Translations under genes and position numbers: made by a program
Shown here: one piece after another, positions 1-64,000 of the stretch
Layout of the letters: each line of letters starts with the position of its first letter
Position numbering within the stretch: position 1 is the stretch's first letter
Assembly: GCF_988242995.1 (NCBI RefSeq)
Contig: NZ_OZ547043.1
Reading direction: 5' to 3' (one strand)
Length of the DNA: 64,000 bases
The notes under the pieces: generated by a model
The model's database searches: none
Told to the model about the DNA's origin: nothing
What the model saw: only the letters and a program-made list of their open reading frames with translations

Positions 1-195
1 ATCCAGTGAAGACACGAGGGGATTTTCTCCGCTTCCTTCTGCCTGGCGGCGGGCGATTTCACCGCGCATGGCGGTTACGATAAATCCGGCATTGCTTTCA
101 CCGTCCAGCTTAACGGATTCCATCCCTTGCATAACATCTAGTGGGACTCTGACAGTTGTCAGTTGTGATTTTGCGTTTTTGTTAGCCGTTGCCAT
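1..195 (-). CDS. Ribbon-helix-helix (Arc/CopG-like) putative repressor, 3'-truncated by window start
   Basis: Reverse-strand ORF starting at ATG 195-193 with AGGAG RBS; translation MATANKNAKSQLTTVRVPLDVMQGMESVKLDGESNAGFIVTAMRGEIARRQ... fits the RHH pattern (N-terminal beta-strand TVRVP then two helices). Not in the ORF track because it runs off the window. Confidence 0.5.
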   Translation of the reverse strand, partial: MATANKNAKSQLTTVRVPLDVMQGMESVKLDGESNAGFIVTAMRGEIARRQAEGSGENPLVSSLD

Positions 196-261
196 TTCTG
201 AAACTCCTAATCATCGGTGTGTTTCAGTATACACAAAAAAAGAAATACAAAAAGCCTTGAC

Positions 262-294
262 GTGTGTTTCATGCGCTCATAACATGAAACACAC
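262..294. promoter_or_regulatory. Perfect inverted repeat (gtgtgtttcatg N9 catgaaacacac) overlapping a TTGACG-N17-TAACAT-like promoter; candidate operator
   Basis: Read directly from sequence; lies between the divergent RHH gene and the rightward small-gene/primase operon. Confidence 0.45.
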
Positions 295-575
295 CGAAAG
301 GATTGTTGAAATACAAAGAGCAACGCCCCGCAGTGCTGGGAACACATACGGGGCGTCTAACCAACAACGTAAACTAGGAGCCGTTATGGTTGCTGTAAAT
401 CATATACCACACCTTGTACACACACAAACGGCCTTTGTGTGGCGTTTTCTGGCACTGAGTGCCGGAGAATCTCAAATCATCCACGTAACCGCCTGGACGG
501 AACGCGAAGCGCGTAGCCGTTGCCCGTCCGGTTGTGTTGCTGTATTCGCTGCAAAAATCCGCCAGGGAGTGAGTC

Positions 576-761
576 ATGCTTAAAACCTTCCGTGTATTTG
601 CCCGAGCTGTTAACCCAATAGGCCACACAATTGGTATCGCTCAGAATGTGAAGGCTGTTAATGTTCAGACGGCTATTGCTGCGGTGAGAAGCGAATCATC
701 AGAATATGGCTTATCACAAGTCATTATTTCAGCAGTGTATGAATTAAAAGAGGTGCATTAA
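576..761 (+). CDS. Hypothetical small protein (61 aa), first gene of primase operon
   Basis: ORF with GGGAG RBS; stop overlaps next start (TAATG). Confidence 0.4.
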   Translation: MLKTFRVFARAVNPIGHTIGIAQNVKAVNVQTAIAAVRSESSEYGLSQVIISAVYELKEVH

Positions 762-952
762 TGCAGGAAATCACATTACACGAAGCCGCTGAACGTGCGC
801 ACCAGACAGAAATTATTTGCCGCCTTCTTGAGGTATATCCGAACAAAATTACAGATGCTGATATATCCGCGCTGGCGAGCCTACTGGCGCGCCTTTCGGG
901 AAGTGTCGCTAGTTTCCTCATTGAGGAAGAAAGTAAGCTGGTGGGGGATTAA
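761..952 (+). CDS. Hypothetical small protein (63 aa)
   Basis: ORF with AAAGAGG RBS, translationally coupled to flanking genes. Confidence 0.45.
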   Translation: MQEITLHEAAERAHQTEIICRLLEVYPNKITDADISALASLLARLSGSVASFLIEEESKLVGD

Positions 953-1174
953 ATGAATACAGAACGGGAAGTCTTTTTTAAATTGTTAGCATGTGCAGAA
1001 AGTTCATTAACTTTAAATAATTCAGCAAAAGCAATATTAAATATGTGGCTTGATTGCATAAATGACAATGAAGATGCAAATATTGCTTATGGCCTGTTGT
1101 CACTTATTGATGAATCAGCAGAAAAACTCAATGACGCAATAAATAGTGCCCTGCTATCAAATAAGTCGAGTTAA
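953..1174 (+). CDS. Hypothetical small protein (73 aa)
   Basis: ORF starts immediately after previous stop; GGGGGA RBS. Confidence 0.45.
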   Translation: MNTEREVFFKLLACAESSLTLNNSAKAILNMWLDCINDNEDANIAYGLLSLIDESAEKLNDAINSALLSNKSS

Positions 1175-1191
1175 GTCGAGGAATAAATAAT

Positions 1192-1491
1192 ATGGAAATG
1201 AAAAATTCTGGCTTTATTGCCAGCGGCCCCGCTCGGCCTGAATTTATGAACGGCGATATTTACCGCGATAAATACGGCGGCACGGTAACGATTAAAGGCG
1301 TGGCAGAACGGCGCATCACTTACCGCCGTGAGGGGTATAGCTATGACTGCGTGATGCCTGTTTATCAGTTCCGGCGTGATTTTTCCCTGGTATATGCCGC
1401 ACCCCGCAGTAAGCCCATCAGCAGGGAAAAAGCGCGGGGAAACATCCAGAAAATGAAAAGCATGATTAACGCATTCAGGGGCAAAAAATGA
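1192..1491 (+). CDS. Hypothetical protein (99 aa)
   Basis: ORF with GAGGAA RBS; stop overlaps primase start (ATGA). Confidence 0.45.
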   Translation: MEMKNSGFIASGPARPEFMNGDIYRDKYGGTVTIKGVAERRITYRREGYSYDCVMPVYQFRRDFSLVYAAPRSKPISREKARGNIQKMKSMINAFRGKK

Positions 1492-3239
1492 AACTGGCAC
1501 CGAACTTAAAAAAACAGCCACGCGACAGACTGACAGAGGTAATCATCTTTGCAGGTAGTGATGCGTGGAGCCATGCGAAAGAGTGGCGGGAATGGGCGGG
1601 TAAACATATTGCCGCCGACGATGTGCCGCCTGTCGTGCTGGCTGATGAGCAACTGAAAAATATCACCGATTACCGGATCATTGATGAAGATCGTCAGTGT
1701 GTGCGTGTTTACCGCGCAGGACATATCACAGAGCACAGCATGACGCAGATTGTTACGTTACTGGCTGTGGCTGGAGTGAAGACCGTACACGAATACGCGG
1801 GGATTACTGACACCAGCCCAGTGGATTTATCCGAGCAGTTGCCGCGACTCAAAGAGGAATGCGAGCGTGGGGAAAGTCTGGTGCTTAATCTTCCGACGAA
1901 GCAAAAGGCGCAACTTTCACAGATGGCAGACAGTGAACGTGCACAACTACTTGCCGATCGCTTTGATGGTGTGTGTGTTCATGCAGAAAGTGAAATCGTC
2001 CACGTATGGCGCGGCGGGGTATGGTGTCCGGTCAGCACAATGGAGCTGAGCCGCGAAATGGTGGCGATCTATTCAGAGCACAGGGCCACGTTCAGCAAAC
2101 GTGTAATCAATAACGCCGTGGAAGCGTTAAAAGTTATTGCCGACCCCATGGGGGAGCCGTCCGGTGATTTGCTACCGTTCACTAATGGTGTGCTTAACCT
2201 GAAAACGGGGGAATTTTCTCCGCACTCGCCGGAGCACTGGAGCACCACGCACAATGGCATTGAGTACACGCCACCAGTAGCAGGGGAAAACATCCGCGAT
2301 AATGCGCCAAATTTCCATAAATGGCTTGAACATGCTGCAAGAAAAGACCCGCGCAAGATGATGCGTATATGTGCCGCGTTATACATGATTATGGCGAACC
2401 GCTACGACTGGCAGATGTTCATTGAGGCCACCGGAGACGGGGGAAGCGGTAAGAGTACATTTACCCATATTGCCACCCTGCTTGCTGGCAAACAGAACAC
2501 CGTAAGCGCGGAGATGACATCACTCGATGATGCAGGAGGGCGCGCGCAGGTTGTCGGGAGTCGTCTTATCGTCCTTGCCGATCAGCCGAAATATACGGGG
2601 GAAGGCACGGGCATCAAGAAAATCACGGGAGGCGATCCCGTTGAAATTAACCCGAAATATGAGAAGCGATTCACGACGATAATAAGGGCGGTGGTACTGG
2701 CAACCAATAACGACCCGATGATCTTTACCGAACGGGCCGGAGGTGTGTCACGCCGTCGGGTGATTTTCCGGTTCGACAACATTGTAAGGGAGGACGAAAA
2801 AGACAAGGAATTACCGGAAAAGATAGCGGCAGAAATCCCCGTAATTATCCGCCGCTTGCTGGCTAATTTTGCTGACCCTGAAAAGGCACGGGCTTTATTA
2901 CTGGAACAGCGTGACGGTGATGAAGCTCTGGCAATAAAGCAGCAAACGGATCCGGTTGTTGAGCTTTGCGCGGCGCTGGAGTTTCTGGAGGAAGCTCGTG
3001 GGCTAATGATGGGCGGTGGTGGTGACACCGTGAAGTACACGACCAGAAACAGCCTTTACCGTGTCTATATGGCCTTCATGGCATACACAGGAAAGGGGAA
3101 ATGTTTGAGCGTGAATGAGTTCGGAAAGGCTATGAGGTCAGCGGCGAAAGTTTACGGATATGAATATATTACGCGAAAAGTTAAGGGAGTCACGCAGACC
3201 AACGCAACGACTACTGATGATTGCGATGCGTTTTTATAA
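1488..3239 (+). CDS. Replication primase-helicase of satellite/PICI type (P4 alpha-like, D5-family P-loop NTPase)
   Basis: 583-aa ORF with Walker A motif GDGGSGKST in the central domain; followed directly by an iteron cluster, as in P4 alpha/crr. Confidence 0.7.
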   Translation: MKLAPNLKKQPRDRLTEVIIFAGSDAWSHAKEWREWAGKHIAADDVPPVVLADEQLKNITDYRIIDEDRQCVRVYRAGHITEHSMTQIVTLLAVAGVKTVHEYAGITDTSPVDLSEQLPRLKEECERGESLVLNLPTKQKAQLSQMADSERAQLLADRFDGVCVHAESEIVHVWRGGVWCPVSTMELSREMVAIYSEHRATFSKRVINNAVEALKVIADPMGEPSGDLLPFTNGVLNLKTGEFSPHSPEHWSTTHNGIEYTPPVAGENIRDNAPNFHKWLEHAARKDPRKMMRICAALYMIMANRYDWQMFIEATGDGGSGKSTFTHIATLLAGKQNTVSAEMTSLDDAGGRAQVVGSRLIVLADQPKYTGEGTGIKKITGGDPVEINPKYEKRFTTIIRAVVLATNNDPMIFTERAGGVSRRRVIFRFDNIVREDEKDKELPEKIAAEIPVIIRRLLANFADPEKARALLLEQRDGDEALAIKQQTDPVVELCAALEFLEEARGLMMGGGGDTVKYTTRNSLYRVYMAFMAYTGKGKCLSVNEFGKAMRSAAKVYGYEYITRKVKGVTQTNATTTDDCDAFL

Positions 3240-3249
3240 AAAATGGCAA

Positions 3250-3485
3250 TGGTTATCTACCTTGTCTACCTGACTGAAAGAAAATACTTTTATTTCAATG
3301 TATTAATGCAGGTAGATAACTATTTTTCACTGTCTACCTGTTATCTACCTTATCTACCCATTTTTGTAGACAGGTAAGGAGACGGGTAGAGATGAGGTAG
3401 ACAGCTATTTGGGGCTGTCTACCTCCCTGAAACCCGCGCCATTACTGGCCTGATAACTAATCAGGTAGACAAGGTAGACAAGGTG
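3250..3485. repeat. Iteron cluster (about 11 copies of 8-bp GGTAGACA / TGTCTACC motif in both orientations); putative replication origin
   Basis: Seen directly: cttgtctacc, caggtagataac, ctgtctacctgttatctaccttatctaccc, gtagacaggt, gaggtagacagc, ggctgtctacctcc, caggtagacaaggtagacaagg. Confidence 0.7.
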
Positions 3486-3528
3486 GTGGTGCACAAAAAA
3501 CTTTTTAAACGAGGGGGTAAAAATAAAA

Positions 3529-3786
3529 ATGCACACATCAGGAAAACTGAACAAACATATAAAGCCACATTACCGCGCCCTTGATATGGCTGAACACTGG
3601 CTAAGGGTGGCGATTAAGGCAATAGACCGCAACGCCGGGGAAGGATACGCGAAAGCACATCCCGAACTGATAAGCGCATTCATGACAACGGCGGCTGCAA
3701 ACTTTGCCACGCTGACCGAACGGGAGATTGCTGAAGCGGAGGAAGTGACAACAATCAATATTAAGTCCGGAGAGCAGGCAGCATGA
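3529..3786 (+). CDS. Hypothetical protein (85 aa)
   Basis: ORF with GGGGGT RBS; stop overlaps next start. Confidence 0.4.
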   Translation: MHTSGKLNKHIKPHYRALDMAEHWLRVAIKAIDRNAGEGYAKAHPELISAFMTTAAANFATLTEREIAEAEEVTTINIKSGEQAA

Positions 3787-4232
3787 CGGCGCAAATATCA
3801 GTTTACGGGCGGTTGGTGGACGACCCGCAGACAAAACAGACCAGCAAGGGCACCCCCATGACGCTGGCGCGTATGGCGGTATCACTGCCCTGCAGTCAGT
3901 CGGATGACGGTCTGGCGACGTTGTGGTTATCTGTCCTGGCGTTTGGCAGACAAGCCGACGCGCTGGCAAAGCATCACAAAGGCGAACTCCTGAGCGTGGC
4001 GGGTAACATGCAGATGAGCCAGTGGACTGGACAGAACGGCGAAACGCGGCAGGGCTGGCAGGTTATCGCAGACAGCGTAATCAGTGCGCGATCGGTGCGA
4101 CCGGGCGGCAAAAAAGGCCAACAGGGGCAGGCTACTGACGCACTGAACAGAGCAAAACAACAGGCAGATCAGCAAGGAAGCCAGCCACCAGAGGGAGATA
4201 ATGAGCAATGGGGAGATGATATCCCGTTTTAA
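3783..4232 (+). CDS. Divergent single-stranded DNA-binding (SSB-like, OB-fold) protein with acidic C-terminal DDIPF tip
   Basis: 149-aa ORF; OB-fold-like core, Gly/Gln-rich linker, and C-terminus ...EGDNEQWGDDIPF matching the canonical SSB partner-binding tail. Confidence 0.6.
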   Translation: MTAQISVYGRLVDDPQTKQTSKGTPMTLARMAVSLPCSQSDDGLATLWLSVLAFGRQADALAKHHKGELLSVAGNMQMSQWTGQNGETRQGWQVIADSVISARSVRPGGKKGQQGQATDALNRAKQQADQQGSQPPEGDNEQWGDDIPF

Positions 4233-4248
4233 ATATTGCCAATAAAAA

Positions 4249-4276
4249 AAGCCGGAAAAAATAAATTTTCCGGCAT
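4249..4276. terminator. Stem-loop gccggaaaa/ttttccggc after SSB-like gene; orientation ambiguous
   Basis: 9-bp inverted repeat with A-run upstream and T-run within/after the stem. Confidence 0.3.
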
Positions 4277-4448
4277 GCTACATAAATCCCGACCAAAGGG
4301 AGTGAAGATATTAACACTAATTGTCCGCACTGAAGTTGTCACCCCAAAACTTTATACAACATTGCACTCGGTTGCATGTGTTCGCATGACAAATATCGGT
4401 GATAGCATATATCCACAATTATTTTTAATGAATGCAAAGAGGATGCGT

Positions 4449-5489
4449 ATGGTTGATTTATATTCGCCTACTCAGCTTGTACAGGTAGTTAATGCTGTAG
4501 ATGTACAAAAACAACTAAATGCGTTATTTACCAGTTTGTTTTTTACTCGCTCGGTAATGTTTGAATCGCGCGATATTATTCTTGATACAATCGACGATCC
4601 AAATATCCCAATTGCAGCGTTTTGTTCTCCTATGGTGGGTAGTAAAGTTTCACGTGACGAAGGGTACGAATCAAAAACAATTCGTCCAGGCTATATGAAG
4701 CCGAAAAGCAGCATTGATCCAAATAAGTTAGCTGTGCGCCCTGCTGGTGTGTCACCTGAGCAATACAATGCTTTTGGGGCGCGTAATATTAAAGTTAAAC
4801 AGGCGATTGTAAATCAGGCTAAAGCTATTCGTGCACGTATTGAATGGCTTGCTGTTCAGGCAATCACAACGGGGAAAAATATCATTGAGGGCGATGGTAT
4901 TGAACGTTATGAGCTGGACTGGAATATAAAACCACAAAATATCATCACTCAGTCTGGCGGTACTGAGTGGTCAGGTAAGGATAAAGAAACTTTTGATCCA
5001 AATGATGATATTGAGAGCTACGCAGAATTTAGTGAGGGCGTCACTAATATCATCATTATGGGTGGTAATGTATGGAAGAAATACCGTTCATTCAGAGCGA
5101 TAAAAGAGGCTTTGGATACCCGTCGTGGTTCTAATTCCGAACTGGAAACGGCCCTTAAAGACCTTGGTGATTCGGTGAGTTTTAAAGGGTATATGGGCGA
5201 TGTTGCGATTGTTGTTTACAGCGGGCGTTATACCGACGAGGACGGAACAGAAAAACATTTCCTTGATCCTGATTTGATGGTGCTTGGCAATACGGCTCTT
5301 CAGGGGATTGTCGCCTATGGCGGTATTCAGGATCCGGAGCTAATCCGAATGGGGCTGACTAAAGCCGAACTTGCACCGAAAAACTATATTGTGCCTGGTG
5401 ATCCGGCTATTGAATATGTGCAGACACATTCAGCACCACAGCCAATACCGGCCCGCATCAATCGTTTTGTTACCGTTCGCATTGGCTAA
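4449..5489 (+). CDS. Major capsid protein, lambda gpE family (divergent paralog, about 50 percent identity to lambda E over the C-terminal half)
   Basis: Start chosen at MVDLYSPTQL with AAGAGGA RBS (the track ORF begins upstream at 4236). Shares blocks ITQSGGTEWS, LDTRRGSNSELETA, GDVAIVVYSG with lambda E. Confidence 0.8.
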   Translation: MVDLYSPTQLVQVVNAVDVQKQLNALFTSLFFTRSVMFESRDIILDTIDDPNIPIAAFCSPMVGSKVSRDEGYESKTIRPGYMKPKSSIDPNKLAVRPAGVSPEQYNAFGARNIKVKQAIVNQAKAIRARIEWLAVQAITTGKNIIEGDGIERYELDWNIKPQNIITQSGGTEWSGKDKETFDPNDDIESYAEFSEGVTNIIIMGGNVWKKYRSFRAIKEALDTRRGSNSELETALKDLGDSVSFKGYMGDVAIVVYSGRYTDEDGTEKHFLDPDLMVLGNTALQGIVAYGGIQDPELIRMGLTKAELAPKNYIVPGDPAIEYVQTHSAPQPIPARINRFVTVRIG

Positions 5490-5498
5490 GGGGGAGCA

Positions 5499-5840
5499 AT
5501 GGCTACTCATTACACTGAACTCATGGCTGGCACTGAAGCACTGGTGACTACGCTGGGGATATTTTCAGCTAATAAAGGGGTAATTCCTGCATTTACGCCA
5601 CTGATGCAGGAAGATGCAACAGGTGCACTGGTGGTATGGGATGGTTCGAGCGTAGGTAAAGCGGTTTATGTTTCCGCTGTACAAATCGACACCGCGAAAA
5701 AAACACAGGCTCAGGTCTATAAGACAGGTGTCTTAAATGTTGATGCTCTGAACTGGCCTGAGTCTGTTAAAGAACTGTCAGTAAAGGTTGCAGCGTTTGT
5801 TGGCTCAGGTATTTCTGTTCAGCCGCTGGCTCGTGTGTAA
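5499..5840 (+). CDS. Head decoration protein, lambda gpD family
   Basis: 113-aa ORF; TPLMQEDATGALVVWDGSS...AAFVGSGISVQ aligns with lambda D TPLMLDTSSRKLVAWDGTT...TAFAGTAISIV. Confidence 0.7.
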   Translation: MATHYTELMAGTEALVTTLGIFSANKGVIPAFTPLMQEDATGALVVWDGSSVGKAVYVSAVQIDTAKKTQAQVYKTGVLNVDALNWPESVKELSVKVAAFVGSGISVQPLARV

Positions 5841-5851
5841 AGGGGGATACA

Positions 5852-6235
5852 ATGCAGAATGATTACAATGACCTTAAGCCAATTGCCGAAATGATGTACC
5901 CGAATCCAGCTGTAGAGGAATTAAAAGCTATCGCTGACAAAATGTGTTTAAGCGAGCGCCTTGTTGATATGAATCAGGTGATGGAAATTACAACCCTGAG
6001 TCGTCGTACACTGCTAAACCTTGAGGCTAGTGGAGAGTTCCCGGAGCGTGTGCAGGTTACGGAAGGGCGTAAGGCCTGGTATTTAAGTGAAGTGATCGAC
6101 TGGATAAATAATATTCCTCGCGCTTCTGAATATTGCCGCGTACCTGTCCCAAAAAAGCCAGATGCGGCGCTATGCCTCAAGATTGAGCGTGTACGCCGCA
6201 ATGCACGGGATGGTCGCTATAAGCTGATTGGTTGA
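5852..6235 (+). CDS. AlpA/excisionase-like HTH regulator
   Basis: 127-aa ORF; central segment MNQVMEITTLSRRTLLNLEASGEFPERVQVTEGRKAWYLSEVIDWINN resembles AlpA-family phage regulators. Confidence 0.55.
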   Translation: MQNDYNDLKPIAEMMYPNPAVEELKAIADKMCLSERLVDMNQVMEITTLSRRTLLNLEASGEFPERVQVTEGRKAWYLSEVIDWINNIPRASEYCRVPVPKKPDAALCLKIERVRRNARDGRYKLIG

Positions 6236-6397
6236 TGAAATTAGGGCCCGCTCTGGCTGGCGGGTCCTTTCCGGTGATCCAGAACGTTACGGGGCGTCAG
6301 GCGCGCAGATTCTTGCTATTTATGACAATTTTCTGCGATTTGCCGTTTCCGTTCTTCTTCCTCGTAACTTAGTGTTTTTACTAGAAATACCCTCTAA

Positions 6398-6448
6398 AAA
6401 GAAAGGAAATGACAGGTGCTGAAAACAGGCTTTTGGGTCTCCGTCATT
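6398..6448. terminator. Stem-loop (aaaggaaatgac ... gtcatttccttt) followed by T-rich tract
   Basis: 12-bp inverted repeat read directly, after the alpA-like gene. Confidence 0.4.
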
Positions 6449-6687
6449 TCCTTTCTCATTTTTATCTAAAAGTAAGCATCGAGGCCACCCCAAATGCTTA
6501 TAGAGGTTATTGTGTCACTATGCGTACTGTTCAGGATTTAAAGTAGCAAGACATCTAGTTGCTTGCAGTTTTGGCGAATGATGTGAGGTTCTCTATAACA
6601 GATAATGTAACAAGTTACTGATATATTCTGTTATGGTTGACTTTAAATTTTGTTGCTCCTTCAATGAATTATTGAGGGGTAAAAATT

Positions 6688-6713
6688 AGGCGTGATAAGA
6701 ATCGATCACGCCT
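6688..6713 (-). terminator. Rho-independent terminator for the 438-aa gene
   Basis: aggcgtgat/atcacgcct 9-bp stem immediately 3' of the minus-strand stop, followed on that strand by AATTTTTA. Confidence 0.45.
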
Positions 6714-6718
6714 ATTGT

Positions 6719-8035
6719 TTATCTTGAAGAAATTTTAGGCAGGCTTTTTAAAAATAAATCTTTATTTCTACTTGCATCAGTTAAAAGTGTTAGGAATATT
6801 TTATCTGTAGGAGTGCATGTGCTCTTGTTTAACAGTAATTCACCAAGTTTCTGTAATCGAGAGAATTGCCCATCCTCTTGGATTCTGTGACGAAGTGTAC
6901 TATCATTTTTAATAACATCAACAAATGCAGAAACCATGTTAATATCAAAGTGTTCAAACATTTCCAATATTAAAGGTGCAGCCCCATTTGAATAAAAATT
7001 CTTCCTTCCATACTGATAGCTGAAACCACGATGGCCAACATAAGTTTTTGTAATGGCTGAAACAAATTCAACAATATTATCTTCAGGGACGAAACTCGAG
7101 AATGGTAATAATTGGGTTACGATTTTTTCCTCTTCTGACCAATTATCTAAAGACTCGGTGAGTTTATTAATGAGAGGCTCAATAATAACTTTTCGGGATG
7201 CAGGGCTAATATACATCAGTCCATCTACCAATAGTATGAATTGTTGTGCCTTCTCTATCTTATTGTTGTTTCCTGAAACTAAATACTTGTCAAATTGTTG
7301 GCCGACTTTACGTCGGTCGTCTTTTGAAAGTAATGTCCATAAAATAGGTGCGCAAAATTCAATGTTGTTTCTGAGTTCACTTGATATATTGGATGAGCAG
7401 TATGTGCCAAAAAAACGAGAGGATAATTCACTGATATAAATTGCAGGTAGATCTGAAAAGGCTTGCTTAACTGCCAGACTATTTTTATTAAATGTTGCCG
7501 AATCCATTTCTGAAAGATATGTAGTTATATCTATGATGGCTGGTGGAAACTCTTTAGAAAGAACGTATTTATTACAATCATTAATCAGGTTCACTACTTT
7601 GATTAAATCAGGGTCGCTACTTTGTGGATGTCCACCAAATAGATTCCTGGTTTCTCTAGCTTGTTGTAATAGTTTCTGACCTTCTCGATCGATAACTCCT
7701 ATTTTAAATGCTCCATCTATTAAATCAAAGTCGCTCACATAATCCTGAAAATCTTCATACGTTTTAATTTCTTTTTTTTGTTTACACTCTTTGTTGAATA
7801 GATCTAGGCTACGATGAATTATCTTTTGACGTAAATCATCAACTACAGCATTCCAGTAAGCAGTGATGGCACTTCTATAACCTTTTACAGGAAGAACTCT
7901 TATTGCTTCTGAAATATATGGGCAGTCAACTACATCATGCCTCACAGTTGAGAGCGCAGTTTGTAACAATGTAACTTCTGTAGAGTCTAGTGGAGTTGGC
8001 TGCACTAAATGAGAACTTATCTCTGTACCCTTCAT
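6719..8035 (-). CDS. 438-aa hypothetical protein with N-terminal HEPN-like Rx5H motif (R130-N-L-F-G-G-H136); candidate abortive-infection/defence protein
   Basis: Long ORF on the opposite strand in a visibly AT-rich 2-kb block with its own upstream region and terminator; no similarity to phage structural or housekeeping proteins that I recognise. Confidence 0.5.
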   Translation of the reverse strand: MKGTEISSHLVQPTPLDSTEVTLLQTALSTVRHDVVDCPYISEAIRVLPVKGYRSAITAYWNAVVDDLRQKIIHRSLDLFNKECKQKKEIKTYEDFQDYVSDFDLIDGAFKIGVIDREGQKLLQQARETRNLFGGHPQSSDPDLIKVVNLINDCNKYVLSKEFPPAIIDITTYLSEMDSATFNKNSLAVKQAFSDLPAIYISELSSRFFGTYCSSNISSELRNNIEFCAPILWTLLSKDDRRKVGQQFDKYLVSGNNNKIEKAQQFILLVDGLMYISPASRKVIIEPLINKLTESLDNWSEEEKIVTQLLPFSSFVPEDNIVEFVSAITKTYVGHRGFSYQYGRKNFYSNGAAPLILEMFEHFDINMVSAFVDVIKNDSTLRHRIQEDGQFSRLQKLGELLLNKSTCTPTDKIFLTLLTDASRNKDLFLKSLPKISSR

Positions 8036-8391
8036 TTCAGGATTTTCCTATTCTTTTCCATTTTTCTACTCTATTGAATTTGAAAAAGATATCAAGTTCG
8101 TTCTTGCCAGTTTTAAGTGGAAAATTTGATGTTACCTTATTGAGATAAGGCAGTTCTCTATAACCTATTGTTATTAATTATTTTTATTTTTTTCCAATTC
8201 AGATGTTTAGGGCTAAGAAGTTAAGTGAGAGTTCACAGCAAAACTGCTTCTAGTTCCTCACCGAGGAGCAAAAGGTTAAGACAGCGTACTTTGTATTGCA
8301 CAATGTATTGCAGAACCTTCTTTCGAAAGCTACAACAATCAATTTTATATTGAAAATTCAATCATATCCTTTCGATATTGACTCATATAAC

Positions 8392-9179
8392 CCAAGCATG
8401 AGGTGAATCCGCAGATGACCCTGCGTCGCCTGCCGGATGAAGATCCGCAGAATCTGGCGGACCCGGCTTACCGCCGCCGTCGCATCATTATGCAGAACAT
8501 GCGTGACGAAGAGCTGGCCATTGCCCAGGTCGAAGAGATGCAGGCAGTTTCTGCCGTGCTTAAGGGCAAATACACCATGACCGGTGAAGCTTTCGATCCG
8601 GTTGAGGTGGATATGGGCCGCAGTGCGGCCAACAACATCACGCAGTCCGGCGGCACGGAGTGGAGCAAGCGTGACAAGTCCACGTATGACCCGACCGACG
8701 ATATCGAAGCCTACGCGCTGAACGCCAGCGGAGTGGTGAATATCATCGTGTTTGATCCGAAAGGCTGGGTGCTGTTCCGTTCCTTCAAAGCCGTCAAGGA
8801 GAAGCTGGATACTCGTCGCGGCTCTCATTCCGAGCTGGAGACAGCGGTGAAAGACCTGGGCAAAGCGGTGTCCTACAAGGGGATGTATGGCGATGTGGCC
8901 ATCGTCGTGTATTCCGGACAGTACGTGGAAAACGGCGTCAAAAAGAACTTCCTGCCGGACAACACGATGGTGCTGGGGAACACTCAGGCACGCGGTCTGC
9001 GCACCTATGGCTGCATTCAGGATGCGGACGCACAGCGCGAAGGCATTAACGCCTCTGCCCGTTACCCGAAAAACTGGGTGACCACCGGCGATCCGGCGCG
9101 TGAGTTCACCATGATTCAGTCAGCACCGCTGATGCTGCTGGCTGATCCTGATGAGTTCGTGTCTGTACAACTGGCGTAA
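8392..9179 (+). pseudogene. E: Major capsid gene E, 5'-truncated (about the first 96 codons missing)
   Basis: Translation from ...PKHEVNPQMTLRRLPDEDPQNLADPAYRRRR... to ...DPDEFVSVQLA is near-identical to lambda gpE residues about 97-341; upstream sequence is unrelated AT-rich DNA. Confidence 0.85.
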
Positions 9180-9181
9180 TC

Positions 9182-9207
9182 ATGGCCCTTCGGGGCCATT
9201 TTCTCTC
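9182..9207 (+). terminator. Stem-loop ggcccttcggggcc + T-run between E and FI
   Basis: Read directly from sequence. Confidence 0.4.
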
Positions 9208-9220
9208 TGTGGAGGAGTTC

Positions 9221-9619
9221 ATGACGAAAGATGAGCTGATTGCCCGTCTTCAGGAGCTGGGTGAGCAACTGAACCGCGATGTCAGTTTGACGGGAACGAA
9301 AGAAGAACTGGCGCTTCGTGTGGCAGAGCTGGAAGAAGAGCTTGATGACACGGATGAAACTGCCGGTCAGGACACCCCTCTCAGCCGGGAAAATGTGCTG
9401 ACCGGGCATGAAAATGAGGTGGTATCAGCGCAGCCGGATACCGTGATTCAGGATACGGCTGAACTGGTCACGGTCGTGGCACTGGTGACGCTGCATACTG
9501 ATGCGCTTCACGCCACGCGGGATAAACCTGTGGCATTTGTGCTGCCGGGAACGGCGTTTCGTGTCTCTGCCGGTGTGGCAGCCGAAATGACAGAACGTGG
9601 CCTGGCCAGAATGCAATAA
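9221..9619 (+). CDS. FI: DNA packaging protein FI
   Basis: MTKDELIARLQELGEQLNRDVSLTGTKEELALRVAELEEELDDTDE... near-identical to lambda gpFI; GGAGGAG RBS. Confidence 0.9.
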   Translation: MTKDELIARLQELGEQLNRDVSLTGTKEELALRVAELEEELDDTDETAGQDTPLSRENVLTGHENEVVSAQPDTVIQDTAELVTVVALVTLHTDALHATRDKPVAFVLPGTAFRVSAGVAAEMTERGLARMQ

Positions 9620-9630
9620 CGGGAGGCGCT

Positions 9631-9984
9631 GTGGCTGATTTCGATAACCTGTTCGATGCTGCCATTGCCCGCGCTGATGAAACGATACGCGGGTACATGG
9701 GAACGTCAGCCACCCTGACATCCGGTGAGCAGTCCGGTGCTGTGATACGTGGTGTTTTTGATGACCCTGAAAATATCAGCTATGCCGGACAGGGCGTGCG
9801 CGTTGAAGGCTCCAGCCCGTCCCTGTTTGTCCGGACTGATGAGGTGCGGCAGCTGCGGCGTGGAGACACGCTGACCATCGGTGAGGAAAACTTCTGGATA
9901 GACCGGGTTTCGCCGGATGATGGCGGAAGCTGTCATCTCTGGCTTGGGCGTGGCGTGCCGCCTGCCGTTAACCGTCGCCGCTGA
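9631..9984 (+). CDS. FII: Head-tail joining protein FII
   Basis: 117-aa ORF matching lambda gpFII (MADFDNLFDAAIARADETIRGYMG...). Confidence 0.9.
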   Translation: MADFDNLFDAAIARADETIRGYMGTSATLTSGEQSGAVIRGVFDDPENISYAGQGVRVEGSSPSLFVRTDEVRQLRRGDTLTIGEENFWIDRVSPDDGGSCHLWLGRGVPPAVNRRR

Positions 9985-9995
9985 AGGGGGGATGT

Positions 9996-10574
9996 ATGGC
10001 CATAAAAGGTCTTGAGCAGGCCATTGAAAACCTCAGCCGTATCAGCAGAACGGCGGTGCCTGGTGCCGCCGCAATGGCCATTAACCGCGTTGCTTCATCC
10101 GCGATATCGCAGTCGGCGTCACAGGTTGCCCGTGAGACAAAGGTACGCCGGAAACTGGTAAAGGAAAGGGCCAGGCTGAAAAGGGCCACGGTCAAAAATC
10201 CGCAGGCCAGAATCAGGGTTAACCGGGGGGATTTGCCCGTAATCAGGCTGGGTAACGCGCGGGTTGTCCTTTCGCGCCGCAGGCGTCGTAAAAAGGGGCA
10301 GCGTTCATCCCTGAAAGGTGGCGGCAGCGTGCTTGTGGTGGGTAACCGTCGTATTCCCGGCGCGTTTATTCAGCAACTGAAAAATGGCCGGTGGCATGTC
10401 ATGCAGCGTGTGGCCGGGAAAAACCGTTACCCCATTGATGTGGTGAAAATCCCGATGGCGGTGCCGCTGACCACGGCGTTTAAACAAAATATTGAGCGGA
10501 TACGGCGTGAACGTCTTCCGAAAGAGCTGGGCTATGCGCTGCAGCATCAACTGAGGATGGTAATAAAGCGATGA
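9996..10574 (+). CDS. Z: Minor tail protein Z
   Basis: 192-aa ORF matching lambda gpZ. Confidence 0.9.
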   Translation: MAIKGLEQAIENLSRISRTAVPGAAAMAINRVASSAISQSASQVARETKVRRKLVKERARLKRATVKNPQARIRVNRGDLPVIRLGNARVVLSRRRRRKKGQRSSLKGGGSVLVVGNRRIPGAFIQQLKNGRWHVMQRVAGKNRYPIDVVKIPMAVPLTTAFKQNIERIRRERLPKELGYALQHQLRMVIKR

Positions 10575-10661
10575 AACATACTGAACTCCGTGCAGCCGTA
10601 CTGGATGCACTGGAGAAGCATGACACCGGGGCGACGTTTTTTGATGGTCGCCCCGCTGTTT

Positions 10662-11372
10662 GTGCACAGAAAACCCCCAGCTAGGCTGGGGGTTCCGGAA
10701 AGCTTTCAGCTTTGAGCCAGTTATTAAAACCCCTTTTGATTTGTTAAAACACCTTGCGGTCTGGCAACTGCAAGTGTCAAACAAGAAATCAAAAGGGGGT
10801 CCCAATGGGGAACGAAAAGAGCTTAGCGCACACCCGATGGAACTGTAAATATCACATAGTTTTTGCGCCAAAATACCGAAGACAGGTGTTCTACAGAGAG
10901 AAGCGTAGAGCAATAGGCAGTATTTTGAGAAAGCTGTGTGAGTGGAAAAGCGTACGGATTCTGGAAGCTGAATGCTGTGCAGATCATATCCATATGCTTG
11001 TGGAGATCCCGCCCAAAATGAGCGTATCCGGGTTTATGGGATATCTGAAAGGGAAAAGCAGTCTGATGCTTTACGAGCAGTTTGGTGATTTGAAATTCAA
11101 ATACAGGAACAGGGAGTTCTGGTGCAGAGGGTACTACGTCGATACAGTGGGTAAGAACACGGCGAAGATACAGGATTACATAAAGCACCAGCTTGAAGAG
11201 GATAAAATGGGAGAGCAGTTATCGATTCCCTATCCGGGCAGCCCGTTTACGGGCCGTAAGTAACGAAGTTGGATGCAAATGTCAGATCGTGTGCGCCTGT
11301 TAGGGCGCGGCTGGTAAGAGAGCCTTATAGGCGCATTTGAAAAACCTCCGGCTATGCCGGAGGATATTTATT
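10662..11372 (+). mobile_element. IS200 (IS200/IS605 family), about 711 bp, with terminal hairpins
   Basis: Contains the Y1 transposase gene; left-end hairpin cccccagctaggctggggg and right-end hairpin ctccggctatgccggag; boundaries inferred from interruption of lambda U. Confidence 0.8.
10805..11263 (+). CDS. tnpA: IS200 transposase TnpA (Y1/HUH)
   Basis: MGNEKSLAHTRWNCKYHIVFAPKYRRQVFY...HIHMLVEIPPK... matches IS200 TnpA (152 aa). Confidence 0.9.
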   Translation: MGNEKSLAHTRWNCKYHIVFAPKYRRQVFYREKRRAIGSILRKLCEWKSVRILEAECCADHIHMLVEIPPKMSVSGFMGYLKGKSSLMLYEQFGDLKFKYRNREFWCRGYYVDTVGKNTAKIQDYIKHQLEEDKMGEQLSIPYPGSPFTGRK

Positions 11373-11684
11373 TTGATGAGGCGGATTTTCCGGCAGTTGC
11401 CGTTTATCTCACCGGCGCTGAATACACGGGCGAAGAGCTGGACAGCGATACCTGGCAGGCGGAGCTGCATATCGAAGTTTTCCTGCCTGCTCAGGTGCCG
11501 GATTCAGAGCTGGATGCGTGGATGGAGTCCCGGATTTATCCGGTGATGAGCGATATCCCGGCACTGTCAGATTTGATCACCAGTATGGTGGCCAGCGGCT
11601 ATGACTACCGGCGCGACGATGATGCGGGCCTGTGGAGTTCAGCCGATCTGACTTATGTCATTACCTATGAAATGTGAGGACGCT

Positions 11685-12425
11685 ATGCCTGTACCAAATC
11701 CTACAATGCCGGTGAAAGGTGCCGGGACCACACTGTGGGTTTATAAGGGGAACGGTGACCCTTATGCGAACCCGCTTTCAGACGTGGACTGGTCGCGTCT
11801 GGCAAAAGTTAAAGACCTGACGCCCGGCGAACTGACCGCTGAGTCCTATGACGACAGCTATCTCGATGATGAAGATGCGGACTGGACTGCGACCGGGCAG
11901 GGGCAGAAATCAGCCGGAGATACCAGCTTCACGCTGGCGTGGATGCCCGGAGAGCAGGGGCAGCAGGCGCTGCTGGCGTGGTTTAATGAAGGTGATACCC
12001 GTGCCTATAAAATCCGCTTCCCGAACGGCACGGTCGATGTGTTCCGTGGCTGGGTCAGCAGTATCGGTAAAGCGGTGACGGCGAAGGAAGTGATCACCCG
12101 CACGGTGAAGGTCACCAATGTGGGACGCCCGTCGATGGCAGAAGATCGCAGCACGGTCACAGCGGCAACCGGCATGACCGTGACGCCTGCCAGCACCTCG
12201 GTGGTGAAAGGGCAGAGCACGACGCTGACCGTGGCATTCCAGCCGGAAGGCGCAACCGACAAGAGCTTCCGTGCGGTGTCTGCGGATAAAACAAAAGCCA
12301 CCGTGTCGGTCAGTGGTATGACCATCACCGTGAAAGGTGTTGCTGCAGGCAAGGTCAACATTCCGGTCGTATCCGGTAATGGTGAACTTGCTGCGGTTGC
12401 AGAAATCAACGTTACCGCCAGTTAA
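11685..12425 (+). CDS. V: Major tail protein V
   Basis: [22 protein letters not shown]... matches lambda gpV; C-terminal Ig-like domain present. Confidence 0.9.
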
Positions 12426-12440
12426 TCCGGAGAGTCAGCG

Positions 12441-12863
12441 ATGTTCCTGAAAACCGAATCATTTGAACATAACGGTGTGACCGTCACGCTTTCTGAACTG
12501 TCAGCCCTGCAGCGTATTGAGCATCTCGCCCTGATGAAACGACAGGCAGAACAGGCGGAGTCAGACAGCAACCGGAAGTTTACTGTGGAAGACGCCATCA
12601 GAACCGGCGCTTTTGTGGTGGCGATGTCCCTGTGGCATAACCATCCGCAGAAGACAAAGCTGCCTTCCATGAATGAAGCCGTTAAACAGATTGAGCAGGA
12701 AGTGCTTACCACCTGGCCCACGGAGGCAATTTCTCATGCTGAAAACGTGGTGTACCGGCTGTCTGGTATGTATGAGTTTGTGGTGAATAATGCCCCTGAA
12801 CAGACAGAGGACGCCGGGCCCGCAGAGCCTGTTTCTGCGGGAAAGTGTTCGACGGTGAGCTGA
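12441..12863 (+). CDS. G: Tail assembly chaperone G
   Basis: 140-aa ORF matching lambda gpG; slippery heptamer GGGAAAG at 12839-12845 near its 3' end. Confidence 0.85.
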   Translation: MFLKTESFEHNGVTVTLSELSALQRIEHLALMKRQAEQAESDSNRKFTVEDAIRTGAFVVAMSLWHNHPQKTKLPSMNEAVKQIEQEVLTTWPTEAISHAENVVYRLSGMYEFVVNNAPEQTEDAGPAEPVSAGKCSTVS

Positions 12864-13279
12864 GTTTTGCCCTGAAACTGGCGCGTGAGATGGGGCGACC
12901 CGACTGGCGTGCCATGCTTGCCGGGATGTCATCCACGGAGTATGCCGACTGGCACCGCTTTTACAGTACCCATTATTTTCATGATGTTCTGCTGGATATG
13001 CACTTTTCCGGGCTGACGTACACCGTGCTCAGCCTGTTTTTCAGCGATCCGGATATGCATCCGCTGGATTTCAGTCTGCTGAACCGGCGCGAGGCTGACG
13101 AAGAGCCTGAAGATGATGTGCTGATGCAGAAAGCGGCAGGGCTTGCCGGAGGTGTCCGCTTTGGCCCGGACGGGAATGAAGTTATCCCCGCTTCCCCGGA
13201 TGTGGCGGACATGACGGAGGATGACGTAATGCTGATGACAGTATCAGAAGGGATCGCAGGAGGAGTCCGGTATGGCTGA
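12845..13279 (+). CDS. T: Tail assembly protein T, expressed as G-T fusion by -1 programmed frameshift
   Basis: T reading frame has no own RBS/ATG and opens at the G slippery site; matches lambda gpT. Confidence 0.8.
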   Translation: MFDGELSFALKLAREMGRPDWRAMLAGMSSTEYADWHRFYSTHYFHDVLLDMHFSGLTYTVLSLFFSDPDMHPLDFSLLNRREADEEPEDDVLMQKAAGLAGGVRFGPDGNEVIPASPDVADMTEDDVMLMTVSEGIAGGVRYG

Positions 13280-15833
13280 ACCGGTAGGCGATCTGGTCGT
13301 TGATTTGAGTCTGGATGCGGCCAGATTTGACGAGCAGATGGCCAGAGTCAGGCGTCATTTTTCCGGTACGGAAAGTGATGCGAAAAAAACAGCGGCAGTC
13401 GTTGAACAGTCGCTGAGCCGACAGGCGCTGGCTGCACAGAAAGCGGGGATTTCCGTCGGGCAGTATAAAGCCGCCATGCGTATGCTGCCTGCACAGTTCA
13501 CCGACGTGGCCACGCAGCTTGCAGGCGGGCAAAGTCCGTGGCTGATCCTGCTGCAACAGGGGGGGCAGGTGAAGGACTCCTTCGGCGGGATGATCCCCAT
13601 GTTCAGGGGGCTTGCCGGTGCGATCACCCTGCCGATGGTGGGGGCCACCTCGCTGGCGGTGGCGACCGGTGCGCTGGCGTATGCCTGGTATCAGGGCAAC
13701 TCAACCCTGTCCGATTTCAACAAAACGCTGGTCCTTTCCGGCAATCAGGCGGGACTGACGGCAGATCGTATGCTGGTCCTGTCCAGAGCCGGGCAGGCGG
13801 CAGGGCTGACGTTTAACCAGACCAGCGAGTCACTCAGCGCACTGGTTAAGGCGGGGGTAAGCGGTGAGGCTCAGATTGCGTCCATCAGCCAGAGTGTGGC
13901 GCGTTTCTCCTCTGCATCCGGCGTGGAGGTGGACAAGGTCGCTGAAGCCTTCGGGAAGCTGACCACAGACCCGACGTCTGGGCTGACGGCGATGGCACGC
14001 CAGTTCCATAACGTGACGGCGGAGCAGATTGCGTATGTTGCTCAGTTGCAGCGTTCCGGCGATGAAGCCGGGGCATTGCAGGCGGCGAACGAGGCCGCAA
14101 CGAAAGGGTTTGATGACCAGACCCGCCGCCTGAAAGAGAACATGGGCACGCTGGAGACCTGGGCAGACAGGACTGCGCGGGCATTCAAATCCATGTGGGA
14201 TGCGGTGCTGGATATTGGTCGTCCTGATACCGCGCAGGAGATGCTGATTAAGGCAGAGGCTGCGTTTAAGAAAGCAGACGACATCTGGAATCTGCGCAAG
14301 GATGATTATTTTGTTAACGATGAAGCGCGGGCGCGTTACTGGGATGATCGTGAAAAGGCCCGTCTTGCGCTTGAAGCCGCCCGAAAGAAGGCTGAGCAGC
14401 AGACTCAACAGGACAAAAATGCGCAGCAGCAGAGCGATACCGAAGCGTCACGGCTGAAATATACCGAAGAGGCGCAGAAGGCTTACGAACGGCTGCAGAC
14501 GCCGCTGGAGAAATATACCGCCCGTCAGGAAGAACTGAACAAGGCACTGAAAGACGGGAAAATCCTGCAGGCGGATTACAACACGCTGATGGCGGCGGCG
14601 AAAAAGGATTATGAAGCGACGCTGAAAAAGCCGAAACAGTCCGGCGTGAAGGTGTCTGCGGGCGATCGTCAGGAAGACAGTGCTCATGCTGCCCTGCTGA
14701 CGCTTCAGGCAGAACTCCGGACGCTGGAGAAGCATGCCGGAGCAAATGAGAAAATCAGCCAGCAGCGCCGGGATTTGTGGAAGGCGGAGAGTCAGTTCGC
14801 GGTACTGGAGGAGGCGGCGCAACGTCGCCAGCTGTCTGCACAGGAGAAATCCCTGCTGGCGCATAAAGATGAGACGCTGGAGTACAAACGCCAGCTGGCT
14901 GCACTTGGCGACAAGGTTACGTATCAGGAGCGCCTGAACGCGCTGGCGCAGCAGGCGGATAAATTCGCACAGCAGCAACGGGCAAAACGGGCCGCCATTG
15001 ATGCGAAAAGCCGGGGGCTGACTGACCGGCAGGCAGAACGGGAAGCCACGGAACAGCGCCTGAAGGAACAGTATGGCGATAATCCGCTGGCGCTGAATAA
15101 CGTCATGTCAGAGCAGAAAAAGACCTGGGCGGCTGAAGACCAGCTTCGCGGGAACTGGATGGCAGGCCTGAAGTCCGGCTGGAGTGAGTGGGAAGAGAGC
15201 GCCACGGACAGTATGTCGCAGGTAAAAAGTGCAGCCACGCAGACCTTTGATGGTATTGCACAGAATATGGCGGCGATGCTGACCGGCAGTGAGCAGAACT
15301 GGCGCAGCTTCACCCGTTCCGTGCTGTCCATGATGACAGAAATTCTGCTTAAGCAGGCAATGGTGGGGATTGTCGGGAGTATCGGCAGCGCCATTGGCGG
15401 GGCTGTTGGTGGCGGCGCATCCGCGTCAGGCGGTACAGCCATTCAGGCCGCTGCGGCGAAATTCCATTTTGCAACCGGAGGATTCACAGGAACCGGCGGC
15501 AAATATGAGCCAGCGGGGATTGTTCACCGTGGTGAATTTGTCTTCACGAAGGAGGCAACCAGCCGGATTGGCGTGGGGAATCTCTACCGGCTGATGCGCG
15601 GCTATGCCACCGGTGGTTATGTCGGTACACCGGGCAGTCTGGCTGACAGCCGGTCGCAGGCGTCCGGGACGTTTGAGCAGAATAACCATGTGGTGATTAA
15701 CAACGACGGCACGAACGGGCAGATAGGTCCGGCTGCTCTGAAGGCGGTGTATGACATGGCCCGCAAGGGTGCCCGTGATGAAATTCAGACACAGATGCGT
15801 GATGGTGGCCTGTTCTCCGGAGGTGGACGATGA
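13272..15833 (+). CDS. H: Tail tape measure protein H
   Basis: 853-aa ORF, same length as lambda gpH; coiled-coil-rich. Confidence 0.9.
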   Translation: MAEPVGDLVVDLSLDAARFDEQMARVRRHFSGTESDAKKTAAVVEQSLSRQALAAQKAGISVGQYKAAMRMLPAQFTDVATQLAGGQSPWLILLQQGGQVKDSFGGMIPMFRGLAGAITLPMVGATSLAVATGALAYAWYQGNSTLSDFNKTLVLSGNQAGLTADRMLVLSRAGQAAGLTFNQTSESLSALVKAGVSGEAQIASISQSVARFSSASGVEVDKVAEAFGKLTTDPTSGLTAMARQFHNVTAEQIAYVAQLQRSGDEAGALQAANEAATKGFDDQTRRLKENMGTLETWADRTARAFKSMWDAVLDIGRPDTAQEMLIKAEAAFKKADDIWNLRKDDYFVNDEARARYWDDREKARLALEAARKKAEQQTQQDKNAQQQSDTEASRLKYTEEAQKAYERLQTPLEKYTARQEELNKALKDGKILQADYNTLMAAAKKDYEATLKKPKQSGVKVSAGDRQEDSAHAALLTLQAELRTLEKHAGANEKISQQRRDLWKAESQFAVLEEAAQRRQLSAQEKSLLAHKDETLEYKRQLAALGDKVTYQERLNALAQQADKFAQQQRAKRAAIDAKSRGLTDRQAEREATEQRLKEQYGDNPLALNNVMSEQKKTWAAEDQLRGNWMAGLKSGWSEWEESATDSMSQVKSAATQTFDGIAQNMAAMLTGSEQNWRSFTRSVLSMMTEILLKQAMVGIVGSIGSAIGGAVGGGASASGGTAIQAAAAKFHFATGGFTGTGGKYEPAGIVHRGEFVFTKEATSRIGVGNLYRLMRGYATGGYVGTPGSLADSRSQASGTFEQNNHVVINNDGTNGQIGPAALKAVYDMARKGARDEIQTQMRDGGLFSGGGR

Positions 15834-16159
15834 AAACCTTCCGCTGGAAAGTGAAACCCGGTATGGATGTGGCTTCGGCCCCTTCTGTAAGAAAGGTGCG
15901 CTTTGGTGATGGCTATTCCCAGCGAGCGCCTGCCGGGCTGAATGCCAACCTGAAAACGTACAGCGTGACGCTTTCTGTCCCCCGTGAGGAGGCCACGGTA
16001 CTGGAGTCGTTTCTGGCTGAGCACGGGGGCTGGAAGGCCTTTCTGTGGACGCCGCCTTATGGCTACCGGCAGATAAAGGTGACCTGCGCAAAATGGTCGT
16101 CGCGGGTCAGTATGTTGCGTGTTGAGTTCAGCGCAGAGTTTGAACAGGTGGTGAACTGA
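15830..16159 (+). CDS. M: Minor tail protein M
   Basis: 109-aa ORF matching lambda gpM; ATGA overlap with H. Confidence 0.9.
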   Translation: MKTFRWKVKPGMDVASAPSVRKVRFGDGYSQRAPAGLNANLKTYSVTLSVPREEATVLESFLAEHGGWKAFLWTPPYGYRQIKVTCAKWSSRVSMLRVEFSAEFEQVVN

Positions 16160-16857
16160 TGCAGGATATCCGACAGGAAACACTGAATGAATGCACCCGT
16201 GCGGAGCAGTCGGCCAGCGTGGTGCTCTGGGAAATCGACCTGACAGAGGTCGGTGGAGAACGTTATTTTTTCTGTAATGAGCAGAACGAAAAAGGTGAGC
16301 CGGTCACCTGGCAGGGGCGACAGTATCAGCCGTATCCCATTCAGGGGAGCGGTTTTGAACTGAATGGCAAAGGCACCAGTACGCGCCCCACGCTGACGGT
16401 TTCTAACCTGTACGGTATGGTCACCGGGATGGCGGAAGATCTGCAGAGTCTGGTCGGCGGAACGGTGGTCAGGCGTAAGGTTTATGCCCGTTTTCTGGAT
16501 GCGGTGAACTTCGTCAACGGAAACAGAGACGCCGATCCGGAGCAGGAGGTGATCAGCCGCTGGCGCATTGAGCAGTGCAGCGAACTGAGCGCGGTGAGTG
16601 CCTCTTTTGTACTGTCCACGCCGACGGAAACGGACGGCGCTGTTTTTCCGGGACGTATCATGCTGGCCAACACCTGCACCTGGACCTATCGCGGCGATGA
16701 GTGCGGTTATCACGGTCCGGCGGTCGCGGATGAATATGACCAGCCAACGTCCGATATCACGAAGGATAAATGCAGCAAATGCCTGAGCGGTTGTAAGTTC
16801 CGCAATAACGTCGGCAACTTTGGCGGCTTCCTTTCCATTAACAAACTTTCGCAGTAA
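16159..16857 (+). CDS. L: Minor tail protein L
   Basis: 232-aa ORF matching lambda gpL. Confidence 0.9.
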   Translation: MQDIRQETLNECTRAEQSASVVLWEIDLTEVGGERYFFCNEQNEKGEPVTWQGRQYQPYPIQGSGFELNGKGTSTRPTLTVSNLYGMVTGMAEDLQSLVGGTVVRRKVYARFLDAVNFVNGNRDADPEQEVISRWRIEQCSELSAVSASFVLSTPTETDGAVFPGRIMLANTCTWTYRGDECGYHGPAVADEYDQPTSDITKDKCSKCLSGCKFRNNVGNFGGFLSINKLSQ

Positions 16858-16861
16858 TCCC

Positions 16862-17605
16862 ATGACAGAGACAGAATCAGCGATTCTGGCGCACGCCCGG
16901 CGATGTGCGCCAGCGGAGTCGTGCGGCTTCGTGGTAAGCACGCCGGAGGGGGAAAGATATTTCCCCTGCGTGAATATCTCCGGTGAGCCGGAGGCGTATT
17001 TCCGTATGTCGCCGGAAGACTGGCTGCAGGCAGAAATGCAGGGTGAGATTGTGGCGCTGGTCCACAGCCACCCCGGTGGTCTGCCCTGGCTGAGTGAGGC
17101 CGACCGGCGGCTGCAGGTGCAGAGTGATTTGCCGTGGTGGCTGGTCTGCCGGGGGGCGATTCATAAGTTCCGCTGTGTGCCGCATCTCACCGGGCGGCGC
17201 TTTGAGCACGGGGTGACGGACTGTTACACGCTGTTCCGGGATGCTTATCATCTGGCGGGGATTGAGATGCCGGATTTTCATCGCGAGGATGACTGGTGGC
17301 GTCACGGTCAGAATCTCTATCTGGATAATCTGGAGGCCACAGGGCTGTATCAGGTGCCGTTGTCATCAGCACAACCGGGCGATGTGCTGCTGTGCTGTTT
17401 TGGTTCATCGGTGCCGAATCATGCCGCCATTTACTGTGGTGATGGCGAGCTGCTGCACCATATTCCTGAACAACTGAGCAAACGAGAGAGGTATACCGAC
17501 AAATGGCAGCGACGCACACACTCCCTCTGGCGTCACCGGGCATGGCGCGCATCTGCCTTTACGGGGATTTACAACGATTTGGTCGCCGCATCGACCTTCG
17601 TGTGA
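16862..17605 (+). CDS. K: Tail tip assembly protein K (alternative in-frame start at 17006 would give the 199-aa form)
   Basis: Matches lambda gpK (NlpC/P60-like); start ambiguity noted from sequence. Confidence 0.8.
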   Translation: MTETESAILAHARRCAPAESCGFVVSTPEGERYFPCVNISGEPEAYFRMSPEDWLQAEMQGEIVALVHSHPGGLPWLSEADRRLQVQSDLPWWLVCRGAIHKFRCVPHLTGRRFEHGVTDCYTLFRDAYHLAGIEMPDFHREDDWWRHGQNLYLDNLEATGLYQVPLSSAQPGDVLLCCFGSSVPNHAAIYCGDGELLHHIPEQLSKRERYTDKWQRRTHSLWRHRAWRASAFTGIYNDLVAASTFV

Positions 17606-18144
17606 AAACGGGGGCTGAAGCCATCCGGGCGCTGGCCACACAGCTCCCGGCGTTTCGTCAGAAACTGAGCGACGGCTGGTATCAGGTACGGATTGCCGGG
17701 CGTGATACAGGTGAAACGGAATTATCAGCCCGTCTTAATGAACCGCTGGCAAATGGTGCTGTGATCCATATCGTGCCGCGTCTGGCAGGAGCCAAAAGTG
17801 GCGGTGTGTTTCAGGCTGTGCTGGGGGCGGCTGTTATGGCGGTTGCTATATGGATGCCGGGGGTAGGAATTATGGCGAGTAATCTGCTGTTTTCTCTCGG
17901 TGCCAGTATGACGCTTGGCGGTGTTGCACAGATGCTGGCCCCTAAACCCAAAACCCCCCGCACACAGACAACGGATAACGGCAAACAGAACACCTATTTT
18001 TCTTCACTGGATAATATGGTTGCCCAGGGCAATGTTCTGCCCGTTCTGTACGGTGAAATGCGCGTGGGATCACGTGTGGTATCTCAGGAGATCAGCACAG
18101 CAGATGAAGGTGATGGTGGTCAGGTTGTGGTGATTGGTCGCTGA
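17503..18144 (+). CDS. I: Tail tip assembly protein I
   Basis: MAATHTLPLASPGMARICLYGDLQRFGRRIDLRVKTGAEAIRALATQLPAF... matches lambda gpI; overlaps K by about 100 nt. Confidence 0.85.
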   Translation: MAATHTLPLASPGMARICLYGDLQRFGRRIDLRVKTGAEAIRALATQLPAFRQKLSDGWYQVRIAGRDTGETELSARLNEPLANGAVIHIVPRLAGAKSGGVFQAVLGAAVMAVAIWMPGVGIMASNLLFSLGASMTLGGVAQMLAPKPKTPRTQTTDNGKQNTYFSSLDNMVAQGNVLPVLYGEMRVGSRVVSQEISTADEGDGGQVVVIGR

Positions 18145-18204
18145 TGAAAAACGTTTTATGTGAAACCGCCTCCGGGCGGTTTTATCGTTTATGGAGCATG
18201 ACGA

Positions 18205-21200
18205 ATGGGTAAAGGCAGCAGTAAGGGGCATACCCCGCGCGAAGCGAAGGACAACCTGAAGTCCACGCAGCTGCTGAGTGTGATCGATGCCATCAGCGAA
18301 GGGCCGGTTGAAGGTCCGGTGGATGGATTAAAAAGCGTGCTGCTGAACAGTACGCCGGTGCTGGACAGTGAGGGGAATACCAATATATCCGGCGTCACGG
18401 TGGTGTTCCGGGCCGGTGAGCAGGAGCAGACTCCGCCGGAGGGATTTGAATCCTCCGGTTCCGAGACGGTGCTGGGTACGGAAGTGAAATATGACACGCC
18501 GATCACCCGCACCATCACGTCGGCAAACATCGACCGTCTGCGCTTTACCTTCGGTGTGCAGGCACTGGTGGAAACCACCTCAAAGGGGGACAGGAATCCA
18601 TCGGAAGTCCGCCTGCTGGTTCAGATACAACGTAACGGTGGCTGGGTGACGGAAAAAGACATCACCATTAAGGGTAAAACCACCTCGCAGTATCTGGCCT
18701 CAGTGGTGGTGGATAACCTGCCGCCGCGCCCGTTTAATATCCGGATGCGCAGGATGACGCCGGACAGCACCACAGACCAGCTGCAGAACAAAACGCTCTG
18801 GTCGTCATACACCGAAATCATCGATGTGAAACAGTGCTACCCGAACACGGCACTGGTCGGCGTGCAGGTGGACTCGGAGCAGTTCGGCAGCCAGCAGGTG
18901 AGCCGTAATTATCATCTGCGCGGGCGTATTCTGCAGGTGCCGTCGAACTATAACCCGCAGACGCGGCAATACAGCGGTATCTGGGACGGGACGTTTAAAC
19001 CGGCATACAGCAACAACATGGCCTGGTGTCTGTGGGATATGCTGACCCATCCGCGCTACGGCATGGGGAAGCGTCTCGGTGCGGCGGATGTGGACAAATG
19101 GGCGCTGTATGTCATCGGCCAGAATTGCGACCAGTCGGTGCCGGATGGCTTTGGTGGCACGGAGCCGCGCATCACCTGTAATGCCTGGCTGACCACGCAG
19201 CGCAAGGCGTGGGATGTGCTCAGTGATTTCTGCTCGGCGATGCGCTGTATGCCGGTATGGAACGGGCAGACGCTGACGTTCGTGCAGGACCGGCCATCGG
19301 ATAAGGTGTGGACCTATAACCGCAGTAATGTGGTGATGCCGGATGATGGCGCGCCGTTCCGCTACAGCTTCAGCGCCCTGAAGGACCGTCATAATGCCGT
19401 TGAGGTGAACTGGATTGACCCGGATAACGGCTGGGAGACGGCGACAGAGCTTGTGGAGGACACGCAGGCCATTGCCCGTTACGGTCGTAACGTCACGAAG
19501 ATGGATGCCTTTGGCTGTACCAGCCGGGGGCAGGCACACCGCGCCGGGCTGTGGCTGATTAAAACAGAACTGCTGGAAACGCAGACCGTGGATTTCAGCG
19601 TCGGCGCAGAAGGGCTTCGCCATGTACCGGGTGATGTTATTGAAATCTGCGATGATGACTATGCGGGGATCAGCATTGGCGGGCGCGTGCTGGCGGTGAA
19701 CAGCCAGACCCGGACGCTGACGCTCGACCGTGAAATCACGCTGCCATCCTCCGGTACCACGCTGATAAGCCTGGTTGACGGGCAGGGGAGTCCGGTCAGC
19801 GTGGAGGTTCAGTCCGTCACCGACGGCGTGAAGGTGAAAGTGAGTCGGGTTCCTGACGGCGTTGCCGAATACAGCGTGTGGGGGCTGAAGCTGCCGACGC
19901 TGCGCCAGCGCCTGTTCCGCTGTGTGAGTATCCGTGAGAACGATGACGGCACGTATGCCATCACCGCCGTGCAGCATGTACCGGAAAAAGAAGCCATCGT
20001 GGATAACGGGGCGCACTTTGACGGCGACCAGAGCGGCACGGTGAATGGTGTCACGCCGCCAGCGGTGCAGCACCTGACCGCCGAAGTCACCGCAGACAGC
20101 GGGGAATATCAGGTGCTGGCGCGATGGGACACGCCGAAGGTGGTGAAGGGCGTGAGCTTCCTGCTTCGCCTTACCGTGGCAGCGGACGACGGCAGTGAGC
20201 GGCTGGTCAGCATGGCCCGGACGACGGAAACCACATACCGCTTCAGGCAACTGGCGCTGGGGAACTACAGGCTGACAGTCCGGGCGGTAAATGCGTGGGG
20301 GCAGCAGGGCGATCCGGCGTCGGTATCGTTCCGGATTGCCGCACCGGCAGCACCGTCGAGGATTGAGCTGACGCCGGGCTATTTTCAGATAACCGCCACG
20401 CCGCATCTTGCCGTTTATGACCCGACGGTACAGTTTGAGTTCTGGTTCTCGGAAAATCGGATTGCGGATATCAGGCAGGTTGAAACCAGCGCGCGTTATC
20501 TTGGCACGGCGCTGTACTGGATAGCCGCCAGTATCAATATCAAACCGGGCCATGATTATTATTTTTACGTTCGCAGTGTGAACACCGTCGGCAAATCGAC
20601 ATTCGTGGAGGCTGTCGGTCGGGTGAGCGATGATGCGGAAGGTTACCTGGATTTTTTCAAAGGCAAGATAACCGAATCCCATCTCGGCAAGGAGCTGCTG
20701 GAAAAAGTCGAGCTGACGGAGGATAACGCCAGCAGACTGGAGGAGTTTTCGAAAGAGTGGAAGGACGCCAACGATAAGTGGAATGCCATGTGGGCTGTCA
20801 AAATTGAGCAGACCAAAGACGGCAAACATTATGTCGCGGGTATTGGCCTCAGCATGGAGGACACGGAGGAAGGCAAACTGAGCCAGTTCCTGGTTGCCGC
20901 TAACCGTATCGCATTTATTGACCCGGCAAACGGGAATGAAACGCCGATGTTTGTGGCGCAGGGCAATCAGATATTCATGAACGAAGTGTTCCTGAAATAT
21001 CTGACGGCTCCCACCATTACCAGCGGCGGTAATCCTCCGGCATTTTCCCTGACACCGGACGGGCGGCTGACGGCGAAAAATGCCGATATCAGCGGTAACG
21101 TGAATGCGAACTCCGGGACGCTCAACAACGTCACGATTAACGAGAACTGCCGGGTTCTGGGAAAACTGTCCGCGAACCAGATTGAAGGCGATCTCGTTAA

Positions 21201-21600
21201 AACAGTGGGCAAAGCTTTCCCCCGTGACTCCCGGGCACCGGAGCGGTGGCCATCAGGGACCATTACCGTCAGGGTTTATGACGATCAGCCGTTTGACCGG
21301 CAAATTGTTATTCCGGCGGTGGCATTCAGTGGCGCTAAGCATGAGAGAGAGCATACTGATATTTACTCCTCATGCCGTCTGATAGTGCGGAAAAACGGTG
21401 CTGAAATTTATAACCGTACCGCGCTGGATAATACGCTGATTTACAGTGGCGTTATTGATATGCCTGCCGGTCACGGTCACATGACACTGGAGTTTTCGGT
21501 GTCAGCATGGCTGGTAAATGGCTGGTATCCCACAGCAAGTATCAGCGATTTGCTGGTTGTTGTGATGAAGAAAGCCACTGCAGGCATCACGATTAGCTGA
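18205..21600 (+). CDS. J: Central tail fibre / host specificity protein J
   Basis: 1131-aa ORF matching lambda gpJ (lambda J is 1132 aa). Confidence 0.9.
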
Positions 21601-21618
21601 ATTTTATAACCCAGATAC

Positions 21619-21644
21619 GGGCACCAGAAATGGTGCCTTTTTTA
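21619..21644 (+). terminator. Rho-independent terminator after J (ggcacc...ggtgcc + TTTTTT)
   Basis: Read directly from sequence. Confidence 0.5.
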
Positions 21645-21667
21645 TTGCAGAAAAGCGAGAGGTAATT

Positions 21668-22267
21668 ATGCGTAAATTATGTGCTGTTATTCTGTCCGCA
21701 GTAGTCTGGCTGGTTGCCGCTGGTACGCCAGCGAGCGCAGCAGAGCATCAGTCCACACTAAGCGCCGGGTATCTTCAGACCCATACTGATATGCCAGGCA
21801 GTGATGACCTGAAGGGCATTAACGTGAAATACCGTTATGAATTTACGGACATGCTGGGGCTGGTGACGTCATTCAGTTATGCCAATGCCAAAGATGAGCA
21901 AAGAACGCATTACAGCGATACCCGCTGGCATGAAGATTCAGTGCGTAACCGCTGGTTCAGCATGATGGCGGGGCCATCTGTACGCGTGAATGAATGGTTC
22001 AGTGCTTATGCGATGGCAGGTGTGGCTTACAGCCGTGTTTCGACGTTCTCCGGGGATTATCTCCGCGTAACTGACAACAAGGGGAAAACGCACGATGTGC
22101 TGACCGGAAGTGATGACGATCGCCACAGCAACACGTCTCTGGCGTGGGGAGCTGGCGTGCAGTTTAACCCGACCGAATCCGTGGCCATTGATATTGCTTA
22201 TGAAGGCTCCGGCAGTGGCGACTGGCGCACTGACGGTTTCATCGTGGGTGTCGGTTATAAGTTCTGA
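21668..22267 (+). CDS. lom: Outer membrane protein Lom (Ail/Lom family)
   Basis: 199-aa ORF with signal peptide; matches lambda Lom. Confidence 0.85.
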   Translation: MRKLCAVILSAVVWLVAAGTPASAAEHQSTLSAGYLQTHTDMPGSDDLKGINVKYRYEFTDMLGLVTSFSYANAKDEQRTHYSDTRWHEDSVRNRWFSMMAGPSVRVNEWFSAYAMAGVAYSRVSTFSGDYLRVTDNKGKTHDVLTGSDDDRHSNTSLAWGAGVQFNPTESVAIDIAYEGSGSGDWRTDGFIVGVGYKF

Positions 22268-22293
22268 TTAGCCAGGTAACACAGTGTTATGAC

Positions 22294-22321
22294 AGCCCGC
22301 CGGTTCAGGCGGGCTTTTTTG
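22294..22321 (+). terminator. Rho-independent terminator after lom (gcccgcc...ggcgggc + TTTTTT)
   Basis: Read directly from sequence. Confidence 0.55.
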
Positions 22322-22325
22322 TGGA

Positions 22326-24722
22326 GTGGATATGGCAGCAGTAAAAATCTCAGGTGTGCTGAAAGATGGTGCGGGAAAACCAATACAGAACTGCACTATT
22401 CAACTGAAGGCAAAGCGTAACAGCACCACGGTACTGGTGAACACGGTGGCTTCTGAAAATCCGGATGAAGCCGGACGTTACAGCATGGATGTTGAGTATG
22501 GCCAGTACAGCGTCACCCTGCTGGTTGAAGGTTTTCCGCCTTCACATGCCGGGACCATTACCGTCTATGAAGGCTCCAGACCAGGTACGCTGAATGATTT
22601 TCTCGGTGCCATGACGGAAGATGATGTCATGCCGGAGGCATTGCGTCGTTTTGAGGCAATGGTGGAAGAAGCGGCACACAACGCTGAAGCCACCTTTCAG
22701 AGCGCAGCGGCGGCAAAGAAATCCGAAGCTGCTGCGGCATCATCGAAGAACGCGGCGAAAAGCTCAGAAACGAATGCAGCTAACAGCGCACAGGCGGCAG
22801 CGGCCTCACAGACTGCATCGGCAAACTCCGCGACAGCAGCCCAAAAATCAGAAGCCAACGCGAAAAATAGCGAAACAGCCGCAAAGACGAGCGAAACCAA
22901 CGCGAAGTCCAGCCAGACGGCAGCGAAAACCAGCGAAACGAATGCCAAAACCAGTGAAACTGCGGCGAAAAGCAGTCAGGCTGCAGCAGCCGAAAGCGAG
23001 AGTGCTGCAGCCGGTTCTGCGACTTCAGCAGCTGGATCAGCAACTGCTGCGGCTAACAGCCAGAAAGCAGCGAAGACGAGCGAAACTAACGCAAAGTCCA
23101 GCCAGACGGCAGCGAAGACCAGCGAAACGAATGCCAAAGCCAGCGAAACTGCGGCGAAAAACAGTCAGGATGCAGCGGCCCAAAGCGAGAGTGCCGCAGC
23201 TGGTTCTGCAAGTGCGGCGGCTTCTTCTGCCACTGCATCAGCCAACAGTCAAAAAGCTGCAAAAACCAGTGAAACCAACGCAAAGGCGAGCGAGACTGCG
23301 GCGGCGAACTCGGCGCAAGCATCGGCAGCAAGCCAGACAGCAGCTAAAGCAAGTGAAGACGCAGCCAGAGAGTATGCAAGCCAGGCAGCGGAGCCGTATA
23401 AACAAGTTTTGCAGCCGTTGCCCGATGTGTGGATACCGTTTAATGATTCACTGGATATGATTACGGGCTTTTCGCCATCATATAAAAAAATTGTTATTGG
23501 TGACGATGAAATAACGATGCCTGGCGACAAGATTGTTAAGTTTAAACGTGCATCAACGGCTACATATGTCAATAAATCCGGGGAACTGAAAATTGTAGCA
23601 ATCGACGAACCACGATTTGAAAAAGATGGTTTACTGATTGAAGGCCAACGAAGCAATTCATTTGCAGATTCTAATAATCCGTCGTTATGGAATAAAGCCG
23701 CACAATTGAATATAACCAATGGCAAAGATGAATTTGGTTTTACCTATGGTCTTATTAATGTTGTAGCCGAAACAAGCACTACCGGACGCGCTACATTTAT
23801 TTCAACTGGATATCCAAGATCAATGCCAGCAAAGGCAGGGGAATCTCTTACAATATCCTTCCGAGTTAAAAAAGTTGCTGGTGATGGGGTTCTGACAGTA
23901 TATCCGAGGATTGCTTATGTAAATGATGATGGCTCTAGTAATACTCTTTCTTCGAATGCCTATATAAATGCGGAAACGGGCGAAGTTTTAGGAACTCCTG
24001 CAGGCGGAAGCTCGACGAAAGTATATACTAAAATTGAATCCAATGGATGGTTGTTTGTATCTTTGACTTATAAAACCGCAGAAGACAAAACATTTTATGG
24101 TCGAATTGAAGTTGGTGCACATAAACGAGATATACAGATTGGTGATCAGTGGATGATAACGACACCGCAATTTGAAGTTGGTAGCAGTGCTTCTTCTTTT
24201 ATTATTTCTGGATCTGCGACAACGACAAGAGCGAGTGATTTAGTTACAATCCCGATCAAAAACAATATCTACAATTTACCGCTTACTGTAATGTGCGAAA
24301 CTAATCTTAATTGGGAATGGGATTCTCCGCCAAATGCCGCACCTAGAATAATGGATTTTACGGGTCAAAAAGCGGGGCAGGCCATAATTTATGGTCTACG
24401 TGGTGGGACTGCGGTTGATACTGGATCGCCCTATGTTGATATGGGTGATGGCGCTACAAGAATTAATAAGTATGTAAAAACAACAAATCGAAAGTTTATC
24501 TCTGGCTTTAGGTGTAAAGAAAATGGAGATACTCAAGCGTTTTGTAATTCTGTTTTTTCATCGTCTGCAAGGACAGATTATATTCATGTAGCACCAACTG
24601 CAACGATAAGATTTGGTGGGCAAACCAGTACGGGTGAGCGTCATATATTCGGACACATCCGAAATTTCAGGATTTGGCATAAAGCGTTAACTGATGCACA
24701 AATGGGGGAGAGTATTAAATGA
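22326..24722 (+). CDS. stf: Side tail fibre protein, mosaic: lambda Stf-like N-terminus, Ala/Ser/Thr-rich tandem-repeat shaft, unrelated AT-rich C-terminal domain
   Basis: N-terminus MDMAAVKISGVLKDGAGKPIQNCTIQLKAKRNSTTVLVNTV... matches lambda Stf; C-terminal about 440 aa (from ...QPLPDVWIPFNDSLD) has no lambda Stf similarity and lower GC. Confidence 0.8.
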   Translation: MDMAAVKISGVLKDGAGKPIQNCTIQLKAKRNSTTVLVNTVASENPDEAGRYSMDVEYGQYSVTLLVEGFPPSHAGTITVYEGSRPGTLNDFLGAMTEDDVMPEALRRFEAMVEEAAHNAEATFQSAAAAKKSEAAAASSKNAAKSSETNAANSAQAAAASQTASANSATAAQKSEANAKNSETAAKTSETNAKSSQTAAKTSETNAKTSETAAKSSQAAAAESESAAAGSATSAAGSATAAANSQKAAKTSETNAKSSQTAAKTSETNAKASETAAKNSQDAAAQSESAAAGSASAAASSATASANSQKAAKTSETNAKASETAAANSAQASAASQTAAKASEDAAREYASQAAEPYKQVLQPLPDVWIPFNDSLDMITGFSPSYKKIVIGDDEITMPGDKIVKFKRASTATYVNKSGELKIVAIDEPRFEKDGLLIEGQRSNSFADSNNPSLWNKAAQLNITNGKDEFGFTYGLINVVAETSTTGRATFISTGYPRSMPAKAGESLTISFRVKKVAGDGVLTVYPRIAYVNDDGSSNTLSSNAYINAETGEVLGTPAGGSSTKVYTKIESNGWLFVSLTYKTAEDKTFYGRIEVGAHKRDIQIGDQWMITTPQFEVGSSASSFIISGSATTTRASDLVTIPIKNNIYNLPLTVMCETNLNWEWDSPPNAAPRIMDFTGQKAGQAIIYGLRGGTAVDTGSPYVDMGDGATRINKYVKTTNRKFISGFRCKENGDTQAFCNSVFSSSARTDYIHVAPTATIRFGGQTSTGERHIFGHIRNFRIWHKALTDAQMGESIK
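22883..23300 (+). repeat. About 189-bp tandem repeat (2 copies plus a partial third) inside stf
   Basis: Near-identical DNA blocks starting aagacgagcgaaac...; protein repeat AAKTSETNAKSSQTAAKTSETNAK... Confidence 0.7.
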
Positions 24723-25000
24723 AAGATTTAACACTAAAATTTTCTGACAGGGCCGACTTTTCGGCCTTTATGGATAGCATTGGCTATTATGATGACGAGT
24801 CGATGCAGGATGATATTCTCATTGACGTGATAGGTAACGTGTACAAAGAAACCGGAGAACTGAATGAAGATGGCGAACCGGTATGTGTTAAGGAAGACGG
24901 ATATTTTGTAAACGTGCGCATCATTAATGATGTGAAAACACCGTCAATATTCGATGAATACGTGGTTGCTGTTGAGCATCAACTTCGTGGCTGGATGTGA
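24719..25000 (+). CDS. Hypothetical acidic protein (93 aa) downstream of stf
   Basis: ATGA overlap with stf stop; no recognisable family. Confidence 0.4.
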   Translation: MKDLTLKFSDRADFSAFMDSIGYYDDESMQDDILIDVIGNVYKETGELNEDGEPVCVKEDGYFVNVRIINDVKTPSIFDEYVVAVEHQLRGWM

Positions 25001-25009
25001 GGAAGAAAA

Positions 25010-25699
25010 ATGGCTACATCGACAGTAATTCCGGGAGACATTACCACGCTAAAGGGAGATGTCAGTAAAGCTAAGGAAGATATTTCCTCAATTAACGGAA
25101 AAGTATCAACGCTTCAGACTGATATGACCAGTGCAAAGCAGGATATCAGCACCAGATACACAAAAACTGAAGTTGATAATAAGCTGAAAAACAAAGTGGA
25201 AGTGAACGATCTGGAAAGTGGTCGTTATGGCGGAGATTTTTACCCGCTGACTGGCCGTGAAGCGTTTTATTTATGGGGATTGGGCACAACTACAGCGGCG
25301 GCAAATCTTTATCTTAATCCTGACCCTGCAATTTCGTCTGTGCTGCGGTCAACATCGTCTATCCGCTATAAACATTCAGTAGAGACGATAGATTCAGAGC
25401 ACGCCGATCTCATTTTCAAGATGCGCCCTGTATGGTACAGGTCGCAATGCGAAAATGACAGGCGCGGTTGGGGATTCTATGGATTGATTGCCGAGGAAGT
25501 AGGAGAAATTGCCCCTCAGTTTGTACACTGGCGACCAGCTAACGAGAATGATGCTCCTGAAGCTATTTCCAGCAATGGCCTTGTTGCCGAAGGTGTAATG
25601 TACGAACGTCTGGTTGTTCCACTGATTCACCATATCCAGAAACTGACTGAAAGAGTTGAAGAACTTGAGTCAGAATTAAAGTTGTTATCAACTTCCTGA
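25010..25699 (+). CDS. Short tail-fibre-like protein: N-terminal coiled coil plus C-terminal intramolecular-chaperone (peptidase S74-like) domain
   Basis: 229-aa ORF; C-terminal segment SSIRYKHSVETIDSEHADLIFKMRPVWYR...GFYGLIAEEVGEIAPQFV...GLVAEGVMYERLVVPLIHHIQKLTERVEELE resembles autoproteolytic chaperone domains of phage fibres and endosialidases. Confidence 0.55.
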   Translation: MATSTVIPGDITTLKGDVSKAKEDISSINGKVSTLQTDMTSAKQDISTRYTKTEVDNKLKNKVEVNDLESGRYGGDFYPLTGREAFYLWGLGTTTAAANLYLNPDPAISSVLRSTSSIRYKHSVETIDSEHADLIFKMRPVWYRSQCENDRRGWGFYGLIAEEVGEIAPQFVHWRPANENDAPEAISSNGLVAEGVMYERLVVPLIHHIQKLTERVEELESELKLLSTS

Positions 25700-25724
25700 A
25701 GCGATATTGGATAAAGGAGGAGTA

Positions 25725-26018
25725 ATGGATATAACACCTTTCCTTCACGCGCTTTGTGCTGTGGCTGCGCAGGTACTGGTTGGTCTTTTTACCGGGAACT
25801 GGGCTTACGGGGCGATAGCCGGTTGTACGTTCTTCATTGCGCGTGAACACACCCAGGCAGAATATCGCTGGATTGAAATGTTCGGGCATGGCAAGCGAAT
25901 GAATATGCCGTGGTGGGGCGGTTTTGATCCGCGAGCGTGGGATGTGGCAAGCCTGATGGATTTTGCTGTGCCGGTGGTGGCGTGTCTGCTGGTCTGGCTG
26001 TTGGTTAATCGTGGGTGA
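25725..26018 (+). CDS. Small predicted membrane protein (97 aa, two hydrophobic segments); possible moron or exclusion protein
   Basis: Strong AAGGAGG RBS before MDITPF...; hydrophobic stretches read from translation. Confidence 0.45.
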   Translation: MDITPFLHALCAVAAQVLVGLFTGNWAYGAIAGCTFFIAREHTQAEYRWIEMFGHGKRMNMPWWGGFDPRAWDVASLMDFAVPVVACLLVWLLVNRG

Positions 26019-26689
26019 AAAAAGGTGAGCTGTATATGCAACGGAGGAAGAAACCCCGTTGCTGGAAGCCTGGAAAAAGTATCGGGTGCTGCTAAACCGT
26101 GTGGACACTTCCGTAGCACCAGATATCGAGTGGCTTATTCAACCATAATAAACAGTATGTATATCATAGGTTATTAATTGTGAGTTTTTTCGGTGTGTTA
26201 TTTGTTTGATGTTATGATTTTGCGCCCCAAAAGGTTGTTTAGATGTATTTTATCAATTGATTTTCAATATCGTTTAATAAAGAAAAATTAAGCAAGTTGG
26301 ATGTTGGTTTTTTGTTAATTGAATGGTTCTAATAATGTTTTTTTACTGTTGTTGAATGTGACTTGATAAGAAATGCAAGTAAAAATGATACTCTTTTTAT
26401 TTTAAATTCAAACGGTTGACATATATATAGCAAGAGGTTTCAGGTGCGTTGTAGTGAGTTTATGTTAATAAAAAGCATAGTAAGCGTTGAAAAATGTAAC
26501 TTTGAAATACGTTAGAATAAAAAACAATATACATATAATAATTTAATCTTAAATGAAATTTATTAAAAATTGCAAACTATAATTTTGTGTATAAAAATAT
26601 AAATGCACATCATCCTGATTATGATTGTGTATTTAATTGGTTGTTATTTGACTACTATCAACTTGTTTTAATTTTATGATAGGTGCAAG

Positions 26690-27439
26690 ATGGATTATGT
26701 TTGCTCCGTAGTTTTCATCTGTCAATCATTTGATTTAATTATAAACAGGAGAGTTATCTCGTTCAAAAAAAATTCATTGTTTATTGTAAGCGACAAAATT
26801 AGAAGAGAGTTACCAGTATGCCCCTCTAAACTAAGAATTGTTGATATAGATAAGAAAACATGTTTATCCTTTTTTATCGACGTGAATAATGAGTTGCCTG
26901 GCAAATTTACTCTTGATAAGAATGGCTATATTGCTGAAGAGGAACCTCCATTATCGCTTGTTTTTTCTCTGTTTGAAGGGATTAAAATAGCAGACTCACA
27001 CTCCCTTTGGTTAAAAGAAAGACTATGTATATCCTTACTTGCCATGTTCAAAAAACGCGAAAGTGTAAATTCATTTATACTAACAAATATAAATACATTT
27101 ACCTGTAAAATTACTGGAATAATCAGTTTTAATATTGAGCGGCAATGGCATTTAAAAGATATTGCGGAATTGATTTATACGAGTGAAAGTTTAATAAAAA
27201 AAAGATTAAGGGATGAAGGAACGTCATTTACTGAAATATTGAGAGATACTAGGATGAGGTATGCAAAAAAACTCATAACTTCAAACTCTTATTCTATCAA
27301 TGTCGTAGCCCAGAAATGTGGCTATAACAGTGCTTCATATTTCATATGTGCATTTAAAGATTATTATGGTGTCACGCCATCTCATTATTTTGAGAAAATA
27401 ATCGGCGTCACAGATGGAATAAACAAAACAATTGACTGA
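26690..27439 (+). CDS. appY: AraC-family transcriptional activator AppY
   Basis: 249-aa ORF matching E. coli AppY; AT-rich upstream region. Confidence 0.85.
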
Positions 27440-27645
27440 TAATGTTTATTACAAGTTGTCTACATGTTAATTATAATATTATACAGCGTGTTTTTTGATG
27501 TGATATTCTGGAACCATTAATTTGTAATTGGGTTGCTGTCGCCTATTTTATACACACTATAATTGATGGTTTTCTATGTGATTTAGTTAATAACCTTCTG
27601 GGTTTATTTTAAGGGGTAATTGTTACATTGAAATGGCTAGTTATT

Positions 27646-27670
27646 CCCCGGGGCGATTTTCACCTCGGGG
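27646..27670. terminator. Bidirectional stem-loop (ccccgggg...cgggg) between convergent appY and ompT
   Basis: Read directly from sequence. Confidence 0.35.
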
Positions 27671-27688
27671 AAATTTTAGTTGGCGTTC

Positions 27689-28642
27689 TTAAAATGTGTA
27701 CTTAAGACCAGCAGTAGTGATGAAGTTATAGTTTTCTATGCCTGCACCATTTTTGCTGTAGTCTGAAGTGTTATCATTGTGATCATAAAGTGAAGTATTA
27801 CCTTTTTTATTCGTAACCCGATTCCATGCGCCTTCAACATAAACTTTTGCGTTAGGTGTTACGTAATAACCTGCATTGACTGCAACAGAATAGTAATTTT
27901 GGTCTTTGACTTTACTGCGATAAGTGATTCTTTTTCCTGGGTCATAGTGCTCATCGTTATCAGATGCTTCCACCCAGCCGCTGTATTTAAATGTGCCACC
28001 TAGCTCAAAATCTTCATAACGATAACTTCCAGTCAAGCCAATGTAGGGCATTTTAAAACGTTGTTTGTAGCCGATTGCTCTTTCTCCATTCGGGAAGGAG
28101 CCGATATCATCTCTGAATCCCTCCTCAGAACTGTAGATATAGGAACCACCTCTGGCTGTAAAGCTATAACGGCTTTCCTGATATCCGGCCATGAGTCCCA
28201 GGCGGTAATTGGGTTCGTTGAGGAGCCAGCCTTTGATATTCAGATCAAATTCGTTGGCATAATTGAGTTGTGTATCAGGGTGCCTACTTTCATCTGTCCA
28301 GGTTCCGGGGTTACTGGAATCCATCCAGTCCTGATCGACCATATTGCCACCTCGGCTGCCGAGAGTAGTCCAGCCCGCAGCCCCAATAGATATCTGGGGC
28401 ATCAAATCCCAATTAATTGCACCTTTAATAATTGCAGCGTTATTGAATTTCCAGTCGAGTTGACTGACTTTTCGGCCTCCTTCTTCAGCTAGATAAACGC
28501 GCTCTTTTGTTTTTCCGCTCAGAGTTCCAAGACTAATGTCCGCATTTATGTTGTCAGGAGTAAACGATATAGTCTCGGTAGAAGCAAAAGAGCTGATCGC
28601 AATAGGGGTTGTCAGGACTATTCCCAGAAGTTTCGCCCGCAT
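27689..28642 (-). CDS. ompT: Outer membrane protease OmpT (omptin)
   Basis: 317-aa ORF matching E. coli OmpT. Confidence 0.9.
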   Translation of the reverse strand: MRAKLLGIVLTTPIAISSFASTETISFTPDNINADISLGTLSGKTKERVYLAEEGGRKVSQLDWKFNNAAIIKGAINWDLMPQISIGAAGWTTLGSRGGNMVDQDWMDSSNPGTWTDESRHPDTQLNYANEFDLNIKGWLLNEPNYRLGLMAGYQESRYSFTARGGSYIYSSEEGFRDDIGSFPNGERAIGYKQRFKMPYIGLTGSYRYEDFELGGTFKYSGWVEASDNDEHYDPGKRITYRSKVKDQNYYSVAVNAGYYVTPNAKVYVEGAWNRVTNKKGNTSLYDHNDNTSDYSKNGAGIENYNFITTAGLKYTF

Positions 28643-29064
28643 AAAAGTTCTCCATTCAATCGTTTTAATGATTGAATATGTATTTTTTATATCTAACTTA
28701 ATGAGTCAATTACATATTGCTCCACTGTTTATATTTTGTTTAGTATTGAATGATTATCACAATGCGCTATCTGTTTTTGGTTTAATTATCTGTTATTGTT
28801 TTATATTGCGGTTTTACTGTGTGGTTTTTTATGCTTTTGTGGTGTTTTTATCTATTTAAGCGCCATGCCTTTAGAGGCATATAAGCGAAAATAGCATGAG
28901 GTTTATCCTCAATTGCTATGTTTTTTAGTACAAAAAAGAGGGACAAAACTGAGACACATAAGGCCTCACAATGGCTTGCAAGGCTTTACATGTTTTGAGG
29001 TAGTGGGACGTGTGAGCGCAGAGATGGCGTGGTAAGTTGTTGACTTAAAATGTCGTTCTAGGAA

Positions 29065-29109
29065 CTTCTAAGTCGTGGGCCGCAGGTTCGAATCCTGCAG
29101 GGCGCGCCA
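29065..29109 (+). other. argU: attR: 3' 45 nt of tRNA-Arg(UCU) argU (anticodon loop to CCA end)
   Basis: cttctaagtcgtgggccgcaggttcgaatcctgcagggcgcgcca matches the 3' portion of argU; the 5' half of the tRNA is absent. Confidence 0.8.
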
Positions 29110-29154
29110 TTTCTTCTTCATTTATCCCCGTCTTATCCGTTTCCGCTTTGCCCT

Positions 29155-29916
29155 TCACCACATCACTTTTTGTCGCTGTTTGGCGAGATAATTCAACGGT
29201 GTCAGGCCGTAAAACGCCTTAAAAACAGAGATAAAGTACGACGTGCTGCTATAGCCACATAATTGCGCTACCTGAGTGATATTTTTGTTATCCATCAATA
29301 ACATCTGTACGGCGTAACGCATACGACACTCTGTGACAATCTGGCTATAGCTGGTATTTTCGTTTTTTAATTTCTTTTTGAGCAGGCTGGGGCTTAAACA
29401 TAGCGAACTGGCGACAATTCGCAGATTCCAGTAATGCTGAATATCGCTTTGAATAATGCGGCAGACGCTGTCGCGGACGCTGCTGCGTAAGATATACATC
29501 AGTAGGGCAATAAACCGCGATTGCTCAAGAAAGTTAGACAATACGGTAAAAAGCAATGCGCGCGTCAACTCCGCTTCGCAGGGTTTGCTGGGTTGCTGCT
29601 TGCTGTGGTTGGCGGCTAGCCGGAACACTTCCGGTGTACGGCTATGACAAGCGATAACCGGGGTAGCCAGCCGCGACCAGGGCTTTACGCAGGTTAAGTT
29701 CTTATTTAAAAACAACAGATAATCGTTGATGATGTTGCGGTTGATGTGGGTGATTAATACGTGATTTAACGTTGAGAGTTCAATGACGTTATTGTTGCAC
29801 GCGAAGGCGGCCAGGTAATTTTTCGGAAGGGTAAACGTGGCATGGTTATTGACGCTTACCTCTACCTCTTTTTCGGTCAGGATCACTACGCAAGGTTCAC
29901 TGCTGCTCAATTGCAT
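29155..29916 (-). CDS. envY: AraC-family regulator EnvY
   Basis: 253-aa ORF matching E. coli EnvY. Confidence 0.85.
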   Translation of the reverse strand: MQLSSSEPCVVILTEKEVEVSVNNHATFTLPKNYLAAFACNNNVIELSTLNHVLITHINRNIINDYLLFLNKNLTCVKPWSRLATPVIACHSRTPEVFRLAANHSKQQPSKPCEAELTRALLFTVLSNFLEQSRFIALLMYILRSSVRDSVCRIIQSDIQHYWNLRIVASSLCLSPSLLKKKLKNENTSYSQIVTECRMRYAVQMLLMDNKNITQVAQLCGYSSTSYFISVFKAFYGLTPLNYLAKQRQKVMW

Positions 29917-30098
29917 TTCGCACTCCTCAGATATCAGAAACTCCGCTCAAAGGATCTATGCTTCCTGCATGAGTGATCGGCCCGTTCGCCGATAACGATC
30001 TTCTTTCTTTAGCACGCTTTTTAGCAATTAATCTTGATGGAATTCTGACGAGAGCGAAAGAGGTAAGCCAGGTCGTACCCGACTTACCTGGAGGGGAT

Positions 30099-30989
30099 TT
30101 AATACTCGAGAATGCCGTGCGCAACGGGCAAATAGCGCAGAGAGAAATAGAGCGTGTCTTTACCGCAAGAGGAACGTTTCGCTAACAGCGAGGCGATCTC
30201 TGCATCCGGTTTCGGTTTCGCTGTAAAGGTTTTACCTTTGCCGGCGACAAACAGTTCATAAACAATGCCGCTGGCAGGGGCGGAACTTTGGCAATCGGCG
30301 CTGGCCTGTAGATAACGTTCACGCTGTTCAACGGTAAGTTTATTCACGCCGCTGCCATCCTGTACCCAGACATTAACGCCGGTTGTTTTAACTTGTTCCA
30401 GCAGTTGGCGATAGCCATCGGGCGACATGTTTCCGGCGAAAAAACTACTGATATAAACCGGTTTTGCTGAAACATCGCTAATCAACCGCTGCGCGTTGTT
30501 TAACCATGTCAGCAACGGTTGACGGGCGGCTTCGCTGCGCCAGTTCAGGTCGTCAATTTCCGCGCTGATGTACCAGCCATCCGGCGTTACGCCAGGCGCG
30601 GCGCTCCATAATCTGGCTTGCTGGAGATCGGCAGCCAGCAGGCGATTAAGATAGCTTTCCAGCGCCGCGGATGACTGTTTCTGGTGCATAAAAAATTCCG
30701 GATCGGCATTCAGCCCGACAATCAGCTTCAGGCCAGCCTGTTGCGCAGCTGCTGCACGCTTAAACAATAACGCGCGCTGTTCTGGCTGGGTGAATGCATC
30801 GCCGTAACGGGTCCATTGCAAAACCAGGGTATCGAAGCCTTGCAAACGTAACTGACTCATCAGCCCCTGCCACTGGGTATCGGTAACCTGACTATCACGG
30901 TTTTGTGGTTGCCAGATAATACCTTTCATCGCAAAGGAAAAAGGGCTGACCAAAAGCAGTGTCAGCAATACGAAAATGAACTTACGCAT
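30099..30989 (-). CDS. ybcH: Uncharacterised protein YbcH
   Basis: 296-aa ORF with signal peptide; synteny upstream of nfrA. Confidence 0.8.
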   Translation of the reverse strand: MRKFIFVLLTLLLVSPFSFAMKGIIWQPQNRDSQVTDTQWQGLMSQLRLQGFDTLVLQWTRYGDAFTQPEQRALLFKRAAAAQQAGLKLIVGLNADPEFFMHQKQSSAALESYLNRLLAADLQQARLWSAAPGVTPDGWYISAEIDDLNWRSEAARQPLLTWLNNAQRLISDVSAKPVYISSFFAGNMSPDGYRQLLEQVKTTGVNVWVQDGSGVNKLTVEQRERYLQASADCQSSAPASGIVYELFVAGKGKTFTAKPKPDAEIASLLAKRSSCGKDTLYFSLRYLPVAHGILEY

Positions 30990-33962
30990 TTACCAGTGCA
31001 CTCCAATGGTGAGAAACGCGTTGTTGCGCTCTCCGTTACGTTGATTAATCGCCTTAAAGGTATGTTGATATTCGATGCCGAGACTGACTTTGTGCGGCCA
31101 GGCGTCGTAGTGCGTCTCGCCGGTCCAGATATTCCAGCGGACCCCGACACCGCCAAGCTGCGCGCCCTGAGTGCCTTTATCACGATAACCGTTGTCCTGA
31201 ACGTGAGCGTAAGGCTCAATAGTCTGTCCGTTCGCCACCTTCTGATGCCAGCTTACGCGATAATCTGCCGTCCACGCCTGAATATCCTGGCGGACATATT
31301 GCGCCGCATCGAGGTACAGGTTTTGGGCAAACCAGCCTGAACCGTTCGGGTGCCATTCGTCGCTGTATTTGCCGCCATTAAAGAATGAGGCGCTGGCGCG
31401 CAGCATGGTATCGGATGCGCCATTTTGCCCGTTCAGCGGCAACTGCTGTTCGACTGCGAGGAAAAAGATCTGATCGCGCAGCGGCTTCCAGCGCAGACCG
31501 GTGCCGGACATCGGATTTTTCACCGGCATCATCACCCCGTTTTCTCCGGTATCGGCAAAGACGCGGCTATAAACTGAGAGCAGGTCGCCTTCCAGCAGCA
31601 TATTGCGTCCGATGCGGTACTCGGCTTCCAGTTGCCCGTAGCTACGATAGCTTTTCCCTGGCGCTGCGCCGCCGACATTATTGTTAGCGGTACTCATTGC
31701 GCCGGAACGCAAGCCGATGGAAGAATCGAAACTGAACGTCCAGCGGCGACCGACCTCCTCATGCAGACGGCGGAAATTGAAGCGTTGCTGATTTTGCTCT
31801 GGGGTCAGTGGGGTTATCAGCGCCTGATTATCAATGTCATCAATCACCAGCCGGGCGTAGTGCTGCGTCGCAGGCATGTCATCCAGACGCTGGTTCACGT
31901 AGGCCAGTTGTCGGATAAGTGCCGGATCGTCCGGTAGCCCTTTATGCGCCTGTTCGAGCATTTCCCGCGACTGTGCGATATCACCGCTATCCCACAAGGC
32001 GTAACCGAGCGCTGCCTGGGTGTTGCTATTATTCGGTTCCAGTTCCAGCGCGGCGCGCAAATCACTCACCGCCGCCGGGACATTATGACGTTGGCGATAA
32101 ATTGTCGCCCGCGCAACGTAAGCGTTGGCAGAAGGCGCAATATTGATTGAGCGCGTGAGATCGTTCAGTGCGAGTTCCGGCTGACCAGGAATGTAACGTT
32201 GCGCATGCAGCCACCAGTAGAGGGCATTGTTTCCCAGCCCACGTTGTTCTGCCTGCTGAAGCCAGCGATCGCGAGCCGCACCATTTCCTGCCGCCTGGGC
32301 GGTATTGGCAGCAGCAAGCAGATCCTCATTGCTCATGTCGTGAAGACTGATTTTCTGCCAGGCCGCCAGTGCGGTGGCGTAATCCTCAACCTGATACGCC
32401 TGATAGGCTACCGCACGATGTTGCCAGGCGTTCGGTTGTCGTTGTTCGGCCTGAAGCCATGCATACAACGCCACACCGGGTAGCGTGTCCCGATAACACT
32501 TTGCCAGACGGTTCCAGGCGGCGGCATCGTAGGAAGGCGACATATCGCCCAGCAAGCGAACTATTGCCGGGCAATTATCTGCAATACCCGGCAACTGACT
32601 TTGCCACTGACGTTGCTCCGCCAGCGGTAAGGGTTTCGATAAAATCGCCACCTTCGCCGGCGTTGCCAGGTAAGGATGACTTTCCAGCAGAGACGCCAGT
32701 CGCGCCATTAAAGTCTGGCTGACACGCGCATCGCCCTGGAAAGGATAGCGTTGCAGCAATAAATCGGCAGCTTCGCGTGACTGCTCGTTCTGCATCAGTT
32801 GCCAGGTCAGTTGATCCAGGCGGGTAAGATTTTCCGGTTCTTGCTGATACAGCAATCGTGCCAGACGCAGAGCTTCAGCCTTGTTATGGGTCGCTACGCT
32901 AACGGTATAACGCTCCTCAAGCATTTCATTGGCGGGGAGGGTGGCGAGCAGTTTTTGCGCTGCGTCGTACTGACCTTCTTTTAACAGCACCGGTAGCGTC
33001 GCGCCAACAACATACTGGCGGTTGTCAGCAAACTGTACCGTATAATTCGCCAACGCCTGAACGGGGTTGCCGCTGTATTTAGATAACAGATAGAGCCAAC
33101 TTTTCTCTTGTGCGTCCGTGGTAAATAGCGGCGTATTTTCAATGAGATAACGCTGGAGGCGTGCTTTTTCGTCACGATAAGCCAGCGCGGTCGCGTAAGT
33201 AATATATGACTGCGGATCGGTGAAGATCCCCTGTGATTGCAGCGCCAGGATCCGATCGTCCAGCTGCCCGGCAAGAAGCACATCAAACCACTGGCGGCGT
33301 TCTGCCGCGCTTAATGTGTTCTGCTGGCGTGCTTCATTGTATAGCGTATCTGCCTGGGACCATTGCTTCAGGTAGATTGCCCGTTGCAGCAGATCGGTTC
33401 GCAGCGTTTTTCCTTCCGGCGATGCAGCAAACGTCGCATCGTTCAGTTGCGCTCTGGCGACAGGTAATTGTGCCAGCCGCAGGGCATTCTGCCCAACTTC
33501 ACTGCGACAACGCAGGGTCGGCGCAGCATCGCACGCTTTTTGCTGGGCAAGCAGTTCTTCAACAGTCGTAACGCTTTTCACTTCAACTGGAATAGCCGCC
33601 AGACTGCGCTCAAGTCGGGCATCTCCTGGGTGACGTTTCAGTTGATCCTCAAGCAACAGCCGCGCCCGGTCATCATGACCAAAATGGCGATAGGCTTCCG
33701 CAAGGTATAAAGTTAGCGGAATATTATCCGGCACCTGCTGGTGTATATATTCAAATTCGCGGATGGCGGTTGCTTCGTCGTTATTTTTCTGTGCCTTCAG
33801 CGCCTTGTCGAGACGGGGATAAATAACAAAATGGCGATAATCGCTCAGCCCCAGCTCTTCTGCGCTGGTGCCGATATTGTCTGCGAGTGCGCTGGTACTC
33901 AATAAAGACGTCAGCAGTAAACCAGACCATCCGATGACGCGATTAAGGTTATTCTCCTTCAT
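30990..33962 (-). CDS. nfrA: Bacteriophage N4 adsorption protein A (outer membrane, TPR-rich)
   Basis: Matches E. coli NfrA from MKENNLNRVIGWSGLLL...; ends ...TIGVHW. Confidence 0.9.
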   Translation of the reverse strand: MKENNLNRVIGWSGLLLTSLLSTSALADNIGTSAEELGLSDYRHFVIYPRLDKALKAQKNNDEATAIREFEYIHQQVPDNIPLTLYLAEAYRHFGHDDRARLLLEDQLKRHPGDARLERSLAAIPVEVKSVTTVEELLAQQKACDAAPTLRCRSEVGQNALRLAQLPVARAQLNDATFAASPEGKTLRTDLLQRAIYLKQWSQADTLYNEARQQNTLSAAERRQWFDVLLAGQLDDRILALQSQGIFTDPQSYITYATALAYRDEKARLQRYLIENTPLFTTDAQEKSWLYLLSKYSGNPVQALANYTVQFADNRQYVVGATLPVLLKEGQYDAAQKLLATLPANEMLEERYTVSVATHNKAEALRLARLLYQQEPENLTRLDQLTWQLMQNEQSREAADLLLQRYPFQGDARVSQTLMARLASLLESHPYLATPAKVAILSKPLPLAEQRQWQSQLPGIADNCPAIVRLLGDMSPSYDAAAWNRLAKCYRDTLPGVALYAWLQAEQRQPNAWQHRAVAYQAYQVEDYATALAAWQKISLHDMSNEDLLAAANTAQAAGNGAARDRWLQQAEQRGLGNNALYWWLHAQRYIPGQPELALNDLTRSINIAPSANAYVARATIYRQRHNVPAAVSDLRAALELEPNNSNTQAALGYALWDSGDIAQSREMLEQAHKGLPDDPALIRQLAYVNQRLDDMPATQHYARLVIDDIDNQALITPLTPEQNQQRFNFRRLHEEVGRRWTFSFDSSIGLRSGAMSTANNNVGGAAPGKSYRSYGQLEAEYRIGRNMLLEGDLLSVYSRVFADTGENGVMMPVKNPMSGTGLRWKPLRDQIFFLAVEQQLPLNGQNGASDTMLRASASFFNGGKYSDEWHPNGSGWFAQNLYLDAAQYVRQDIQAWTADYRVSWHQKVANGQTIEPYAHVQDNGYRDKGTQGAQLGGVGVRWNIWTGETHYDAWPHKVSLGIEYQHTFKAINQRNGERNNAFLTIGVHW

Positions 33963-36186
33963 TTTCGGACTCCAGTTGCGCAACCTGTTCTGTGTTTAAA
34001 CCTGCTTTGAGTAATAGTGATTGCATCGAAACTTGTAATTCGCGTTGAATTGTCAGGACGCGATCCAACGTTTCCTGGCTGATAACGCCTTCGGTGACCA
34101 AAAACTTGCCGAGCGGCAGAGAACTACGTTCATGGCGCAATAACAACACGTTAATTGCTGAACGATTAATATGACCGAGTGTGGTCAGTATTTCGGCGAA
34201 CAGGAACTGATGCGGCACATATTGCCGCCAGATTTCACCGGCCTGCTGTTCCGTGAGCCACTGATGCTGAACCGCATTGTACAACATTGCCCGCGGATCG
34301 TGACCGCGTCGGCGCGCATACCAGTGGCGTAACCCCGTGACAATTTGTCCCCGCAGAACAATGACGTAACGCACTTTGCGTCCGACTTTACGCGTCAGGG
34401 CCGCCAGCGAAACCGGGTCAATACCATCTTCACTGCCGACAATTAACTCATCATTTTCCAGACGCAGCGGCAGTACTGCATAATGCAGCGCCACGGAGGC
34501 CGGCATTTCGGCAATCAGTGATGAAGGGATCTGCCAGGCGTCGATCGACTCCCACGCCACGCCGTTTTGCTCTGCCAGCGCCTGTGCCAGCTGTTCGGCG
34601 CTAATCAGCCCCTGCATCAGCATTGAACCGCCCAGGCGTAGACCTTCGACGCGATTACGCAGTGCTGTATCGAGTTGTTCTTCAGTGATGACCTGATTTT
34701 CCAGCAGGATTTGACCTAACGGACGCAACGAGCGGGTATCGCCAGTCACGCTGGGGAAGTCATGCGTTGTTTTATCCCACGCGACACGACGTGGATCGCC
34801 GTGTTGAAGTACCTGTTTTAACGCGCGCCAGTTGGCCATGAAGTTAATCAGGTTGCCCCAGAAAAGACGCAGGACAGATAGCAGCCCCTGCGTCAGGCCG
34901 TAGTAGCCAGTAACGAAAATCACCCGCTGCACGATGCGGTTAATCATCAAGCCAAAGTTTAGCCACAGCAGAGTCATTAACCATGCGCTGCCGCTGAAAA
35001 TAGAAAGGAAATGCCAGGCATCGGGCCACAAACTTTCATACGCCAGCAACAGCAAAAGCTGGATCATCACCAGCATCGCGAGGAAGCTGACAAAGTTACT
35101 GATTGCCCCTTTGCGGTCGCGCCAGAGAAAGTAGTTCAGCGTCAGGCTGGAGGTCCATTTGTGGGTTTTAAAGCCCTGGAAAACAATGCCGATGATCCAG
35201 CGAGATTTTTGTCGAACCGCAGTCGAAAAGGTATCGGGGAAATATTCGCGCACGCAGATCATGTTTGACGTCCGCGCGTGCTGTAAAAATTTACGCTGCT
35301 CGCGTTCTTTGGCTTCGTCCACCACCGGAAAACGGACAAAAATTTCCGTCATACCTTTTTCTTTCAGGCGGAAACCAATGTCGTAATCTTCAGTAAGACT
35401 CTGCACGTCGAAAGCAATACCGTCACCGTCAGCTAACAGTGCGGTCACGGCGCGGCGGCTGAAACAGGTGCCGACGCCTGCGCTGGGCACTTGTCCGGCG
35501 AGGGCTTCACGCACCGGAACATCTTTGCCATGCAGTTCTGAAAACTCATCAATGTAAGTCATGCTGGTGAAGTGCGTCCATTCGCGTTCGAACGGATACA
35601 CCGGGATCTGAATCAGATCTTTACGCTCGACCAGATAGTTGAACAGACGCAATTCCATCGGTGAAATTACGTCTTCGGCGTCATGCAGAATAAAACCAGC
35701 AAAAGCGAAATTGGCGCTACGCTCAAACTGGGTGATGGCGTCCAGCACGTTGTTCAGGCAGTCGGCTTTGCTGGTGGGGCCAGGACGCGCGCAGACTACC
35801 TTATGCACATTCGGGAAGCGAGCGCACACTTCGTCAACATCACGCTGAGTATCGGGGTCGTTGGGGTAGGTGCCAACAAAGATATGATAGTTTTCATAGT
35901 CGAGCGTGGTCGCCGCCAGCTCGGCCATATTGCCGATGACGCCCGTTTCATTCCACGCCGGAACCATAATCGCTAACGGTTTTTCATCTGGTTTATACAG
36001 TTCGCGGTAACTCATTCGCGGGTAGCGGCGATAAACACTCAACTTGCGTTTAATGCGGCGTACCCAGTAGACGACATCAATAAAAAAATCGTCCAGCCCG
36101 CTGATGAACATGATGACCGCTAACGTTATCGCGATTACTTTTAAGCCGTAGAGCCAGGTAGCAAAAACATCAAGAAGCCAGTCCAC
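33949..36186 (-). CDS. nfrB: Bacteriophage N4 adsorption protein B (family 2 glycosyltransferase, inner membrane)
   Basis: 745-aa ORF matching E. coli NfrB. Confidence 0.9.
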   Translation of the reverse strand: MDWLLDVFATWLYGLKVIAITLAVIMFISGLDDFFIDVVYWVRRIKRKLSVYRRYPRMSYRELYKPDEKPLAIMVPAWNETGVIGNMAELAATTLDYENYHIFVGTYPNDPDTQRDVDEVCARFPNVHKVVCARPGPTSKADCLNNVLDAITQFERSANFAFAGFILHDAEDVISPMELRLFNYLVERKDLIQIPVYPFEREWTHFTSMTYIDEFSELHGKDVPVREALAGQVPSAGVGTCFSRRAVTALLADGDGIAFDVQSLTEDYDIGFRLKEKGMTEIFVRFPVVDEAKEREQRKFLQHARTSNMICVREYFPDTFSTAVRQKSRWIIGIVFQGFKTHKWTSSLTLNYFLWRDRKGAISNFVSFLAMLVMIQLLLLLAYESLWPDAWHFLSIFSGSAWLMTLLWLNFGLMINRIVQRVIFVTGYYGLTQGLLSVLRLFWGNLINFMANWRALKQVLQHGDPRRVAWDKTTHDFPSVTGDTRSLRPLGQILLENQVITEEQLDTALRNRVEGLRLGGSMLMQGLISAEQLAQALAEQNGVAWESIDAWQIPSSLIAEMPASVALHYAVLPLRLENDELIVGSEDGIDPVSLAALTRKVGRKVRYVIVLRGQIVTGLRHWYARRRGHDPRAMLYNAVQHQWLTEQQAGEIWRQYVPHQFLFAEILTTLGHINRSAINVLLLRHERSSLPLGKFLVTEGVISQETLDRVLTIQRELQVSMQSLLLKAGLNTEQVAQLESENEGE

Positions 36187-36383
36187 ACAAAAACCTTACA
36201 TTAACGCTGGTTATGTTTAGGGTGGCGTATATTAAGGTTTTTTATGAATTGTGACAGCTTTTTACCATTAATAGGTATGACTATTGCGGCACGTTATTTT
36301 TACACTGGTTATAAAAGTTGCCGTTTGCGTAGAATGTAGACAAAAGCGTGGTGTCAAGGAGGGGAGGTTAACGCAGGGCAAGA

Positions 36384-37520
36384 TTACGAAAGCCCGCTCC
36401 CCGCAAGGACTGACGCGAGATAGTTTCTGCCCATGGCTGCTTTTCGCATCTTACGTCTTAACCCTGCCTTGAATATCTTATCATTCGTTAAAATATTAAT
36501 AGCGATGTGCCGTATCCCTGAATATAATTCTGCGGCGTTTCCTCTTCTTATTTTGCAGTCGTCTTCATTCATTACCACGTCCAGACGCCAGTGCAGCTTA
36601 TTCTCCACGTGCCAGTGGTTTCGGATTGCTGTGGCGAACTTCTCTGCGGTTAAATCAGCAGAACTGATATAATATCTGACCGTCATTTCTGGCTCTTTCT
36701 TTTGTTCTGCTATTATTGACCGAAAGGAGACTGCCACACATAATTTCTTCAGTCCTTTCCATTCAAACGTGAAATCAATAAGTTCATCAGGGACATCGCA
36801 AACAATATGAAGACGGATTTCTTCTCTGCCGTGACTCTTTTCACTAATGGCGTAACTGTCATGCTCTGGATTATTTAATTCTTTCAGTGGAAATTTTTCC
36901 TCAAAGGCTTTATTAAGCCGCCCCTGGTTTCCTTTTACAGCGAATAAATAATCACCGCCCTGTTTTTGTATCTTCTCTGCAATATCTTTCTGGCAACCCA
37001 TCGCATCAGTTGTGATGATTTTTCCTTTAATATACAGCATGTTAAGAAGTTCTGGGATAGCTGTAATCTCATTAGATTTCTCATCCGTTCTGATCTGTCC
37101 GATGACCAGACTGTGCATTGTTGAGAACGCACTAATGACATGAATCGCTCCCCTGCGGCGACTCTTGTCATAAGAATGCCGGAGTGTTTTTCCATCGATT
37201 GCAATAACGTCTTTATCATCTGAAGTATGGCAATCTCGCATCCAGTTAATAAAGCACTCGTGAAATTTTGAAGGACTGATACAGGATACAACTCTGGCGA
37301 TGGTATCGTGAACAGGAATACCATTTTCAAAATCACCATATTGTTTTAAAAAATCGAGATGTGTTTCCCCAAAATCCTCTATATCTTCCCAACCTTCTGC
37401 ACCAGAAATAACGGCACAAATAGTCAACAGTAGAATATCCGATAATTTATGTTCCACTTTCCAGGCTTGTCTGTAATCGGGGATAATAGAAATATGCTCC
37501 ATCAATTTTTTAAGTTCCAT
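36384..37520 (-). CDS. ISAs1-family transposase (H-repeat-associated protein), apparently full length
   Basis: 378-aa ORF matching E. coli H-rpt proteins (YhhI/YbfD type) associated with Rhs loci. Confidence 0.8.
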
Positions 37521-37786
37521 TTTGTTCTCCTTAATTATGTAAGGAGTATTTGATCATGTATAAGCAATAAAAACAGCTTTAGGTAATGAGGAATATCTCA
37601 ATTTTTAAACATAAAATGCGAATTATTTAGTACAAAAAAGCAGCGTTACGTGATCTTTCCCTGGTGTACTTCTGATGATCTTTCCCTGGGTTAAACAGGT
37701 GGTGAAGGGAATGAAGAATGGGATATCCGGCGTATTACGCGAGGTATAAAAATAAAAGCCGGGAGATTGTCACTCCCGGCAACATA

Positions 37787-38068
37787 TTATTTTTTTATTT
37801 CATTATATCTGATAAAAAAAGTATTTAGTGCATCATGTTCATCTTGTGAGAACAATAAAATAATTTTATCCCATGAATGTCCTGTTACTCCATAATAGTC
37901 TTCAATATAAGATTGAAGCCTTATTAATATCTCAATATTGACGATTTCTTTTGGCTCTCTCATTTGCCATCCATCCAGGAAAGCTTTTAACGCCGATATG
38001 GTATGCCTGCTTAAATATAAAGCTGGTCTTTTTTCTATCATATCAATCAGTTTAACAATATCATTCAT
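37787..38068 (-). CDS. Putative Rhs immunity protein (93 aa)
   Basis: Small AT-rich ORF starting 2 nt after the rhs stop on the same strand; position typical for cognate immunity. Confidence 0.55.
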   Translation of the reverse strand: MNDIVKLIDMIEKRPALYLSRHTISALKAFLDGWQMREPKEIVNIEILIRLQSYIEDYYGVTGHSWDKIILLFSQDEHDALNTFFIRYNEIKK

Positions 38069-38070
38069 AA

Positions 38071-41000
38071 TTAAAACCTTGATGGAGTAATGGTGTATTC
38101 GCCAGGAGAGTATATATCATTCAGCCAATCTTCATACTTTATACCAGAAGGATTCATATTATCAAAAACTGTATCACCTACTTTTATTGCTTCATGATGA
38201 CCATTAGTTGCTATATTTTTACCTATTCTATCACTCCATATATTGCCAAAGGCGCCTTGTTTATTTTTAGTTTCGAGTATGAGATGCTCACCATTTACCC
38301 CAGCTTGTTGCATTTTACTTTTTAACGCTGCGGCAAATTTATCGCATTGAAAAAGCTGTTTAAACTTATCACTTATTGTTGTTGCAAGATCCCTTGTTTT
38401 TGCGATATCGCAAATGGTTAATCCTAATGGATCAATATAACCAAGGGGATTATGAACATATGCATAATTGTTTATCCCGCCTCTCAGCCCTATCGGATCA
38501 CTCACCAGGTACATCCCGGTTTCCGGCTCGTAATACCGGAACCGGTTATAGCACAGCCCGGATTCCGCATCCTGCCACTGTCCTGCATACAGCAGGCCGG
38601 GGTCGGCTTCCGGGTCCAGCTCCCCACGCGGGTCCGGGTAGCCGGTGTCTGCGGGCAGGCTGAGTGCCAGCCCCCACAGGCTGGTCTGTCCCGGTCGCCA
38701 GACGGTTTTACCTTCACTGTTAAAGAGCATCAGCGGCCGGCCCGTCAGGTCGCTCACCGCATGATTCGTCCGCGTCACCCACTGCGGGGCCACGGACGGA
38801 TGCGCCTGCCGTACCCGGCTGCACTGCTGGCTTATCAGCTCAAAGCCGTTAAACACCAGGTGCCGCACACTGTACAGTTTATCATCGCGGTATTCCCGGA
38901 TTTCCGCAATACTGTCGCCATCCCACAGGTACGTAAAACGGATTTTCTTCCGGTCGCAGCGTTTCTCTGTTCGTCTGCCGCTGGCATCGTGGCGGTATTC
39001 CCACTGTTCACCCTGTGCGCTGCAATACCCGGTCAGCTGGTCCCGGCTGTCCCACCGGAACCGCTCTGTTTCCGGGCGGTAACCGTCACGGTGTCTGGTG
39101 CGGCTGACCATCCGGCCTGCGGCGTCATAGTCATACTGCGTGTTTCCGGCCTGTTTCAGCCGGTGGCCTCCGGCATACTGGTCAGTCTCTTCACTTATCC
39201 GGTGCCTGCCCGCAGACTGCGCCTTCAGGTAGCCGCAGCTGTCATAGCCATAAGTCTCATCGCCTTCGCCATAGCCCAGCCCGGTGCCTGAGGCTGTCAC
39301 CGCCGTGACCTGGCCGTTCCGGTCCAGCCGGTACTCCCGCCGTGTTTCCCGTCCGTAGTCTTCCCGGCTGGTGACAGCCGACACATTACCCGCGCTGTCG
39401 TAACGGTACTCCCGCACCAGTGAGGGGAGCAGCCCGCCCCATGTGGCTTCCGCCGGGAAAAATCCGGCGCGCTGGCTGACAGCCTGACCGGCTGCATTCC
39501 AGCCCTGCTCACAGGCAAAACCCCGGTTACTGTGCCGGAGCACTTCACGTCCTGCCTCATCACGGCTGAACGTCAGCGTCTCATCCCCCGGCAGGATAAC
39601 CTCCGTCAGTTCTCCGGCGGCGTTGTAGCGGTAGGTGGTTTTCAGCAGGGATTCACCGGGGTGTCTGTCGCGTTCATCTTCCGGTGGCAGGATACAGCGG
39701 ATGACGGTGTGTTCATCGGGGTGGTGGTATTCAATGGCCCGTCGGCCCTGAGTGGTGACATTCACCCGGCCGCGTTCGTCATAGCCGGTGCGCTGTGATG
39801 TGCCGTCCGGGCTGAAGATACCCGTCAGCCTGCCGGATTTGTCATACGCATACTGCGTTTTGCCTTCCGGCGTGATGACTTCTGCCAGGCGGCCTGCGGC
39901 GTCCCGGCTGTAGAGGATAGTTTCCTCCAGGCCGTTGACCCTGGCGGTACACAGGCCATCGGCGTCATAGCGGTAACGCCAGACCACGCCGCCCCAGTCA
40001 CGCTCTTCCGTCACCCGGCCGCAGTTATCCAGAACATAAAGATATGACTCACCCTGCGGATTGATGACTTCTGTCAGTTGCAGCGTGTCTTTATCGTAGC
40101 GGTACTGCCAGCGGTGGCCTTCACCGTCCGTTCGCGCCACCGGCAAATCAAACGGGCCGTACTCCATTGTCCAGACAACGCCATTGCCGTCCGTCCAGGC
40201 CAGCAGGTTGCCGTGGCGGTCGTTGCGGAATCCTTCCGCGCCGGTTCCAGTGCGCTCAAGGCCGCTCAGTTTATGGTGCTGCTGCCACTGCAACCGCACT
40301 GACTGACCGCCGGGGCCGCGCATCTTCACCGGCAGGTCGTGACCACTGTATTTGGTGTGGTGTTCGCGGCCCATCACGTCGGTGAGTGTTTCCGGCCGGT
40401 TGTGGCGGTCGTACTCTATGCCCAGACGCCGTTCATCCTGGCGGAATATCCCCGACAGCAGCCCCTGAGCGGTGTATGCCAGCCGGGTCTCTTCGCCCTG
40501 TGGCGACACCTGACTTACCGGCAGGCCGCGTTCATCACACTGCTGTGTCCACGTCTGCCCGGCAGGGTCGGTGATGTTGCTGAGCAGGCCGCGCTCATCA
40601 TAGCGGTACAGCCACTCCGCGCCGTCTGCCGCCGTGTAACGGCTTAACTGACCGAGTGCGGCGTTGTCTTCAAATTTCTCCACCCGCCCGGCAGGGGAGT
40701 GGCGGGCCAGCAGGTGATGGAATTCATCCCATTCATACGTGGTGGTACTGCCGTCCGGCGCGTCTTCCCGCAGGATATTGCCGTCAGGATCATAGTAATA
40801 ACGGTGAATGCCCTTGCCGTCCGTCACGGTGGTGCAGCCGTCCCCATAGTCCAGCGTGGCGTTGTAATAGCCCTCCGCCCCGGTGACGGTCACGCACCGG
40901 CCCTGTGTATCGTAGGTGAAACGGCTCCACGTCTGGTCGTTATCGGACCAGCGGATGATCCGGTCCGCATCGTCGTACTCATAAAACAGGTGGTAGTCCA

Positions 41001-42735
41001 GCCGCGCATCCGCTTCTGTCAGCCGCCCCCGCGCATCCTGTTCGTAGGTCGCCAGCGTCTGTATGCCGTTATCCGTGCGGTGAATGGCTTTCAGGTAGCC
41101 GCTGGCGTGGTACGTCAGTTTAAGCCGGATCCCGTCAGTGTGACTGACACCTGTGATCCGGTACTGGCTGTCGCGCTCAAACGTGATGCGGTTGCTGGCG
41201 GTGTCGCTCATCCCGCCCAGCATGTACATCCGGTCTGCGGGGCTGTGTGCCAGACGGTCATCGCTGGTATCGTCAGTCACCGGGTGGCGCAGACGCATTC
41301 CCGGAAAGGCGTCATAAAAGAAGCGGCTGCTCAGTGCATCCCTGTCGAACAGCTCCAGGTAATCATCGCGGCGGCGCAGAATGTACTGGGCGTGATACGG
41401 GTTAACCGCCGTATCACTGTCACCGTCGAAGGCAAATCTCAGCGTGGTTCCCTGGCTGATGATATCCACCCGGTTTCCCTGTTCACGCACCCAGGCGTAT
41501 TCGCTCCAGGAGTCGCTCCAGCCCACGCCCGTCAGGCCATGCAGTGGCAGTACAGAACTGTGGAAACGGGTGAAGGAGAGGGGGAGTGTCTGGCCCAGCG
41601 TAAAGTCGGTACGTTCGTCGCAGTATGCGCCGGTTACCGGATCGACAGGATCTGTTACCCATCTGATGACTTTATTGGCAATACTTTTTAACGACTTACC
41701 TGTTTTCCCCAGCAACGCGCCGAGCTTTGCCCCCAGCAGCTTCCCGCTTTTCCCCAGCAGGTTTCCCAGTTTGCCGAGTCTCGCCAGATTCTTCAGTTTT
41801 CCCAGCAGTCCCGCTGGCGGCAGAAGATAGCTGGCTATCGTTATTCCCCCCAGGATCATTCTCTGCCACGGCGGGAACTCCGGCTGGATATCCAGATAGG
41901 TGACCTGCTCACCCCCAATAAAGACGTCCGGCGAACCTTCCACGATTGCCGCACTGCACTCCAGTTTGTCCCCCTTGCGTGCAGCAGGCTGATTGTTGAT
42001 AAAGACGTTGCTGCTGCCCTGGGCTATCCTCGGCGGTTTGTTCTCCTTGTCGCAGAGCGCCGTGTCCTCACCGGCTTCCGGGAAATCCACGTCTTTTTTG
42101 ATTTCGCCACGCCCGCCCACCATGGTGGCAAACTCCATTAATACCGGACCGGCGGGAAACAGAAGCGATGCGCCGGCGCTGACGCGATCCATAATACCGG
42201 CATTGCTGTCCGTCAGGGTGATAACAGCGTTCCCCCAGGCCTTCGCCAGTGGTACTGCTTTTTCCGCTGCCGATTCAAGCAGGTCAGTGGCAATATCCCC
42301 CCATGAAGGTTCCCCCTGTGGTAGAGAGGGTATTGCTTCAGTCAGGGGAGGAGGGGGAAGGGTGACGGCGGCCCTGGCAGCGGGCTTTCCGTTAATTTTT
42401 ACATTTTTAGAACCAGTATTGATGGCCCCGTCCTTGTCACAAAAGCTGTTTATCCATGACTCAAGCTGGTTCTGTTTCTCCTCCACATAATCACTCGCCT
42501 TATAGCTGGCATACATCAGCGCAGGCACCAGAACCAGCGCATAAGGGCCGGTGGCGCAGGCGGCCATAATCAGGCAACCTTCTGCGATAGTTACTATCGC
42601 CCCCAGCACGGCCCCTGCCAGTGCCCCCAGAAAACTTTTATGCTGAATTTCATCGTCCAGTCTGGCGGCAGGTGGGCCGGACTTCTTTGCTGCCAGCATC
42701 TCTGCAATGGCTTTGTCGTTGGCTGCCCGTTTCAT
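38071..42735 (-). CDS. rhs: prePAAR/PAAR-Rhs type VI secretion effector with unassigned C-terminal toxin domain
   Basis: 1554-aa ORF; N-terminal prePAAR motif AARLDDEIQH, hydrophobic TM region, YD/Rhs repeats, terminal DPIGL...PLGYIDPLGL motif, then an AT-rich 116-aa C-terminal extension. Confidence 0.85.
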   Translation of the reverse strand: MKRAANDKAIAEMLAAKKSGPPAARLDDEIQHKSFLGALAGAVLGAIVTIAEGCLIMAACATGPYALVLVPALMYASYKASDYVEEKQNQLESWINSFCDKDGAINTGSKNVKINGKPAARAAVTLPPPPLTEAIPSLPQGEPSWGDIATDLLESAAEKAVPLAKAWGNAVITLTDSNAGIMDRVSAGASLLFPAGPVLMEFATMVGGRGEIKKDVDFPEAGEDTALCDKENKPPRIAQGSSNVFINNQPAARKGDKLECSAAIVEGSPDVFIGGEQVTYLDIQPEFPPWQRMILGGITIASYLLPPAGLLGKLKNLARLGKLGNLLGKSGKLLGAKLGALLGKTGKSLKSIANKVIRWVTDPVDPVTGAYCDERTDFTLGQTLPLSFTRFHSSVLPLHGLTGVGWSDSWSEYAWVREQGNRVDIISQGTTLRFAFDGDSDTAVNPYHAQYILRRRDDYLELFDRDALSSRFFYDAFPGMRLRHPVTDDTSDDRLAHSPADRMYMLGGMSDTASNRITFERDSQYRITGVSHTDGIRLKLTYHASGYLKAIHRTDNGIQTLATYEQDARGRLTEADARLDYHLFYEYDDADRIIRWSDNDQTWSRFTYDTQGRCVTVTGAEGYYNATLDYGDGCTTVTDGKGIHRYYYDPDGNILREDAPDGSTTTYEWDEFHHLLARHSPAGRVEKFEDNAALGQLSRYTAADGAEWLYRYDERGLLSNITDPAGQTWTQQCDERGLPVSQVSPQGEETRLAYTAQGLLSGIFRQDERRLGIEYDRHNRPETLTDVMGREHHTKYSGHDLPVKMRGPGGQSVRLQWQQHHKLSGLERTGTGAEGFRNDRHGNLLAWTDGNGVVWTMEYGPFDLPVARTDGEGHRWQYRYDKDTLQLTEVINPQGESYLYVLDNCGRVTEERDWGGVVWRYRYDADGLCTARVNGLEETILYSRDAAGRLAEVITPEGKTQYAYDKSGRLTGIFSPDGTSQRTGYDERGRVNVTTQGRRAIEYHHPDEHTVIRCILPPEDERDRHPGESLLKTTYRYNAAGELTEVILPGDETLTFSRDEAGREVLRHSNRGFACEQGWNAAGQAVSQRAGFFPAEATWGGLLPSLVREYRYDSAGNVSAVTSREDYGRETRREYRLDRNGQVTAVTASGTGLGYGEGDETYGYDSCGYLKAQSAGRHRISEETDQYAGGHRLKQAGNTQYDYDAAGRMVSRTRHRDGYRPETERFRWDSRDQLTGYCSAQGEQWEYRHDASGRRTEKRCDRKKIRFTYLWDGDSIAEIREYRDDKLYSVRHLVFNGFELISQQCSRVRQAHPSVAPQWVTRTNHAVSDLTGRPLMLFNSEGKTVWRPGQTSLWGLALSLPADTGYPDPRGELDPEADPGLLYAGQWQDAESGLCYNRFRYYEPETGMYLVSDPIGLRGGINNYAYVHNPLGYIDPLGLTICDIAKTRDLATTISDKFKQLFQCDKFAAALKSKMQQAGVNGEHLILETKNKQGAFGNIWSDRIGKNIATNGHHEAIKVGDTVFDNMNPSGIKYEDWLNDIYSPGEYTITPSRF

Positions 42736-42802
42736 CTAGCTGGCGACCATCGCCCGCTGCGACTGCATTCGCATTGCCAGCGTACCGCCTGCGGTCGCTC
42801 CC

Positions 42803-42878
42803 TGTGGCCCGCTCTGTCCTTCGCTCATTGGTTTTATCCCTGTGGCCCGCTCTGTCCTTCGCTCATTGGTTTTATCCC
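42803..42878. repeat. Perfect 38-bp tandem duplication in the eagR-rhs intergenic leader
   Basis: tgtggcccgctctgtccttcgctcattggttttatccc occurs twice back to back. Confidence 0.85.
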
Positions 42879-42886
42879 TGTGTCTG

Positions 42887-43348
42887 TCAGCGCGGCTGGT
42901 CCTGTTTGATATTCTTCTCCGGCGGTAATGGTGTGAAGCTCTTTATCACATCGAGCAGCATCGTCTTTTGACTGTTCTTAAGGGGTAAAGACGTACTGAA
43001 CGTGAAGGTCAGCAGCGTATCACCACGCCGCTGAAATACGGCTATCTGGCTAATCCGCCCCTGATTCCCTTCATCTTCCGGACCGTTCCAGGAATAATCC
43101 AGCAGCCAGGCCGGGGCCTCTGCCAGAGTGATTTCCCGGCAGGCATGTTCGGTGTAACCGTCCAGCTTGCCCTGGTACAGCGCCAGCGTTTCCTTGTACA
43201 GTTCTGGTGTCAGGGTTCCCTGTGGAACGGGTTCGCGGGTAATGACCAGGTTGATGCCACTGTTATCTGTGGACACCAGGACCTGCATTGACTGATCCTG
43301 CCATTGCGATGGCAGCTGAATATGACCTTCATTAAAAGTGAACTGCAT
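42887..43348 (-). CDS. DUF1795-family (Eag-type) effector chaperone
   Basis: 153-aa ORF between vgrG and the prePAAR-Rhs; size and position typical of Eag chaperones. Confidence 0.6.
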   Translation of the reverse strand: MQFTFNEGHIQLPSQWQDQSMQVLVSTDNSGINLVITREPVPQGTLTPELYKETLALYQGKLDGYTEHACREITLAEAPAWLLDYSWNGPEDEGNQGRISQIAVFQRRGDTLLTFTFSTSLPLKNSQKTMLLDVIKSFTPLPPEKNIKQDQPR

Positions 43349-43375
43349 AAAATACTCCCTGATAATTTGAATGAA

Positions 43376-45277
43376 TCAGTTAATGAAAACAGAACCGCCC
43401 ACGATGGTGATGCCATCCTTCGACAGCCTGATTACCGTCGATTCCCCGACCTGTAGCTGAATGCCATCCGGCGTCAGCGCAATTTTGCTTTCCTCCACGG
43501 CCAGCATAATTTGCTTAATTGCCGTATAAGCCTGTATACCGTCGCCTTCGCCACCATTGTTTACAGCGTCAACATGCACTGAACCGGCAATCGTGCCTCT
43601 GTCCTGAAAAACATCCTCAGATAAAGACCCTTTTAGTACGCCTGTGATTTTGTGGCCTTTTTCCACCGTAAGAAGGCGGTTACCTTCCTGGATCGTGACC
43701 GTCTGGTCATTTTTTACGGTTTCGCGGTGATCGTGTTTTACGGTGGTGGTACGGTCGTTGAGTACCTCGGTATCCATGTTCTTCTGGGCGTGGATGTAGA
43801 CCTGTTCTTTCCCTGTCGCATCGTCAAACTTCAGCTCGTTAAACCCGCTGCCCATATATGTTTTGGAGCGGATGGTCATCTGCGTCTTCGTTCCCGGCAG
43901 GCTGCCCGGCGAGCGGTTATCTTCGTGGTAGGTGCGCCCCATAATGATCGGCTGGTCCGGATCGCCGTTGAGGAAGTCCACAATGACCTCCTGACCCACA
44001 CGCGGTATCGCCAGATTGCCGAACCCGGCTCCTGCCCACGCCTGTGCCACACGGATCCAGCACGAACTGTCCTGGTCTGCCGGGTTATAGCGGTCCCAGT
44101 TGAATTTCACCCGCACCCGGCCATGCTCGTCGCAGAAGATTTCCTCTCCCGCAGGCCCCGTCACGACGGCGCTCTGTGGACCGTCCACTGACGGCTTTGG
44201 CTTCGGCTGTGGCCGCCACGTCCGGTCTGCCGGGATTACCACAAACTGGTTCTCCAGCGCCGTCCCCGCGCCCCGCCGTCCCGGCACCGCCTGCGGCTGT
44301 TCGCCGTGCAGTTCGCTCGCCACCACCTGCCATTCCCGGTTCAGGTTCGCCTGCGGATGCTCCGTCAGCACAATTCGCCGTCCCGGCCATATCTCCGGCG
44401 AGCGGCTCATTCCCCGCGCGGTTTCTGCGTTGTTTCGCCAGCCGTCCATCTGCCAGCGGGCAAAGTTCTGCCCGTGGGCGCTCTTGAAACGCCCGGGGTA
44501 GTCATACACTTCATACTGCGTGCGCTGGTAGTCCTGGTGCTGGCCTTCCTGTTCAAAACGTCCGGCCCAGCCGGGGCGTTTAAAGGTGTAGTCTTTGGTC
44601 ACCACGGAAGAAGGGCGGATTTGTGCGCTGTAGCGGAACTGGCTGATGCAGAGGGTGCTCACCTCGGTACGGGTGTTCGGGTTCCATGGGATTTCAAAAG
44701 ATTCGGGCAGATGGCGGACTGTGTCGCACAGCACCAGGCTCTGGTCGGTACTTTTGTAAGCATGCTCCTCATAAAAGAAGATGCCTTCCTCCGCCGCCAT
44801 CCGGCACAGGAAATCGTAATCAGTCTCACCGTACTGGACACAAAACTCACGGGAAGGATGCGGCTCGCTGAACAGCGGACTCCATTCGGTCACCCCGTTT
44901 TCCTGCAACATCGTGCCGAGGATGCTTCTGATGTCCTCGTTCTGGAAGATACGGAAGTTCTGACGCAGTCCTGCCCGCCACAGCGGCGGGCGCACCTTCA
45001 TGCTGTACAGCATCTGGTTTTTGTCGTTCTCCCCGAGTTCAAACCAGGTCACCACGCCTTTCACCCGGCGCTGTACGTCATCGCCCTGCCATACCGTCAG
45101 GTAGGCCATTTTGTCCAGCACCTGCGCAAATTCAAGGTAGAGAAACTGCTGACTGACCAGAGAAAGGTCAAGGGAAAAAAGTGAAGAGAGTGACTGGGTG
45201 AGATGAAAGGAGACCACCGCAAAAGCGTCCGGTGGCAGGCCGTCCACTTCCAGTGTGAAACGTAATCCGGTTGACAT
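43376..45277 (-). CDS. vgrG: Type VI secretion spike protein VgrG
   Basis: MSTGLRFTLEVDGLPPDAFAVVSFHLTQSLSSLFSLDLSLVS... gp27/gp5-like; the ORF could start 12 codons upstream at 45313. Confidence 0.85.
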   Translation of the reverse strand: MSTGLRFTLEVDGLPPDAFAVVSFHLTQSLSSLFSLDLSLVSQQFLYLEFAQVLDKMAYLTVWQGDDVQRRVKGVVTWFELGENDKNQMLYSMKVRPPLWRAGLRQNFRIFQNEDIRSILGTMLQENGVTEWSPLFSEPHPSREFCVQYGETDYDFLCRMAAEEGIFFYEEHAYKSTDQSLVLCDTVRHLPESFEIPWNPNTRTEVSTLCISQFRYSAQIRPSSVVTKDYTFKRPGWAGRFEQEGQHQDYQRTQYEVYDYPGRFKSAHGQNFARWQMDGWRNNAETARGMSRSPEIWPGRRIVLTEHPQANLNREWQVVASELHGEQPQAVPGRRGAGTALENQFVVIPADRTWRPQPKPKPSVDGPQSAVVTGPAGEEIFCDEHGRVRVKFNWDRYNPADQDSSCWIRVAQAWAGAGFGNLAIPRVGQEVIVDFLNGDPDQPIIMGRTYHEDNRSPGSLPGTKTQMTIRSKTYMGSGFNELKFDDATGKEQVYIHAQKNMDTEVLNDRTTTVKHDHRETVKNDQTVTIQEGNRLLTVEKGHKITGVLKGSLSEDVFQDRGTIAGSVHVDAVNNGGEGDGIQAYTAIKQIMLAVEESKIALTPDGIQLQVGESTVIRLSKDGITIVGGSVFIN

Positions 45278-46020
45278 AGCAACCTCCGTGAAAATGAATA
45301 ATAATCCGCACATATTGCATGTACAACATGTCGGGTAATGAGATAAGCGGGCCGGCTTCAGGTGTTACCGGGGAATATCAGAAAAGTGTCATGGTTATGT
45401 GAGAATTTTGTCCGGGATTTTACTTCAGAGAAACGGGGGTCTGTTGAGTCAACAAAATAATCACAAACTCAACTGACGGGTTCACGATGTTATTAAGGAC
45501 AGGCTCGTATATTACATCGAGTAACAAAAAAACACCTGATATGCAAAGTTAAACCAATATTCATAATGTCTTTTTATTCACAGTAATAAATAATTCAATA
45601 AACATCATTGAAATGAATGATGGTTTGTATAAGGAATATACGCTACCGCCCCACCCTGATAACATGATCTGCACATTGCCATCTTAACGTCGTTAGACGC
45701 TGGCTTAATAGTGAATATTTTAAATTAGGAATTTATCAAATCCACTTGATAAATAGATTGTGTGAATAATATAGAGATTAATGATGCCTGACTGCGCTTT
45801 ATATTATAGCCGATTCTTTTATAGTGATGAAAATTTAGTAATAGCATTGTGCTCTACAATTGGTAGAAACACGAATTTGATTAAATTGCATATCTAAATA
45901 TCTCGTAAATATCCGAAAATGAATAACCTTCGATTTCAGACGACCAATAAGGTCTTCCCTGTTTTATTGATAAATAATAACAGAAGGCGATACATCACTC
46001 TTTGAGTTTGAACTAACTAA

Positions 46021-47469
46021 TTAACCTTTCTCCGGTAGTTTGATCATAAACCTTGTTCCCCGCGCATCTGACGTTACCGCAACCGTGCCTTTATGCGCGA
46101 CAACAATTGATTTCACTATCGCCAGGCCAATGCCGCTACCTTCGCCTTTTCGCTGGCGGGAAGGATCAACGCGGTAGAAACGGTCAAACAATCGCGGTAA
46201 GTGTTCGGGCGCAATGGGCGTACCGGGGTTTTCGACGGAAACTTGCACCTGGTGATCGACCGTCTGGCAGCGCACAACAATTGCCTCTCCGGGTGGCGTA
46301 TAACGCAGGGCGTTCGAAAGCAGGTTGCTTAACGCCCGACGCAGCATCAGCGGATCGCCCGCAACCTGACACTCGTCACCAACAAACCGCAACTCCACGC
46401 CGCGATCTTCCGCTAACGCCTCGAAAAAATCGAACACTTTGCCGACTTCATCCGCCAGGTTGAGCATTTTCTTTTCGGGGATTAACTGGTTGTTATCGGC
46501 CTGGGCGAGAAACAACATATCGCTGACCATTTTCGCCATTCGCGTCAGCTCTTCGAGATTAGAGTAGAGCACATCTTCCAGCTCCTTCTGGCTGCGTGAC
46601 TGGCTGAGGGCGATTTCGGTTTGCGTTATGAGATTCGTAATTGGTGTACGAATTTCGTGAGCGATATCCGCTGAGAAATTGGACTGGCGAGTAAAGACAT
46701 CCTCAATACGCTCGATCATATGGTTGAACGACAGTACCAGCTGTTCCAGCTCAATCGGCACGGTCTGCGGGTCAAGGCGAACGTCGAGATCTTTCGAGGT
46801 GATATTCTGGATTTGACGGCTGACGCTGCGGATCGGCGCGTGACCTTTATGTACCGCCAATAGCACGATAAAGACGATCAGGATGCTGATGATCGATGCG
46901 GTCATAATAAGTTTATTCATCAAATCATTTATGTAATGAAGATGAAAATCGATCGAAAGCGCGATGTAGAGCGTATAAATCGGTTTGCCGTCCACCAACG
47001 GGCCAACCGGCAAGTTAATCATCCGCCAGTTGCTGTGTTCCATATGCCCGTGACCGTGGCCCGGCATCATCATTGTCGGGCCGGAAAGGAGATACACCTC
47101 GCCGCCCCGCGCGTCTTTATCGGGTATGGCATCACGTGCAAACTCGCGGATATCGGGCGCACCGGGGGAGTGATATACCGTTTTACCGTGGCTATCTGCC
47201 AGGGAGATCAACACATTGGAATAACCACTGACAATATCTTCCAGCGTCATTAAGCGTCGGGCTTGCGTTTCGTCAGGGTGATTAAGTACCCGTTCAAGTG
47301 TGGCGCTAATTTCTTTTAAATCATTAATATCCTGCTCGGCAAAATGCACTTTTACCGAGTGGATCATTATCCATGCAAAGGCGAAAAACGCCGCGATGGT
47401 GGCGAGGCTGATAAAAAAGGTCAGGCGGGTTGCCAGCGAAAACGGGCGCTGAAATGGCTTACTGACCAT
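46021..47469 (-). CDS. cusS: Copper/silver sensor histidine kinase CusS
   Basis: Matches E. coli CusS from [16 protein letters not shown]... Confidence 0.9.
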
Positions 47470-48142
47470 CCGGCACCTCAAGCATGTAACCCACGCCGCG
47501 CACGGTTTGAATCAGCTTCGGCTCAAAGTCGTTGTCGATTTTGCCACGCAGCCGCTTCACCGCCACATCAATGGCGTTAGTGTCGCTGTCGAAATTCATG
47601 TCCCACACCTGCGAGGCGATAAGCGAGCGGGGCAGCACTTCGCCCTGATGGCGAAGGAAAAACTCCAGCAGAGTAAACTCTTTACTGGTCAGAGTGATGC
47701 GCGTACCGCTGCGGGTGACTTTGCGGCTGACGAGATCGACCATCAAATCGGCAACCTGAAACTGACTTTCGATAATCACCGCCGCCCCGCGCCGCAGTAA
47801 TGTGCGCACCCGCGCCAGCAGTTCAGCAAAAGCGAATGGCTTCACCAGGTAGTCATCTGCCCCCAACTCCAGCCCCTTGACGCGATGTTCAATGGTGCCA
47901 AGCGCGGTAAGCAACAGAATCGGCATCCCTTTATTGGCGGAACGCAACATACGCACGATATCCCAGCCGTTCACGTCTGGCAGCATAATATCGAGGATTA
48001 TCAGGTCATAATCACCGGTCATCGCCAGATGGTAGCCATTCAGCCCGTTGTCGGCCAAATCGACCACAAAACCGGCTTCGGTTAACCCTTTGGTCAAGTA
48101 TTCTCCGGTTTTCTTTTCATCTTCGACAATCAACAGTTTCAT
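47459..48142 (-). CDS. cusR: Response regulator CusR
   Basis: 227-aa ORF matching CusR (OmpR family). Confidence 0.9.
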
Positions 48143-48207
48143 ATTTCCTCCGCATGTTGCCCGGGCAATTCTAGAGTAGCGGGATCAGATGGCAATCGCT
48201 TATTGGC

Positions 48208-48229
48208 AAAATGACAATTTTGTCATTTT
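48208..48229. promoter_or_regulatory. CusR box palindrome AAAATGACAATTTTGTCATTTT in cusR-cusC divergent promoter region
   Basis: Perfect palindrome read directly; matches the known CusR binding site. Confidence 0.75.
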
Positions 48230-48298
48230 CCTGTCACCGGAAAATCAGAGCCTGGCGGGTAAAGTTGGCGACATAAAATCACCAGAAATTATGTGCCT

Positions 48299-49681
48299 AT
48301 GTCTCCTTGTAAACTTCTGCCATTTTGTGTGGCCCTTGCGCTAACCGGTTGTTCACTGGCACCGGATTATCAGCGCCCGGCAATGCCCGTGCCGCAGCAG
48401 TTCTCACTCAACCAGAACGGCCTGGTTAACGCAGCAGATAACTACCAGAACGCGGGCTGGCGCACCTTTTTTGTTGATAATCAGGTGAAGACGCTGATTA
48501 GCGAGGCGCTGGTGAATAACCGGGATTTGCGCATGGCGACGCTGAAAGTGCAGGAAGCGCGGGCGCAATATCGTCTGACCGATGCCGACCGCTACCCACA
48601 GCTCAATGGCGAGGGCAGCGGCAGCTGGAGCGGCAATCTTAAAGGCGATTCAGCCACGACGCGGGAGTTCTCGACTGGCCTTAACGCCAGCTTTGATCTC
48701 GATTTTTTCGGTCGCTTAAAGAACATGAGCGAAGCCGAGCGACAAAATTATTTAGCCACTGAGGAAGCCCAGCGCGCGGTGCATATTCTGCTGGTTTCTA
48801 ATGTCGCGCAAAGCTATTTCAATCAGCAGCTGGCGTATGCGCAATTGCAAATCGCCGAAGAAACGCTGCGTAATTATCAGCAGTCATATGCGTTTGTCGA
48901 AAAACAACTGTTGACCGGTAGCAGCAATGTTCTGGCGCTGGAACAGGCTCGCGGGGTGATTGAAAGTACCCGCAGCGACATCGCTAAACGTCAGGGGGAA
49001 CTGGCGCAGGCGAATAATGCATTGCAACTGTTATTGGGAAGCTACGGCAAGCTGCCGCAAGCGCAGACAGTAAACAGCCACAGCCTGCAAAGCGTTAAAT
49101 TACCGGCGGGCTTGTCGTCGCAAATTTTATTGCAGCGCCCGGATATTATGGAAGCTGAACACGCGTTAATGGCGGCTAATGCCAATATTGGTGCTGCACG
49201 TGCAGCATTTTTCCCGTCTATCAGCCTGACCAGCGGAATATCGACCACCAGCAGCGATCTGTCGTCATTATTTAACGCCAGCAGCGGGATGTGGAATTTT
49301 ATTCCCAAAATTGAGATCCCCATTTTTAATGCCGGACGCAACCAGGCCAATCTGGATATCGCCGAAATTCGCCAGCAGCAGTCGGTGGTGAATTATGAAC
49401 AGAAAATCCAGAACGCCTTTAAAGAAGTGGCAGATGCGCTGGCATTACGTCAAAGCCTGAACGATCAAATTAGCGCCCAGCAGCGTTATCTGGTGTCGCT
49501 GCAAATTACTTTGCAACGGGCGCGGGCATTATATCAGCACGGCGCAGTAAGCTATCTGGAAGTGCTGGATGCTGAGCGTTCTTTATTTGCAACCCGACAA
49601 ACTTTACTTGACCTGAATTATGCCCGTCAGGTTAGCGAAATTTCTTTATATGCCGCCTTAGGCGGCGGTTGGCAGCAATAA
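48299..49681 (+). CDS. cusC: Outer membrane efflux channel CusC
   Basis: Matches CusC (MSPCKLLPFCVALALTGCSLAPDYQRP...), lipoprotein signal. Confidence 0.9.
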   Translation: MSPCKLLPFCVALALTGCSLAPDYQRPAMPVPQQFSLNQNGLVNAADNYQNAGWRTFFVDNQVKTLISEALVNNRDLRMATLKVQEARAQYRLTDADRYPQLNGEGSGSWSGNLKGDSATTREFSTGLNASFDLDFFGRLKNMSEAERQNYLATEEAQRAVHILLVSNVAQSYFNQQLAYAQLQIAEETLRNYQQSYAFVEKQLLTGSSNVLALEQARGVIESTRSDIAKRQGELAQANNALQLLLGSYGKLPQAQTVNSHSLQSVKLPAGLSSQILLQRPDIMEAEHALMAANANIGAARAAFFPSISLTSGISTTSSDLSSLFNASSGMWNFIPKIEIPIFNAGRNQANLDIAEIRQQQSVVNYEQKIQNAFKEVADALALRQSLNDQISAQQRYLVSLQITLQRARALYQHGAVSYLEVLDAERSLFATRQTLLDLNYARQVSEISLYAALGGGWQQ

Positions 49682-49704
49682 TTTTTAACTCCAGGAGAGA
49701 ATAA

Positions 49705-50037
49705 ATGAAAAAAGCACTGCAAGTCGCAATGTTCAGTCTGTTTACCGTTATTGGCTTTAATGCCCAGGCTAACGAACATCATCATGAAACCATGAGCGAA
49801 GCAAAACCACAGGTTATTAGCGCCACTGGCGTGGTAAAAGGTATTGATCTGGAAAGCAAAAAAATCACCATCCATCACGATCCGATTGCTGCCGTGAAAT
49901 GGCCGGAGATGACCATGCGCTTTACTATAACCCCGCAGACGAAAATGAGTGAAATTAAAACCGGCGACAAAGTGGCGTTTAATTTTGTCCAGCAGGGCAA
50001 CCTTTCTTTATTACAGGATATTAAAGTCAGCCAGTAA
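49705..50037 (+). CDS. cusF: Periplasmic copper chaperone CusF
   Basis: 110-aa ORF matching CusF. Confidence 0.9.
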   Translation: MKKALQVAMFSLFTVIGFNAQANEHHHETMSEAKPQVISATGVVKGIDLESKKITIHHDPIAAVKWPEMTMRFTITPQTKMSEIKTGDKVAFNFVQQGNLSLLQDIKVSQ

Positions 50038-50052
50038 CCCAGGTTTAATGAG

Positions 50053-51276
50053 ATGAAAAAAATCGCGCTTATTATCGGCAGCATGATCGCGGGCGGTATT
50101 ATTTCTGCGGCAGGTTTTACCTGGTTTGCAAAGGCGGAACCGCCCGCAGAAAAAACGTCGACCGCAGAACGTAAAATCTTATTCTGGTACGACCCGATGT
50201 ATCCCAATACGCGGTTCGATAAACCAGGTAAATCGCCGTTTATGGATATGGATCTGGTGCCGAAATATGCCGATGAAGAGAGTTCTGCGTCTGGTGTGCG
50301 CATTGACCCGACTCAGACGCAGAATCTGGGGGTGAAAACGGCTACCGTCACGCGCGGGCCGCTGACTTTTTCCCAGAGTTTCCCGGCGAATGTCAGTTAC
50401 AACGAGTATCAGTATGCCATTGTGCAGGCTCGCGCTGCCGGGTTTATCGACAAGGTGTATCCGCTTACCGTGGGCGATAAAGTGCAAAAGGGCACACCGC
50501 TTCTCGACCTGACCATTCCCGACTGGGTGGAAGCGCAGAGTGAGTATTTACTGCTGCGCGAAACCGGCGGTACGGCGACCCAGACTGAAGGCATTCTTGA
50601 GCGGCTGCGACTGGCGGGAATGCCGGAGGCGGATATTCGCCGCCTGATCGCTACGCAAAAAATCCAGACTCGCTTTACGCTCAAAGCGCCCATTGATGGC
50701 GTGATCACCGCGTTTGATCTGCGCGCGGGAATGAATATCGCCAAAGATAATGTGGTAGCGAAAATTCAGGGTATGGACCCGGTGTGGATCACTGCCGCGA
50801 TCCCGGAGTCCATCGCCTGGCTGGTGAAAGATGCCTCGCAGTTTACGCTCACCGTTCCGGCGCGACCTGATAAAACACTCACCATTCGCAAATGGACCCT
50901 GCTACCCGGCGTGGATGCCGCGACCCGCACGCTGCAGCTGCGTCTGGAAGTCGACAACGCCGACGAGTCGCTAAAACCGGGCATGAACGCCTGGTTGCAA
51001 CTCAATACCGCCAGCGAACCGATGCTGCTCATTCCGTCACAAGCGCTGATTGATACCGGCAGCGAACAGCGGGTGATTACCGTTGATGCCGACGGGCGCT
51101 TTGTACCGAAACGCGTTGCCGTTTTCCAGGCATCGCAAGGCGTCACCGCGTTACGCTCTGGTCTGGCGGAAGGTGAAAAGGTGGTTTCCAGCGGCCTGTT
51201 CCTGATTGATTCCGAAGCCAATATTTCTGGCGCACTGGAGCGGATTCGCTCTGAAAGTGCTACCCATGCGCATTGA
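50053..51276 (+). CDS. cusB: Membrane fusion protein CusB
   Basis: 407-aa ORF matching CusB. Confidence 0.9.
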   Translation: MKKIALIIGSMIAGGIISAAGFTWFAKAEPPAEKTSTAERKILFWYDPMYPNTRFDKPGKSPFMDMDLVPKYADEESSASGVRIDPTQTQNLGVKTATVTRGPLTFSQSFPANVSYNEYQYAIVQARAAGFIDKVYPLTVGDKVQKGTPLLDLTIPDWVEAQSEYLLLRETGGTATQTEGILERLRLAGMPEADIRRLIATQKIQTRFTLKAPIDGVITAFDLRAGMNIAKDNVVAKIQGMDPVWITAAIPESIAWLVKDASQFTLTVPARPDKTLTIRKWTLLPGVDAATRTLQLRLEVDNADESLKPGMNAWLQLNTASEPMLLIPSQALIDTGSEQRVITVDADGRFVPKRVAVFQASQGVTALRSGLAEGEKVVSSGLFLIDSEANISGALERIRSESATHAH

Positions 51277-51287
51277 GGGAATAACCA

Positions 51288-54200
51288 ATGATTGAATGGA
51301 TTATTCGTCGCTCGGTGGCGAACCGTTTTCTGGTACTGATGGGCGCGTTGTTTCTGAGTATCTGGGGCACCTGGACCATCATTAACACGCCAGTGGATGC
51401 GCTGCCGGATCTCTCCGATGTGCAGGTGATTATTAAAACCAGCTATCCCGGTCAGGCACCGCAAATCGTTGAAAATCAGGTGACTTATCCGCTAACCACC
51501 ACCATGTTGTCGGTGCCTGGCGCGAAGACTGTGCGCGGTTTCTCGCAGTTTGGCGACTCTTATGTGTATGTCATTTTCGAAGATGGCACTGATCCGTACT
51601 GGGCGCGTTCGCGGGTGCTGGAGTACCTCAACCAGGTACAGGGTAAGCTCCCTGCGGGAGTCAGCGCCGAGCTGGGGCCAGATGCCACGGGTGTTGGCTG
51701 GATCTATGAATATGCACTGGTGGATCGCAGCGGTAAGCACGATCTTGCCGATTTACGCTCATTGCAGGACTGGTTTCTCAAATATGAGCTGAAAACCATT
51801 CCTGACGTTGCGGAAGTGGCGTCGGTAGGCGGTGTGGTGAAAGAGTATCAGGTGGTTATCGATCCTCAGCGTCTGGCGCAATATGGCATCAGTCTCGCCG
51901 AAGTAAAAAGCGCGCTGGATGCTTCAAACCAGGAAGCGGGCGGTTCGTCGATCGAATTGGCGGAAGCGGAATATATGGTGCGCGCCAGCGGCTATCTGCA
52001 AACGCTCGACGACTTTAATCACATCGTTTTAAAAGCCAGTGAAAATGGCGTGCCCGTTTATCTGCGCGATGTTGCGAAGGTCCAGATTGGCCCGGAGATG
52101 CGCCGGGGCATTGCCGAACTAAACGGCGAAGGCGAAGTGGCGGGCGGGGTGGTGATCCTGCGCTCCGGCAAAAACGCCCGAGAAGTAATCGCCGCCGTGA
52201 AGGACAAACTGGAAACGCTGAAAAGCAGTCTGCCGGAAGGCGTGGAGATAGTTACAACATACGATCGCAGCCAGCTCATTGACCGCGCCATCGACAACCT
52301 CAGCGGCAAGTTGCTGGAAGAGTTTATTGTGGTGGCGGTAGTCTGTGCGCTGTTTCTCTGGCATGTGCGCTCGGCGCTGGTGGCGATTATTTCGTTGCCG
52401 CTGGGGTTGTGTATTGCTTTTATTGTCATGCACTTTCAGGGACTGAACGCCAATATTATGTCGCTGGGCGGTATTGCTATTGCCGTCGGGGCGATGGTCG
52501 ATGCCGCTATCGTCATGATCGAGAATGCGCATAAACGGCTGGAAGAGTGGCAGCACCAGCATCCTGACGCCACGCTGGATAATAAAACGCGCTGGCAGGT
52601 GATCACCGATGCATCTGTTGAAGTGGGGCCGGCGCTGTTTATCAGTCTGCTGATTATCACGTTGTCGTTTATCCCGATCTTCACCCTGGAAGGGCAGGAA
52701 GGGCGTCTGTTTGGCCCGCTGGCGTTCACCAAAACGTATGCGATGGCGGGTGCGGCGCTGCTGGCGATCGTAGTGATCCCTATCCTGATGGGCTACTGGA
52801 TCCGTGGCAAAATTCCGCCGGAAAGCAGTAACCCGCTCAATCGCTTTTTGATTCGTGTTTATCATCCGCTGTTGCTGAAAGTACTGCACTGGCCGAAAAC
52901 CACGCTGCTGGTGGCGGCGCTTTCGGTGCTGACGGTTCTCTGGCCGCTCAATAAAGTTGGCGGGGAATTTTTACCGCAGATCAATGAAGGCGACTTGTTG
53001 TATATGCCATCGACGCTGCCGGGGATTTCCGCAGCAGAGGCGGCGAGTATGCTGCAAAAAACCGACAAGCTGATTATGAGCGTACCTGAAGTGGCGCGGG
53101 TATTTGGCAAAACCGGGAAAGCGGAAACCGCCACCGATTCTGCTCCGCTGGAGATGGTAGAAACGACCATCCAGCTTAAGCCGCAGGATCAGTGGCGGCC
53201 AGGCATGACGATGGACAAAATCATTGAGGAACTGGATAACACCGTGCGTCTGCCGGGGCTGGCGAATCTGTGGGTGCCGCCAATTCGTAACCGTATCGAT
53301 ATGCTCTCAACCGGCATTAAAAGCCCCATCGGCATTAAAGTTTCCGGCACTGTGCTGGCGGATATCGACGCGATGGCGGAGCAAATTGAAGAAGTGGCGC
53401 GAACGGTGCCAGGCGTAGCTTCTGCGCTTGCCGAGCGTCTGGAAGGTGGGCGCTATATCAACGTTGAGATTAACCGTGAAAAAGCCGCGCGTTACGGTAT
53501 GACGGTGGCGGATGTGCAATTGTTTGTGACATCTGCGGTGGGCGGGGCGATGGTTGGCGAAACGGTGGAAGGGATTGCCCGTTATCCAATTAATCTGCGT
53601 TATCCGCAAAGCTGGCGCGATAGTCCGCAGGCGCTGCGCCAGTTGCCGATTCTGACGCCGATGAAGCAGCAAATCACCCTGGCAGACGTGGCTGACGTTA
53701 AAGTCTCTACCGGACCGTCGATGCTGAAAACCGAGAATGCGCGCCCGACGAGCTGGATTTATATCGATGCCCGCGATCGTGACATGGTGTCGGTGGTTCA
53801 CGATTTGCAAAAAGCGATAGCTGAAAAAGTGCAGTTAAAACCGGGCACCAGCGTGACATTCTCCGGGCAGTTCGAGCTACTGGAGCGCGCCAACCATAAG
53901 CTGAAACTCATGGTGCCGATGACGCTGATGATCATCTTCGTGCTGTTGTATCTGGCGTTCCGTCGGGTGGGCGAAGCGTTGCTGATTATCAGCAGCGTAC
54001 CGTTTGCGCTGGTGGGCGGCATCTGGTTGCTGTGGTGGATGGGCTTTCATCTTTCCGTGGCGACGGGCACCGGTTTTATTGCCCTTGCCGGGGTCGCCGC
54101 CGAATTTGGCGTGGTGATGCTGATGTATTTACGTCACGCCATAGAGGCCGAGCCGTCGTTGAATAATCCGCAAACATTCAGCGAGCAGAAGCTGGATGAG

Positions 54201-54431
54201 GCGTTATATCACGGCGCGGTCCTGCGCGTGCGCCCGAAAGCGATGACGGTGGCAGTGATTATCGCCGGTCTGCTGCCGATTCTGTGGGGAACGGGGGCTG
54301 GTTCAGAGGTGATGAGCCGGATTGCCGCACCGATGATTGGCGGCATGATCACCGCACCTTTGCTGTCGCTGTTTATTATCCCGGCGGCGTATAAGCTGAT
54401 GTGGCTGCACCGACATCGGGTACGGAAATAA
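51288..54431 (+). CDS. cusA: RND copper/silver efflux pump CusA
   Basis: 1047-aa ORF matching CusA. Confidence 0.9.
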
Positions 54432-54532
54432 AAGCAGGATACCCGGTTTAACCGTGTGGATTGTGTCTTGCGACGATGGGCACTAAATGTTAAAAGGTGC
54501 CCCTCAACAAAAAAGACACACAGGGGAAAGGC

Positions 54533-55909
54533 GTGAAAAACGCGTCAACCGTATCGGAAGATACTGCGTCGAATCAAGAGCCGACGCTTCATCGCGGATT
54601 ACATAACCGTCATATTCAACTGATTGCGCTGGGTGGCGCAATTGGTACTGGTCTGTTTCTTGGCATTGGCCCGGCGATTCAGATGGCGGGTCCGGCTGTA
54701 TTGCTGGGCTACGGCGTCGCCGGGATCATCGCTTTCCTGATTATGCGCCAGCTCGGCGAGATGGTGGTCGAAGAGCCGGTATCTGGTTCATTTGCCCACT
54801 TTGCCTATAAATACTGGGGACCGTTTGCGGGCTTCCTCTCTGGCTGGAACTACTGGGTGATGTTCGTGCTGGTGGGAATGGCAGAGCTGACCGCTGCGGG
54901 CATCTATATGCAGTACTGGTTCCCGGATGTTCCAACGTGGATTTGGGCTGCCGCCTTCTTTATTATCATCAACGCCGTTAACCTGGTGAACGTGCGCTTA
55001 TATGGCGAAACCGAGTTCTGGTTTGCGCTGATAAAAGTGCTGGCAATCATCGGTATGATCGGCTTTGGCCTGTGGCTGCTGTTTTCTGGTCACGGTGGCG
55101 AGAAAGCCAGTATCGACAACCTCTGGCGCTATGGCGGTTTCTTTGCCACCGGCTGGAATGGACTGATTTTGTCGCTGGCGGTAATTATGTTCTCTTTCGG
55201 CGGTCTGGAGTTGATTGGGATTACTGCCGCTGAAGCGCGCGATCCGGAAAAAAGCATCCCTAAAGCAGTGAATCAGGTGGTGTATCGCATCCTGCTGTTT
55301 TATATCGGTTCACTGGTGGTTTTACTGGCACTCTATCCGTGGGTGGAAGTGAAATCCAACAGTAGCCCGTTTGTGATGATTTTCCATAATCTCGACAGCA
55401 ACGTGGTAGCTTCTGCGCTGAACTTCGTCATTCTGGTGGCATCGTTATCGGTGTATAACAGCGGGGTTTATTCTAACAGTCGGATGCTGTTTGGCCTTTC
55501 TGTGCAGGGTAATGCGCCAAAGTTTTTGACTCGCGTCAGCCGTCGCGGTGTGCCGATTAACTCGCTGATGCTTTCCGGAGCGATCACTTCGCTGGTGGTG
55601 TTAATCAACTATCTGCTGCCGCAAAAAGCGTTTGGTCTGCTGATGGCGCTGGTGGTAGCAACGCTGCTGTTGAACTGGATTATGATCTGCCTGGCGCATC
55701 TGCGTTTTCGCGCGGCGATGCGACGTCAGGGACGTGAAACACAGTTTAAGGCGCTGCTCTATCCGTTCGGCAACTATCTCTGCATCGCCTTCCTCGGCAT
55801 GATTTTGCTGCTGATGTGCACGATGGATGATATGCGCTTGTCAGCGATTCTGCTGCCAGTGTGGATTGTATTCCTGTTTGTAGCGTTTAAAACGCTGCGT
55901 CGGAAATAA
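54533..55909 (+). CDS. pheP: Phenylalanine-specific permease PheP (GTG start)
   Basis: Matches PheP from (V)KNASTVSEDTASNQEPTLHRGL...; 458 aa. Confidence 0.85.
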   Translation: MKNASTVSEDTASNQEPTLHRGLHNRHIQLIALGGAIGTGLFLGIGPAIQMAGPAVLLGYGVAGIIAFLIMRQLGEMVVEEPVSGSFAHFAYKYWGPFAGFLSGWNYWVMFVLVGMAELTAAGIYMQYWFPDVPTWIWAAAFFIIINAVNLVNVRLYGETEFWFALIKVLAIIGMIGFGLWLLFSGHGGEKASIDNLWRYGGFFATGWNGLILSLAVIMFSFGGLELIGITAAEARDPEKSIPKAVNQVVYRILLFYIGSLVVLLALYPWVEVKSNSSPFVMIFHNLDSNVVASALNFVILVASLSVYNSGVYSNSRMLFGLSVQGNAPKFLTRVSRRGVPINSLMLSGAITSLVVLINYLLPQKAFGLLMALVVATLLLNWIMICLAHLRFRAAMRRQGRETQFKALLYPFGNYLCIAFLGMILLLMCTMDDMRLSAILLPVWIVFLFVAFKTLRRK

Positions 55910-55950
55910 GGCATTCACGCCGTATCCGACAAAATGATGTCAACCATCCG

Positions 55951-55988
55951 AAACCGCTCTCATCCATTCGATAAGAGCGGTTTTTTTA
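55951..55988. terminator. Bidirectional rho-independent terminator between convergent pheP and ybdG
   Basis: aaaccgctct...agagcggttt stem followed by TTTTTTT. Confidence 0.6.
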
Positions 55989-55989
55989 A

Positions 55990-57285
<1,296 letters not shown>

Positions 57286-57344
57286 TTATGCAAATCAGGA
57301 GAATCTGAGGGGAAATAGCCGGGCAGATGCCCGGCAAGAGAGAA

Positions 57345-57998
57345 TTACACTTCGGTTAAGGTGATGTTTTGCGGCAGACGAGATTTCGGCAGCGTAGCGT
57401 TAAAATCTTCAACGCTGTGATGACCCACCGGAACAACTACCAGACTGGTGTAGCCTTTCTCTTTCAGACCAAATTCTCCATCGAGGATTGCGGCGTCAAA
57501 ACCTTCGATGGGTACCGCGTCCAGACCCAGCGCCGCCACGCCGAGCAGGAAGTTGCCGACGTTGAGATAAACCTGTTTTGCCATCCACTCTGCATCATCA
57601 TGCAGATCTTTACGGTGCATATCGGCGAAGAACTTGCGACCTTTATCGTTCGCGGCTTTCGCTTCCGGCGTGGCAAAGCGGCCATCGGCATCTTCCTGGT
57701 CAACAACCAGCTTCAGCCAGGCATCGTCCATCGCGGTTTTTGCACAGAACACCACAACGTGCGAGGCATCAAGCATTTTACGCTCGTTGAACACGTAATT
57801 ACCGGCAGCGGATTTGGCAACACGCGCTTTACCTTCTTCCGTGCTGGCAACAATAAAATGCCACGGCTGGGAGTTGGTGCTGGATGGGCTGTATTGCAGG
57901 AGAGTTTTGATCTGCTCGGCCTGTTCCGGGGTTAGTTTTTTGCTGGCATCAAATGCCTTAGTGGAATGACGCTTTAAGGCGACAGAAATGATATCCAT
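57345..57998 (-). CDS. nfsB: Oxygen-insensitive NAD(P)H nitroreductase NfsB
   Basis: 217-aa ORF matching NfsB. Confidence 0.9.
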
Positions 57999-58076
57999 AA
58001 AGACTCCATGTGAAAGTAATTTTGCGTGCCAGCAGATTACAAGGATCGAGATGAAATGGTAAGCGAGAAAAATGCG

Positions 58077-58460
58077 CTATTGATTTACGGTTGAGTAAGG
58101 ACGCAGTCGTTTTTGATCGCGTTTAGCCAGACCATCAACCACCAGATTCCACGAATCGTTGATCAGATCGCGAAGTAACGCTTCGGAGATTTCCTCGCCG
58201 GGATACACCGAAATCCAGTGCTTTTTATTCATGTGATACCCTGGCTTGATGCTTGGGTATATTTGCTGATTTAGCAGGGATTTTTGTGGATCGGACTTCA
58301 GATTGATAAAGGGGACGCCGCGCAGCTCCGACGACAGCATAAAAATCTTGCCGCCAATTTTAAAAACATCGAACTCCGGGCCAAAAGGCCAGCAAAGCTC
58401 GACAAAGGGTAACTCAAGGGCCAGGCGTTTCGCCGTTTCGTGCAGTGATTGCTTATCCAT
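58077..58460 (-). CDS. ybdF: Uncharacterised protein YbdF
   Basis: Start chosen at [19 protein letters not shown]...; synteny. Confidence 0.75.
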
Positions 58461-58524
58461 AAACGTTCCTTTAGGCGAAGGAGAATAAGCAAAGTATGCC
58501 GCGAAGTTCGGCGATAATCGACGT

Positions 58525-58773
58525 TTAATCCGCCAGCGAGAACCAGCGTCGCCAGATAAAGCGCAGAACAAAATACTCAATAGCGCCCAGCACTAAAAAC
58601 CACAGACAAAACAATAAAGTGTAAAGCTGGCTAAGATCCATCAGATGGAACGTGGTCACCAGTTTTTGTGCCAGCGTCAGCCCCAATGCGGGGGCGGGAA
58701 GCAGCAGGCAAGAGAGGAAAGCCATCAGCAAAATGCCTGCTGCGGTGGTCAAGGTTTCTAAAGGGTGTTTCAT
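58525..58773 (-). CDS. ybdJ: Small membrane protein YbdJ
   Basis: 82-aa ORF, two hydrophobic segments; synteny. Confidence 0.7.
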
Positions 58774-58838
58774 AACATTGTTAAATGTAAGTTAAAACAC
58801 CATTGTCAGGGATATTCTTCTGTAAGGCAATTCCCGAC

Positions 58839-59966
<1,128 letters not shown>

Positions 59967-60409
59967 TTATGTTGGCGTTTTCTATTCAGTATAGAAGTGG
60001 GAGCGACTGGGCGAGATGCGGAAGTTCTGGAATGTTTCTTTTTTTTGGTGATGGTGAACTGATTGTGACTGAAGAAGTTTGGCTACTTCTGCAATGTGAC
60101 AAGTTATGGCAGAGCTGGCTGGTGGCGAAGAATTTTGACGATTGAGGCATGCAGAAAAAAACGGGTTCAGCTTCAGTTGATCAAATGAGGAGTGAGAAGT
60201 CCGAAACAGGACTCGCTGTATAAATAAACAGCTATTTTGCTGAGGAAGGGTAAGATAACGGCGGGTGCCTGAAGCTTTCCGGTTTCAGGTTTACTCTGAG
60301 GTCTGGAAAGATGAAGCCCCAGGAGATATTTCTATCAACCCTGGGGCTGCCACTCCAAACCCAAACAATTTGGATGGTAGTCCCTTCTTCGCATGGAGGC
60401 AATATAAAC

Positions 60410-60562
60410 ATGCTGACGAAATATGCCCTTGCGGCAGTCATAGTGCTGTGTTTGACGGTGCTGGGATTTACGCTTCTGGTCGGAGACTCGCTGTGTGAGT
60501 TTACGGTGAAGGAACGTAATATTGAGTTTAAGGCTGTTCTCGCTTACGAACCGAAGAAGTAG
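60410..60562 (+). CDS. hokE: Hok-family toxin (50 aa), copy 1
   Basis: [50 protein letters not shown]; upstream in-frame mok-like extension from 60311. Confidence 0.8.
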
Positions 60563-60912
60563 CCGTTGTGCGGGGAGTAATCCCCGCATATCCGGTTGTC
60601 AGGTCAGGGTGGTAAGGCACCTGTTTTACACTTTCGCCCGCGGTCAGCAATGGCTGCGGGCGATTTCGTTTTACGAGCAATAACGAGTGTTGCCAACAGA
60701 AGTCCGAAACAGGATTTACTGTATAAATAAACAGTTATTTTGCTAAGGAAGGGTAAGATAACAGCGGGTGCCTGAAGCTTTCCGGTTTCAGGTTAACTCT
60801 GAGGTCTGGAAAGATGAAGCCCCAGGAGATATTTCTATCAATCCTGGGGCTGCCACTCCGAACCTCAACAACTCGGATGGTAGTCCCTTCTTCGCATGGA
60901 GGCAATATAAAC

Positions 60913-61065
60913 ATGCTGACGAAATATGCCCTTGTGGCAGTCATAGTGCTGTGTTTAACGGTGCTGGGATTTACGCTTCTGGTCCGCGACTCGCTGTGTG
61001 AGTTTACGGTAAAGGAACGTAATATTGAGTTTAAGGCTGTTCTCGCTTACGAACCGAAGAAGTAG
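60913..61065 (+). CDS. hokE: Hok-family toxin (50 aa), copy 2
   Basis: [50 protein letters not shown]; upstream mok-like extension from 60814. Confidence 0.8.
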
Positions 61066-61186
61066 CCGTTGTGCGGGGAGTAATCCCCGCATATCCGGTT
61101 GTCAGGTCAGGATGGTAAGGCACCTGCTTTACACTTTCGCCCGCGGTCAGCATTGGCTGCGGGCGAATCGCTCCGGGTATTGTCAA

Positions 61187-61807
61187 TTAATCGTGTTGGT
61201 ACAGCGTTATGACTATCTTTTCTTTTATCTGCCAGTGCACAGCAAACTGCTCATCCTCTAGTCGAATGATGATCTGCTGTTTATTCCAGCTAATTATCTG
61301 ATAATCCAGAAAACCTTGAGCGGCCTGTATCTTGCTTGCCTTAAATGCGCTCTCTTTGGCGGAAAATGCCAGTGTCAGCGCCAGAGAAAAGGTTAAACCG
61401 CATTCTGCGAGTCGCTCGTGTTCTGCTAGTGTAATAATGTTGTCTGTCAATTCTCTTGCGGTTTGTACAGAGAAAATCTCTTCGATATCAATGCCAATCG
61501 GTTGACGAGATACCACGGCTAATGCCGTAGTCCCACAGTGACTAATGCTGCCGTATACCCCCGCAGGCCACACAGGTTGGCGTAGCTCGCCGATTGCGGG
61601 CACACATTTATAGCCATATTCCCGCAGCGCATAAACTGCAGCGATCCGTCCGGCTAAATGCTCTGTTTTACGTTTACGTCCAGCGTGTTGCAGTTGCGCG
61701 TAGTGTGGCAGCCAGAGTAAATCCTGCTCACAAAAACTCGCCGGATCAAACTCAACAAAATGCAGCGTATGTCCTGCAAAGGGGAGGGAGGTATGCGTAG
61801 TTTTCAT
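61187..61807 (-). CDS. entD: Enterobactin synthase phosphopantetheinyl transferase EntD
   Basis: Matches EntD from MKTTHTSLPFAGHTLHFVEFDP... Confidence 0.85.
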   Translation of the reverse strand: MKTTHTSLPFAGHTLHFVEFDPASFCEQDLLWLPHYAQLQHAGRKRKTEHLAGRIAAVYALREYGYKCVPAIGELRQPVWPAGVYGSISHCGTTALAVVSRQPIGIDIEEIFSVQTARELTDNIITLAEHERLAECGLTFSLALTLAFSAKESAFKASKIQAAQGFLDYQIISWNKQQIIIRLEDEQFAVHWQIKEKIVITLYQHD

Positions 61808-61981
61808 GTCGACCATATTAGAGAATGATGACAAACGCAAAACTGCCTGATGCGCTACGCTTATCAGGCCTACGTGGTCCTGCAATGTATTGAATTGGCA
61901 AGATTTTTGTAGGCCGGATAAGGCATTCACGCCACATCCGGCATGAATTACGCGCACTTTGTCAACAATCTGACGTTAGCA

Positions 61982-64000
61982 TCAGAAGTGAGTATTAATG
62001 CTCATATACCACGTACGTCCCGGCTCGTTATAGGTATACGCCCCGGCACCGGCGATATAGTTGGCTCCTGCCAGATCGCCCGTGGTCTGGGCATTACCCG
62101 CACGCCACAAACGTTTGTCGAACAGGTTGTCCACGCCGCCGGTCAGACTGACATTCTTCGTCACATCCCACGTCGCGCTCAGGCCTACAATGCTGTACGG
62201 GCTGATTTCTTTGGTTTCCGGTCCAACCGCTGGCTGACCTTTATAGTTGTACTTCTTCGGCTGCTGCTTGCCGTACCAGGTGAAGGTTGTTTGCATCGAC
62301 AAATCTTCCCGTGCCTGCCAGCTCAGCGTTGAGTTCAACGTATACTCCGGGATGATCGACAAACGGTCGCCCGTGGTTTTGTTTTCACTCTTCAGCATAT
62401 AAGTGATGTTATTGGTCCACATCACCGTTTCGCTAACCGGTACGTTTAACGATCCTTCCAGACCTTCAACCACCGCTTTCGGTACGTTATCCCACTGATA
62501 GAGATCGGTGCCGACTGCGTTTTGCCCTACAGCCACATAGCCCGCTTCAATCTTATTGCGATAATCGTTGCGGAACCAGGTGACGCCCGCCAGCCAGCCG
62601 TCGCGTTTGAACTCCAGGCCAATCTCCTTGTTGATACTGGTTTCCGCTTTCAGGTCATCATTACCTTGCAGATAGCAGCCGCCCGCGCTGGCATAGCAGC
62701 CCTGACCTTTACTGTAGAGAATGTAGTTTGGGTTAGTCTGGTACAGACTCGGCGCTTTATAAGCACGGGCAATGCCCATTTTCAGCGTGAAGTCATCGCC
62801 TAAACCTTGCGATATGTTTAGAGCCGGACTCCAGTTATTGCCAACAATGCTGTGATGATCGAAACGCAGCCCCGGCGTTACGATGGTGCTGTCAGTCAGC
62901 TCCATATTGTTTTCGGCAAACAGCGAGAAAATTTCTGCTTTTGAATACGGGCTACGGTCTGTCGCACTCACGCCATCAATAGCACCGCCGGTATTCGTCC
63001 CGGTGAGCGCCTGGGTGTTGGAACTTAAATCCTTCATCCGCTGCTGATTCCACTCCGTACCCAGCGTCAGCGTCTGGTTAACGAGGAAATCAATCGGCAG
63101 GTTAACTTCGCTGTGCAGCATCACGTCATCGAGATCGATATCGACGAAATCCTGTGTCGCTTTTTCGTTAAATTTCCCTTCGGTACCGCCCGCCAGACCT
63201 TCCGGAATACGCGAGTTACGGGTGTGTTCGTACTGCACCCAGTTGCTGGTGGTCACGCCGTTATCCCAGCCGCCGTTCCATGTCAGCGAGTAGTTCTGGC
63301 GATACAGACGGTTGGTTTCATCGCCATATTTCGAGCGGGTATAGGAGTCAGAGTTGGTGTTCTGGGTGTCGCCCGCATACAGGTTACCCTGGCGGCTGTA
63401 GCCCGCTTCCAGTTCGAGTGATTGCAGAGGCGCGAAGTCCCAGCGCACCACGCCATTAATATCTTTGTTAATTACCCCTTCGCGCCCGGCTGGTAACGTC
63501 GTGGCATACGTTCCGGCACGCGCGGACTGATGGCCCTGGTTGATATCCCACGCGTCAGCCTGGGTTTTGTCGAGGTTGCCATACAAGCGGAAGCTGAATT
63601 CGTCGCCCAGCGGACCGGTCAGGCTGAAGTTGGTGCGTTTAGTGGCACCTTCCTCTTTATGTTCTGGCGCATTGAAATAAGCGTCCCAGGAGCCGTGCCA
63701 CTCACCACTGCCTTTTTTGGTAATGATGTTAACCACGCCGCCCGCCGCGCCGTTGCCATAACGCGCAGCTGCCGGACCACGCAGAACTTCAATACGTTCA
63801 ATCATTTCAGGTGGCACCCAGGAAGTATCACCACGGGTATCGCGCTCGCCACGCCAGCCCTGACGCACCGAGTTACGGCTGCTTACCGGTTTGCCGTCAA
63901 TCAAAATCAGCGTGTTTTCCGGACCCATGCCGCGAATATCAATCTGGCGGTTATTACCACGCTGACCACTGGTGGAGTTGCCGGTCAGGTTAACGCCTGG
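61982..64000 (-). CDS. fepA: Ferric enterobactin outer membrane receptor FepA, N-terminal part beyond window end
   Basis: TonB-dependent receptor beta-barrel ending ...YMSINTHF; reading frame stays open to the window edge. Confidence 0.85.
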   Translation of the reverse strand, partial: PGVNLTGNSTSGQRGNNRQIDIRGMGPENTLILIDGKPVSSRNSVRQGWRGERDTRGDTSWVPPEMIERIEVLRGPAAARYGNGAAGGVVNIITKKGSGEWHGSWDAYFNAPEHKEEGATKRTNFSLTGPLGDEFSFRLYGNLDKTQADAWDINQGHQSARAGTYATTLPAGREGVINKDINGVVRWDFAPLQSLELEAGYSRQGNLYAGDTQNTNSDSYTRSKYGDETNRLYRQNYSLTWNGGWDNGVTTSNWVQYEHTRNSRIPEGLAGGTEGKFNEKATQDFVDIDLDDVMLHSEVNLPIDFLVNQTLTLGTEWNQQRMKDLSSNTQALTGTNTGGAIDGVSATDRSPYSKAEIFSLFAENNMELTDSTIVTPGLRFDHHSIVGNNWSPALNISQGLGDDFTLKMGIARAYKAPSLYQTNPNYILYSKGQGCYASAGGCYLQGNDDLKAETSINKEIGLEFKRDGWLAGVTWFRNDYRNKIEAGYVAVGQNAVGTDLYQWDNVPKAVVEGLEGSLNVPVSETVMWTNNITYMLKSENKTTGDRLSIIPEYTLNSTLSWQAREDLSMQTTFTWYGKQQPKKYNYKGQPAVGPETKEISPYSIVGLSATWDVTKNVSLTGGVDNLFDKRLWRAGNAQTTGDLAGANYIAGAGAYTYNEPGRTWYMSINTHF

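Follow-up and report, generated by a model that had tools for sequence, protein, structure and literature searches.

A probable HE-PICI of the 11capE type, with its own capsid and decoration genes, in the capsid gene of a lambda-like Escherichia coli prophage

The window analysed here (64,000 nucleotides of contig NZ_OZ547043.1, assembly GCF_988242995.1) begins within a Gram-negative PICI-type phage satellite, which is embedded in its helper, a lambda-like E. coli prophage. With a probability of about 93 %, an ~11.1-kb HE-PICI (helper-embedded PICI) of the published 11capE type, inserted at the site E:Phage_cap_E:80, accounts for this region, which covers its right-hand ~8.4 kb. The same site is occupied by HE-PICI Eco567.11capE in E. 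coli NRG857c (Tommasini, Mageeney & Williams, NAR Genom Bioinform 2023, PMC10111431). Since the element type was described in 2023 and the E'/D' gene pair in 2018 (in EcCICFT073, PMC6092414), the finding is real, but already known. An initial annotation had recognized a PICI-kind satellite with E-like and D-like genes and without a portal, protease or terminase of its own. This part of the interpretation stands, whereas the novelty, the proposed Sid/Psu-like function and the boundaries do not, and the insertion in E had been overlooked.

Insertion into the helper capsid gene

The right end of the satellite is defined by three features:

8290-8312, + strand: doubled arm motif TGTATTGC-n4-TGTATTGC of the HE-PICI attP; distance to the downstream core centre 81 bp
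8389-8398, + strand: attR core AACCCAAGCA, the 10-bp identity block that forms the right end of the satellite
8399-9179, + strand: 3' part of the helper major capsid gene E (codons ~81-341); the core continues its reading frame, and FI and tail genes come next

Site-specific recombination placed the satellite in the capsid gene E of its own helper prophage, at codon ~80. What had been called "helper-type E" (8403-9179) is the 3' portion cut off from this split gene, and the element does not end at 6422, as initially proposed, a boundary that left out cos, the cargo gene and attR. The core spans the codons K-P-K-H (residues ~80-83 of E), equals the published 10-bp block and is present at both ends of the satellite in a sibling locus, L001 (attL, 12296-12305; attR, 23572-23581); the attP contains no replacement sequence. 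Joining the helper E halves of L001 in silico resulted in an intact 341-aa E. In the published HE-PICI attP, a doubled tgTGTATTGCantgTGTATTGCa flanks the centre at distances of 81 ± 2 bp on the upstream and 132 ± 2 bp on the downstream side (PMC10111431). We found this spacing on both sides, upstream in the window (motif end 8312, core centre 8393.5, 81.5 bp) and downstream in L001 (motif start 12432, core centre 12300.5, 131.5 bp).

Sibling loci provided the leftward extension that the initial annotation had suggested: attL, the integrase and the canonical alpA lie ~2.7 kb beyond the left edge of the window. Near-identical siblings with the same right junction carry an N-terminal E fragment, attL, int and alpA at one end and attR with a C-terminal E fragment at the other, the latter annotated as "major capsid protein, missing N-terminus"; all key satellite genes are on the + strand. 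The estimated length of 11,093 bp is within the range of Gram-negative PICIs (~10-20 kb). Between attL and attR, three fully annotated sibling copies contain E' and D' but no portal, protease, connector or terminase gene. In the siblings, such genes are located a few kb upstream of the window's start, beyond attL, and belong to the helper prophage. Because attL, int and alpA fall outside the window, it is the siblings that suggest a complete satellite here; the helper, located at the DLP12 (appY/ompT) locus, may be defective, since its left arm also lies beyond the window.

One sibling locus, L006, is 100 % identical to window positions 1-700. Its integrase is 99.6 % nucleotide-identical to that of NRG857c, which assigns the element, without an integrase in the window itself, to the 11capE clade by proxy. 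Among 5,426 complete E. coli genomes, the attL junction was found in 172, the 11capE-type integrase in 174 and the E'D' pair, for which the initial annotation had proposed such a survey, in 394.

Gene content of the satellite

The left part of the window contains the variable "Bro" zone and the replication module:

1-195, - strand: YlcI/YnfO-family small DNA-binding protein of the "Bro" zone, C-terminal part cut by the window start; aligns with annotated YlcI/YnfO of sibling loci
386-583, + strand: Icd-like host cell-division inhibitor gene; ORF annotated in L006
576-1174, + strand: three small co-oriented ORFs (576-761, 761-952, 953-1174); PHROGs 3672, 1478 and 2196, E 1e-28 to 9e-46
1192-1491, + strand: DUF4222 protein; phrog_285, 1.5e-30, and RefSeq annotation in sibling loci
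1488-3239, + strand: primase/replicase, PICI pri-rep (P4-family primase C-terminal domain / DUF5906); phrog_864 (DNA primase), 2.9e-161
3254-3480, no strand: predicted replication origin with 10 iterons TRTCTACC on both strands, directly 3' of the primase gene; by repeat count
3529-3786, + strand: conserved hypothetical protein of the replication zone; phrog_1231, 3.2e-48
3783-4232, + strand: single-stranded DNA-binding protein (SSB); phrog_44, 1.9e-37; TIGR00621, 67 bits (cutoff 54 bits)

Together with int and alpA, the primase gene with an origin immediately 3' and the unidirectional, rightward core genes correspond to the organization of a Gram-negative PICI. The initial calls of a P4-type primase, an iteron origin and an SSB were confirmed, with a TIGR01613 score (P4-family primase C-terminal model) of 103.5 bits that is slightly below the cutoff of 108.7 bits. 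All ten copies of the 8-mer in the 64-kb window fall into the predicted origin, with 1.8 expected by chance. The supposed divergent RHH repressor turned out to be the truncated YlcI/YnfO-family gene.

Downstream of E' and D' (see below), the late zone and the cargo consist of:

5852-6235, + strand: second AlpA-family winged-helix gene, directly upstream of cos; Pfam Phage_AlpA, 1.1e-8; PDB 8C3T, 2.1e-9; phrog_2790, 1.1e-49
6260-6463, no strand: cos-like packaging site made up of a cosN-like and a cosB-like part, a homolog of the helper cos region that precedes nohD/Nu1; 83 % over 206 bp to L001 5896-6099
6687-6714, both strands scored: terminator-like hairpin between cos and the 3' end of the cargo gene; 10-bp stem, T-rich tails on both strands, a consensus match only
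6719-8035, - strand: variable cargo gene, whose 438-aa product combines a HEPN domain at the N-terminus with a helical-repeat domain at the C-terminus (family PF27235); 38 % GC

The best solved-structure match of the 5852-6235 product is the AlpA-family protein 8C3T, in agreement with its initial designation as an AlpA-like regulator, and the product has no similarity to RppA. The cosN-like 12-mer differs from the L001 helper cos at two positions, the cosB region is helper-like and an ORF called at 6228-6422 overlaps the site. A 258-bp cos match of 90 % has been reported at the corresponding place in 11capE (Tommasini et al., PMC10111431). The cargo slot adjoining attR is swappable; its present occupant is a candidate defence or abortive-infection RNase.

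The element has in common with 11capE the insertion site and 10-bp core in helper E, the doubled arm motif with its spacing, and the order int, alpA, Bro zone, pri-ori-SSB, E', D', AlpA-like gene, cos and cargo. Positions 3576-6463, from the hypothetical gene through SSB, E', D' and the AlpA-like gene to cos, are 97 % nucleotide-identical to the NRG857c element. In contrast, the primase allele resembles that of 11capE in a 74 % patch only and is nearer to EcCICFT073 (84 % nucleotide identity), the cargo is a single gene with HEPN and helical-repeat domains instead of DUF262 and HEPN, and the helper prophage resides at the DLP12 locus instead of icd.

The capsid and decoration pair

Profile searches upheld both structural genes of the initial annotation:

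4449-5489, + strand: E', full-length lambda-gpE-family major capsid protein of the PICI lineage; Pfam Phage_cap_E, 1.2e-41; PHROG major head protein, 2e-89
5499-5840, + strand: D', lambda-gpD-family head decoration protein of the PICI lineage; Pfam HDPD, 5.3e-15; PHROG head decoration, 1.3e-25

The Phage_cap_E profile covers residues 12-343 of E', which also matches the solved structures 3BQW (2.7e-121) and lambda gpE (7VI9, 4.7e-77). The HDPD profile covers residues 3-103 of D', and the PDB matches include 1TD0 (4.7e-16) and solved lambda gpD structures. The identity of about 50 % initially given for E' and helper E is fair for the part visible in the window (48 % over 239 aa); against the full helper E rebuilt from L001 it is 42 % (144/339), as it is against lambda E. 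Both proteins are closer to their counterparts in EcCICFT073: the identity is 55 % between E' and c1499 and 54 % between D' and c1500, whereas D' and helper D share 38 %. As initially noted, the order E' then D' is the reverse of the helper's D then E. A search of 50,697 phage records revealed no phage above 60 % identity to the PICI-lineage pair. The dN/dS values of 0.083 (E') and 0.095 (D'), i.e. 0.08-0.10, point to strong purifying selection and to a pair that is selectively maintained.

What the pair does is the point at which the initial interpretation has to be weighed. It assumed that the satellite family was undescribed and that its E-like and D-like proteins act on the helper capsid by redirecting or remodelling it, e.g. 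into a small shell, in the manner of P4 Sid/Psu or SaPIbov5 Ccm. Such a function would fit two intact proteins that share only 42 % and 38 % with their helper counterparts and are subject to purifying selection, and a SaPIbov5 capsid-protein homolog does redirect capsid size, according to work cited in PMC6092414. We nevertheless regard this reading as unlikely. The family has already been described (PMC6092414, PMC10111431), and in EcCICFT073 deletion of c1499 or c1500 changed neither transfer nor interference, while all packaged DNA was phage-sized (PMC6092414). Because of these two results, a role of E' and D' as size-redirecting factors of the Sid/Psu kind appears unsupported as far as current data go. 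Like Ccm, E' is encoded by a satellite and homologous to the HK97-fold major capsid protein of the helper, but the small capsids and the phage block caused by Ccm were not seen with c1499. In comparison with P4, which has the external scaffold Sid and the decoration protein Psu, the shell proteins here are homologs of the helper's own E and D and not unrelated scaffolds, and for the related EcCICFT073 there is no evidence of small capsids. Most likely, E' and D' co-assemble with, or replace, helper E and D in full-size shells. As lambda D is dispensable unless heads are nearly full, a dedicated D' speaks for full heads and not for small ones. In addition, four 11.1-kb copies (44 kb) fit a full-size lambda head.

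A rearranged or decaying prophage head module, in which recombination duplicated and scrambled E and D and no mobile satellite exists, is highly improbable. It is true that two capsid-family sequences are less than 4 kb apart, that helper E is annotated as a pseudogene and that many HE-PICI helpers look truncated (Tommasini et al., PMC10111431). However, decay does not agree with the precise 10-bp core that flanks the element on either side, with a dedicated integrase or with the fixed spacing of the arm motifs. Nor does it agree with the presence of the same element in distinct prophages, which occupy different sites of the chromosome (att-lambda, the DLP12 locus, icd). Moreover, E' cannot be a recent duplicate of E, as the two are only 42 % identical, and precise excision has been observed experimentally in NRG857c (PMC10111431).

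Relation to other satellites and proposed life cycle

EcCICFT073, the model Gram-negative PICI (Fillol-Salom et al. 2018, PMC6092414; 2019, PMC6739421), has the same four-zone layout and the capsid and decoration genes in the same order, and its primase-to-SSB region (pri-ori-SSB module) is 84 % nucleotide-identical to window positions 1876-4111. EcCICFT073 hijacks lambdoid helpers via cos, and the cos-like site of the present element may serve the same purpose. EcCICFT073 is chromosomal (roxA/phoQ), whereas our element is embedded in its helper. EcCICFT073 also encodes RppA, an Rpp (TerS-binding) protein, and has a non-helper cosB, whereas the cosB region here is helper-like and BLASTP and TBLASTN detected no RppA similarity in window positions 1-8400, which sets the element apart from the Rpp-type cos PICIs (Fillol-Salom et al. 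2019).

With P4, the element shares a satellite size of ~11 kb, a P4-family primase domain, an AlpA/Vis-type regulator, an Icd-like gene and the reliance on helper structural genes, and with the capsid-forming PICIs (cf-PICIs) the encoding of its own capsid shell proteins; yet both assignments are very unlikely, as the ten ORFs gave no PHROG match to Sid, Psu or Delta, no P4 CI-type RNA (Rfam C4/isrK) was detected at E <= 0.1, the head and packaging set between attL and attR is limited to E' and D' in three annotated copies, and the replication module is 84 % nucleotide-identical to that of the classical PICI EcCICFT073. The cf-PICIs, according to Alqurainy et al. (bioRxiv 10.1101/2022.09.08.507074), encode all proteins for capsid building and DNA packaging and take only tails.

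For the HE-PICI of the 11capE type, the NRG857c copy offers a guide to the life cycle. After mitomycin C treatment, the helper-satellite composite excises and replicates first, and the satellite excises precisely later, restoring E; virions of 11capE or of its helper were not recovered by the authors (PMC10111431). We propose that helper capsid production would be held back until the satellite has excised, and that late (Q-antiterminated) transcription of the helper would read into the satellite and drive int and the E', D' and AlpA genes. The satellite DNA would replicate from its own origin, and the helper terminase would cut at the satellite cos, so that particles built by the helper may take up the DNA as concatemers of roughly four units (4 x 11.1 = 44 kb).

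Insertion of a satellite into a lambda-like prophage's capsid gene

The window is E. coli DNA. Near-identical copies show the region nested in a complete late operon of the lambda type, which in these sibling loci consists of Nu1, A, W, portal, S49 protease, D and an 82-codon 5' fragment of the capsid gene E, followed by the satellite with its integrase, a small HTH gene (alpA), a variable zone and the genes seen in the window, and then by the remaining 3' part of E, FI and the tail genes. Both junctions share the 10-bp core AACCCAAGCA, which falls in the K-P-K-H codons of E, near residue 80. The core was recognised at the junctions themselves; at 10 bp it is too short for a repeat search requiring at least 14 bp, which returned no att repeats. 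Beyond the right core, the helper E fragment of the window (8403-9179) continues in frame with the core, and joining the two halves of the sibling locus L001 in silico resulted in an intact E of 341 aa. This insertion was missed by the initial annotation, which had placed a satellite-like module at 1-6422: the element extends to 8398 on the right and about 2.7 kb beyond the left edge of the window, giving a total of about 11.1 kb. The satellite's own capsid gene (E', 4449-5489) differs from the core at 5 of the 10 homologous positions, so the element should not target it.

Features of the element and its predicted junctions
1488-3239: P4-family primase
3783-4232: SSB
6687-6714: terminator-like hairpin
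6719-8035, minus strand: cargo gene, low GC
~8292-8311: doubled arm motif TGTATTGC
8389-8398: right core (attR), AACCCAAGCA
attP junction, predicted: …CATATAACCCAAGCACTTAGC…
restored-E junction, predicted: …GTCAAACCCAAGCATGA…

The element is another copy of a known helper-embedded PICI (HE-PICI), type 11capE of strain NRG857c, published in 2023. For this type, Tommasini, Mageeney and Williams (2023) described a 10-bp identity block, with 201 instances at the site E:Phage_cap_E:80, and a doubled motif tgTGTATTGCantgTGTATTGCa whose distance from the attP centre is 81 ± 2 bp upstream and 132 ± 2 bp downstream (PMC10111431). Here, the measured distances of the arm motifs to the core centre are 81.5 bp and 131.5 bp. 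The integrase of the sibling L006 is 99.6% identical to the NRG857c integrase at the nucleotide level, L006 is 100% identical to window positions 1-700, and window positions 3576-6463 are 97% identical to the NRG857c element. The window copy is a mosaic, and its primase allele, cargo gene and host prophage locus differ from those of the published element.

A capsid and decoration pair was described earlier still, as c1499 and c1500 of EcCICFT073, the model Gram-negative chromosomal PICI (PMC6092414). We located this island in the CFT073 genome and found the same module order as in the window, a primase-to-SSB region with 84% nucleotide identity and, at the amino acid level, 55% identity of the capsid protein to E' and 54% of the decoration protein to D' (5499-5840). 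The initial classification as a phage satellite or PICI was right in kind; its suggestion of a novel satellite family is refuted by both published cases (PMC10111431; PMC6092414).

Three other classifications were rejected. A cf-PICI is contradicted, as the element has no portal, protease or terminase genes, an absence already claimed from the sequence and borne out in three annotated sibling copies. A P4-like satellite is contradicted by the lack of PHROG hits to Sid, Psu or Delta among 10 ORFs and by the lack of CI RNA: an Rfam scan of window positions 1-9000 (E ≤ 0.1) found no P4-type immunity RNA, including the C4/isrK RNAs that have been reported for some PICIs. Against a decayed or duplicated head module speak the precise att sites, the integrase, the arm motifs and the recurrence of the element in prophages of three chromosomal sites, namely att-lambda, the DLP12 locus and icd.

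Gene content and the slot next to attR

Profile searches confirmed the predicted E-like and D-like genes: E' is a complete protein of the Phage_cap_E family (Pfam 1.2e-41), with a PHROG hit to major head protein (2e-89), and D' a decoration protein of the lambda D family (Pfam HDPD 5.3e-15), matching the solved structures of lambda gpE (7VI9) and of the gpD family, respectively. Among PDB entries, E' matches best with 3BQW ('putative capsid protein of prophage', 351 aa), which has the length of c1499 and is probably the CFT073 protein. The capsid had been estimated to be about 50% identical to helper-type E, close to the 48% found for the fragment in the window (42% for full-length helper E); D' and helper D share 38%. 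The P4-type primase, SSB, AlpA-like gene and iteron origin were likewise borne out, the last by an 8-mer count: all 10 copies of TRTCTACC in the 64-kb window fall within 3254-3480, just 3' of the primase, compared with a chance expectation of about 1.8. Several small conserved ORFs accompany the primase and SSB upstream of E'.

The AlpA-family gene at 5852-6235 (Pfam 1.1e-8; PDB 8C3T) is the second of its kind, encoding 127 aa between D' and the cos site, and is distinct from the canonical alpA adjoining int. Its product has one RefSeq protein accession common to four sibling elements, and the chromosomal PICI L002 carries a different HTH gene of 114 aa at this position. This second AlpA-family gene may act in late regulation or in packaging specificity.

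The first ~700 bp of the window are 100% identical to one lineage (e.g. 14EC020, L006), while from 577 on (577-8400) another lineage (EC931, L003; 99.4%) matches best. This switch between 1-576 and 577-8400 points to HE-PICI variants having recombined within the variable 'Bro' zone. We also compared the slot between cos and attR (window 6464-8388) with L006 17482-19456 and L007 20776-22750. It holds a HEPN and helical-repeat gene in the window, L001 and L003, and DUF262 and HEPN in the published NRG857c element and L006, so that a HEPN domain occurs in both cargoes compared. As judged from these comparisons, the slot is a swap-in hotspot, and its HEPN and helical-repeat gene (PF27235) may represent an undescribed single-gene anti-phage system adjoining attR. 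For other copies, a DUF2971 or TerS-like gene is listed somewhere within the matched region. In surveys, the attL junction as a probe detected 172 genomes and the attR junction 11, an undercount because the adjacent cargo varies.

Packaging and the role of the capsid pair

The putative cos site (6260-6463) was found by similarity to the cos region of a sibling helper (L001 5896-6099, just upstream of nohD/Nu1), to which it is 83% identical; the match extends over the cosN-like part and a large portion of cosB, and overlaps the last ORF of the initial annotation. The cosN-like 12-mer is GGGCGTCAGGCG in the satellite and GGGCGGAAGGCG in the L001 helper. The lambda cosN 12-mer is GGGCGGCGACCT, and searches for exactly this sequence with up to 2 mismatches returned chance-level matches only. 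Four units of 11.1 kb add up to 44 kb, and lambda packages about 38-51 kb; the size arithmetic thus agrees with packaging by the helper terminase at the satellite cos. Helper and satellite together span about 54 kb in the genome of L001, which is above the lambda range.

A cos-like match to the helper was also reported for the 11capE element, a type whose virions were never recovered (PMC10111431). In contrast to EcCICFT073, the window element keeps a helper-like cosB without an Rpp homolog: BLASTP and TBLASTN found no similarity in the element to RppA or to its neighbours in EcCICFT073 (the 137-aa ORF after c1500, PerC and the downstream hypothetical).

After mitomycin C treatment of NRG857c, the composite excises and replicates, and precise excision of the satellite, restoring E, follows later at about 2 h (PMC10111431). 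Following the proposals of these authors and the anatomy seen here, late transcription of the helper would read into the co-oriented satellite, and the helper would produce no E until the satellite departs; satellite DNA would replicate from its own origin and be cut at its cos by the helper terminase.

Among 5,426 complete E. coli genomes, 394 (~7%) have the E'/D' pair, and only about 172 genomes of this survey have the embedded E-site element. Compared with a chromosomal PICI copy (83% nucleotide identity), E' has a dN/dS of 0.083 and D' one of 0.095, and in none of 50,697 phage records does a capsid or decoration protein exceed 60% identity to either. On such sequence comparisons, the pair is not junk and is selectively maintained. 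Chromosomal PICIs carry it as well, which rules out a general function as back-up of the interrupted helper gene.

The proposed redirection of capsids in the manner of Sid and Psu is unsupported: in EcCICFT073, deletion of c1499 or c1500 left lambda interference and island transfer unchanged, and the packaged DNA was all phage-sized (PMC6092414). EcCICFT073 is a chromosomal PICI, and the helper in those negative deletion tests had an intact E. We consider it unlikely that E' and D' form a satellite-private shell system in the embedded context. With the element inside helper E, E' would be the sole intact major capsid gene of the late operon; the first procapsids would be built of E' on helper portal, protease and scaffold, cemented by the cognate D' and packed by preference with concatemers of the satellite, cleaved at its helper-like cos in the absence of any Rpp. 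Lambda D is required only for nearly full heads, so a cognate D' favours full-size, densely filled shells over small ones.

Helper locus and implications

The helper tail region (~9180-26100) ends beside appY, ompT, envY, ybcH and nfrA/nfrB (26690-36186), which places the helper at the DLP12 locus. Prophages with sibling copies of the satellite occupy the attB of lambda itself (ybhC/bioA) and, in the published case, icd (PMC10111431). Further along (36384-42735), an ISEc1 transposase (36384-37520, minus strand) adjoins a 1554-aa ORF, annotated in a related genome as a zincin-like metallopeptidase toxin-domain protein and apparently a large polymorphic toxin; judged by ORF sizes, the cus copper-efflux operon is next (~46-54.4 kb). 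Among the genes of the helper prophages are iss (bor-like; increased serum survival) and one of the Lom family (L001 4879-5172 and 36246-36845).

The window adds only another copy to the 2023 story, here with a third chromosomal locus for the prophage. In helper-embedded satellites, one mobile element controls another in cis, which is unusual: the satellite holds the helper capsid gene hostage until it excises. The composite ties a virulence-associated prophage to a satellite in avian pathogenic and clinical strains.

Follow-up and report, generated by a model that had tools for sequence, protein, structure and literature searches.

Window positions 196-583 are read here as the immunity and early-control region of a Gram-negative PICI that lies inside a lambdoid prophage, in which control would operate in two layers: a small divergent protein acting on operators over the early promoter, and a short cis-antisense RNA covering the start of the first operon gene. 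The probability of this reading is put at about 0.62. The window is the whole 64,000-nt stretch of DNA that was analyzed.

Gene annotation was taken from RefSeq record NZ_CM142689.1, an E. coli chromosome with which the window is 100% identical, and homologous loci were collected from E. coli genomes, other genera, and viral contigs. A profile search of genome contigs gave 7 loci; viral contigs were a much richer source. The sole phage-database record matching the Icd-like protein, vB_KppS-Ant, is satellite-like. In the RefSeq annotation, a truncated prophage major-capsid gene directly precedes the element (portal, S49 protease, decoration, partial capsid). The genes of the element itself run in the order integrase, AlpA-type HTH, minus-strand YlcI/YnfO-family gene, Icd-like gene, three small genes, DUF4222 gene, P4-family primase, SSB, major capsid, and head-decoration, so annotated in the identical locus, with the element's own capsid and decoration genes at its right end. 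The stretch described here is the left end of the element in the window. Judged by its gene layout, the element is a helper-embedded Gram-negative PICI and matches the published description of such an element in capsid gene E of a lambdoid prophage, where the 11capE element carries its own capsid gene (PMC10111431). The early operon consists of the icd-like gene, three small genes, an RgdR homologue, and the P4-type primase. An iteron-rich candidate origin is located downstream of the primase (3250-3480), the placement reported for PICI origins (PMC10111431).

The initial annotation described about 380 bp without a convincing ORF. This description fails, as 386-583 is an Icd-like gene preceded by AGGAG. 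Its product matches NCBIfam NF033153 with 63.7 bits over residues 17-60 (cut-off 25), aligns with P4 Kil, and is a homologue of P1 Icd and P4 Kil, so that icd counts as a gene of the cell-division-inhibitor type; the end of the gene overlaps the start of the next one (ATG at 576). The true intergenic region is 196-385 (190 bp). Minus-strand ORFs at 207-347 and 269-367 were dismissed since they overlap the hypervariable operator zone. The PHROG label "transcriptional repressor" on Icd-like proteins was also set aside. It probably stems from an old annotation of the P4 cI-region protein: NC_001609 still labels the P4 ORF "transcriptional repressor / cI gene product," and the C4/CI RNA maps inside that ORF.

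Table 1. Positions of observed and predicted features at the left end of the element (window coordinates)
Feature	Position	Strand	Details
YlcI/YnfO-family gene, putative repressor, 5' part (65 codons)	1-195	-	NF041551; RefSeq WP_000179577.1
Long plus-strand frame in phase with icd	2-583	+	Antisense to the repressor gene; also crosses the operators and the antisense-RNA gene
Putative operator half-site O_L, TCGGTGTGTTTCA	214-226		Adjoins the leftward -10 and the repressor-gene 5' UTR
Predicted leftward (repressor) promoter, -10 TATACT	226-231	-	Best minus-strand site on that side, 6.5 bits; weak -35
Predicted rightward early promoter	257-285	+	-35 TTGACG 257-262, 17-nt spacer, -10 TAACAT 280-285; predicted start ~291-293
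Putative operator inverted repeat	262-294		Arms 262-273 and 283-294; spans promoter spacer, -10, and transcription start
Predicted cis-antisense small RNA, ~80 nt (about 392->313)	310-392	-	Fold, covariation, R1 model
Terminator-type hairpin of the predicted antisense RNA	322-357	-	Stem-loop placed at ~324-357 by the initial annotation, read on the other strand
icd Shine-Dalgarno AGGAG	376-380	+	Five nucleotides before the ATG at 386
Icd-like gene, 65 codons, first of the early operon	386-583	+	NF033153; RefSeq WP_001390072.1
Predicted antisense-RNA promoter	399-427	-	-10 TATGAT 404-399, 17-nt spacer, -35 TTGTGT 427-422; start ~391-393
8-bp hairpin in the icd coding sequence	421-441	+	Codons HTQTAFVW; overlaps the predicted antisense -35

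Structure and strand of the leader hairpin

The region had been described as a hairpin-dense leader, but the overall degree of structure in the plus-strand leader is unremarkable (z = -1.06). Both perfect 8-bp stems proposed within it are present (323-330/349-356 and 421-428/434-441). The second lies inside coding sequence: because 386-583 is the icd-like gene, the hairpin at 421-441 is intragenic. Its stem, terminator-like in the scan, is invariant within one subfamily and absent where the peptide differs, and no covariation was found in it among the icd variants compared. The -35 of the predicted antisense promoter falls in its 5' arm. Folding and covariance analysis over homologues separated the two stem-loops, since the hairpin at 323-356 covaries across genera, whereas that at 421-441 is conserved in the one subfamily only.

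The structure of the hairpin at 323-356 is selected on the minus strand and not on the plus strand. About 90 distinct leaders, from E. coli, Rahnella, Pectobacterium, Superficieibacter, and Intestinirhabdus, share the hairpin together with its flanks. In the RNAalifold consensus of MAFFT alignment A4 (57 distinct sequences), 9 of the 17 pairs carry compensatory double changes, a count that overstates the number of independent events given the shared ancestry of the sequences. Paired cells amount to 97.7%, compared with 39-48% in slid registers, and the observed values were reached in none of 500 shuffles. On the minus strand, the 13-pair hairpin comprises 619 Watson-Crick cells and 98 G·U cells. 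Read on the plus strand, all 98 are A·C or C·A mismatches, and the number of G·U pairs there is zero. Because the G·U pairs occur on the minus strand and appear as mismatches on the plus strand, the hairpin is assigned to the former. Predicted stabilities point the same way. The minus-strand fold of the hairpin is the more stable one in 85 of 91 variants (mean -24.7 versus -18.3 kcal/mol), and z averages -4.8 for the minus strand compared with -1.9 for the plus strand, the minus strand being lower in 86 of 87 variants. In the window, minus-strand 392-310 has an MFE of -33.6 kcal/mol (z = -4.27), and none of 200 shuffles was as stable.

The minus strand has the anatomy of an intrinsic terminator, with a stem of about -20 kcal/mol or better and a U-rich tail; the 10 nt past the stem contain on average 5.25 U on this strand versus 1.26 on the plus strand. 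Because G-C/U-N separates the stem from the U-run, the U-tract is broken and falls short of a textbook terminator, and the full hairpin at 322-357 was not called by a simple terminator scan. The predicted antisense RNA would consist of a 5' stem-loop (391-359), the terminator hairpin (357-322), and the U-rich tail GCUCUUUGUAUU (321-310). In its predicted fold, the anti-Shine-Dalgarno CUCCU occupies the 12-nt loop of the 5' stem-loop. The RNA would match the icd leader, Shine-Dalgarno, AUG, and codon 2 with complete complementarity; in most variants, a small conserved hairpin carries the icd Shine-Dalgarno itself in its loop. Covariance model R1 finds a single copy in the window (80.4 bits, 307-393, minus strand). 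A mosaic breakpoint revealed by BLAST lies at ~313, just past the U-rich tail, and the sequence to its right is common to elements with different upstream modules.

The predicted promoter of this RNA sits inside the first 14 icd codons. Scored with a position-weight matrix, it reaches 10.5 bits, a value attained in 1.9% of random 100-nt windows; taken alone it is moderately unusual (background probability ~0.02), with weak -35s, and the scores are 4.6-5.2 bits in a second icd class. The best minus-strand site occupies a class-specific position, with the 3' end of the -10 at ATG+13 in 52 of 88 and at ATG+7 in 15 of 88. The -10s of the variants are TATGAT, TATGCT, or TAGACT and the -35s TTGTGT, CTGATA, or CTGAAA, with a 17-nt spacer. 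The second class has its -10 shifted by 6 nt toward the ATG, with a matching shift in where the 5' helix of the RNA begins. A TAnnnT -10 is kept in all 46 distinct icd 5' ends, through H/S/Y/C substitutions: the -11 A invariably comes from an NNT codon (CAT 33, TCT 9, TAT 3, TGT 1) and never from CAC, TAC, or TGC. Because the -10 is conserved and shifts with the start of the helix, a transcript of ~80 nt is predicted, running roughly 392->313 from a separate promoter on the opposite strand, as expected of a cis-antisense RNA. From these features we infer that the RNA is made and that it blocks icd translation by occluding the ribosome-binding site.

A terminator with this anatomy could also serve as an insulator and nothing else, shielding the operator and repressor unit from stray leftward transcription while the released RNA has no regulatory role. 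Arc-like-type loci such as L005 lend themselves to such a reading, as a candidate leftward promoter was found there by manual reading right after the hairpin (-35 TTGATT over the U-tail, 16-nt spacer, -10 TACAAT). Conservation extends beyond the hairpin, however. The 5' stem-loop and a GGU(U/C/A)AG spacer are conserved as well, and helix 1 also has G·U pairs on the minus strand only, although covariation of the 5' stem-loop is modest within a class. Folds that leave the anti-Shine-Dalgarno unpaired form the largest class of predictions (51 of 87); synonymous sites preserve a dedicated -10; and any such RNA is inevitably fully complementary to the icd ribosome-binding site. The insulator is the strongest competitor of the antisense RNA, and we consider it rather unlikely.

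The initial annotation had suggested a regulatory RNA in the transcribed leader by analogy with the P4 CI RNA. The conserved RNA structure was borne out; it lies on the opposite strand, and there is no C4/CI or isrK homologue. Action of the hairpin in the plus-strand leader, whether as a C4/CI-like processed RNA, an attenuator, or a stabilizing 5' structure, would agree with the strong predicted promoter of that leader and with the weaker hairpin that still forms on the plus strand. It would also parallel the sense-strand C4/CI RNAs found upstream of kil/icd in P4 and P1 (in P4 along with isrK-type elements). The 98 wobbles that are mismatched on this strand make it improbable, however, as do plus-strand z-scores near background, the absence of a U-tract after the stem, and a leader of ~94 nt that is too short for a C4 RNA together with both of its target sites. 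Moreover, C4 (RF01695), isrK, and c4-a1b1 gave no match at E<=10 on either strand within 150-650 or 1-4000. C4 and isrK gave none at E<=1 in the int to icd zone (3300-6700 of the collected locus L001) and none at gathering score in the whole window. The C4 positive controls (P4, L010, and L154) scored 75-80 bits.

Two of these controls are informative in themselves. L010 (E. albertii) and L154 are Icd-like loci that lack the hairpin, and they carry C4 and isrK; because hairpin-less loci do so, some form of RNA control of icd/kil appears to be the rule at this position. Three further hairpin-less loci (L167, L172, and L173) have different upstream sequence, with no Rfam match in L167 and L172. 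Among the fetched loci, homologous icd/kil genes thus seem to be preceded either by a C4/isrK system of the trans type or by the cis-antisense arrangement predicted here. No Rfam 15 family matched the antisense RNA on either strand apart from chance miRNA/lncRNA matches, its region had no match in the phage database, and no published description was found in a literature search by name, locus tag, and sequence. The 87-nt region at 307-393 has a blastn match in 1188 of 5426 complete E. coli genomes and is present in the O157 Sakai prophage Sp7 (OI-51/CP-933C).

Putative operators and the divergent small protein

The perfect 12-bp inverted repeat reported in the initial annotation, GTGTGTTTCATG (262-273) and CATGAAACACAC (283-294) with a 9-nt spacer, is present, and an arm of 12 bp was reached in 1 of 2000 shuffles of the 190-bp gap. 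A third half-site, TCGGTGTGTTTCA at 214-226, had been missed; it matches 285-297 in inverted orientation at 13 of 13 positions, and the motif occurs three times within 80 bp. The location of O_L suggests autoregulation of the repressor. The sigma70-like promoter said to overlap the palindrome was likewise recovered (TTGACG at 257-262, 17-nt spacer, TAACAT at 280-285; 13.3 bits). In favor of the predicted leftward -10, the plus-strand sequence A(G/C)TATAC recurs in L002, L003, L012, and L015 despite their different operators.

Comparison across ~48 upstream types shows that a repeat is retained at a fixed promoter-proximal position with a different sequence in each; GTGTGTTTCA, GTGATTCA, GGTAATTACC, GTGGTCACCT, ATGTACGTACGT, and GTGTAAGACAC are examples. 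The -35 TTGAC(A/G) is kept in place across the variants, and right after it comes a twice-repeated motif, inverted or direct, that brackets the -10. In L003, GTGATTCA occurs three times, and analogous third copies are also present in other variants. The motif covaries with the N terminus of the divergent small protein (~48 homologous control-region types). The mapping of motif to N-terminal segment is one-to-one or like-to-like and extends across two unrelated families of small proteins: a shared short N-terminal segment goes with the same or a similar half-site even where the rest of the protein has diverged. In two of the immunity types, the segment LTTV accompanies GTGTGTTTCA and QISI accompanies GTGATTCA. 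Because the sequence of the repeat changes together with the N terminus of the divergent protein, the reading of the repeats as operators is supported, as is the view that small protein and operators form interchangeable immunity modules. The earlier designation of an immunity/operator region finds its support here, in repeats of fixed position and in the pairing of each variant motif with its own variant of the divergent protein.

In the element, the divergent position is filled by a YlcI/YnfO-family gene of 101 codons in full, which continues past the left edge of the window. Its start codon is at 195-193, and its Shine-Dalgarno AGGAG is the complement of 204-208. The product matches NF041551 (YlcI/YnfO, NCBIfam) with 64.4 bits (cut-off 30) and phrog_6522 with 214 bits. 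Across 40 homologues, substitutions fall at codon positions 1, 2, and 3 in proportions of 28%, 21%, and 52%; because of this skew to third positions, the gene is considered real and under protein-coding constraint. The two unrelated families that occupy this position are YlcI/YnfO-like, with the pattern KSxxxxxR(V/F/I)P, and Arc-like, with PxFQxRxxPEL. The AF2 monomer of the YlcI-family protein (pLDDT 76) shows coil at residues 1-18, helices at 19-28 and 35-54, and a long helix. Neither phmmer against the PDB nor Foldseek of the AF2 model against the PDB returned anything significant, and a Pfam search yielded a weak match to PSK_trans_fac alone, which is not significant (E = 0.079). That the protein is an RHH repressor is plausible, and its binding to the repeats is inferred from their covariation with its N terminus.

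The long plus-strand frame and the proposed switch

The long frame of the plus strand comprises 243 codons counted from position 5852 of L001, 149 nt to the left of the window. Of the 48 distinct upstream types, 46 have an open plus-strand frame that, measured from a point just 5' of the hairpin, spans 75 codons or more. It shares the phase of icd in 31 types; the others have it in frame 1 (12 types) or frame 2 (3 types). Codon usage of the genes on the opposite strand bears on it. In 58 distinct YlcI-type genes, a T-ending codon precedes His or Gln in 0 of 311 cases (19% expected), and a T- or C-ending codon precedes Tyr in 0 of 12; the corresponding T-ending count in the Arc-like family is 0 of 82. 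Among 617 control genes taken from these loci, such codons make up 28.5% and 57.5%, respectively. Because the avoided dicodons are exactly those that would create antisense stop codons, selection is concluded to keep the antisense frame open. Translation of the ORF at 68-583 had been regarded as contrary to a control region. The 3' third of this ORF is the icd-like gene, and its upstream part is a frame held open through stop avoidance.

An open frame of this kind raises the question of whether the region simply encodes a long Eta/Bro-like protein that continues through icd, with conservation of the hairpin reflecting that of the protein. The extent and phase of the frame and the avoidance of antisense stops are in line with such a protein; long forms are at times annotated by PGAP or in older records (L009, ECs_1576), and P4 eta provides a precedent. 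Nevertheless, the frame is closed just upstream of an intact hairpin in L002, L004, and L006, and base pairs of the hairpin covary while the "peptide" changes. PHROGs and Pfam hold no family for the long products except for a 30-residue Bro-N/Ant fragment in L153, and the first ATG of the frame in the window has no Shine-Dalgarno. An open frame accounts neither for the G·U asymmetry nor for the U-tail, and a purely coding region seems slightly less credible even than a plus-strand leader element. Least credible is a DNA-level role of the hairpin, as a cruciform or a single-strand initiation/replication signal for the P4-type primase of the element: single-stranded DNA hairpins tolerate G·T mismatches, but the hairpin is tied to the icd ribosome-binding site, the U-tail, and the -10 rather than to iterons, and the iteron-rich candidate origin is elsewhere.

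The antisense RNA is best combined with the other features in the following scheme. In the first layer, the YlcI/YnfO-family protein would bind three GGTGTGTTTCA half-sites, the inverted pair at 262-294 and the single site at 214-226, and would thereby turn the early operon off and autoregulate its own gene. In the second layer, the leftward promoter in the first icd codons would produce the ~80-nt RNA that ends at the GC-rich hairpin (357-322). This RNA would pair with leaky early transcripts across the Shine-Dalgarno and the AUG and block translation of the Icd-like protein, the presumably toxic product of the first gene. As the starts are overlapping and coupled (ATG at 576), it would also hold down the replication operon. 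Upon derepression, the strong rightward promoter would yield sense transcripts in excess of the antisense RNA, whose own promoter would be disturbed by convergent transcription.

The long frame would add an alternative induced state, in which transcripts from upstream are translated through the region. The long eta frame of P4, which shares its phase with kil, traverses both the internal promoter and the CI region, and termination is prevented when eta is translated from a promoter farther upstream. By analogy, an eta-like bypass is reasonable: transcription from an upstream, helper-activated promoter would lead to translation through the long frame, and both the antisense RNA and Rho-dependent polarity would be overridden. 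That the long frame forms such an additional layer, and does not replace the other two, is a tentative proposal. Still more speculative is a general three-part switch. It would join cis-antisense RNAs, so far unannotated, that replace C4/CI before icd/kil homologues; interchangeable repressor/operator modules; and a selected long frame, usually in phase with icd, through which ribosomes on upstream transcripts translate. If this were correct, the element would have two routes to replication, and the codons of the repressor gene would be constrained on both strands.

Significance and relation to known immunity systems

Repressor, operators, and antisense RNA together constitute a concrete candidate immunity module for the silencing and switching of Gram-negative PICIs, and the module is widespread, occurring in many E. 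coli genomes and in several other enterobacterial genera. Published accounts of PICIs and P4 name AlpA as activator and describe C4-type immunity RNAs in some elements. The antisense RNA, absent from Rfam 15, is a candidate for a new family, for which covariance model R1 exists. As evidence of selection on an overlapping antisense frame, the avoidance of stop codons at synonymous sites of the repressor genes is unusually clean. The switch may also gate a virulence regulator: the operon includes a homologue of RgdR (ECs1581), an activator of the LEE type III secretion system whose gene lies on the related O157 island OI-51/CP-933C/Sp7.

The element resembles the described Gram-negative PICIs in its int, alpA-type HTH, variable "Bro" zone, primase, and late genes (PMC10111431, PMC6092414). 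Like 11capE, it combines a capsid gene of its own with a location inside capsid gene E of a lambdoid prophage. C4/isrK immunity RNAs are reported from some Bro zones (PMC10111431). The words "operator," "hairpin," and "YnfO" do not occur in PMC10111431 and its "repressor" passages concern other systems, which suggests that the module of repressor, operators, and antisense RNA is not described there.

With the immI region of P1 (c4, icd, ant) and the immunity region of P4 (P_LE, seqA, CI, seqC, kil/eta), the element shares a homologous first gene, Icd/Kil, and the proposed principle that an RNA masking the ribosome-binding site of this gene holds down the operon downstream. The eta frame of P4, which passes through promoter and RNA region in phase with kil, is echoed by the open frame. 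In contrast, the C4/CI RNAs are of the trans type, processed from the sense strand and directed at separate a/b target sites, whereas the RNA predicted here would be encoded in cis, opposite its target, between a promoter and a terminator of its own. P4 is also without a protein repressor and operators, with both of which the RNA would be combined here.

In the type I toxin-antitoxin systems symE/SymR and hok/Sok, a short cis-antisense RNA covers the 5' UTR and start codon of a growth-inhibiting protein. The predicted RNA would lie in the same way over the 5' UTR and start codon of icd, but its target heads a replication operon under repressor control. A combination of cis-antisense RNA and repressor is known from phage and satellite immunity. 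What appears to be new is a widespread, unannotated version of it before the icd-like gene of PICIs.

The immI region of phage P22 (mnt, O_mnt/P_ant, arc, sar RNA, ant) is reportedly the subject of work from the Susskind laboratory in 1987. P22 has a divergent small RHH repressor, Mnt, whose operator lies over a strong promoter, and sar is a cis-antisense RNA of ~68 nt, transcribed from an operon-internal convergent promoter, that overlies the ribosome-binding site of the gene under control. The element shares with it a divergent small repressor, here putative, the overlap of putative operator and promoter, and a short cis-antisense RNA, here predicted. There is no sequence or Rfam relationship between the two. 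The target is icd/kil-like and not ant, the antisense RNA would lie over the first gene of a satellite replication operon, and the repressor families, YlcI/YnfO or Arc-like, appear to be interchangeable modules.

The icd-phase frame and the control region

The open frame in phase with icd, the first gene of the early operon of the satellite, is much longer than the gene itself and runs antisense through the divergent repressor gene. In the repressor genes, the synonymous dicodons that would create a stop in this antisense frame are absent (0/311 and 0/82), compared with a frequency of 28.5% in control genes. The avoided pairs are exactly the synonymous ones that give stops in the icd-phase plus-strand frame.

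The operator half-site GGTGTGTTTCA has one more exact copy in the window, at 17803-17813 (+), distant from the control region. This copy is probably fortuitous, because ∼1.2 half-site matches with at most one mismatch are expected by chance in the window.

The control region of the Arc-like type, represented by the homologous O145 locus L005 (∼55-135 nt upstream of its icd ATG), is extremely compact. In elements of this type, the −35 element of the rightward promoter overlaps the start codon of the repressor (TTGACAT, which reads ATGTCAA in the opposite direction). Manual reading of the L005 sequence also places a candidate leftward promoter, TTGATT-16-TACAAT, which would start within the U-tail of the antisense terminator.

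Products of the operon and their annotation

The Icd-like families phrog_1743 and phrog_6196 (protein at 386-580) carry the PHROGs label "transcriptional repressor." This label may derive from the old annotation of the P4 cI-region protein, still present in NC_001609, and may misdirect automated annotation. Further along the same operon, the DUF4222 gene is homologous to its positional counterpart in the O157 Sakai prophage Sp7, ECs_1581, which is RgdR, reported to activate LEE type III secretion (PMC3378721). Expression of the RgdR homologue would be governed by the icd control region.

Reading-frame, gene and RNA features in the window; RNA families are those scoring above the Rfam gathering score
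Feature	Position	Strand	Remark
Long frame in phase with icd	<1-583 (L001, 5852-6583)	+	antisense through repressor gene
DUF4222 gene	1192-1491	+	same operon as icd
STnc490	10672-10795	+	Rfam, 146 bits
sok antitoxin RNA	60263-60418	+	Rfam, 85 bits
sok antitoxin RNA	60766-60921	+	Rfam, 82 bits
ES036/CssrF	61866-61907	−	Rfam, 41 bits

The satellite element and its insertion site

The gap 3′ of the primase gene (3250-3480) contains many copies of GGTAGACA/TGTCTACC together with two longer repeats of 19-30 nt, and is probably the iteron-type replication origin of the satellite. To the left of the window, in locus L001, which continues past the window's left edge, ∼950 bp between the alpA-type gene and ylcI (4932-5890) carry no annotated gene and contain just one hydrophobic ORF of 103 codons, on the minus strand; Rfam gave no match in this interval. 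A lambdoid prophage hosts the element, which interrupts the prophage's major-capsid gene. In L001 1-4703, left of the window, a truncated capsid gene directly precedes the integrase. At its right end (window 4236-5840), the element has major capsid and head-decoration genes of its own. This layout is the helper-embedded PICI configuration of the 11capE type.

Follow-up and report, generated by a model that had tools for sequence, protein, structure and literature searches.

The locus lies on an Escherichia coli chromosome, in a window of 64 kb (the whole stretch of DNA that was analysed), whose positions 1-8398 belong to an integrated island. A rep-like initiator gene on the plus strand (1488-3239, 583 aa), annotated as 'DNA primase family protein', is followed by a 289-bp intergenic region that extends from its stop codon to the start of the next ORF at 3529. 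This next ORF encodes a conserved hypothetical protein of 85 aa (3529-3786, plus strand; phrog_1231) and is the first gene past the putative origin described below; the PICI EcCICFT073 has the same gene at the equivalent position. The 85-aa gene is followed by an SSB gene (3783-4232, plus strand; Pfam SSB 2e-15, TIGR00621), which belongs to the replication module. Close to the island's right end, a gene of 437 aa is encoded on the minus strand (6719-8035). Its sole match is phrog_27609 (unknown function), and searches of Pfam and NCBIfam returned no match; it is a candidate for an accessory or defence gene of the PICI.

The intergenic region harbors a cluster of short repeats, for which the initial annotation had counted at least 11 copies in both orientations within about 240 bp. 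The number of copies depends on the motif that is counted. Of the exact 8-mer GGTAGACA/TGTCTACC, the 64-kb window contains six copies, all within 3263-3480; the chance mean is 1.09 per window, and none of 100 shuffles reaches six. If up to one mismatch is tolerated, GGTAGACA is present in 12 copies within 3254-3480: six exact ones, four of the form GGTAGATA, and one each of TGTAGACA and GGTAGAGA. The other 63.75 kb of the window contain 34 matches at this tolerance, which corresponds to 0.13 expected per 246 bp. The hexamer core GGTAGA/TCTACC is found 11 times in the cluster, while every other 246-bp stretch of the window contains at most two. The earlier count thus holds for the core (11) or for the degenerate motif (12), but not for the literal 8-mer (6). 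Orientation and position agree with the first description: the iterons are divided equally between the strands (six plus, six minus, within 3254-3480), and the cluster does lie immediately downstream of the 583-aa ORF, starting 15 bp past the Rep stop codon (3237-3239) and ending 48 bp ahead of the ORF at 3529. The repeat cluster is real and ordered, not scattered. Two ORFs that run over it (3243-3377, plus strand, 44 aa; 3405-3554, minus strand, 49 aa) were discarded as genes: neither is annotated in RefSeq, and the first ATG is not conserved in EcCICFT073.

The order of the iterons, with < and > for copies on the minus and plus strand, is < < [40 bp, 78% AT] > 12bp < < < [centre] > > > 12bp < [40 bp] > >. 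The cluster has a rough dyad symmetry about position ~3367, and tandem copies are spaced 9 or 11 bp apart. The left end (3254-3270) is taken up by two minus-strand iterons, GGTAGATA (3254-3261) and GGTAGACA (3263-3270), 9 bp apart; this outer pair forms an inverted repeat with 3461-3481 (21 nt, 95% complementary), and its TCTACC cores are at least 98% conserved among 55 unique ori sequences. Next comes an AT-rich spacer between oppositely oriented iteron sets (3271-3310, 40 bp, 78% AT). This spacer is a candidate DNA-unwinding region, and an AT-rich stretch is found at the equivalent position in EcCICFT073, in the satellite-like element vB_KppS-Ant (Ant, see below) and in the related loci L107, L116 and L169. 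The first inverted iteron pair (3310-3339) is composed of GGTAGATA on the plus strand (3311-3318), a 12-bp spacer, and GGTAGACA on the minus strand (3331-3338); together with two tandem copies of GGTAGATA at 3342-3349 and 3351-3358, the latter iteron makes up a run of three on the minus strand, spaced 11 and 9 bp apart. Beyond the centre, a run on the plus strand (3365-3403) includes TGTAGACA (3365-3372), GGTAGAGA (3385-3392) and GGTAGACA (3396-3403), as well as a weak copy, GGTAAGGA, with two mismatches at 3374-3381. The last member of this run is also the left arm of the second inverted pair (3395-3424), in which GGTAGACA on the plus strand (3396-3403) and GGTAGACA on the minus strand (3416-3423) are again separated by 12 bp.

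This second unit repeats 3310-3339 in direct orientation (80%), and its arms extend to a perfect 12-bp palindrome (3394-3405/3414-3425, 8 nt apart). As single-stranded DNA, the first pair folds with -5.7 kcal/mol (z -3.3) and the second one (3394-3425) with -12.8 kcal/mol (z -6.2). The hairpin potential of the inverted pairs follows from the arrangement of the iterons; in an alignment of eight sequences, conservation of the hairpin arms is confined to their iteron parts. The terminal iteron pair is preceded by a conserved block without iterons (3427-3447, plus strand), which follows the last inward-facing iteron and consists of CTGAAA (3427-3432) and GCGCCATTACTG (3436-3447); it is invariant in the eight-sequence alignment and at least 90-98% conserved in the 55 unique oris. 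A block related to CTGAAA..GCGCCATTACTG is also present in locus L089, which bears P4-type iterons. The right outer pair is formed by two copies of GGTAGACA on the plus strand (3464-3471 and 3473-3480, 9 bp apart). At a distance of 15 bp from this pair lies a highly conserved A6-C-T5 tract (3495-3506, plus strand), which might serve to bend or unwind the DNA or might be left over from a common ancestor, and downstream of the tract follows the Shine-Dalgarno sequence of the next gene (3511-3518).

The protein encoded upstream of the cluster possesses a degenerate TOPRIM-like region (aa 1-135, encoded at 1488-1900), a D5_N and SF3 helicase part (aa ~150-470), and a winged-helix domain (aa 487-578). 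Pfam recovers D5_N and DUF5906, plus Pox_D5 below threshold, and the P4-family model 'primase_Cterm' of NCBIfam scores just under its cut-off. Residues 219-441 match the helicase of SaPI5 PriRep (7OLA, E 4.9e-15), and residues 487-578 match the winged-helix domain of P4 alpha (1KA8, E 2.2e-7), which is the origin-binding domain of that protein (PMC2777425). In a tblastn comparison, Rep and P4 alpha are 41% identical over residues 137-579. The proposal that the C-terminal domain of the protein binds the repeats is supported by these homologies, i.e. by the 1KA8 match and by the Rep family of the SaPIs.

For the designation of the gene as a primase gene, the picture is different. The gene does adjoin the cluster, but the label derives from the annotation only, and a primase domain is not detectable: for aa 1-151, no Pfam match is obtained at E-values up to 10, whereas the N-terminal 322 residues of P4 alpha, analyzed as a control, are recognized by Zn_Ribbon_Prim (7e-19) and Toprim_3 (1e-13). 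Nor does hhalign find similarity between the N-terminus of Rep and the primase part of P4 alpha. The family of this N-terminal domain is narrow, with 87 representatives among 1.84 billion proteins, in which it is always located at the N-terminus. An AlphaFold model of the domain (built on 23 sequences) is confident, with a pLDDT of 90.6, and predicts a TOPRIM-like fold. If the TOPRIM motifs are placed on the domain as we infer, the family alignment contains an invariant Ala-Gly after the first strand, where TOPRIM has Glu-Gly, and the DxD after the third strand is absent. On this basis, the domain is read as a degenerate TOPRIM remnant that lacks the zinc ribbon and the catalytic acidic residues, and the label 'primase' is probably wrong or misleading for this lineage of Rep proteins.

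The 2.5-kb segment spanning Rep and the putative origin is 100% identical to E. coli strain EC4 and others. As a query, it is matched in 1038 out of 5426 complete E. coli genomes (about one in five), 332 of which cover at least 80% of it; 139 E. coli genomes bear the segment at 95% identity or more. A megablast search of a phage collection yielded no match for the segment; the element is chromosomal or satellite-borne and not a catalogued phage. In EC4, the island has a length of about 11 kb and starts with genes for an integrase, an HTH regulator, DUF2971, SWIM, an Icd-like protein, small hypothetical proteins and DUF4222. These are followed by the 'DNA primase family protein', the repeats, the 85-aa protein, SSB, the major capsid protein and the head decoration protein, and finally by an AlpA-like HTH gene and the 437-aa gene in reverse orientation. 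The island interrupts a lambdoid prophage in its lambda-E-like major capsid gene, at about codon 80, and has capsid and decoration genes of its own. Both EC4 junctions contain a 10-bp identity block, AGCCGAAGCA (9656-9665 and 20990-20999 of locus L001); the right junction in the window is at 8389-8398, with a synonymous variant of the capsid gene. For the helper-embedded PICI '11capE' in the prophage '50icd', 201 instances have been described, with insertion near codon 80 of Phage_cap_E and a 10-bp block (Mageeney et al. 2023, PMC10111431). The element in the window matches an EcCICFT073-family PICI of the 11capE type; this assignment is made on the published description.

The closest characterized relative of the replication module is found in EcCICFT073 (NC_004431, 1377749-1389210). 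Common to both elements is the gene order int, alpA-like HTH, Icd-like, DUF4222, pri-rep, intergenic region, 85-aa gene, SSB, major capsid and head decoration, and the Rep protein is 80% identical to the Pri-Rep of EcCICFT073. The integration sites differ: the window element resides in a prophage capsid gene, whereas EcCICFT073 is located at ycfD-phoQ. The intergenic regions of the two elements align collinearly; across eight sequences, the TCTACC/GGTAGA cores are invariant while the spacers drift. In the window, the cores are located at <17 <26 >72 <94 <105 <114 >146 >157 <179 >225 >234 of the region, and in EcCICFT073 at <17 <26 >72 <94 <105 <114 >145 >156 <178 >224 >233, so that all 11 cores agree in order and orientation, with spacing within 1 bp. 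The position 3' of pri-rep, the predominance of GGTAGAYA iterons, the 40-bp AT-rich spacer and the downstream genes are shared as well, but the sequences of the spacers and of a few iteron flanks are different. In Gram-negative PICIs, the origin is located directly 3' of the replication gene (Fillol-Salom et al. 2018, ISME J, PMC6092414). The rep-ori segment of EcCICFT073 rescues a temperature-sensitive plasmid at the restrictive temperature, and mutants of rep or ori fail to do so (PMC6092414). Considering the collinear alignment together with this experiment, the feature in the window is the ortholog of an experimentally supported origin. Its setting is that of the family in other respects, too: the cluster lies directly 3' of pri-rep in a unidirectional int-alpA-...-pri-rep island of ~10-12 kb, its 12 iterons include oppositely oriented sets around a 78% AT spacer, and it is collinear with the validated member EcCICFT073.

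The cluster is therefore very probably the vegetative replication origin of an EcCICFT073-family Gram-negative PICI of the helper-embedded 11capE type. The basis of this conclusion in our analysis is formed by motif statistics, architecture, homologies, conservation and co-variation, and the replication data are those of the EcCICFT073 ortholog. The initial annotation had proposed a cis-acting origin, and this reading is borne out by the requirement of the orthologous region for rep-dependent plasmid replication (PMC6092414).

A model of how the origin would work can be drawn from the SaPIs. Their origins contain 6-12 iterons just downstream of rep, arranged around an AT-rich centre with the two sides pointing in opposite directions (PMC9371898). 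SaPI Reps are self-loading SF3 helicases whose C-terminal winged-helix recognizes the iterons, and ATP is needed neither for binding nor for melting of the ori (PMC9371898). The window element likewise combines an SF3 helicase and a C-terminal winged-helix with iterons downstream of rep around an AT-rich centre, but it has other hosts and iterons of unrelated sequence; moreover, SaPI5 has a primase at the N-terminus, where the window Rep has a small degenerate TOPRIM-like fold. We presume that, upon induction, the rightward PICI operon would produce Rep, and that its winged-helix would bind the 11-12 GGTAGA(Y)A iterons, most plausibly as opposed assemblies on the two mirror-image sets. Binding would melt the adjacent 40-bp spacer with its 78% AT, onto which Rep may load itself as the replicative helicase, and the SSB of the PICI and the host replisome would then copy the element. 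Because Rep has no recognizable primase active site, we propose that priming is probably provided by host DnaG or by a helper function. According to this model, the match between iteron and winged-helix would determine which Rep fires which origin.

Relatives of the locus were collected in two IMG/VR scans, which led to 160 related loci. The initial annotation had named the absence of the repeats from related elements as evidence against an origin; instead, iterons turned up in every combination of Rep domain and ori. All 65 unique combinations from the first scan and from the E. coli, Ant and CFT073 loci carry an iteron cluster, as do all 83 unique combinations of an Ant-related set, in which the top 7-mers reach 4-10 copies; this second set re-includes the window, Ant, L006, L010, L081, L083 and L089. 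Between 9 and 12 GGTAGA cores were counted in 61 of the 65 combinations. L076 and L078 have 6-7 GGTAGA cores within 9-10 GTAGAC repeats, and repeats of the GTGAACA type occur in Ant and in L089/L090. One locus, L086, seemed to be without iterons, but this was an artefact of a Rep frameshift; 10 cores are present. Among 55 distinct oris, the cores, the CTGAAA..GCGCCATTACTG block and the A6CT5 tract are the most conserved parts, while the spacers drift.

The same plan is found in vB_KppS-Ant (LR881103, named 'Escherichia phage', a capsid-encoding satellite-like element). Its Rep also has 583 aa, the same domain layout and the same ori architecture, but it is only 41% identical to the window Rep, and the iteron of Ant, GTGAACA, is of the P4 type. 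Both Ant and L107 retain the ~230-bp architecture < < [AT] > < < < > > < > >. A different arrangement was observed in the clade L081-L084 (71% Rep identity), in which the blocks of the ori are permuted within the 270 bp past Rep: > > > <, a CTGAA palindrome and > > come first, followed by < < [AT] >. The CTGAA motif of these loci is part of a 13-bp perfect inverted repeat.

The principal reservation is about the activity of the origin in this lineage. The origin could be inactive or marginal, with the PICI replicated mainly passively together with the prophage and the iterons persisting as a relic or serving copy control. In the only induction study of this type of element, the attP:attB ratio of 11capE/50icd was near 1 in two of three repeats and 1.6-1.9 in the third (PMC10111431). 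The composite replicated before excision of the satellite, post-excision replication was weak or undetectable, and strong autonomous replication was not seen (PMC10111431). The state of the locus itself, however, argues for a maintained origin. Rep and all iteron cores are intact; the cores are at least 98% conserved in the 55 distinct oris while the spacers drift, which points to purifying selection; the 139 E. coli genomes mentioned above retain Rep and ori at 95% identity or more; and the ortholog with the same iterons is functional (PMC6092414). We consider an inactive or marginal origin unlikely.

More improbable still is that the repeats act mainly as an operator, through which Rep or AlpA controls the 85-aa, SSB and capsid genes while replication starts elsewhere. 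The cluster is situated between two co-oriented genes and ends 48 bp ahead of the next start codon, as an operator might, and initiators that bind iterons commonly autoregulate, as is the case for iteron plasmids. Yet rep is located upstream of the sites and not downstream, and the element contains no other iteron cluster that could act as an origin. Neither a sigma-70-like promoter nor a terminator was predicted in 3000-3530; the scan, which covered 3000-4300, revealed no promoter and no terminator inside the cluster. This result lends no support to the operator reading and also shows no P4-like terminator after rep. Most directly, mutation of the orthologous ori abolishes replication (PMC6092414). 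A secondary regulatory, autoregulatory or copy-control role of the cluster is possible.

The comparison with satellite P4, whose ori/crr next to alpha had served as the model in the initial annotation, raises a third alternative. The cluster could correspond to a crr, i.e. a cis enhancer that depends on a second, distant ori with the same repeats. In P4 (X51522), crr (4291-4590) comes directly after alpha (stop at 4636) and a terminator, and comprises 10 type-1 repeats in both orientations, while ori is a separate region (9086-9809) with six more type-1 repeats. The likeness in placement is genuine: in both elements, a cluster of 8-bp repeats in both orientations directly follows the initiator gene, with tandem pairs 9 bp apart, and the two initiators have homologous helicase and winged-helix origin-binding domains. 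The similarity extends to the order of landmarks. One P4 crr unit is composed of inverted iterons, inward-facing degenerate copies, CTGAAA, a spacer, a tandem pair 9 bp apart and an A/T tract, and the right half of the window ori (3392-3512) displays these landmarks in the same order over a similar length. CTGAAA after the inward-facing iteron is present in both P4 crr units as well as in Ant, and in each of the two 120-bp P4 crr units, a similar A/T tract comes after the terminal iterons. Judging from these short motifs, common descent of the PICI ori and P4 crr is plausible.

Nevertheless, a crr that relies on a second site has only a slim chance of being the correct interpretation. Alignment with the P4 type I iterons shows that the window repeat GGTAGACA is not the P4 repeat GGTGAACA/TGTTCACC, from which it differs at positions 4-5. 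P4 has its ori and crr 4.5 kb apart, whereas the window element has one site: in L001 (30.5 kb, including the complete element), 10 of 11 GGTAGAYA matches lie in the cluster and the 11th is outside the island, i.e. within the complete island the motif is confined to this cluster. Moreover, the rep-ori segment of EcCICFT073 alone is sufficient (PMC6092414). Further differences are the pair of 120-bp direct repeats in P4 crr, which the window ori lacks, and the zinc ribbon and Toprim primase of P4 alpha, both missing from the window Rep. The P4 parallel thus stands for the placement, while the closest family is that of the single-site Gram-negative PICI origins. That the cluster is a packaging (cos/pac) site or consists of integrase arm-type sites is extremely improbable: short repeated protein-binding sites are known in such elements, but a search for lambda cosN-like sequences gave none nearby, only chance-level matches far from the element, PICI cos sites have been mapped elsewhere, near the right end, the cluster is more than 5 kb away from both att junctions, and the repeats track the C-terminal domain of Rep and not the integrase. 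An Rfam scan of window positions 1-9000 (E <= 0.1) revealed no known RNA over the repeats. Taken together, the lack of a promoter or terminator, of an Rfam match and of a cosN match, and the distance to the att sites make a purely regulatory, packaging or recombination role unlikely.

The initial annotation had stated that the repeats define the replicon specificity of the element, and co-variation between iteron and domain supports this view in three contrasts, with one locus running counter. The co-varying positions belong to the wing and to the beginning of the recognition helix, the two parts that contact DNA in winged-helix proteins (PMC2777425). In the first contrast, domains with V-N-(D/E)-F-G-K (N543/G546 in the window Rep) pair with GGTAGA-YA in 34 out of 34 combinations (YA fraction 0.70-1.0), whereas domains with V-A-(D/E)-F-S-K pair with GGTAGA-(G/A/T)G in 25 out of 26. 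Domains and iterons of the first kind are type A (iteron GGTAGACA), those of the second kind type B (iteron GGTAGAGG); the Rep of L006 is an example of type B. The second contrast is found within the clade with 71% Rep identity, in which L081/82 (Asn) have mostly TA/CA and L083/84 (Gly) a mixed set. The third concerns L107 (UViG_3300011357_000012), whose Rep is 89% identical to that of Ant, with the beta-hairpin wing replaced. Within the 260 bp past Rep, its iteron is GTAGACA instead of the GTGAACA of Ant, in an otherwise identical ori layout; as far as can be judged from the sequences, a cassette exchange has apparently switched the specificity.

The counter-example is L044 (UViG_3300029303_000153), in which a type-B-like (A..S) patch stands beside type-A iterons. 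Over 1.2 kb, this locus differs from the type-A replicon L005 solely in a patch of ~100 bp in the DNA-binding domain (~60-180 bp upstream of the Rep stop codon). Either L044 is a mismatched replicon, or the residues A..S do not set the specificity. In addition, the sequences underlying the co-variation are related and the DNA coding for the domain lies less than 200 bp from the ori, so that linkage may account for part of the association. The two unrelated domains that pair with GTAGACA (window and L107) show no simple common code; their wings differ.

As a tentative generalization, which we regard as possible but short of probable, winged-helix and ori could constitute a single exchangeable specificity cassette common to PICIs, capsid-encoding satellites and P4, with the PICI ori homologous to the P4 crr unit. 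Rep would then be retargeted to another iteron (GGTAGA-YA versus GGTAGA-RG, GTGAACA versus GTAGACA) by single changes, either where the recognition helix begins (N543/G546 versus A/S) or within the wing, and co-resident satellites would fall into incompatibility or specificity groups; the Rep of this lineage would have lost its primase, and priming would be left to host or helper.

Iterons, their placement and their function are already known for the type element, for which they were published in 2018, and the helper-embedded context was described in 2023. The present analysis makes a modest addition to this knowledge, namely the co-variation of domain and iterons, the crr-like landmarks and the degenerate TOPRIM domain. 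For annotation, our results suggest that the intergenic region past 'DNA primase family protein' genes in such islands should be regarded as a functional origin and not as spacer. For the biology of the family, the ori region would enable, in cis, a widespread E. coli phage satellite to amplify after induction of its helper, and would be what naturally decides which Rep fires a given element.

Follow-up and report, generated by a model that had tools for sequence, protein, structure and literature searches.

[quoted passage not shown] We address both questions for the window, meaning the whole stretch of 64,000 nucleotides that was analysed. Exactly as the preliminary description had read it, the open reading frame (ORF) at 3783..4232 (+) codes for 149 aa ending in GDDIPF; it starts with ATG, and the C-terminus of its product reads ...NEQWGDDIPF. 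In a near-identical locus, L001, the same gene is named 'single-stranded DNA-binding protein' by RefSeq (WP_001710062.1). The gene and the parts of its product are listed below.

3783..4232 (stop codon included), + strand: ssb, 149-aa SSB-family protein (profiles, AlphaFold, Foldseek, RefSeq name in near-identical L001)
3783..4082, + strand: predicted OB-fold ssDNA-binding domain, residues 1-100 (AlphaFold, Foldseek, alignments)
4083..4211, + strand: linker, residues 101-143, Gln/Gly/Lys-rich, with low model confidence (AlphaFold)
4212..4229, + strand: tip GDDIPF, residues 144-149 (ORF translation, subfamily alignment)

Standard profiles recognized the ssb product as an SSB. PF00436 (Pfam SSB), its sole Pfam match, scored 57.1 bits over residues 4-99 against a gathering score of 26, TIGR00621 (NCBIfam) scored 67.2 bits against a cutoff of 53.95, and phrog_44 (ssDNA-binding protein, PHROG) matched at E 2e-37. 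A sequence search of the PDB returned SSBs only, the best being that of Thermotoga maritima (1z9f, E 4e-11), with the E. coli SSB entries at E ~1e-4 to 4e-4; by PDB sequence match the protein is therefore nearer to the Thermotoga SSB (E 4e-11) than to E. coli SSB (E 4e-4). The narrower models for the F-type plasmid SSB subfamily (PRK13732; 19.3 bits, cutoff 265) and the E. coli-type chromosomal subfamily (PRK09010; 21.3 bits, cutoff 260) scored below their cutoffs. An AlphaFold2 model based on a 95-sequence alignment had pLDDT values of 93-98 for residues 1-100, with the strand order of an OB barrel and an alpha-helix at residues 55-62, and the best 50 PDB matches in Foldseek were all bacterial SSB OB domains (TM 0.65-0.82, target-normalised). 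Structure prediction, which had been proposed as a check on the OB-fold-like core, thus returned an OB fold with confidence, in agreement with the profiles. A convergent tail on a non-SSB scaffold was rejected because the OB core is homologous to those of SSBs. These sequence and model data indicate that the ssb product is a true bacterial-type SSB and a predicted ssDNA binder. It is a homologue and not the 'mimic' it had first been called, since its architecture of OB domain, linker and tip is the normal one for the family.

The protein had also been called highly divergent. Divergent it is, with 23% identity over 98 residues to E. coli SSB (EcSSB; P0AGE0), but 'highly' overstates the case, as standard profiles score above their curated cutoffs. 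In EcSSB, residues W40, W54, F60 and W88 are the aromatics that stack on ssDNA. W48, F54 and W81 of the satellite protein align with EcSSB W54, F60 and W88, and W40 has no equivalent, so that three of the four stacking aromatics are present. Across subfamily alignments A1 and A2, F54 is invariant and W48 is conserved in at least 90% of sequences, and W81 is invariant or nearly so in the subfamily. Relative to EcSSB, the protein has a shorter L23 loop and carries Leu in place of H55. SSBs of this family bind ssDNA cooperatively as homotetramers or as dimers of chains with two OB folds. The positions of EcSSB K7, Y78 and E80, which we take to be tetramer interface residues, align with Q4, S71 and A73. 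Given these replacements at the presumed interface, the satellite SSB probably forms its own oligomers and does not mix with host SSB.

Beyond the OB domain, the order of linker and then acidic tip that typifies the SSB family was found: pLDDT falls to 47-67 over residues 101-149, and the chain ends in WGDDIPF. The tip follows the canonical pattern of an aromatic residue, then x-D-x-[IL]-P-F; the aromatic is W143 here and F or Y in relatives. D145, P148 and F149 are invariant in alignment A2, the subfamily consensus being PFDDxIPF. Among the 120 nearest cluster representatives, at least 106 terminate in [ILV]PF, most commonly as GDNIPF, GDDIPF or GDGIPF. Between ssb copies 62-98% identical in protein, dN/dS was 0.05-0.22, and the gene is under purifying selection. 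Together, the tip counts and the dN/dS values place the SSB assignment and the tip far beyond chance. Like EcSSB (P0AGE0), the protein combines an OB fold, equivalents of W54/F60/W88, a disordered linker and an aromatic-x-D-D-I-P-F tip; it differs from EcSSB in length (149 vs 178 aa) and in its linker of ~40 residues, which is Gln/Lys-rich vs Gly/Gln/Pro.

ssb is carried by a helper-embedded Gram-negative phage-inducible chromosomal island (PICI) of the 11capE type, which interrupts a lambda-like prophage in its major capsid gene. The window is E. coli chromosomal DNA, and its first 9 kb are 99.3-99.7% identical to several complete E. coli genomes, L001 among them at 99.3%. The window begins inside the element, and attL, int and the HTH/AlpA gene were seen only in L001, where the gene order is integrase, HTH regulator, Icd-like, DUF4222, 'DNA primase family protein', hypothetical and SSB, followed by major capsid, head decoration, AlpA-like regulator and an opposite-strand 438-aa ORF. 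Fragments encoding the N- and C-terminal parts of the prophage major capsid protein flank the L001 element, the 5' fragment lying at L001 9061-9306. The element's features in the window are as follows.

1488..3239, + strand: satellite replication initiator 'pri' (D5_N 58 bits, DUF5906 40 bits, phrog_864 E 3e-161)
3250..3485, no strand assigned: predicted satellite origin of replication (iterons, AT-rich stretch)
3529..3786, + strand: 85-aa ORF of unknown function (phrog_1231 E 3e-48)
4251..4274, no strand assigned: GC-rich hairpin directly 3' of ssb (terminator scan and sequence)
4449-5489, + strand: satellite lambda-E-like major capsid gene (Phage_cap_E 142 bits; L001 RefSeq coordinates)
5499-5840, + strand: satellite D-like head decoration gene (HDPD 56 bits; L001 RefSeq coordinates)
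5852..6235, + strand: AlpA-family regulator (Phage_AlpA 35.8 bits; phrog_2790 E 1e-49)
6719-8035, - strand: 438-aa ORF in the right-hand cargo slot (phrog_27609, unknown function, E 2e-188)
8389..8398, no strand assigned: attR core AACCCAAGCA, the right end of the satellite (L001 attL vs window attR)
8403-9179: 3' part of the interrupted prophage capsid gene, directly past attR

Joining attL of L001 to attR of the window restores a lambda-E-like ...GYVKPKHEVNPQMT... sequence. Through L001, att sites in a lambda-E-like capsid gene, a 10-bp core, int and alpA are found together, as in the 11capE type, and the 10-bp attR core of the window matches the block of identity that Tommasini, Mageeney & Williams (2023, PMC10111431) describe for helper-embedded PICIs of this type. 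The satellite, at window positions 1-8398, brings its own capsid and head-decoration genes, a configuration already known (PMC10111431). Such a satellite within a capsid gene is a more remarkable feature of this DNA than its SSB. For the satellite capsid gene, mechanical ORF calling gave a TTG start at 4236 (417 aa) and RefSeq a start at 4449 (346 aa); the shorter form looks right, because the Pfam capsid-E match starts at residue 83 of the long form. The 438-aa ORF at 6719-8035 had no match in Pfam, NCBIfam or PADLOC, and the feature lists of the same 9-kb region in related elements have DUF262, HEPN or DUF2971 proteins instead, which suggests that the right-hand cargo slot is a variable hotspot, possibly for defence genes.

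Within the satellite, ssb belongs to the replication module. In the pri product, D5_N and an SF3 helicase (DUF5906) are joined at the C-terminus by an origin-binding domain of the P4-alpha type, with PDB matches to 7ola (E 5e-15) and to the P4 alpha C-terminal domain (1ka8, E 2e-7). Residues 1-150 gave no match to a primase catalytic domain, which makes dependence on host DnaG plausible; pri may be a helicase-initiator that relies on host priming. The 290-bp gap between pri and the 85-aa ORF is dense in iterons: 11 exact copies (TCTACCY / RGGTAGA), in both orientations, lie at 3256-3478 and make up 11 of the 15 TCTACCY sites in the window. An AT-rich stretch at ~3200-3350 (32-34% GC) overlaps the left part of this field. 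Gram-negative PICI origins lie 3' of pri, with iteron sets flanking an AT-rich stretch (Fillol-Salom et al. 2018, PMC6092414). The predicted origin of the window matches these in position and components and differs in arrangement, in that only one iteron pair lies to the left of the AT-rich stretch and a strict layout of two flanking sets was not seen.

ssb lies 300 bp downstream of the iteron origin. A GGAG Shine-Dalgarno sequence stands 9 nt 5' of its ATG, which overlaps the TGA of the preceding 85-aa ORF (ATGA at 3783-3786) and thereby suggests translational coupling. A scan of 3150-4650 gave no sigma-70-like promoter sites; a promoter of its own was accordingly rejected for ssb, which is most simply co-transcribed with pri. 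The hairpin at 4251-4274 has an A-run 5' and no T-run 3' on the plus strand, and received a terminator score only for the minus strand; it may mark a boundary between the replication and late modules or act as a block to antisense transcription. The position of ssb downstream of pri and the origin in a unidirectional operon, characteristic of PICI replication modules, was common to L001, L002, L003, L004 and L006 (listed below). SSB, Primase and DUF5906 have been filed under 'Replication' because they co-localise with mapped origins (PMC10111431).

Could the 85-aa ORF be a partner of the SSB? It adjoins ssb in L001, L002 and L006, and its AlphaFold model is just a helical hairpin (pLDDT 66), too weak to support a fold comparison. 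Its 164 homologues are all called 'hypothetical', the family is confined to Escherichia, Shigella and Citrobacter, and no Pfam, NCBIfam or PADLOC match was found. In L004 the small-ORF slot before ssb holds an unrelated ORF (7702-8004; 16% identity), and in L003 there is no ORF. The partner role was rejected on these grounds: no profile match, homologues of Escherichia type, and a slot that is empty in L003 and filled by an unrelated ORF in L004.

Of 5,426 complete E. coli genomes, 1,789 contain the 704-bp segment comprising the 85-aa ORF and ssb, among them the one with the model PICI EcCICFT073. A single genome holds the segment in as many as six places, and nearly all occurrences are chromosomal. 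The surrounding 9 kb were matched in 3,653 genomes vs the 1,789 with the ssb pair, so that about half lacked the pair. In the sampled contexts the order was initiator, origin gap, optional small ORF and ssb, and four initiator types precede ssb: D5_N/DUF5906, RepA-family helicase, DUF927 and P4-primase. More distant SSB relatives (35-50% identity) also lie in small integrative elements (L007 and L008). Besides L001, the contexts were these.

L002: E. coli 042 PICI in tqsA; the initiator is a RepA-family helicase
L003: PICI of the capsid-forming type, lying within the terL gene of a prophage; the initiator is a DUF927 protein and the small ORF is absent
L004: degraded element; the initiator is a P4-family primase and the small ORF is an unrelated one
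L006: model PICI EcCICFT073; same pri type, same 85-aa ORF, SSB 75% identical
L007: metagenome contig (14.4 kb); unit of ~9.6 kb with integrase, SSB of this subfamily, AAA_25 helicase and Dam
L008: more distant enterobacterial element beside chromosomal genes; large initiator, SSB, PerC, KilA-N

In L007 the ~9.6-kb gene set occurs in a head-to-tail repeat, consistent with an excised circular or concatemeric small element. Elsewhere the clade is scarce. Of 72,556 plasmid records, 51 matched it; ~10 of these reach at least 60% identity, and they include a 4.9-Mb record filed as a plasmid. A plasmid origin was rejected on this count. A tblastn search of 50,697 phage records gave matches at 24-33% identity only, and a phage origin was likewise rejected, there being no relative above ~33% identity. 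The SSB had been described as element-encoded, and so it is. The proposal that it could serve the element's own replication is probably right too, since in every context examined ssb comes directly after the satellite's initiator and iteron origin.

We consider it likely that the protein is an accessory replication SSB, linking satellite ssDNA to host replisome proteins through its host-type tip. Partners of the EcSSB tip include the Pol III chi subunit, DnaG primase, PriA, RecQ and ExoI. Upon induction, ssb would be transcribed together with pri, the initiator would bind the iterons, and its SF3 helicase would unwind the origin. The satellite SSB would then coat the exposed ssDNA, and its ...W-G-D-D-I-P-F tip, like that of EcSSB, would recruit host SSB-interacting proteins (DnaG primase, Pol III chi, PriA and others), by which a foreign, non-DnaB helicase could be coupled to the host replisome. 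The binding of these host proteins is something we infer from the identity of the motif. A generic, host-directed function is favoured over pairing with a specific initiator, since the same clade, with its host-motif tail, accompanies four initiator types.

Several points bear on how much the satellite depends on such a function. The genes reported to be essential for PICI induction and transfer are int, alpA and pri, and pri with ori from EcCICFT073 sustains plasmid replication in DH5alpha, apparently with ssb absent (PMC10111431, PMC6092414). With this essential set, replication from pri-ori alone and about half of the genomes lacking the ssb pair, the role in replication is probably accessory and ssb probably not essential. 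The satellite SSB is probably a dosage or robustness factor while satellite and helper replicate simultaneously and share the host SSB pool. Counted against the replication reading are that host SSB already bears the same tip, that an equivalent of W40 is absent and that the L23 loop is shorter. A search of the accessible literature turned up no experimental work on the function of any PICI SSB; the one relevant item was how PMC10111431 categorises the gene.

Other explanations share parts of this evidence. The preliminary description had raised competition with host SSB for partners, which is possible and would follow generically from the common tip motif. Extended to partner titration or interference, the idea is that the satellite SSB competes with host SSB for partners or ssDNA and so handicaps the helper or the host in replication and repair, for example by damping SOS or RecA loading, to the satellite's gain. 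In favour of it, the host-type tip is conserved, ssb is accessory and not essential for replication, the protein probably oligomerises apart from host SSB (judging from the presumed interface residues), and PICIs are known to interfere with helpers (PMC6092414). Nonetheless, a place in the replication module beside the origin fits a replication role more simply, lambda-type helpers need the same host machinery so that both would suffer, and neither a PADLOC match nor a phenotype reported in the literature speaks for interference; we regard this reading as unlikely. Defence or counter-defence, in which the SSB would shield satellite or helper ssDNA from ssDNA- or SSB-sensing systems, or trigger them, strikes us as very unlikely. 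The clade is satellite-specific, with no phage record above ~33% identity and few in plasmids, and phage SSBs are reported to activate several defence systems, namely Retron-Eco8, Hna, AbpAB, DARNA and DRT10 of E. coli. This idea is, however, pure analogy for a protein with full replicative SSB architecture, whose gene lies outside the variable cargo slot where PICIs carry defence genes. Neither the SSB nor the 85-aa ORF nor the 438-aa cargo ORF matched any PADLOC-DB family at E <= 0.01, and a defence annotation of ssb was rejected on that result.

Tips of EcSSB also recruit RecO, RecQ, RecJ and similar proteins, which is established knowledge and would suit an SSB that supports recombination-dependent or rolling-circle replication, and with it the concatemers for cos packaging into helper capsids, instead of origin firing. 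Packaging of E. coli PICIs does use concatemers and capsids of full size (PMC6092414), but no recombinase or annealing protein is encoded beside ssb and sequence data cannot separate it from the replication role; we hold it to be doubtful. A similarly slim chance attaches to the broader idea that the clade is a tool against helper or host, capturing SSB-interacting proteins for satellite DNA or hiding ssDNA from SSB-sensing immunity. The capture version presupposes that the divergent OB core bears a tip of the host type and stays out of mixed assemblies with host SSB, and either version, if true, would explain why the same SSB accompanies four unrelated initiators and has no close phage relative. 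That ssb is a decaying passenger gene without function is barely credible: it is not essential for PICI transfer (PMC10111431) and is absent from many related elements, but its frame is intact with dN/dS of 0.05-0.22 across copies 62-98% identical, its DNA-binding residues and tip are conserved, and its position is kept across differing initiators. This selection signal effectively refutes a pseudogene or passenger, and the candidate was rejected.

The accessory replication SSB that we prefer has its closest counterpart in the SSB of EcCICFT073 (WP_000126698.1) and in the 11capE-type PICIs (PMC10111431), which are of the same clade (75% amino acid identity) and the same satellite family. The EcCICFT073 protein occupies the same place after pri and the origin, follows the same 85-aa ORF and has the same kind of GDDIPF tip; the window's linker is 13 aa longer, and the window's element lies in a prophage capsid gene whereas EcCICFT073 lies beside phoQ on the chromosome. 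A 13-aa linker segment (KGQQGQATDALNR-like; residues 110-122, window ~4110-4148), predicted to be helical with low confidence, is found in the window, L003 and L004 copies but not in those of EcCICFT073 and E. coli 042.

Among other mobile elements, F-plasmid-type SSBs (PRK13732) are likewise a second, element-borne SSB in the cell with a host-type tip, but plasmid SSBs lie in leading regions for ssDNA entry and the satellite SSB lies beside a theta-type iteron origin. The CcPol-paired SSBs of SCCmec and Gram-positive elements resemble it as SSBs in the replication module of a small integrative element (PMC10061031). Those SSBs have element-specific C-terminal extensions, predicted to bind the cognate polymerase (PMC10061031), whereas the PICI SSB has retained the generic tip of the host protein, and four unrelated types of initiator accompany it. 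The satellite SSB has no sequence relationship to T4 gp32 or T7 gp2.5, its structural matches being all bacterial-type, and has in common with them that it is an ssDNA-binding protein with an acidic C-terminal tail. In T4 gp32 and T7 gp2.5 this tail recruits partners.

Public annotation and one paper (PMC10111431) already cover the protein with its name and family, the type of satellite and the placement in the replication zone. The gene matters little as it stands, being an SSB with a correct annotation in a kind of phage satellite that has been described before. A third of complete E. coli genomes nevertheless carry this satellite-restricted SSB clade, and a modest question follows: minimal replication from pri-ori apparently does without ssb, yet purifying selection acts on the gene and several unrelated initiators are found with it. 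Candidate gains for the satellite are robustness under limiting host SSB, coupling of the helicase to DnaG and Pol III, or an edge over the helper phage.

A search of Rfam found no RNA element in 1-8500, even at E <= 0.1. Farther along the window, the Hfq-binding sRNA STnc490 was found at 10672-10795 (+), within the prophage head-tail region, and the chromosomal part contained tandem sok antitoxin RNAs (hok/sok-type) at 60263-60418 and 60766-60921 (+) as well as the ES036 sRNA at 61866-61907 (-).

Follow-up and report, generated by a model that had tools for sequence, protein, structure and literature searches.

The window analysed here spans 64,000 nucleotides of contig NZ_OZ547043.1. Within it, every 400-bp window between 6401 and 8400 has a GC content of 0.32–0.37, compared with 0.44–0.50 on the left and 0.56–0.60 on the right. 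This block, whose visibly lower GC had already caught the eye of the initial annotation, harbours a single long gene on the minus strand (34.9 % GC), with the coordinates, orientation and length that had been claimed for it (Table 1). Its 438-aa product is identical to RefSeq WP_016247987.1, a “hypothetical protein”. The terminator hairpin attributed to the gene was also located and starts 4 nt past the stop codon; the region holds four terminator-like sites, against 1.3 expected from shuffles. On the other side of the gene, an AT-rich leader of 255 bp contains a candidate sigma-70-like promoter. This site is weak evidence since promoter-like sites are not enriched in the region (six observed, 7.3 in shuffles).

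Table 1. Features of the low-GC block and its borders (positions in the window)
Feature	Position	Strand	Basis or detail
Perfect 14-bp inverted repeat (AGAAAGGAAATGAC/GTCATTTCCTTTCT), end of AlpA-like operon	6400..6456	+	
Exchangeable cargo module	6461..8290	.	megablast coverage breaks, alignments, sister-satellite annotations
Intrinsic-terminator-like hairpin	6687..6714	-	10-bp stem (5 G-C pairs), 8-nt loop, then ATTTTT
CDS, 438 aa, ATG start	6719..8035	-	ORF list; identical locus in RefSeq
C-terminal all-alpha solenoid (ARM/HEAT/MIF4G-like), ~residues 170–438	6722..7528	-	
N-terminal HEPN-fold domain, ~residues 1–165	7541..8035	-	
Putative catalytic motif R130-N131-L-F-G-G-H136 (Rx5H)	7628..7648	-	homolog alignment
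Candidate sigma-70-like promoter, TTGATA-16-TAGAGT	8068..8095	-	33 nt upstream of ATG; weak
Satellite right end	8292..8399	+	repeats, att core, alignment
3′ fragment of lambda-E-like major capsid gene, host prophage	8391..9179	+	RefSeq annotation

The gene is real and under purifying constraint. Comparison with its Cronobacter ortholog (80 % aa identity) gives a dN of 0.15 with saturated dS, which together with hundreds of full-length homologs rules out a pseudogene or a chance ORF.

The neighbours of the gene, proposed to be an alpA-like gene and a truncated lambda E gene, are borne out by the RefSeq annotation of an identical copy of the locus in E. coli EC931, where a helix-turn-helix (AlpA-like) gene lies to the left and a “major capsid protein, incomplete, missing N-terminus” to the right. 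The 5′ fragment of the split capsid gene is found 11.3 kb upstream of the 3′ fragment: a PICI-like satellite has inserted into the lambda-E-like capsid gene of a lambdoid prophage, and it supplies capsid and decoration genes of its own. Two TGTATTGC repeats at 8292–8315, also present beside the integrase gene at the opposite satellite end, and a short att core, CCCAAGCAT (8391–8399), mark the right end of the satellite; the latter connects it to the 3′ prophage capsid fragment. Sister satellites align collinearly with this one as far as ~6460 and then from ~8290 onward, with other genes in between; in megablast comparisons with them, one match is broken in two pieces and another covers query positions 1–967. 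The left border of the module is the inverted repeat, which is conserved in the sister satellites. The island had been drawn from 6423 to 8391; its low GC holds, but the exchangeable module is slightly narrower, at about 6461–8290.

What occupies this slot elsewhere bears on the role of its present occupant. In strain MDR_56, a satellite of this type, inserted at the identical site, has in the slot a 311-aa gene 98 % identical to DS-40 (WP_097419291.1), an experimentally validated DefensePredictor defence system (PMC13092281). Of the other sister satellites, one has IS elements and another TerS (small terminase subunit) and a hypothetical gene in the slot. DS-40 and the 438-aa gene share their place: in satellites of one family inserted at the same lambda-E site, each lies between the terminator of the AlpA operon and the att arm. 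The two are nevertheless unrelated; DS-40, a protein of 311 aa that carries a transmembrane segment at its N-terminus, is a positional allele and not a homolog. The slot combines the conserved borders, the alternative unrelated genes and the partly proven defence function by which defence-hotspot cargo is recognised. Since the slot can be exchanged and holds unrelated cargo in sister satellites, the 438-aa gene lies outside the conserved satellite life-cycle kit. The genomic context favours a defence role, and the general argument put forward earlier, that accessory loci of satellites frequently house defence systems, is strengthened by the DS-40-like gene at the same site.

The protein itself begins with a domain that is helical throughout, as had been predicted, but that measures about 165 residues instead of ~120. 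Its helices comprise residues 18–28, 39–50, 53–75, 77–83, 93–99, 102–111, 117–134 and 144–159 (pLDDT of the AF2 model of the protein: 85.3). The R-x5-H motif noticed around residues 127–136 is present as R130-x5-H136 within RETRNLFGGH (residues 127–136) and is placed where helix 117–134 ends C-terminally and the next loop begins. The absence of a HEPN-like fold around this motif had been named as an outcome that would speak against the proposal; computationally, the four-helix up-and-down fold typical of the HEPN superfamily was found there, together with its Rx4–6H signature including a polar residue after the R. The assignment of the N-terminal domain to HEPN is thus supported.

Conservation of the motif extends far into the family. 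RETRNxFxGHP is invariant among 34 homologs (R127, R130, N131, G135, H136 and P137 are all kept), and in a set of 44 sequences reaching down to 19 % identity R130 is retained in 39, N131 in 37 and H136 in 40. The spacing between R and H is x5, or x6 in distant relatives, which is inside the Rx4–6H definition. R and H are missing from a small clade of distant relatives in this set, so that catalysis would not be universal across the wider family. This loss, along with database names that are uniformly “uncharacterized”, would suit a HEPN protein without any part in defence that happens to be mobile, be it a housekeeping or regulatory factor for RNA binding or RNA processing or a catalytically silent scaffold. 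We consider this quite improbable in view of the strict conservation of the nuclease motif and of the polar residue that follows its R, the patchy distribution of the gene (11 of 5426 complete E. coli genomes), its low GC, the positions of the family as cargo of mobile genetic elements (MGEs) and a site that is allelic with a validated defence gene.

Profile searches place the protein in families for which no function has been assigned. PHROG 27609 matches it over its entire length (E=2.3e-189, residues 1–438 against positions 1–418 of a 418-position profile). Pfam PF27235 (AF_1680) is precomputed on all 119 of the best homologs that have a Pfam record; these carriers include the 93 %-identical cluster representative of the protein and 118 further homologs. 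Together with wider relatives of 420–500 aa, PF27235/AF_1680 amounts to 526 clusters at 50 % identity and 157 AFDB clusters, from both Bacteria and Archaea. The 438-aa protein gave no match in NCBIfam, and neither it nor any of 44 relatives matched a copy of Pfam-A that lacks PF27235; single-sequence and profile searches of PDB sequences returned noise alone. Assignment to a non-defence family had been named as an outcome that would speak against the proposal; none of the profile and structure searches made such an assignment. The relatives suggested for it, DUF4145 and the Abi families, fared less well: none of the Pfam HEPN families (Abi_2, that is AbiD/AbiF, DUF4145, RiboL-PSP, Swt1 and others) was hit at E≤0.1 by the protein or the 44 relatives, and the nearest described analogue lies elsewhere, in DARNA/PD-T7-3. 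PADLOC models yielded no significant match to the protein, and a literature search on WP_016247987.1, PF27235 and AF_1680 found no relevant paper. The family has been missed by PADLOC 2.0, by the HEPN models of Pfam-A and by NCBIfam.

The C-terminal part had been described as about 300 residues of unknown function. It is not featureless: its ~270 residues form an ARM/HEAT-like alpha-solenoid, presumed to be a sensor or an oligomerisation domain. Judged by this architecture, the closest described analogue of the 438-aa protein is DARNA/PD-T7-3, an ssDNA-activated HEPN tRNA anticodon nuclease of E. coli (PMC9519451; bioRxiv 10.64898/2026.02.22.705581). DARNA (RCP48690.1, PDB 9tra) comprises a HEPN domain (aa 1–159), with R117x4H122 where a helix ends and a loop follows, and a helical, Pds5/HEAT-like region (aa 160–456). 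It is encoded by a single gene, located in a hotspot of P2 prophages, assembles into a dodecamer, recognises “CT” ssDNA via F368/W406, responds to an SSB-dependent trigger and cleaves tRNA (bioRxiv 10.64898/2026.02.22.705581).

With DARNA compared by its description, its defining layout, a HEPN domain of ~160 aa plus a helical C-terminus encoded by a single gene in an MGE hotspot, is found again here. Both are single-gene systems of about 450 aa located in mobile-element defence hotspots; both have an N-terminal HEPN domain of ~160 aa, whose Rx(n)H motif lies at a helix end before a loop, and an all-helical HEAT/Pds5-like C-terminal domain of ~280–300 aa, with at least 22 helices in total. They differ in motif spacing (x4 in DARNA, x5 here and x6 in distant relatives), in length (456 versus 438 aa) and in the host element, a P2 prophage for DARNA and a PICI-like satellite here. 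PD-T7-3 (PDLC04108) is also the sole PADLOC model that the protein touches, in register yet sub-threshold (E=0.023, 11.9 bits, aa 40–132 against profile positions 21–117). Among the relatives, P0104 reaches E=0.0013 with this profile, and 29 of the 31 members tested have no match. Both hits are in register and specific to this model, yet neither passes a safe threshold. The PDB entries 9tra–9tre do not appear among the hits from the PDB copies searched. The DARNA sequence was sought with the primers of Table S8 of Vassallo 2022, by blastn on the P2 hotspot (tail-fibre assembly to sheath) of E. coli genomes and by a forward-primer scan of IMG/VR. It was not found by length, motif and HMM screening among 65 primer-bounded hotspots with 109 ORFs of 380–520 aa. 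One locus with the exact 2183-bp spacing was set aside as a coincidence. The DefensePredictor supplements contain remote PD-T7-3 relatives and nothing closer.

The HEPN superfamily as laid out by Anantharaman et al. in 2013 reportedly includes Csm6/Csx1, Cas13, HepT-MNT toxins, AbiA/AbiD/AbiF/AbiJ, ApeA, RnlA/LsoA and PrrC. The 438-aa protein shares with it the four-helix fold and the conserved R-[polar]-x3-5-H motif. In contrast, the profiles of these families in Pfam, NCBIfam and PADLOC do not match it, and neither a domain nor a gene of the CARF, MNT, RT or ABC-ATPase type partners it, the partner domain being the ARM/HEAT-like solenoid. A HepT-MNT type II/VII toxin-antitoxin system was rejected: no context has an adjacent MNT, and the protein has 438 aa compared with ~130 aa for the toxin. 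More broadly, the protein could be an addiction toxin that stabilises the satellite or island, held in check by a small RNA that has escaped recognition, by a small protein or by its own C-terminal domain, with any anti-phage effect being secondary. In favour of this, RNA antitoxins control AbiF-type HEPN proteins, and the gene has untranslated flanks of 255–300 bp on either side. Such a toxin is nonetheless very unlikely: seven genomic contexts contain neither MNT nor any other conserved neighbour, the flanks have no tandem repeats, no conserved structured element and only noise-level Rfam matches, and size and architecture are remote from the ~130-aa HepT toxins.

Two further HEPN systems illustrate how such a protein may work alone. 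HepS, a solo HEPN anticodon nuclease of the Gifsy-1 prophage, has a single domain and forms a small tetramer (R100-H105), its trigger being the tail-tip protein J (PMC13043305), and Tha is a HEPN system of an S. aureus prophage (PMC11087260). Both have an Rx4–6H site and are constitutively present, and a phage component activates RNA cleavage, which leads to abortive infection (PMC13043305; PMC11087260). Like the 438-aa protein, they are single HEPN proteins borne by prophages or MGEs without a partner gene. HepS differs in consisting of one small domain, whereas an extra solenoid of ~270 aa is present here; no sequence match of the 438-aa protein to HepS or Tha was seen.

The relatives occur in diverse neighbourhoods. 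In Cronobacter, the 80 %-identical copy occupies one end of a capsid-forming satellite, beside fis. Copies at 42–54 % identity adjoin tail and tape-measure genes in viral contigs, and further ones adjoin TIR, toxin-antitoxin and IS genes. Several contexts are “variable regions” without recognisable defence genes, and the contigs of three distant relatives are too short to inform.

Since the host satellite has split a prophage capsid gene while contributing capsid and decoration genes itself, and since relatives are also cargo of a different satellite type in Cronobacter, the protein might be a weapon or regulator in conflicts of the satellite with its helper or with other satellites. As a HEPN nuclease triggered by a helper lambdoid phage or by competitors, or hitting their transcripts, it would bias packaging and late expression toward the satellite. 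The tuning of a HEPN nuclease to a structural protein of lambdoid phages has a precedent in HepS (PMC13043305). This scenario appears rather unlikely, however, because the slot is exchangeable, its unrelated cargo in sister satellites includes a generic defence gene, and many relatives reside in chromosomes or prophages away from any satellite.

The family is essentially absent from virulent phages, since the 438-aa protein has no match among 50,697 sequenced phage records. This figure also weighs against a direct benefit to the phage or satellite, such as counter-defence or host takeover through degradation of host RNAs or of an immune RNA signal during the lytic cycle of the element. Relatives inside prophage structural regions and the presence of the family in PHROGs would fit such a benefit; the orientation opposite to the satellite operons and the gene's own promoter region and terminator represent instead the layout typical of morons expressed in lysogeny. 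All in all, a phage-serving role is extremely improbable.

The 438-aa protein is most likely a credible, uncatalogued anti-phage defence nuclease of a well-known kind. By analogy, it probably acts as a stand-alone HEPN-type ribonuclease effector with an ARM/HEAT-like C-terminal domain, carried as satellite cargo and protecting from phages by abortive infection. The mechanism we propose is modelled on DARNA/PD-T7-3, HepS and further abortive-infection proteins of the HEPN type. The protein would be expressed constitutively from its own promoter and held inactive. Two HEPN domains would pair, with R130 and H136 of each protomer building a composite RNase site that requires no metal. The C-terminal helical domain would sense an infection-specific cue, presumably a phage protein or a nucleic acid presented by the phage, whose binding would open the RNase site. 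RNA would then be cut, probably in tRNA anticodon loops or in other RNAs of translation, so that translation halts and the infection aborts. The resulting phage resistance would shield the clonal population as well as the resident satellite and prophage.

A more far-reaching version, tentative and in our estimate doubtful, would make PF27235/AF_1680 and its wider relatives a large, so far unrecognised clade of DARNA-like immune sensors. In these, the solenoid would be a diversifiable receptor that responds to a phage-specific cue, nucleic acid or protein, other than SSB-presented “CT” ssDNA and switches on a HEPN anticodon nuclease, and the satellite would guard the lysogen of the very prophage it has disabled.

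No concept is overturned by these proposals, HEPN abortive-infection nucleases in mobile-element hotspots being already well established. If the phenotype is confirmed, a widespread single-gene HEPN system would be new to the defence catalogue, and the DARNA design, a HEPN head with a helical-repeat sensor, would no longer be confined to one E. coli system but would be shared by a superfamily with members in Bacteria and Archaea. In this family of E. coli satellites, the AlpA-distal end would likewise qualify as a defence hotspot; DS-40 is already there, and the slot can be mined.

The long opposite-strand gene proposed in the initial annotation recurs in the ORF list at the same coordinates, encoding 438 aa. 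The low-GC block said to surround it is equally apparent, with a GC content of 32-37% across 6401-8400 as against 44-50% in the left and 56-60% in the right flank, the gene itself having 34.9%. The predicted terminator hairpin is likewise present, one weak sigma-70-like candidate site lies 33 nt 5' of the ATG, and no RNA family or repeat was found in the flanks of the gene. The gene is real and under selective constraint; relative to its Cronobacter ortholog dN is 0.15 and synonymous sites are saturated.

Features of the 438-aa gene, its satellite and the interrupted prophage gene (window coordinates, or those of L001, the EC931 locus with the identical satellite copy)
Feature	Coordinates	Strand	Remark
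438-aa ORF	6719-8035	minus	ORF list
Terminator-like hairpin	6714->6687	minus	10-bp stem then T-run; 4 nt past stop codon
Full satellite	L001 2645-13968		
Right part of satellite	1-8399		window begins inside satellite
Satellite's own E-like capsid gene	4449-5489		
Satellite's own D-like decoration gene	5499-5840		
3' part of host prophage E	8391-9179		789 bp; junction with satellite at 8391
Paired TGTATTGC repeats, right end	8292-8315		~80 bp from right junction
Paired TGTATTGC repeats, other end	L001 2770-2795		adjoin integrase gene

The gene belongs to a PICI-like satellite of ~11.3 kb, seen in E. coli EC931 (identical copy) and EC4 (RefSeq annotation), which opens with integrase, HTH, DUF2971 and SWIM genes, continues with Icd-like, DUF4222, primase and SSB genes and with genes of its own for a major capsid and a head-decoration protein, and ends with an AlpA-like HTH gene followed by the 438-aa gene in opposite orientation. 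Of the 5426 complete E. coli genomes, 11 share the 1969-bp block of the initial annotation (6423-8391) at an identity of at least 99.5%, in every case on the chromosome. An arrangement common to EC931, EC4 and MDR_56 is that the satellite splits the lambda-E-like major capsid gene (E) of a lambdoid prophage, leaving the 5' 246 bp on one side and the 3' part on the other, with a crossover core of only ~9 bp, CC(G/C)AAGCA(C/T), at the junctions. That a satellite disables the capsid gene of its host prophage while bringing in a homolog is unusual, and a literature search returned no description of one that splits and replaces its prophage's capsid gene.

Sister satellites, retrieved by megablast with window 5500-9000 as the query, match up to about 6466, and those in the same E site match again from about 8357. 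The alignments place the left break of this exchangeable cargo slot directly after the AlpA operon, whose end is a perfect inverted repeat (6400-6456), and the right break at about 8290, where the two TGTATTGC repeats start. The slot is occupied by IS elements in strain E04, by a small terminase subunit gene and a hypothetical gene in strain 167, and by a 311-aa gene in MDR_56 whose product is 98% identical to WP_097419291.1, i.e., D295 or DS-40, one of the experimentally validated DefensePredictor systems (PMC13092281). The position of the 438-aa gene is therefore allelic with that of a proven defence gene. The TGTATTGC repeats, kept in the sister satellite that carries DS-40, are probably arm-type binding sites of the integrase.

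Searches with the 438-aa protein gave no match among NCBIfam profiles, in a local copy of Pfam-A or by tblastn in 50,697 phage records, and only noise among PDB sequences, with single-sequence and profile queries alike. PHROGs assigns it to phrog_27609, a family of unknown function (E=2e-189). A large protein collection yielded 857 clusters at E<=1e-3, the best 120 of which (51-93% identity, 420-460 aa) come from Enterobacteriaceae, Xanthomonadaceae, Campylobacterota and many metagenomes. Almost all of these 120 are assigned to PF27235 (AF_1680), a Pfam family of recent date that is absent from the literature and defence databases searched. In a set of 1.84 billion representatives, a profile query found 526 clusters (50% identity), among them numerous full-length relatives with lengths of 410-495 aa. 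The R-x5-H motif lies where it had been placed, residues 127-136 reading RETRNLFGGH, and R127, R130, G135, H136 and P137 are invariant in 34 close homologs (RETRNxFxGHP). In a set of 44 sequences that reaches down to 19% identity, 39 retain R130, 37 retain N131 and 40 retain H136; the motif of distant relatives reads RNxxSAAHP, with Rx6H spacing. Five distant full-length relatives of 444-464 aa (P0164, P0166, P0169, P0195 and P0200 in the alignment that includes distant relatives) have lost R, H or both, one example reading ALISGYLASAR, and could be regulators or paralogs devoid of catalytic activity. An AlphaFold2 model built on a 34-sequence alignment is all-alpha with 23 helices (mean pLDDT 85.3, pTM 0.66), and Foldseek found only weak ARM/HEAT matches in the PDB. 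The fold, the conserved motif and the domain architecture are regarded as established.

Relatives occur in varied surroundings. In Cronobacter, a satellite that forms its own capsid (TerL, TerS, connectors, portal, protease, capsid) has an 80%-identical copy at its extreme end, adjoining dusB-fis; Xanthomonas copies adjoin IS, SymE toxin and T4SS effector genes, and a Campylobacterota copy a TIR-beta-propeller protein and three toxin-antitoxin genes. One further copy is flanked by IS elements and a Gp49/HTH pair, the contexts of two more are uninformative, and 11 IMG/VR viral contigs carry relatives, copies of 42-54% identity lying beside tail and tape-measure genes. No conserved neighbour, and no MNT gene, was found across these contexts. 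Mobility among satellites and prophages is likewise regarded as established, as is the hotspot position of the 438-aa gene. Separately, on a 2.7-kb contig (L152) a Hypoth_Ymh (PF09509) gene at 1794-2591 lies 10 bp downstream of the distant member P0155; PF09509 is another HEPN-superfamily family, and this single instance could represent a two-HEPN operon.

It appears reasonably likely that the 438-aa protein is a single-protein HEPN-RNase effector of abortive infection or defence, whose solenoid domain would sense an infection cue; we infer its dimeric active site, RNA target, trigger and phenotype. Four rival readings, namely a role in satellite-helper conflict, a nuclease benefiting the phage, an addiction toxin and a HEPN protein without a defence role, each agree less well with the exchangeability of the slot, the occurrence as a solitary gene and the distribution. 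Mobile-element hotspots are already well known to harbour Abi nucleases of the HEPN type; the putative defence gene is a good lead for experiments rather than a conceptual surprise.

The best-supported analogy for how such an effector might work is DARNA, compared here via its PADLOC profile and published description. DARNA is the name given in a 2026 preprint (bioRxiv 10.64898/2026.02.22.705581) to PD-T7-3, which originates from ECOR30 with the annotation 'HEPN' (PMC9519451). According to the preprint, its HEPN domain (aa 1-159, with R117x4H122 and then a 121-134 loop) precedes a helical C-terminal domain (aa 160-456) similar to the HEAT protein Pds5; the protein is a dodecamer that, triggered by ssDNA presented by phage SSB, cuts tRNA anticodon loops and causes abortive infection. 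PD-T7-3 was the sole, sub-threshold PADLOC match of the 438-aa protein (E=0.023, with aa 40-132 aligned to profile positions 21-117); the homolog P0104 matched as well (E=0.0013), both of them in register, whereas the 29 other relatives tested did not match, and the motif spacing is x5 as opposed to x4 in DARNA. The sequence link is marginal, and the 438-aa protein is at most a candidate member of the DARNA family. Prophage single-protein HEPN precedents also exist in HepS (PMC13043305) and in Tha.

Other observations concern the ends of these elements and the prophage. An integrase-proximal region (L001 4291-5600, its last bases reaching window 1-22) is a second possible cargo region, with a DUF2971 gene and, on the other strand, a gene of the SWIM zinc-finger type, both weakly matching PADLOC candidate systems (PDC-S31, E=1e-4; PDC-S62, E=5e-5). 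On ECOR46 contig QOYF01000088, PD-T7-1 lies at 2183-3533 and DS-40 at 10328-11263, a spacing compatible with one such satellite bearing a defence gene at each end. In E04 (L136 9488-10968), past the satellite end that is disrupted by IS elements and near the same slot, whether inside or outside the element, a gene for a 182-aa 'HEPN domain-containing protein' that matches the PADLOC CARF_HEPN and PD-T4-2_B models (E=8e-6 to 2e-4) adjoins a DUF262 gene. Finally, the window stems from a strain other than EC931, since the otherwise collinear EC931 prophage (L001) lacks a 169-aa ORF (MGNEKSLAHTRWNCKYHIVFAPKYRR...) that the window has at 10754-11263 (+), TnpA-like and IS200/IS605-family by eye, inserted among the prophage head-tail and tail genes.
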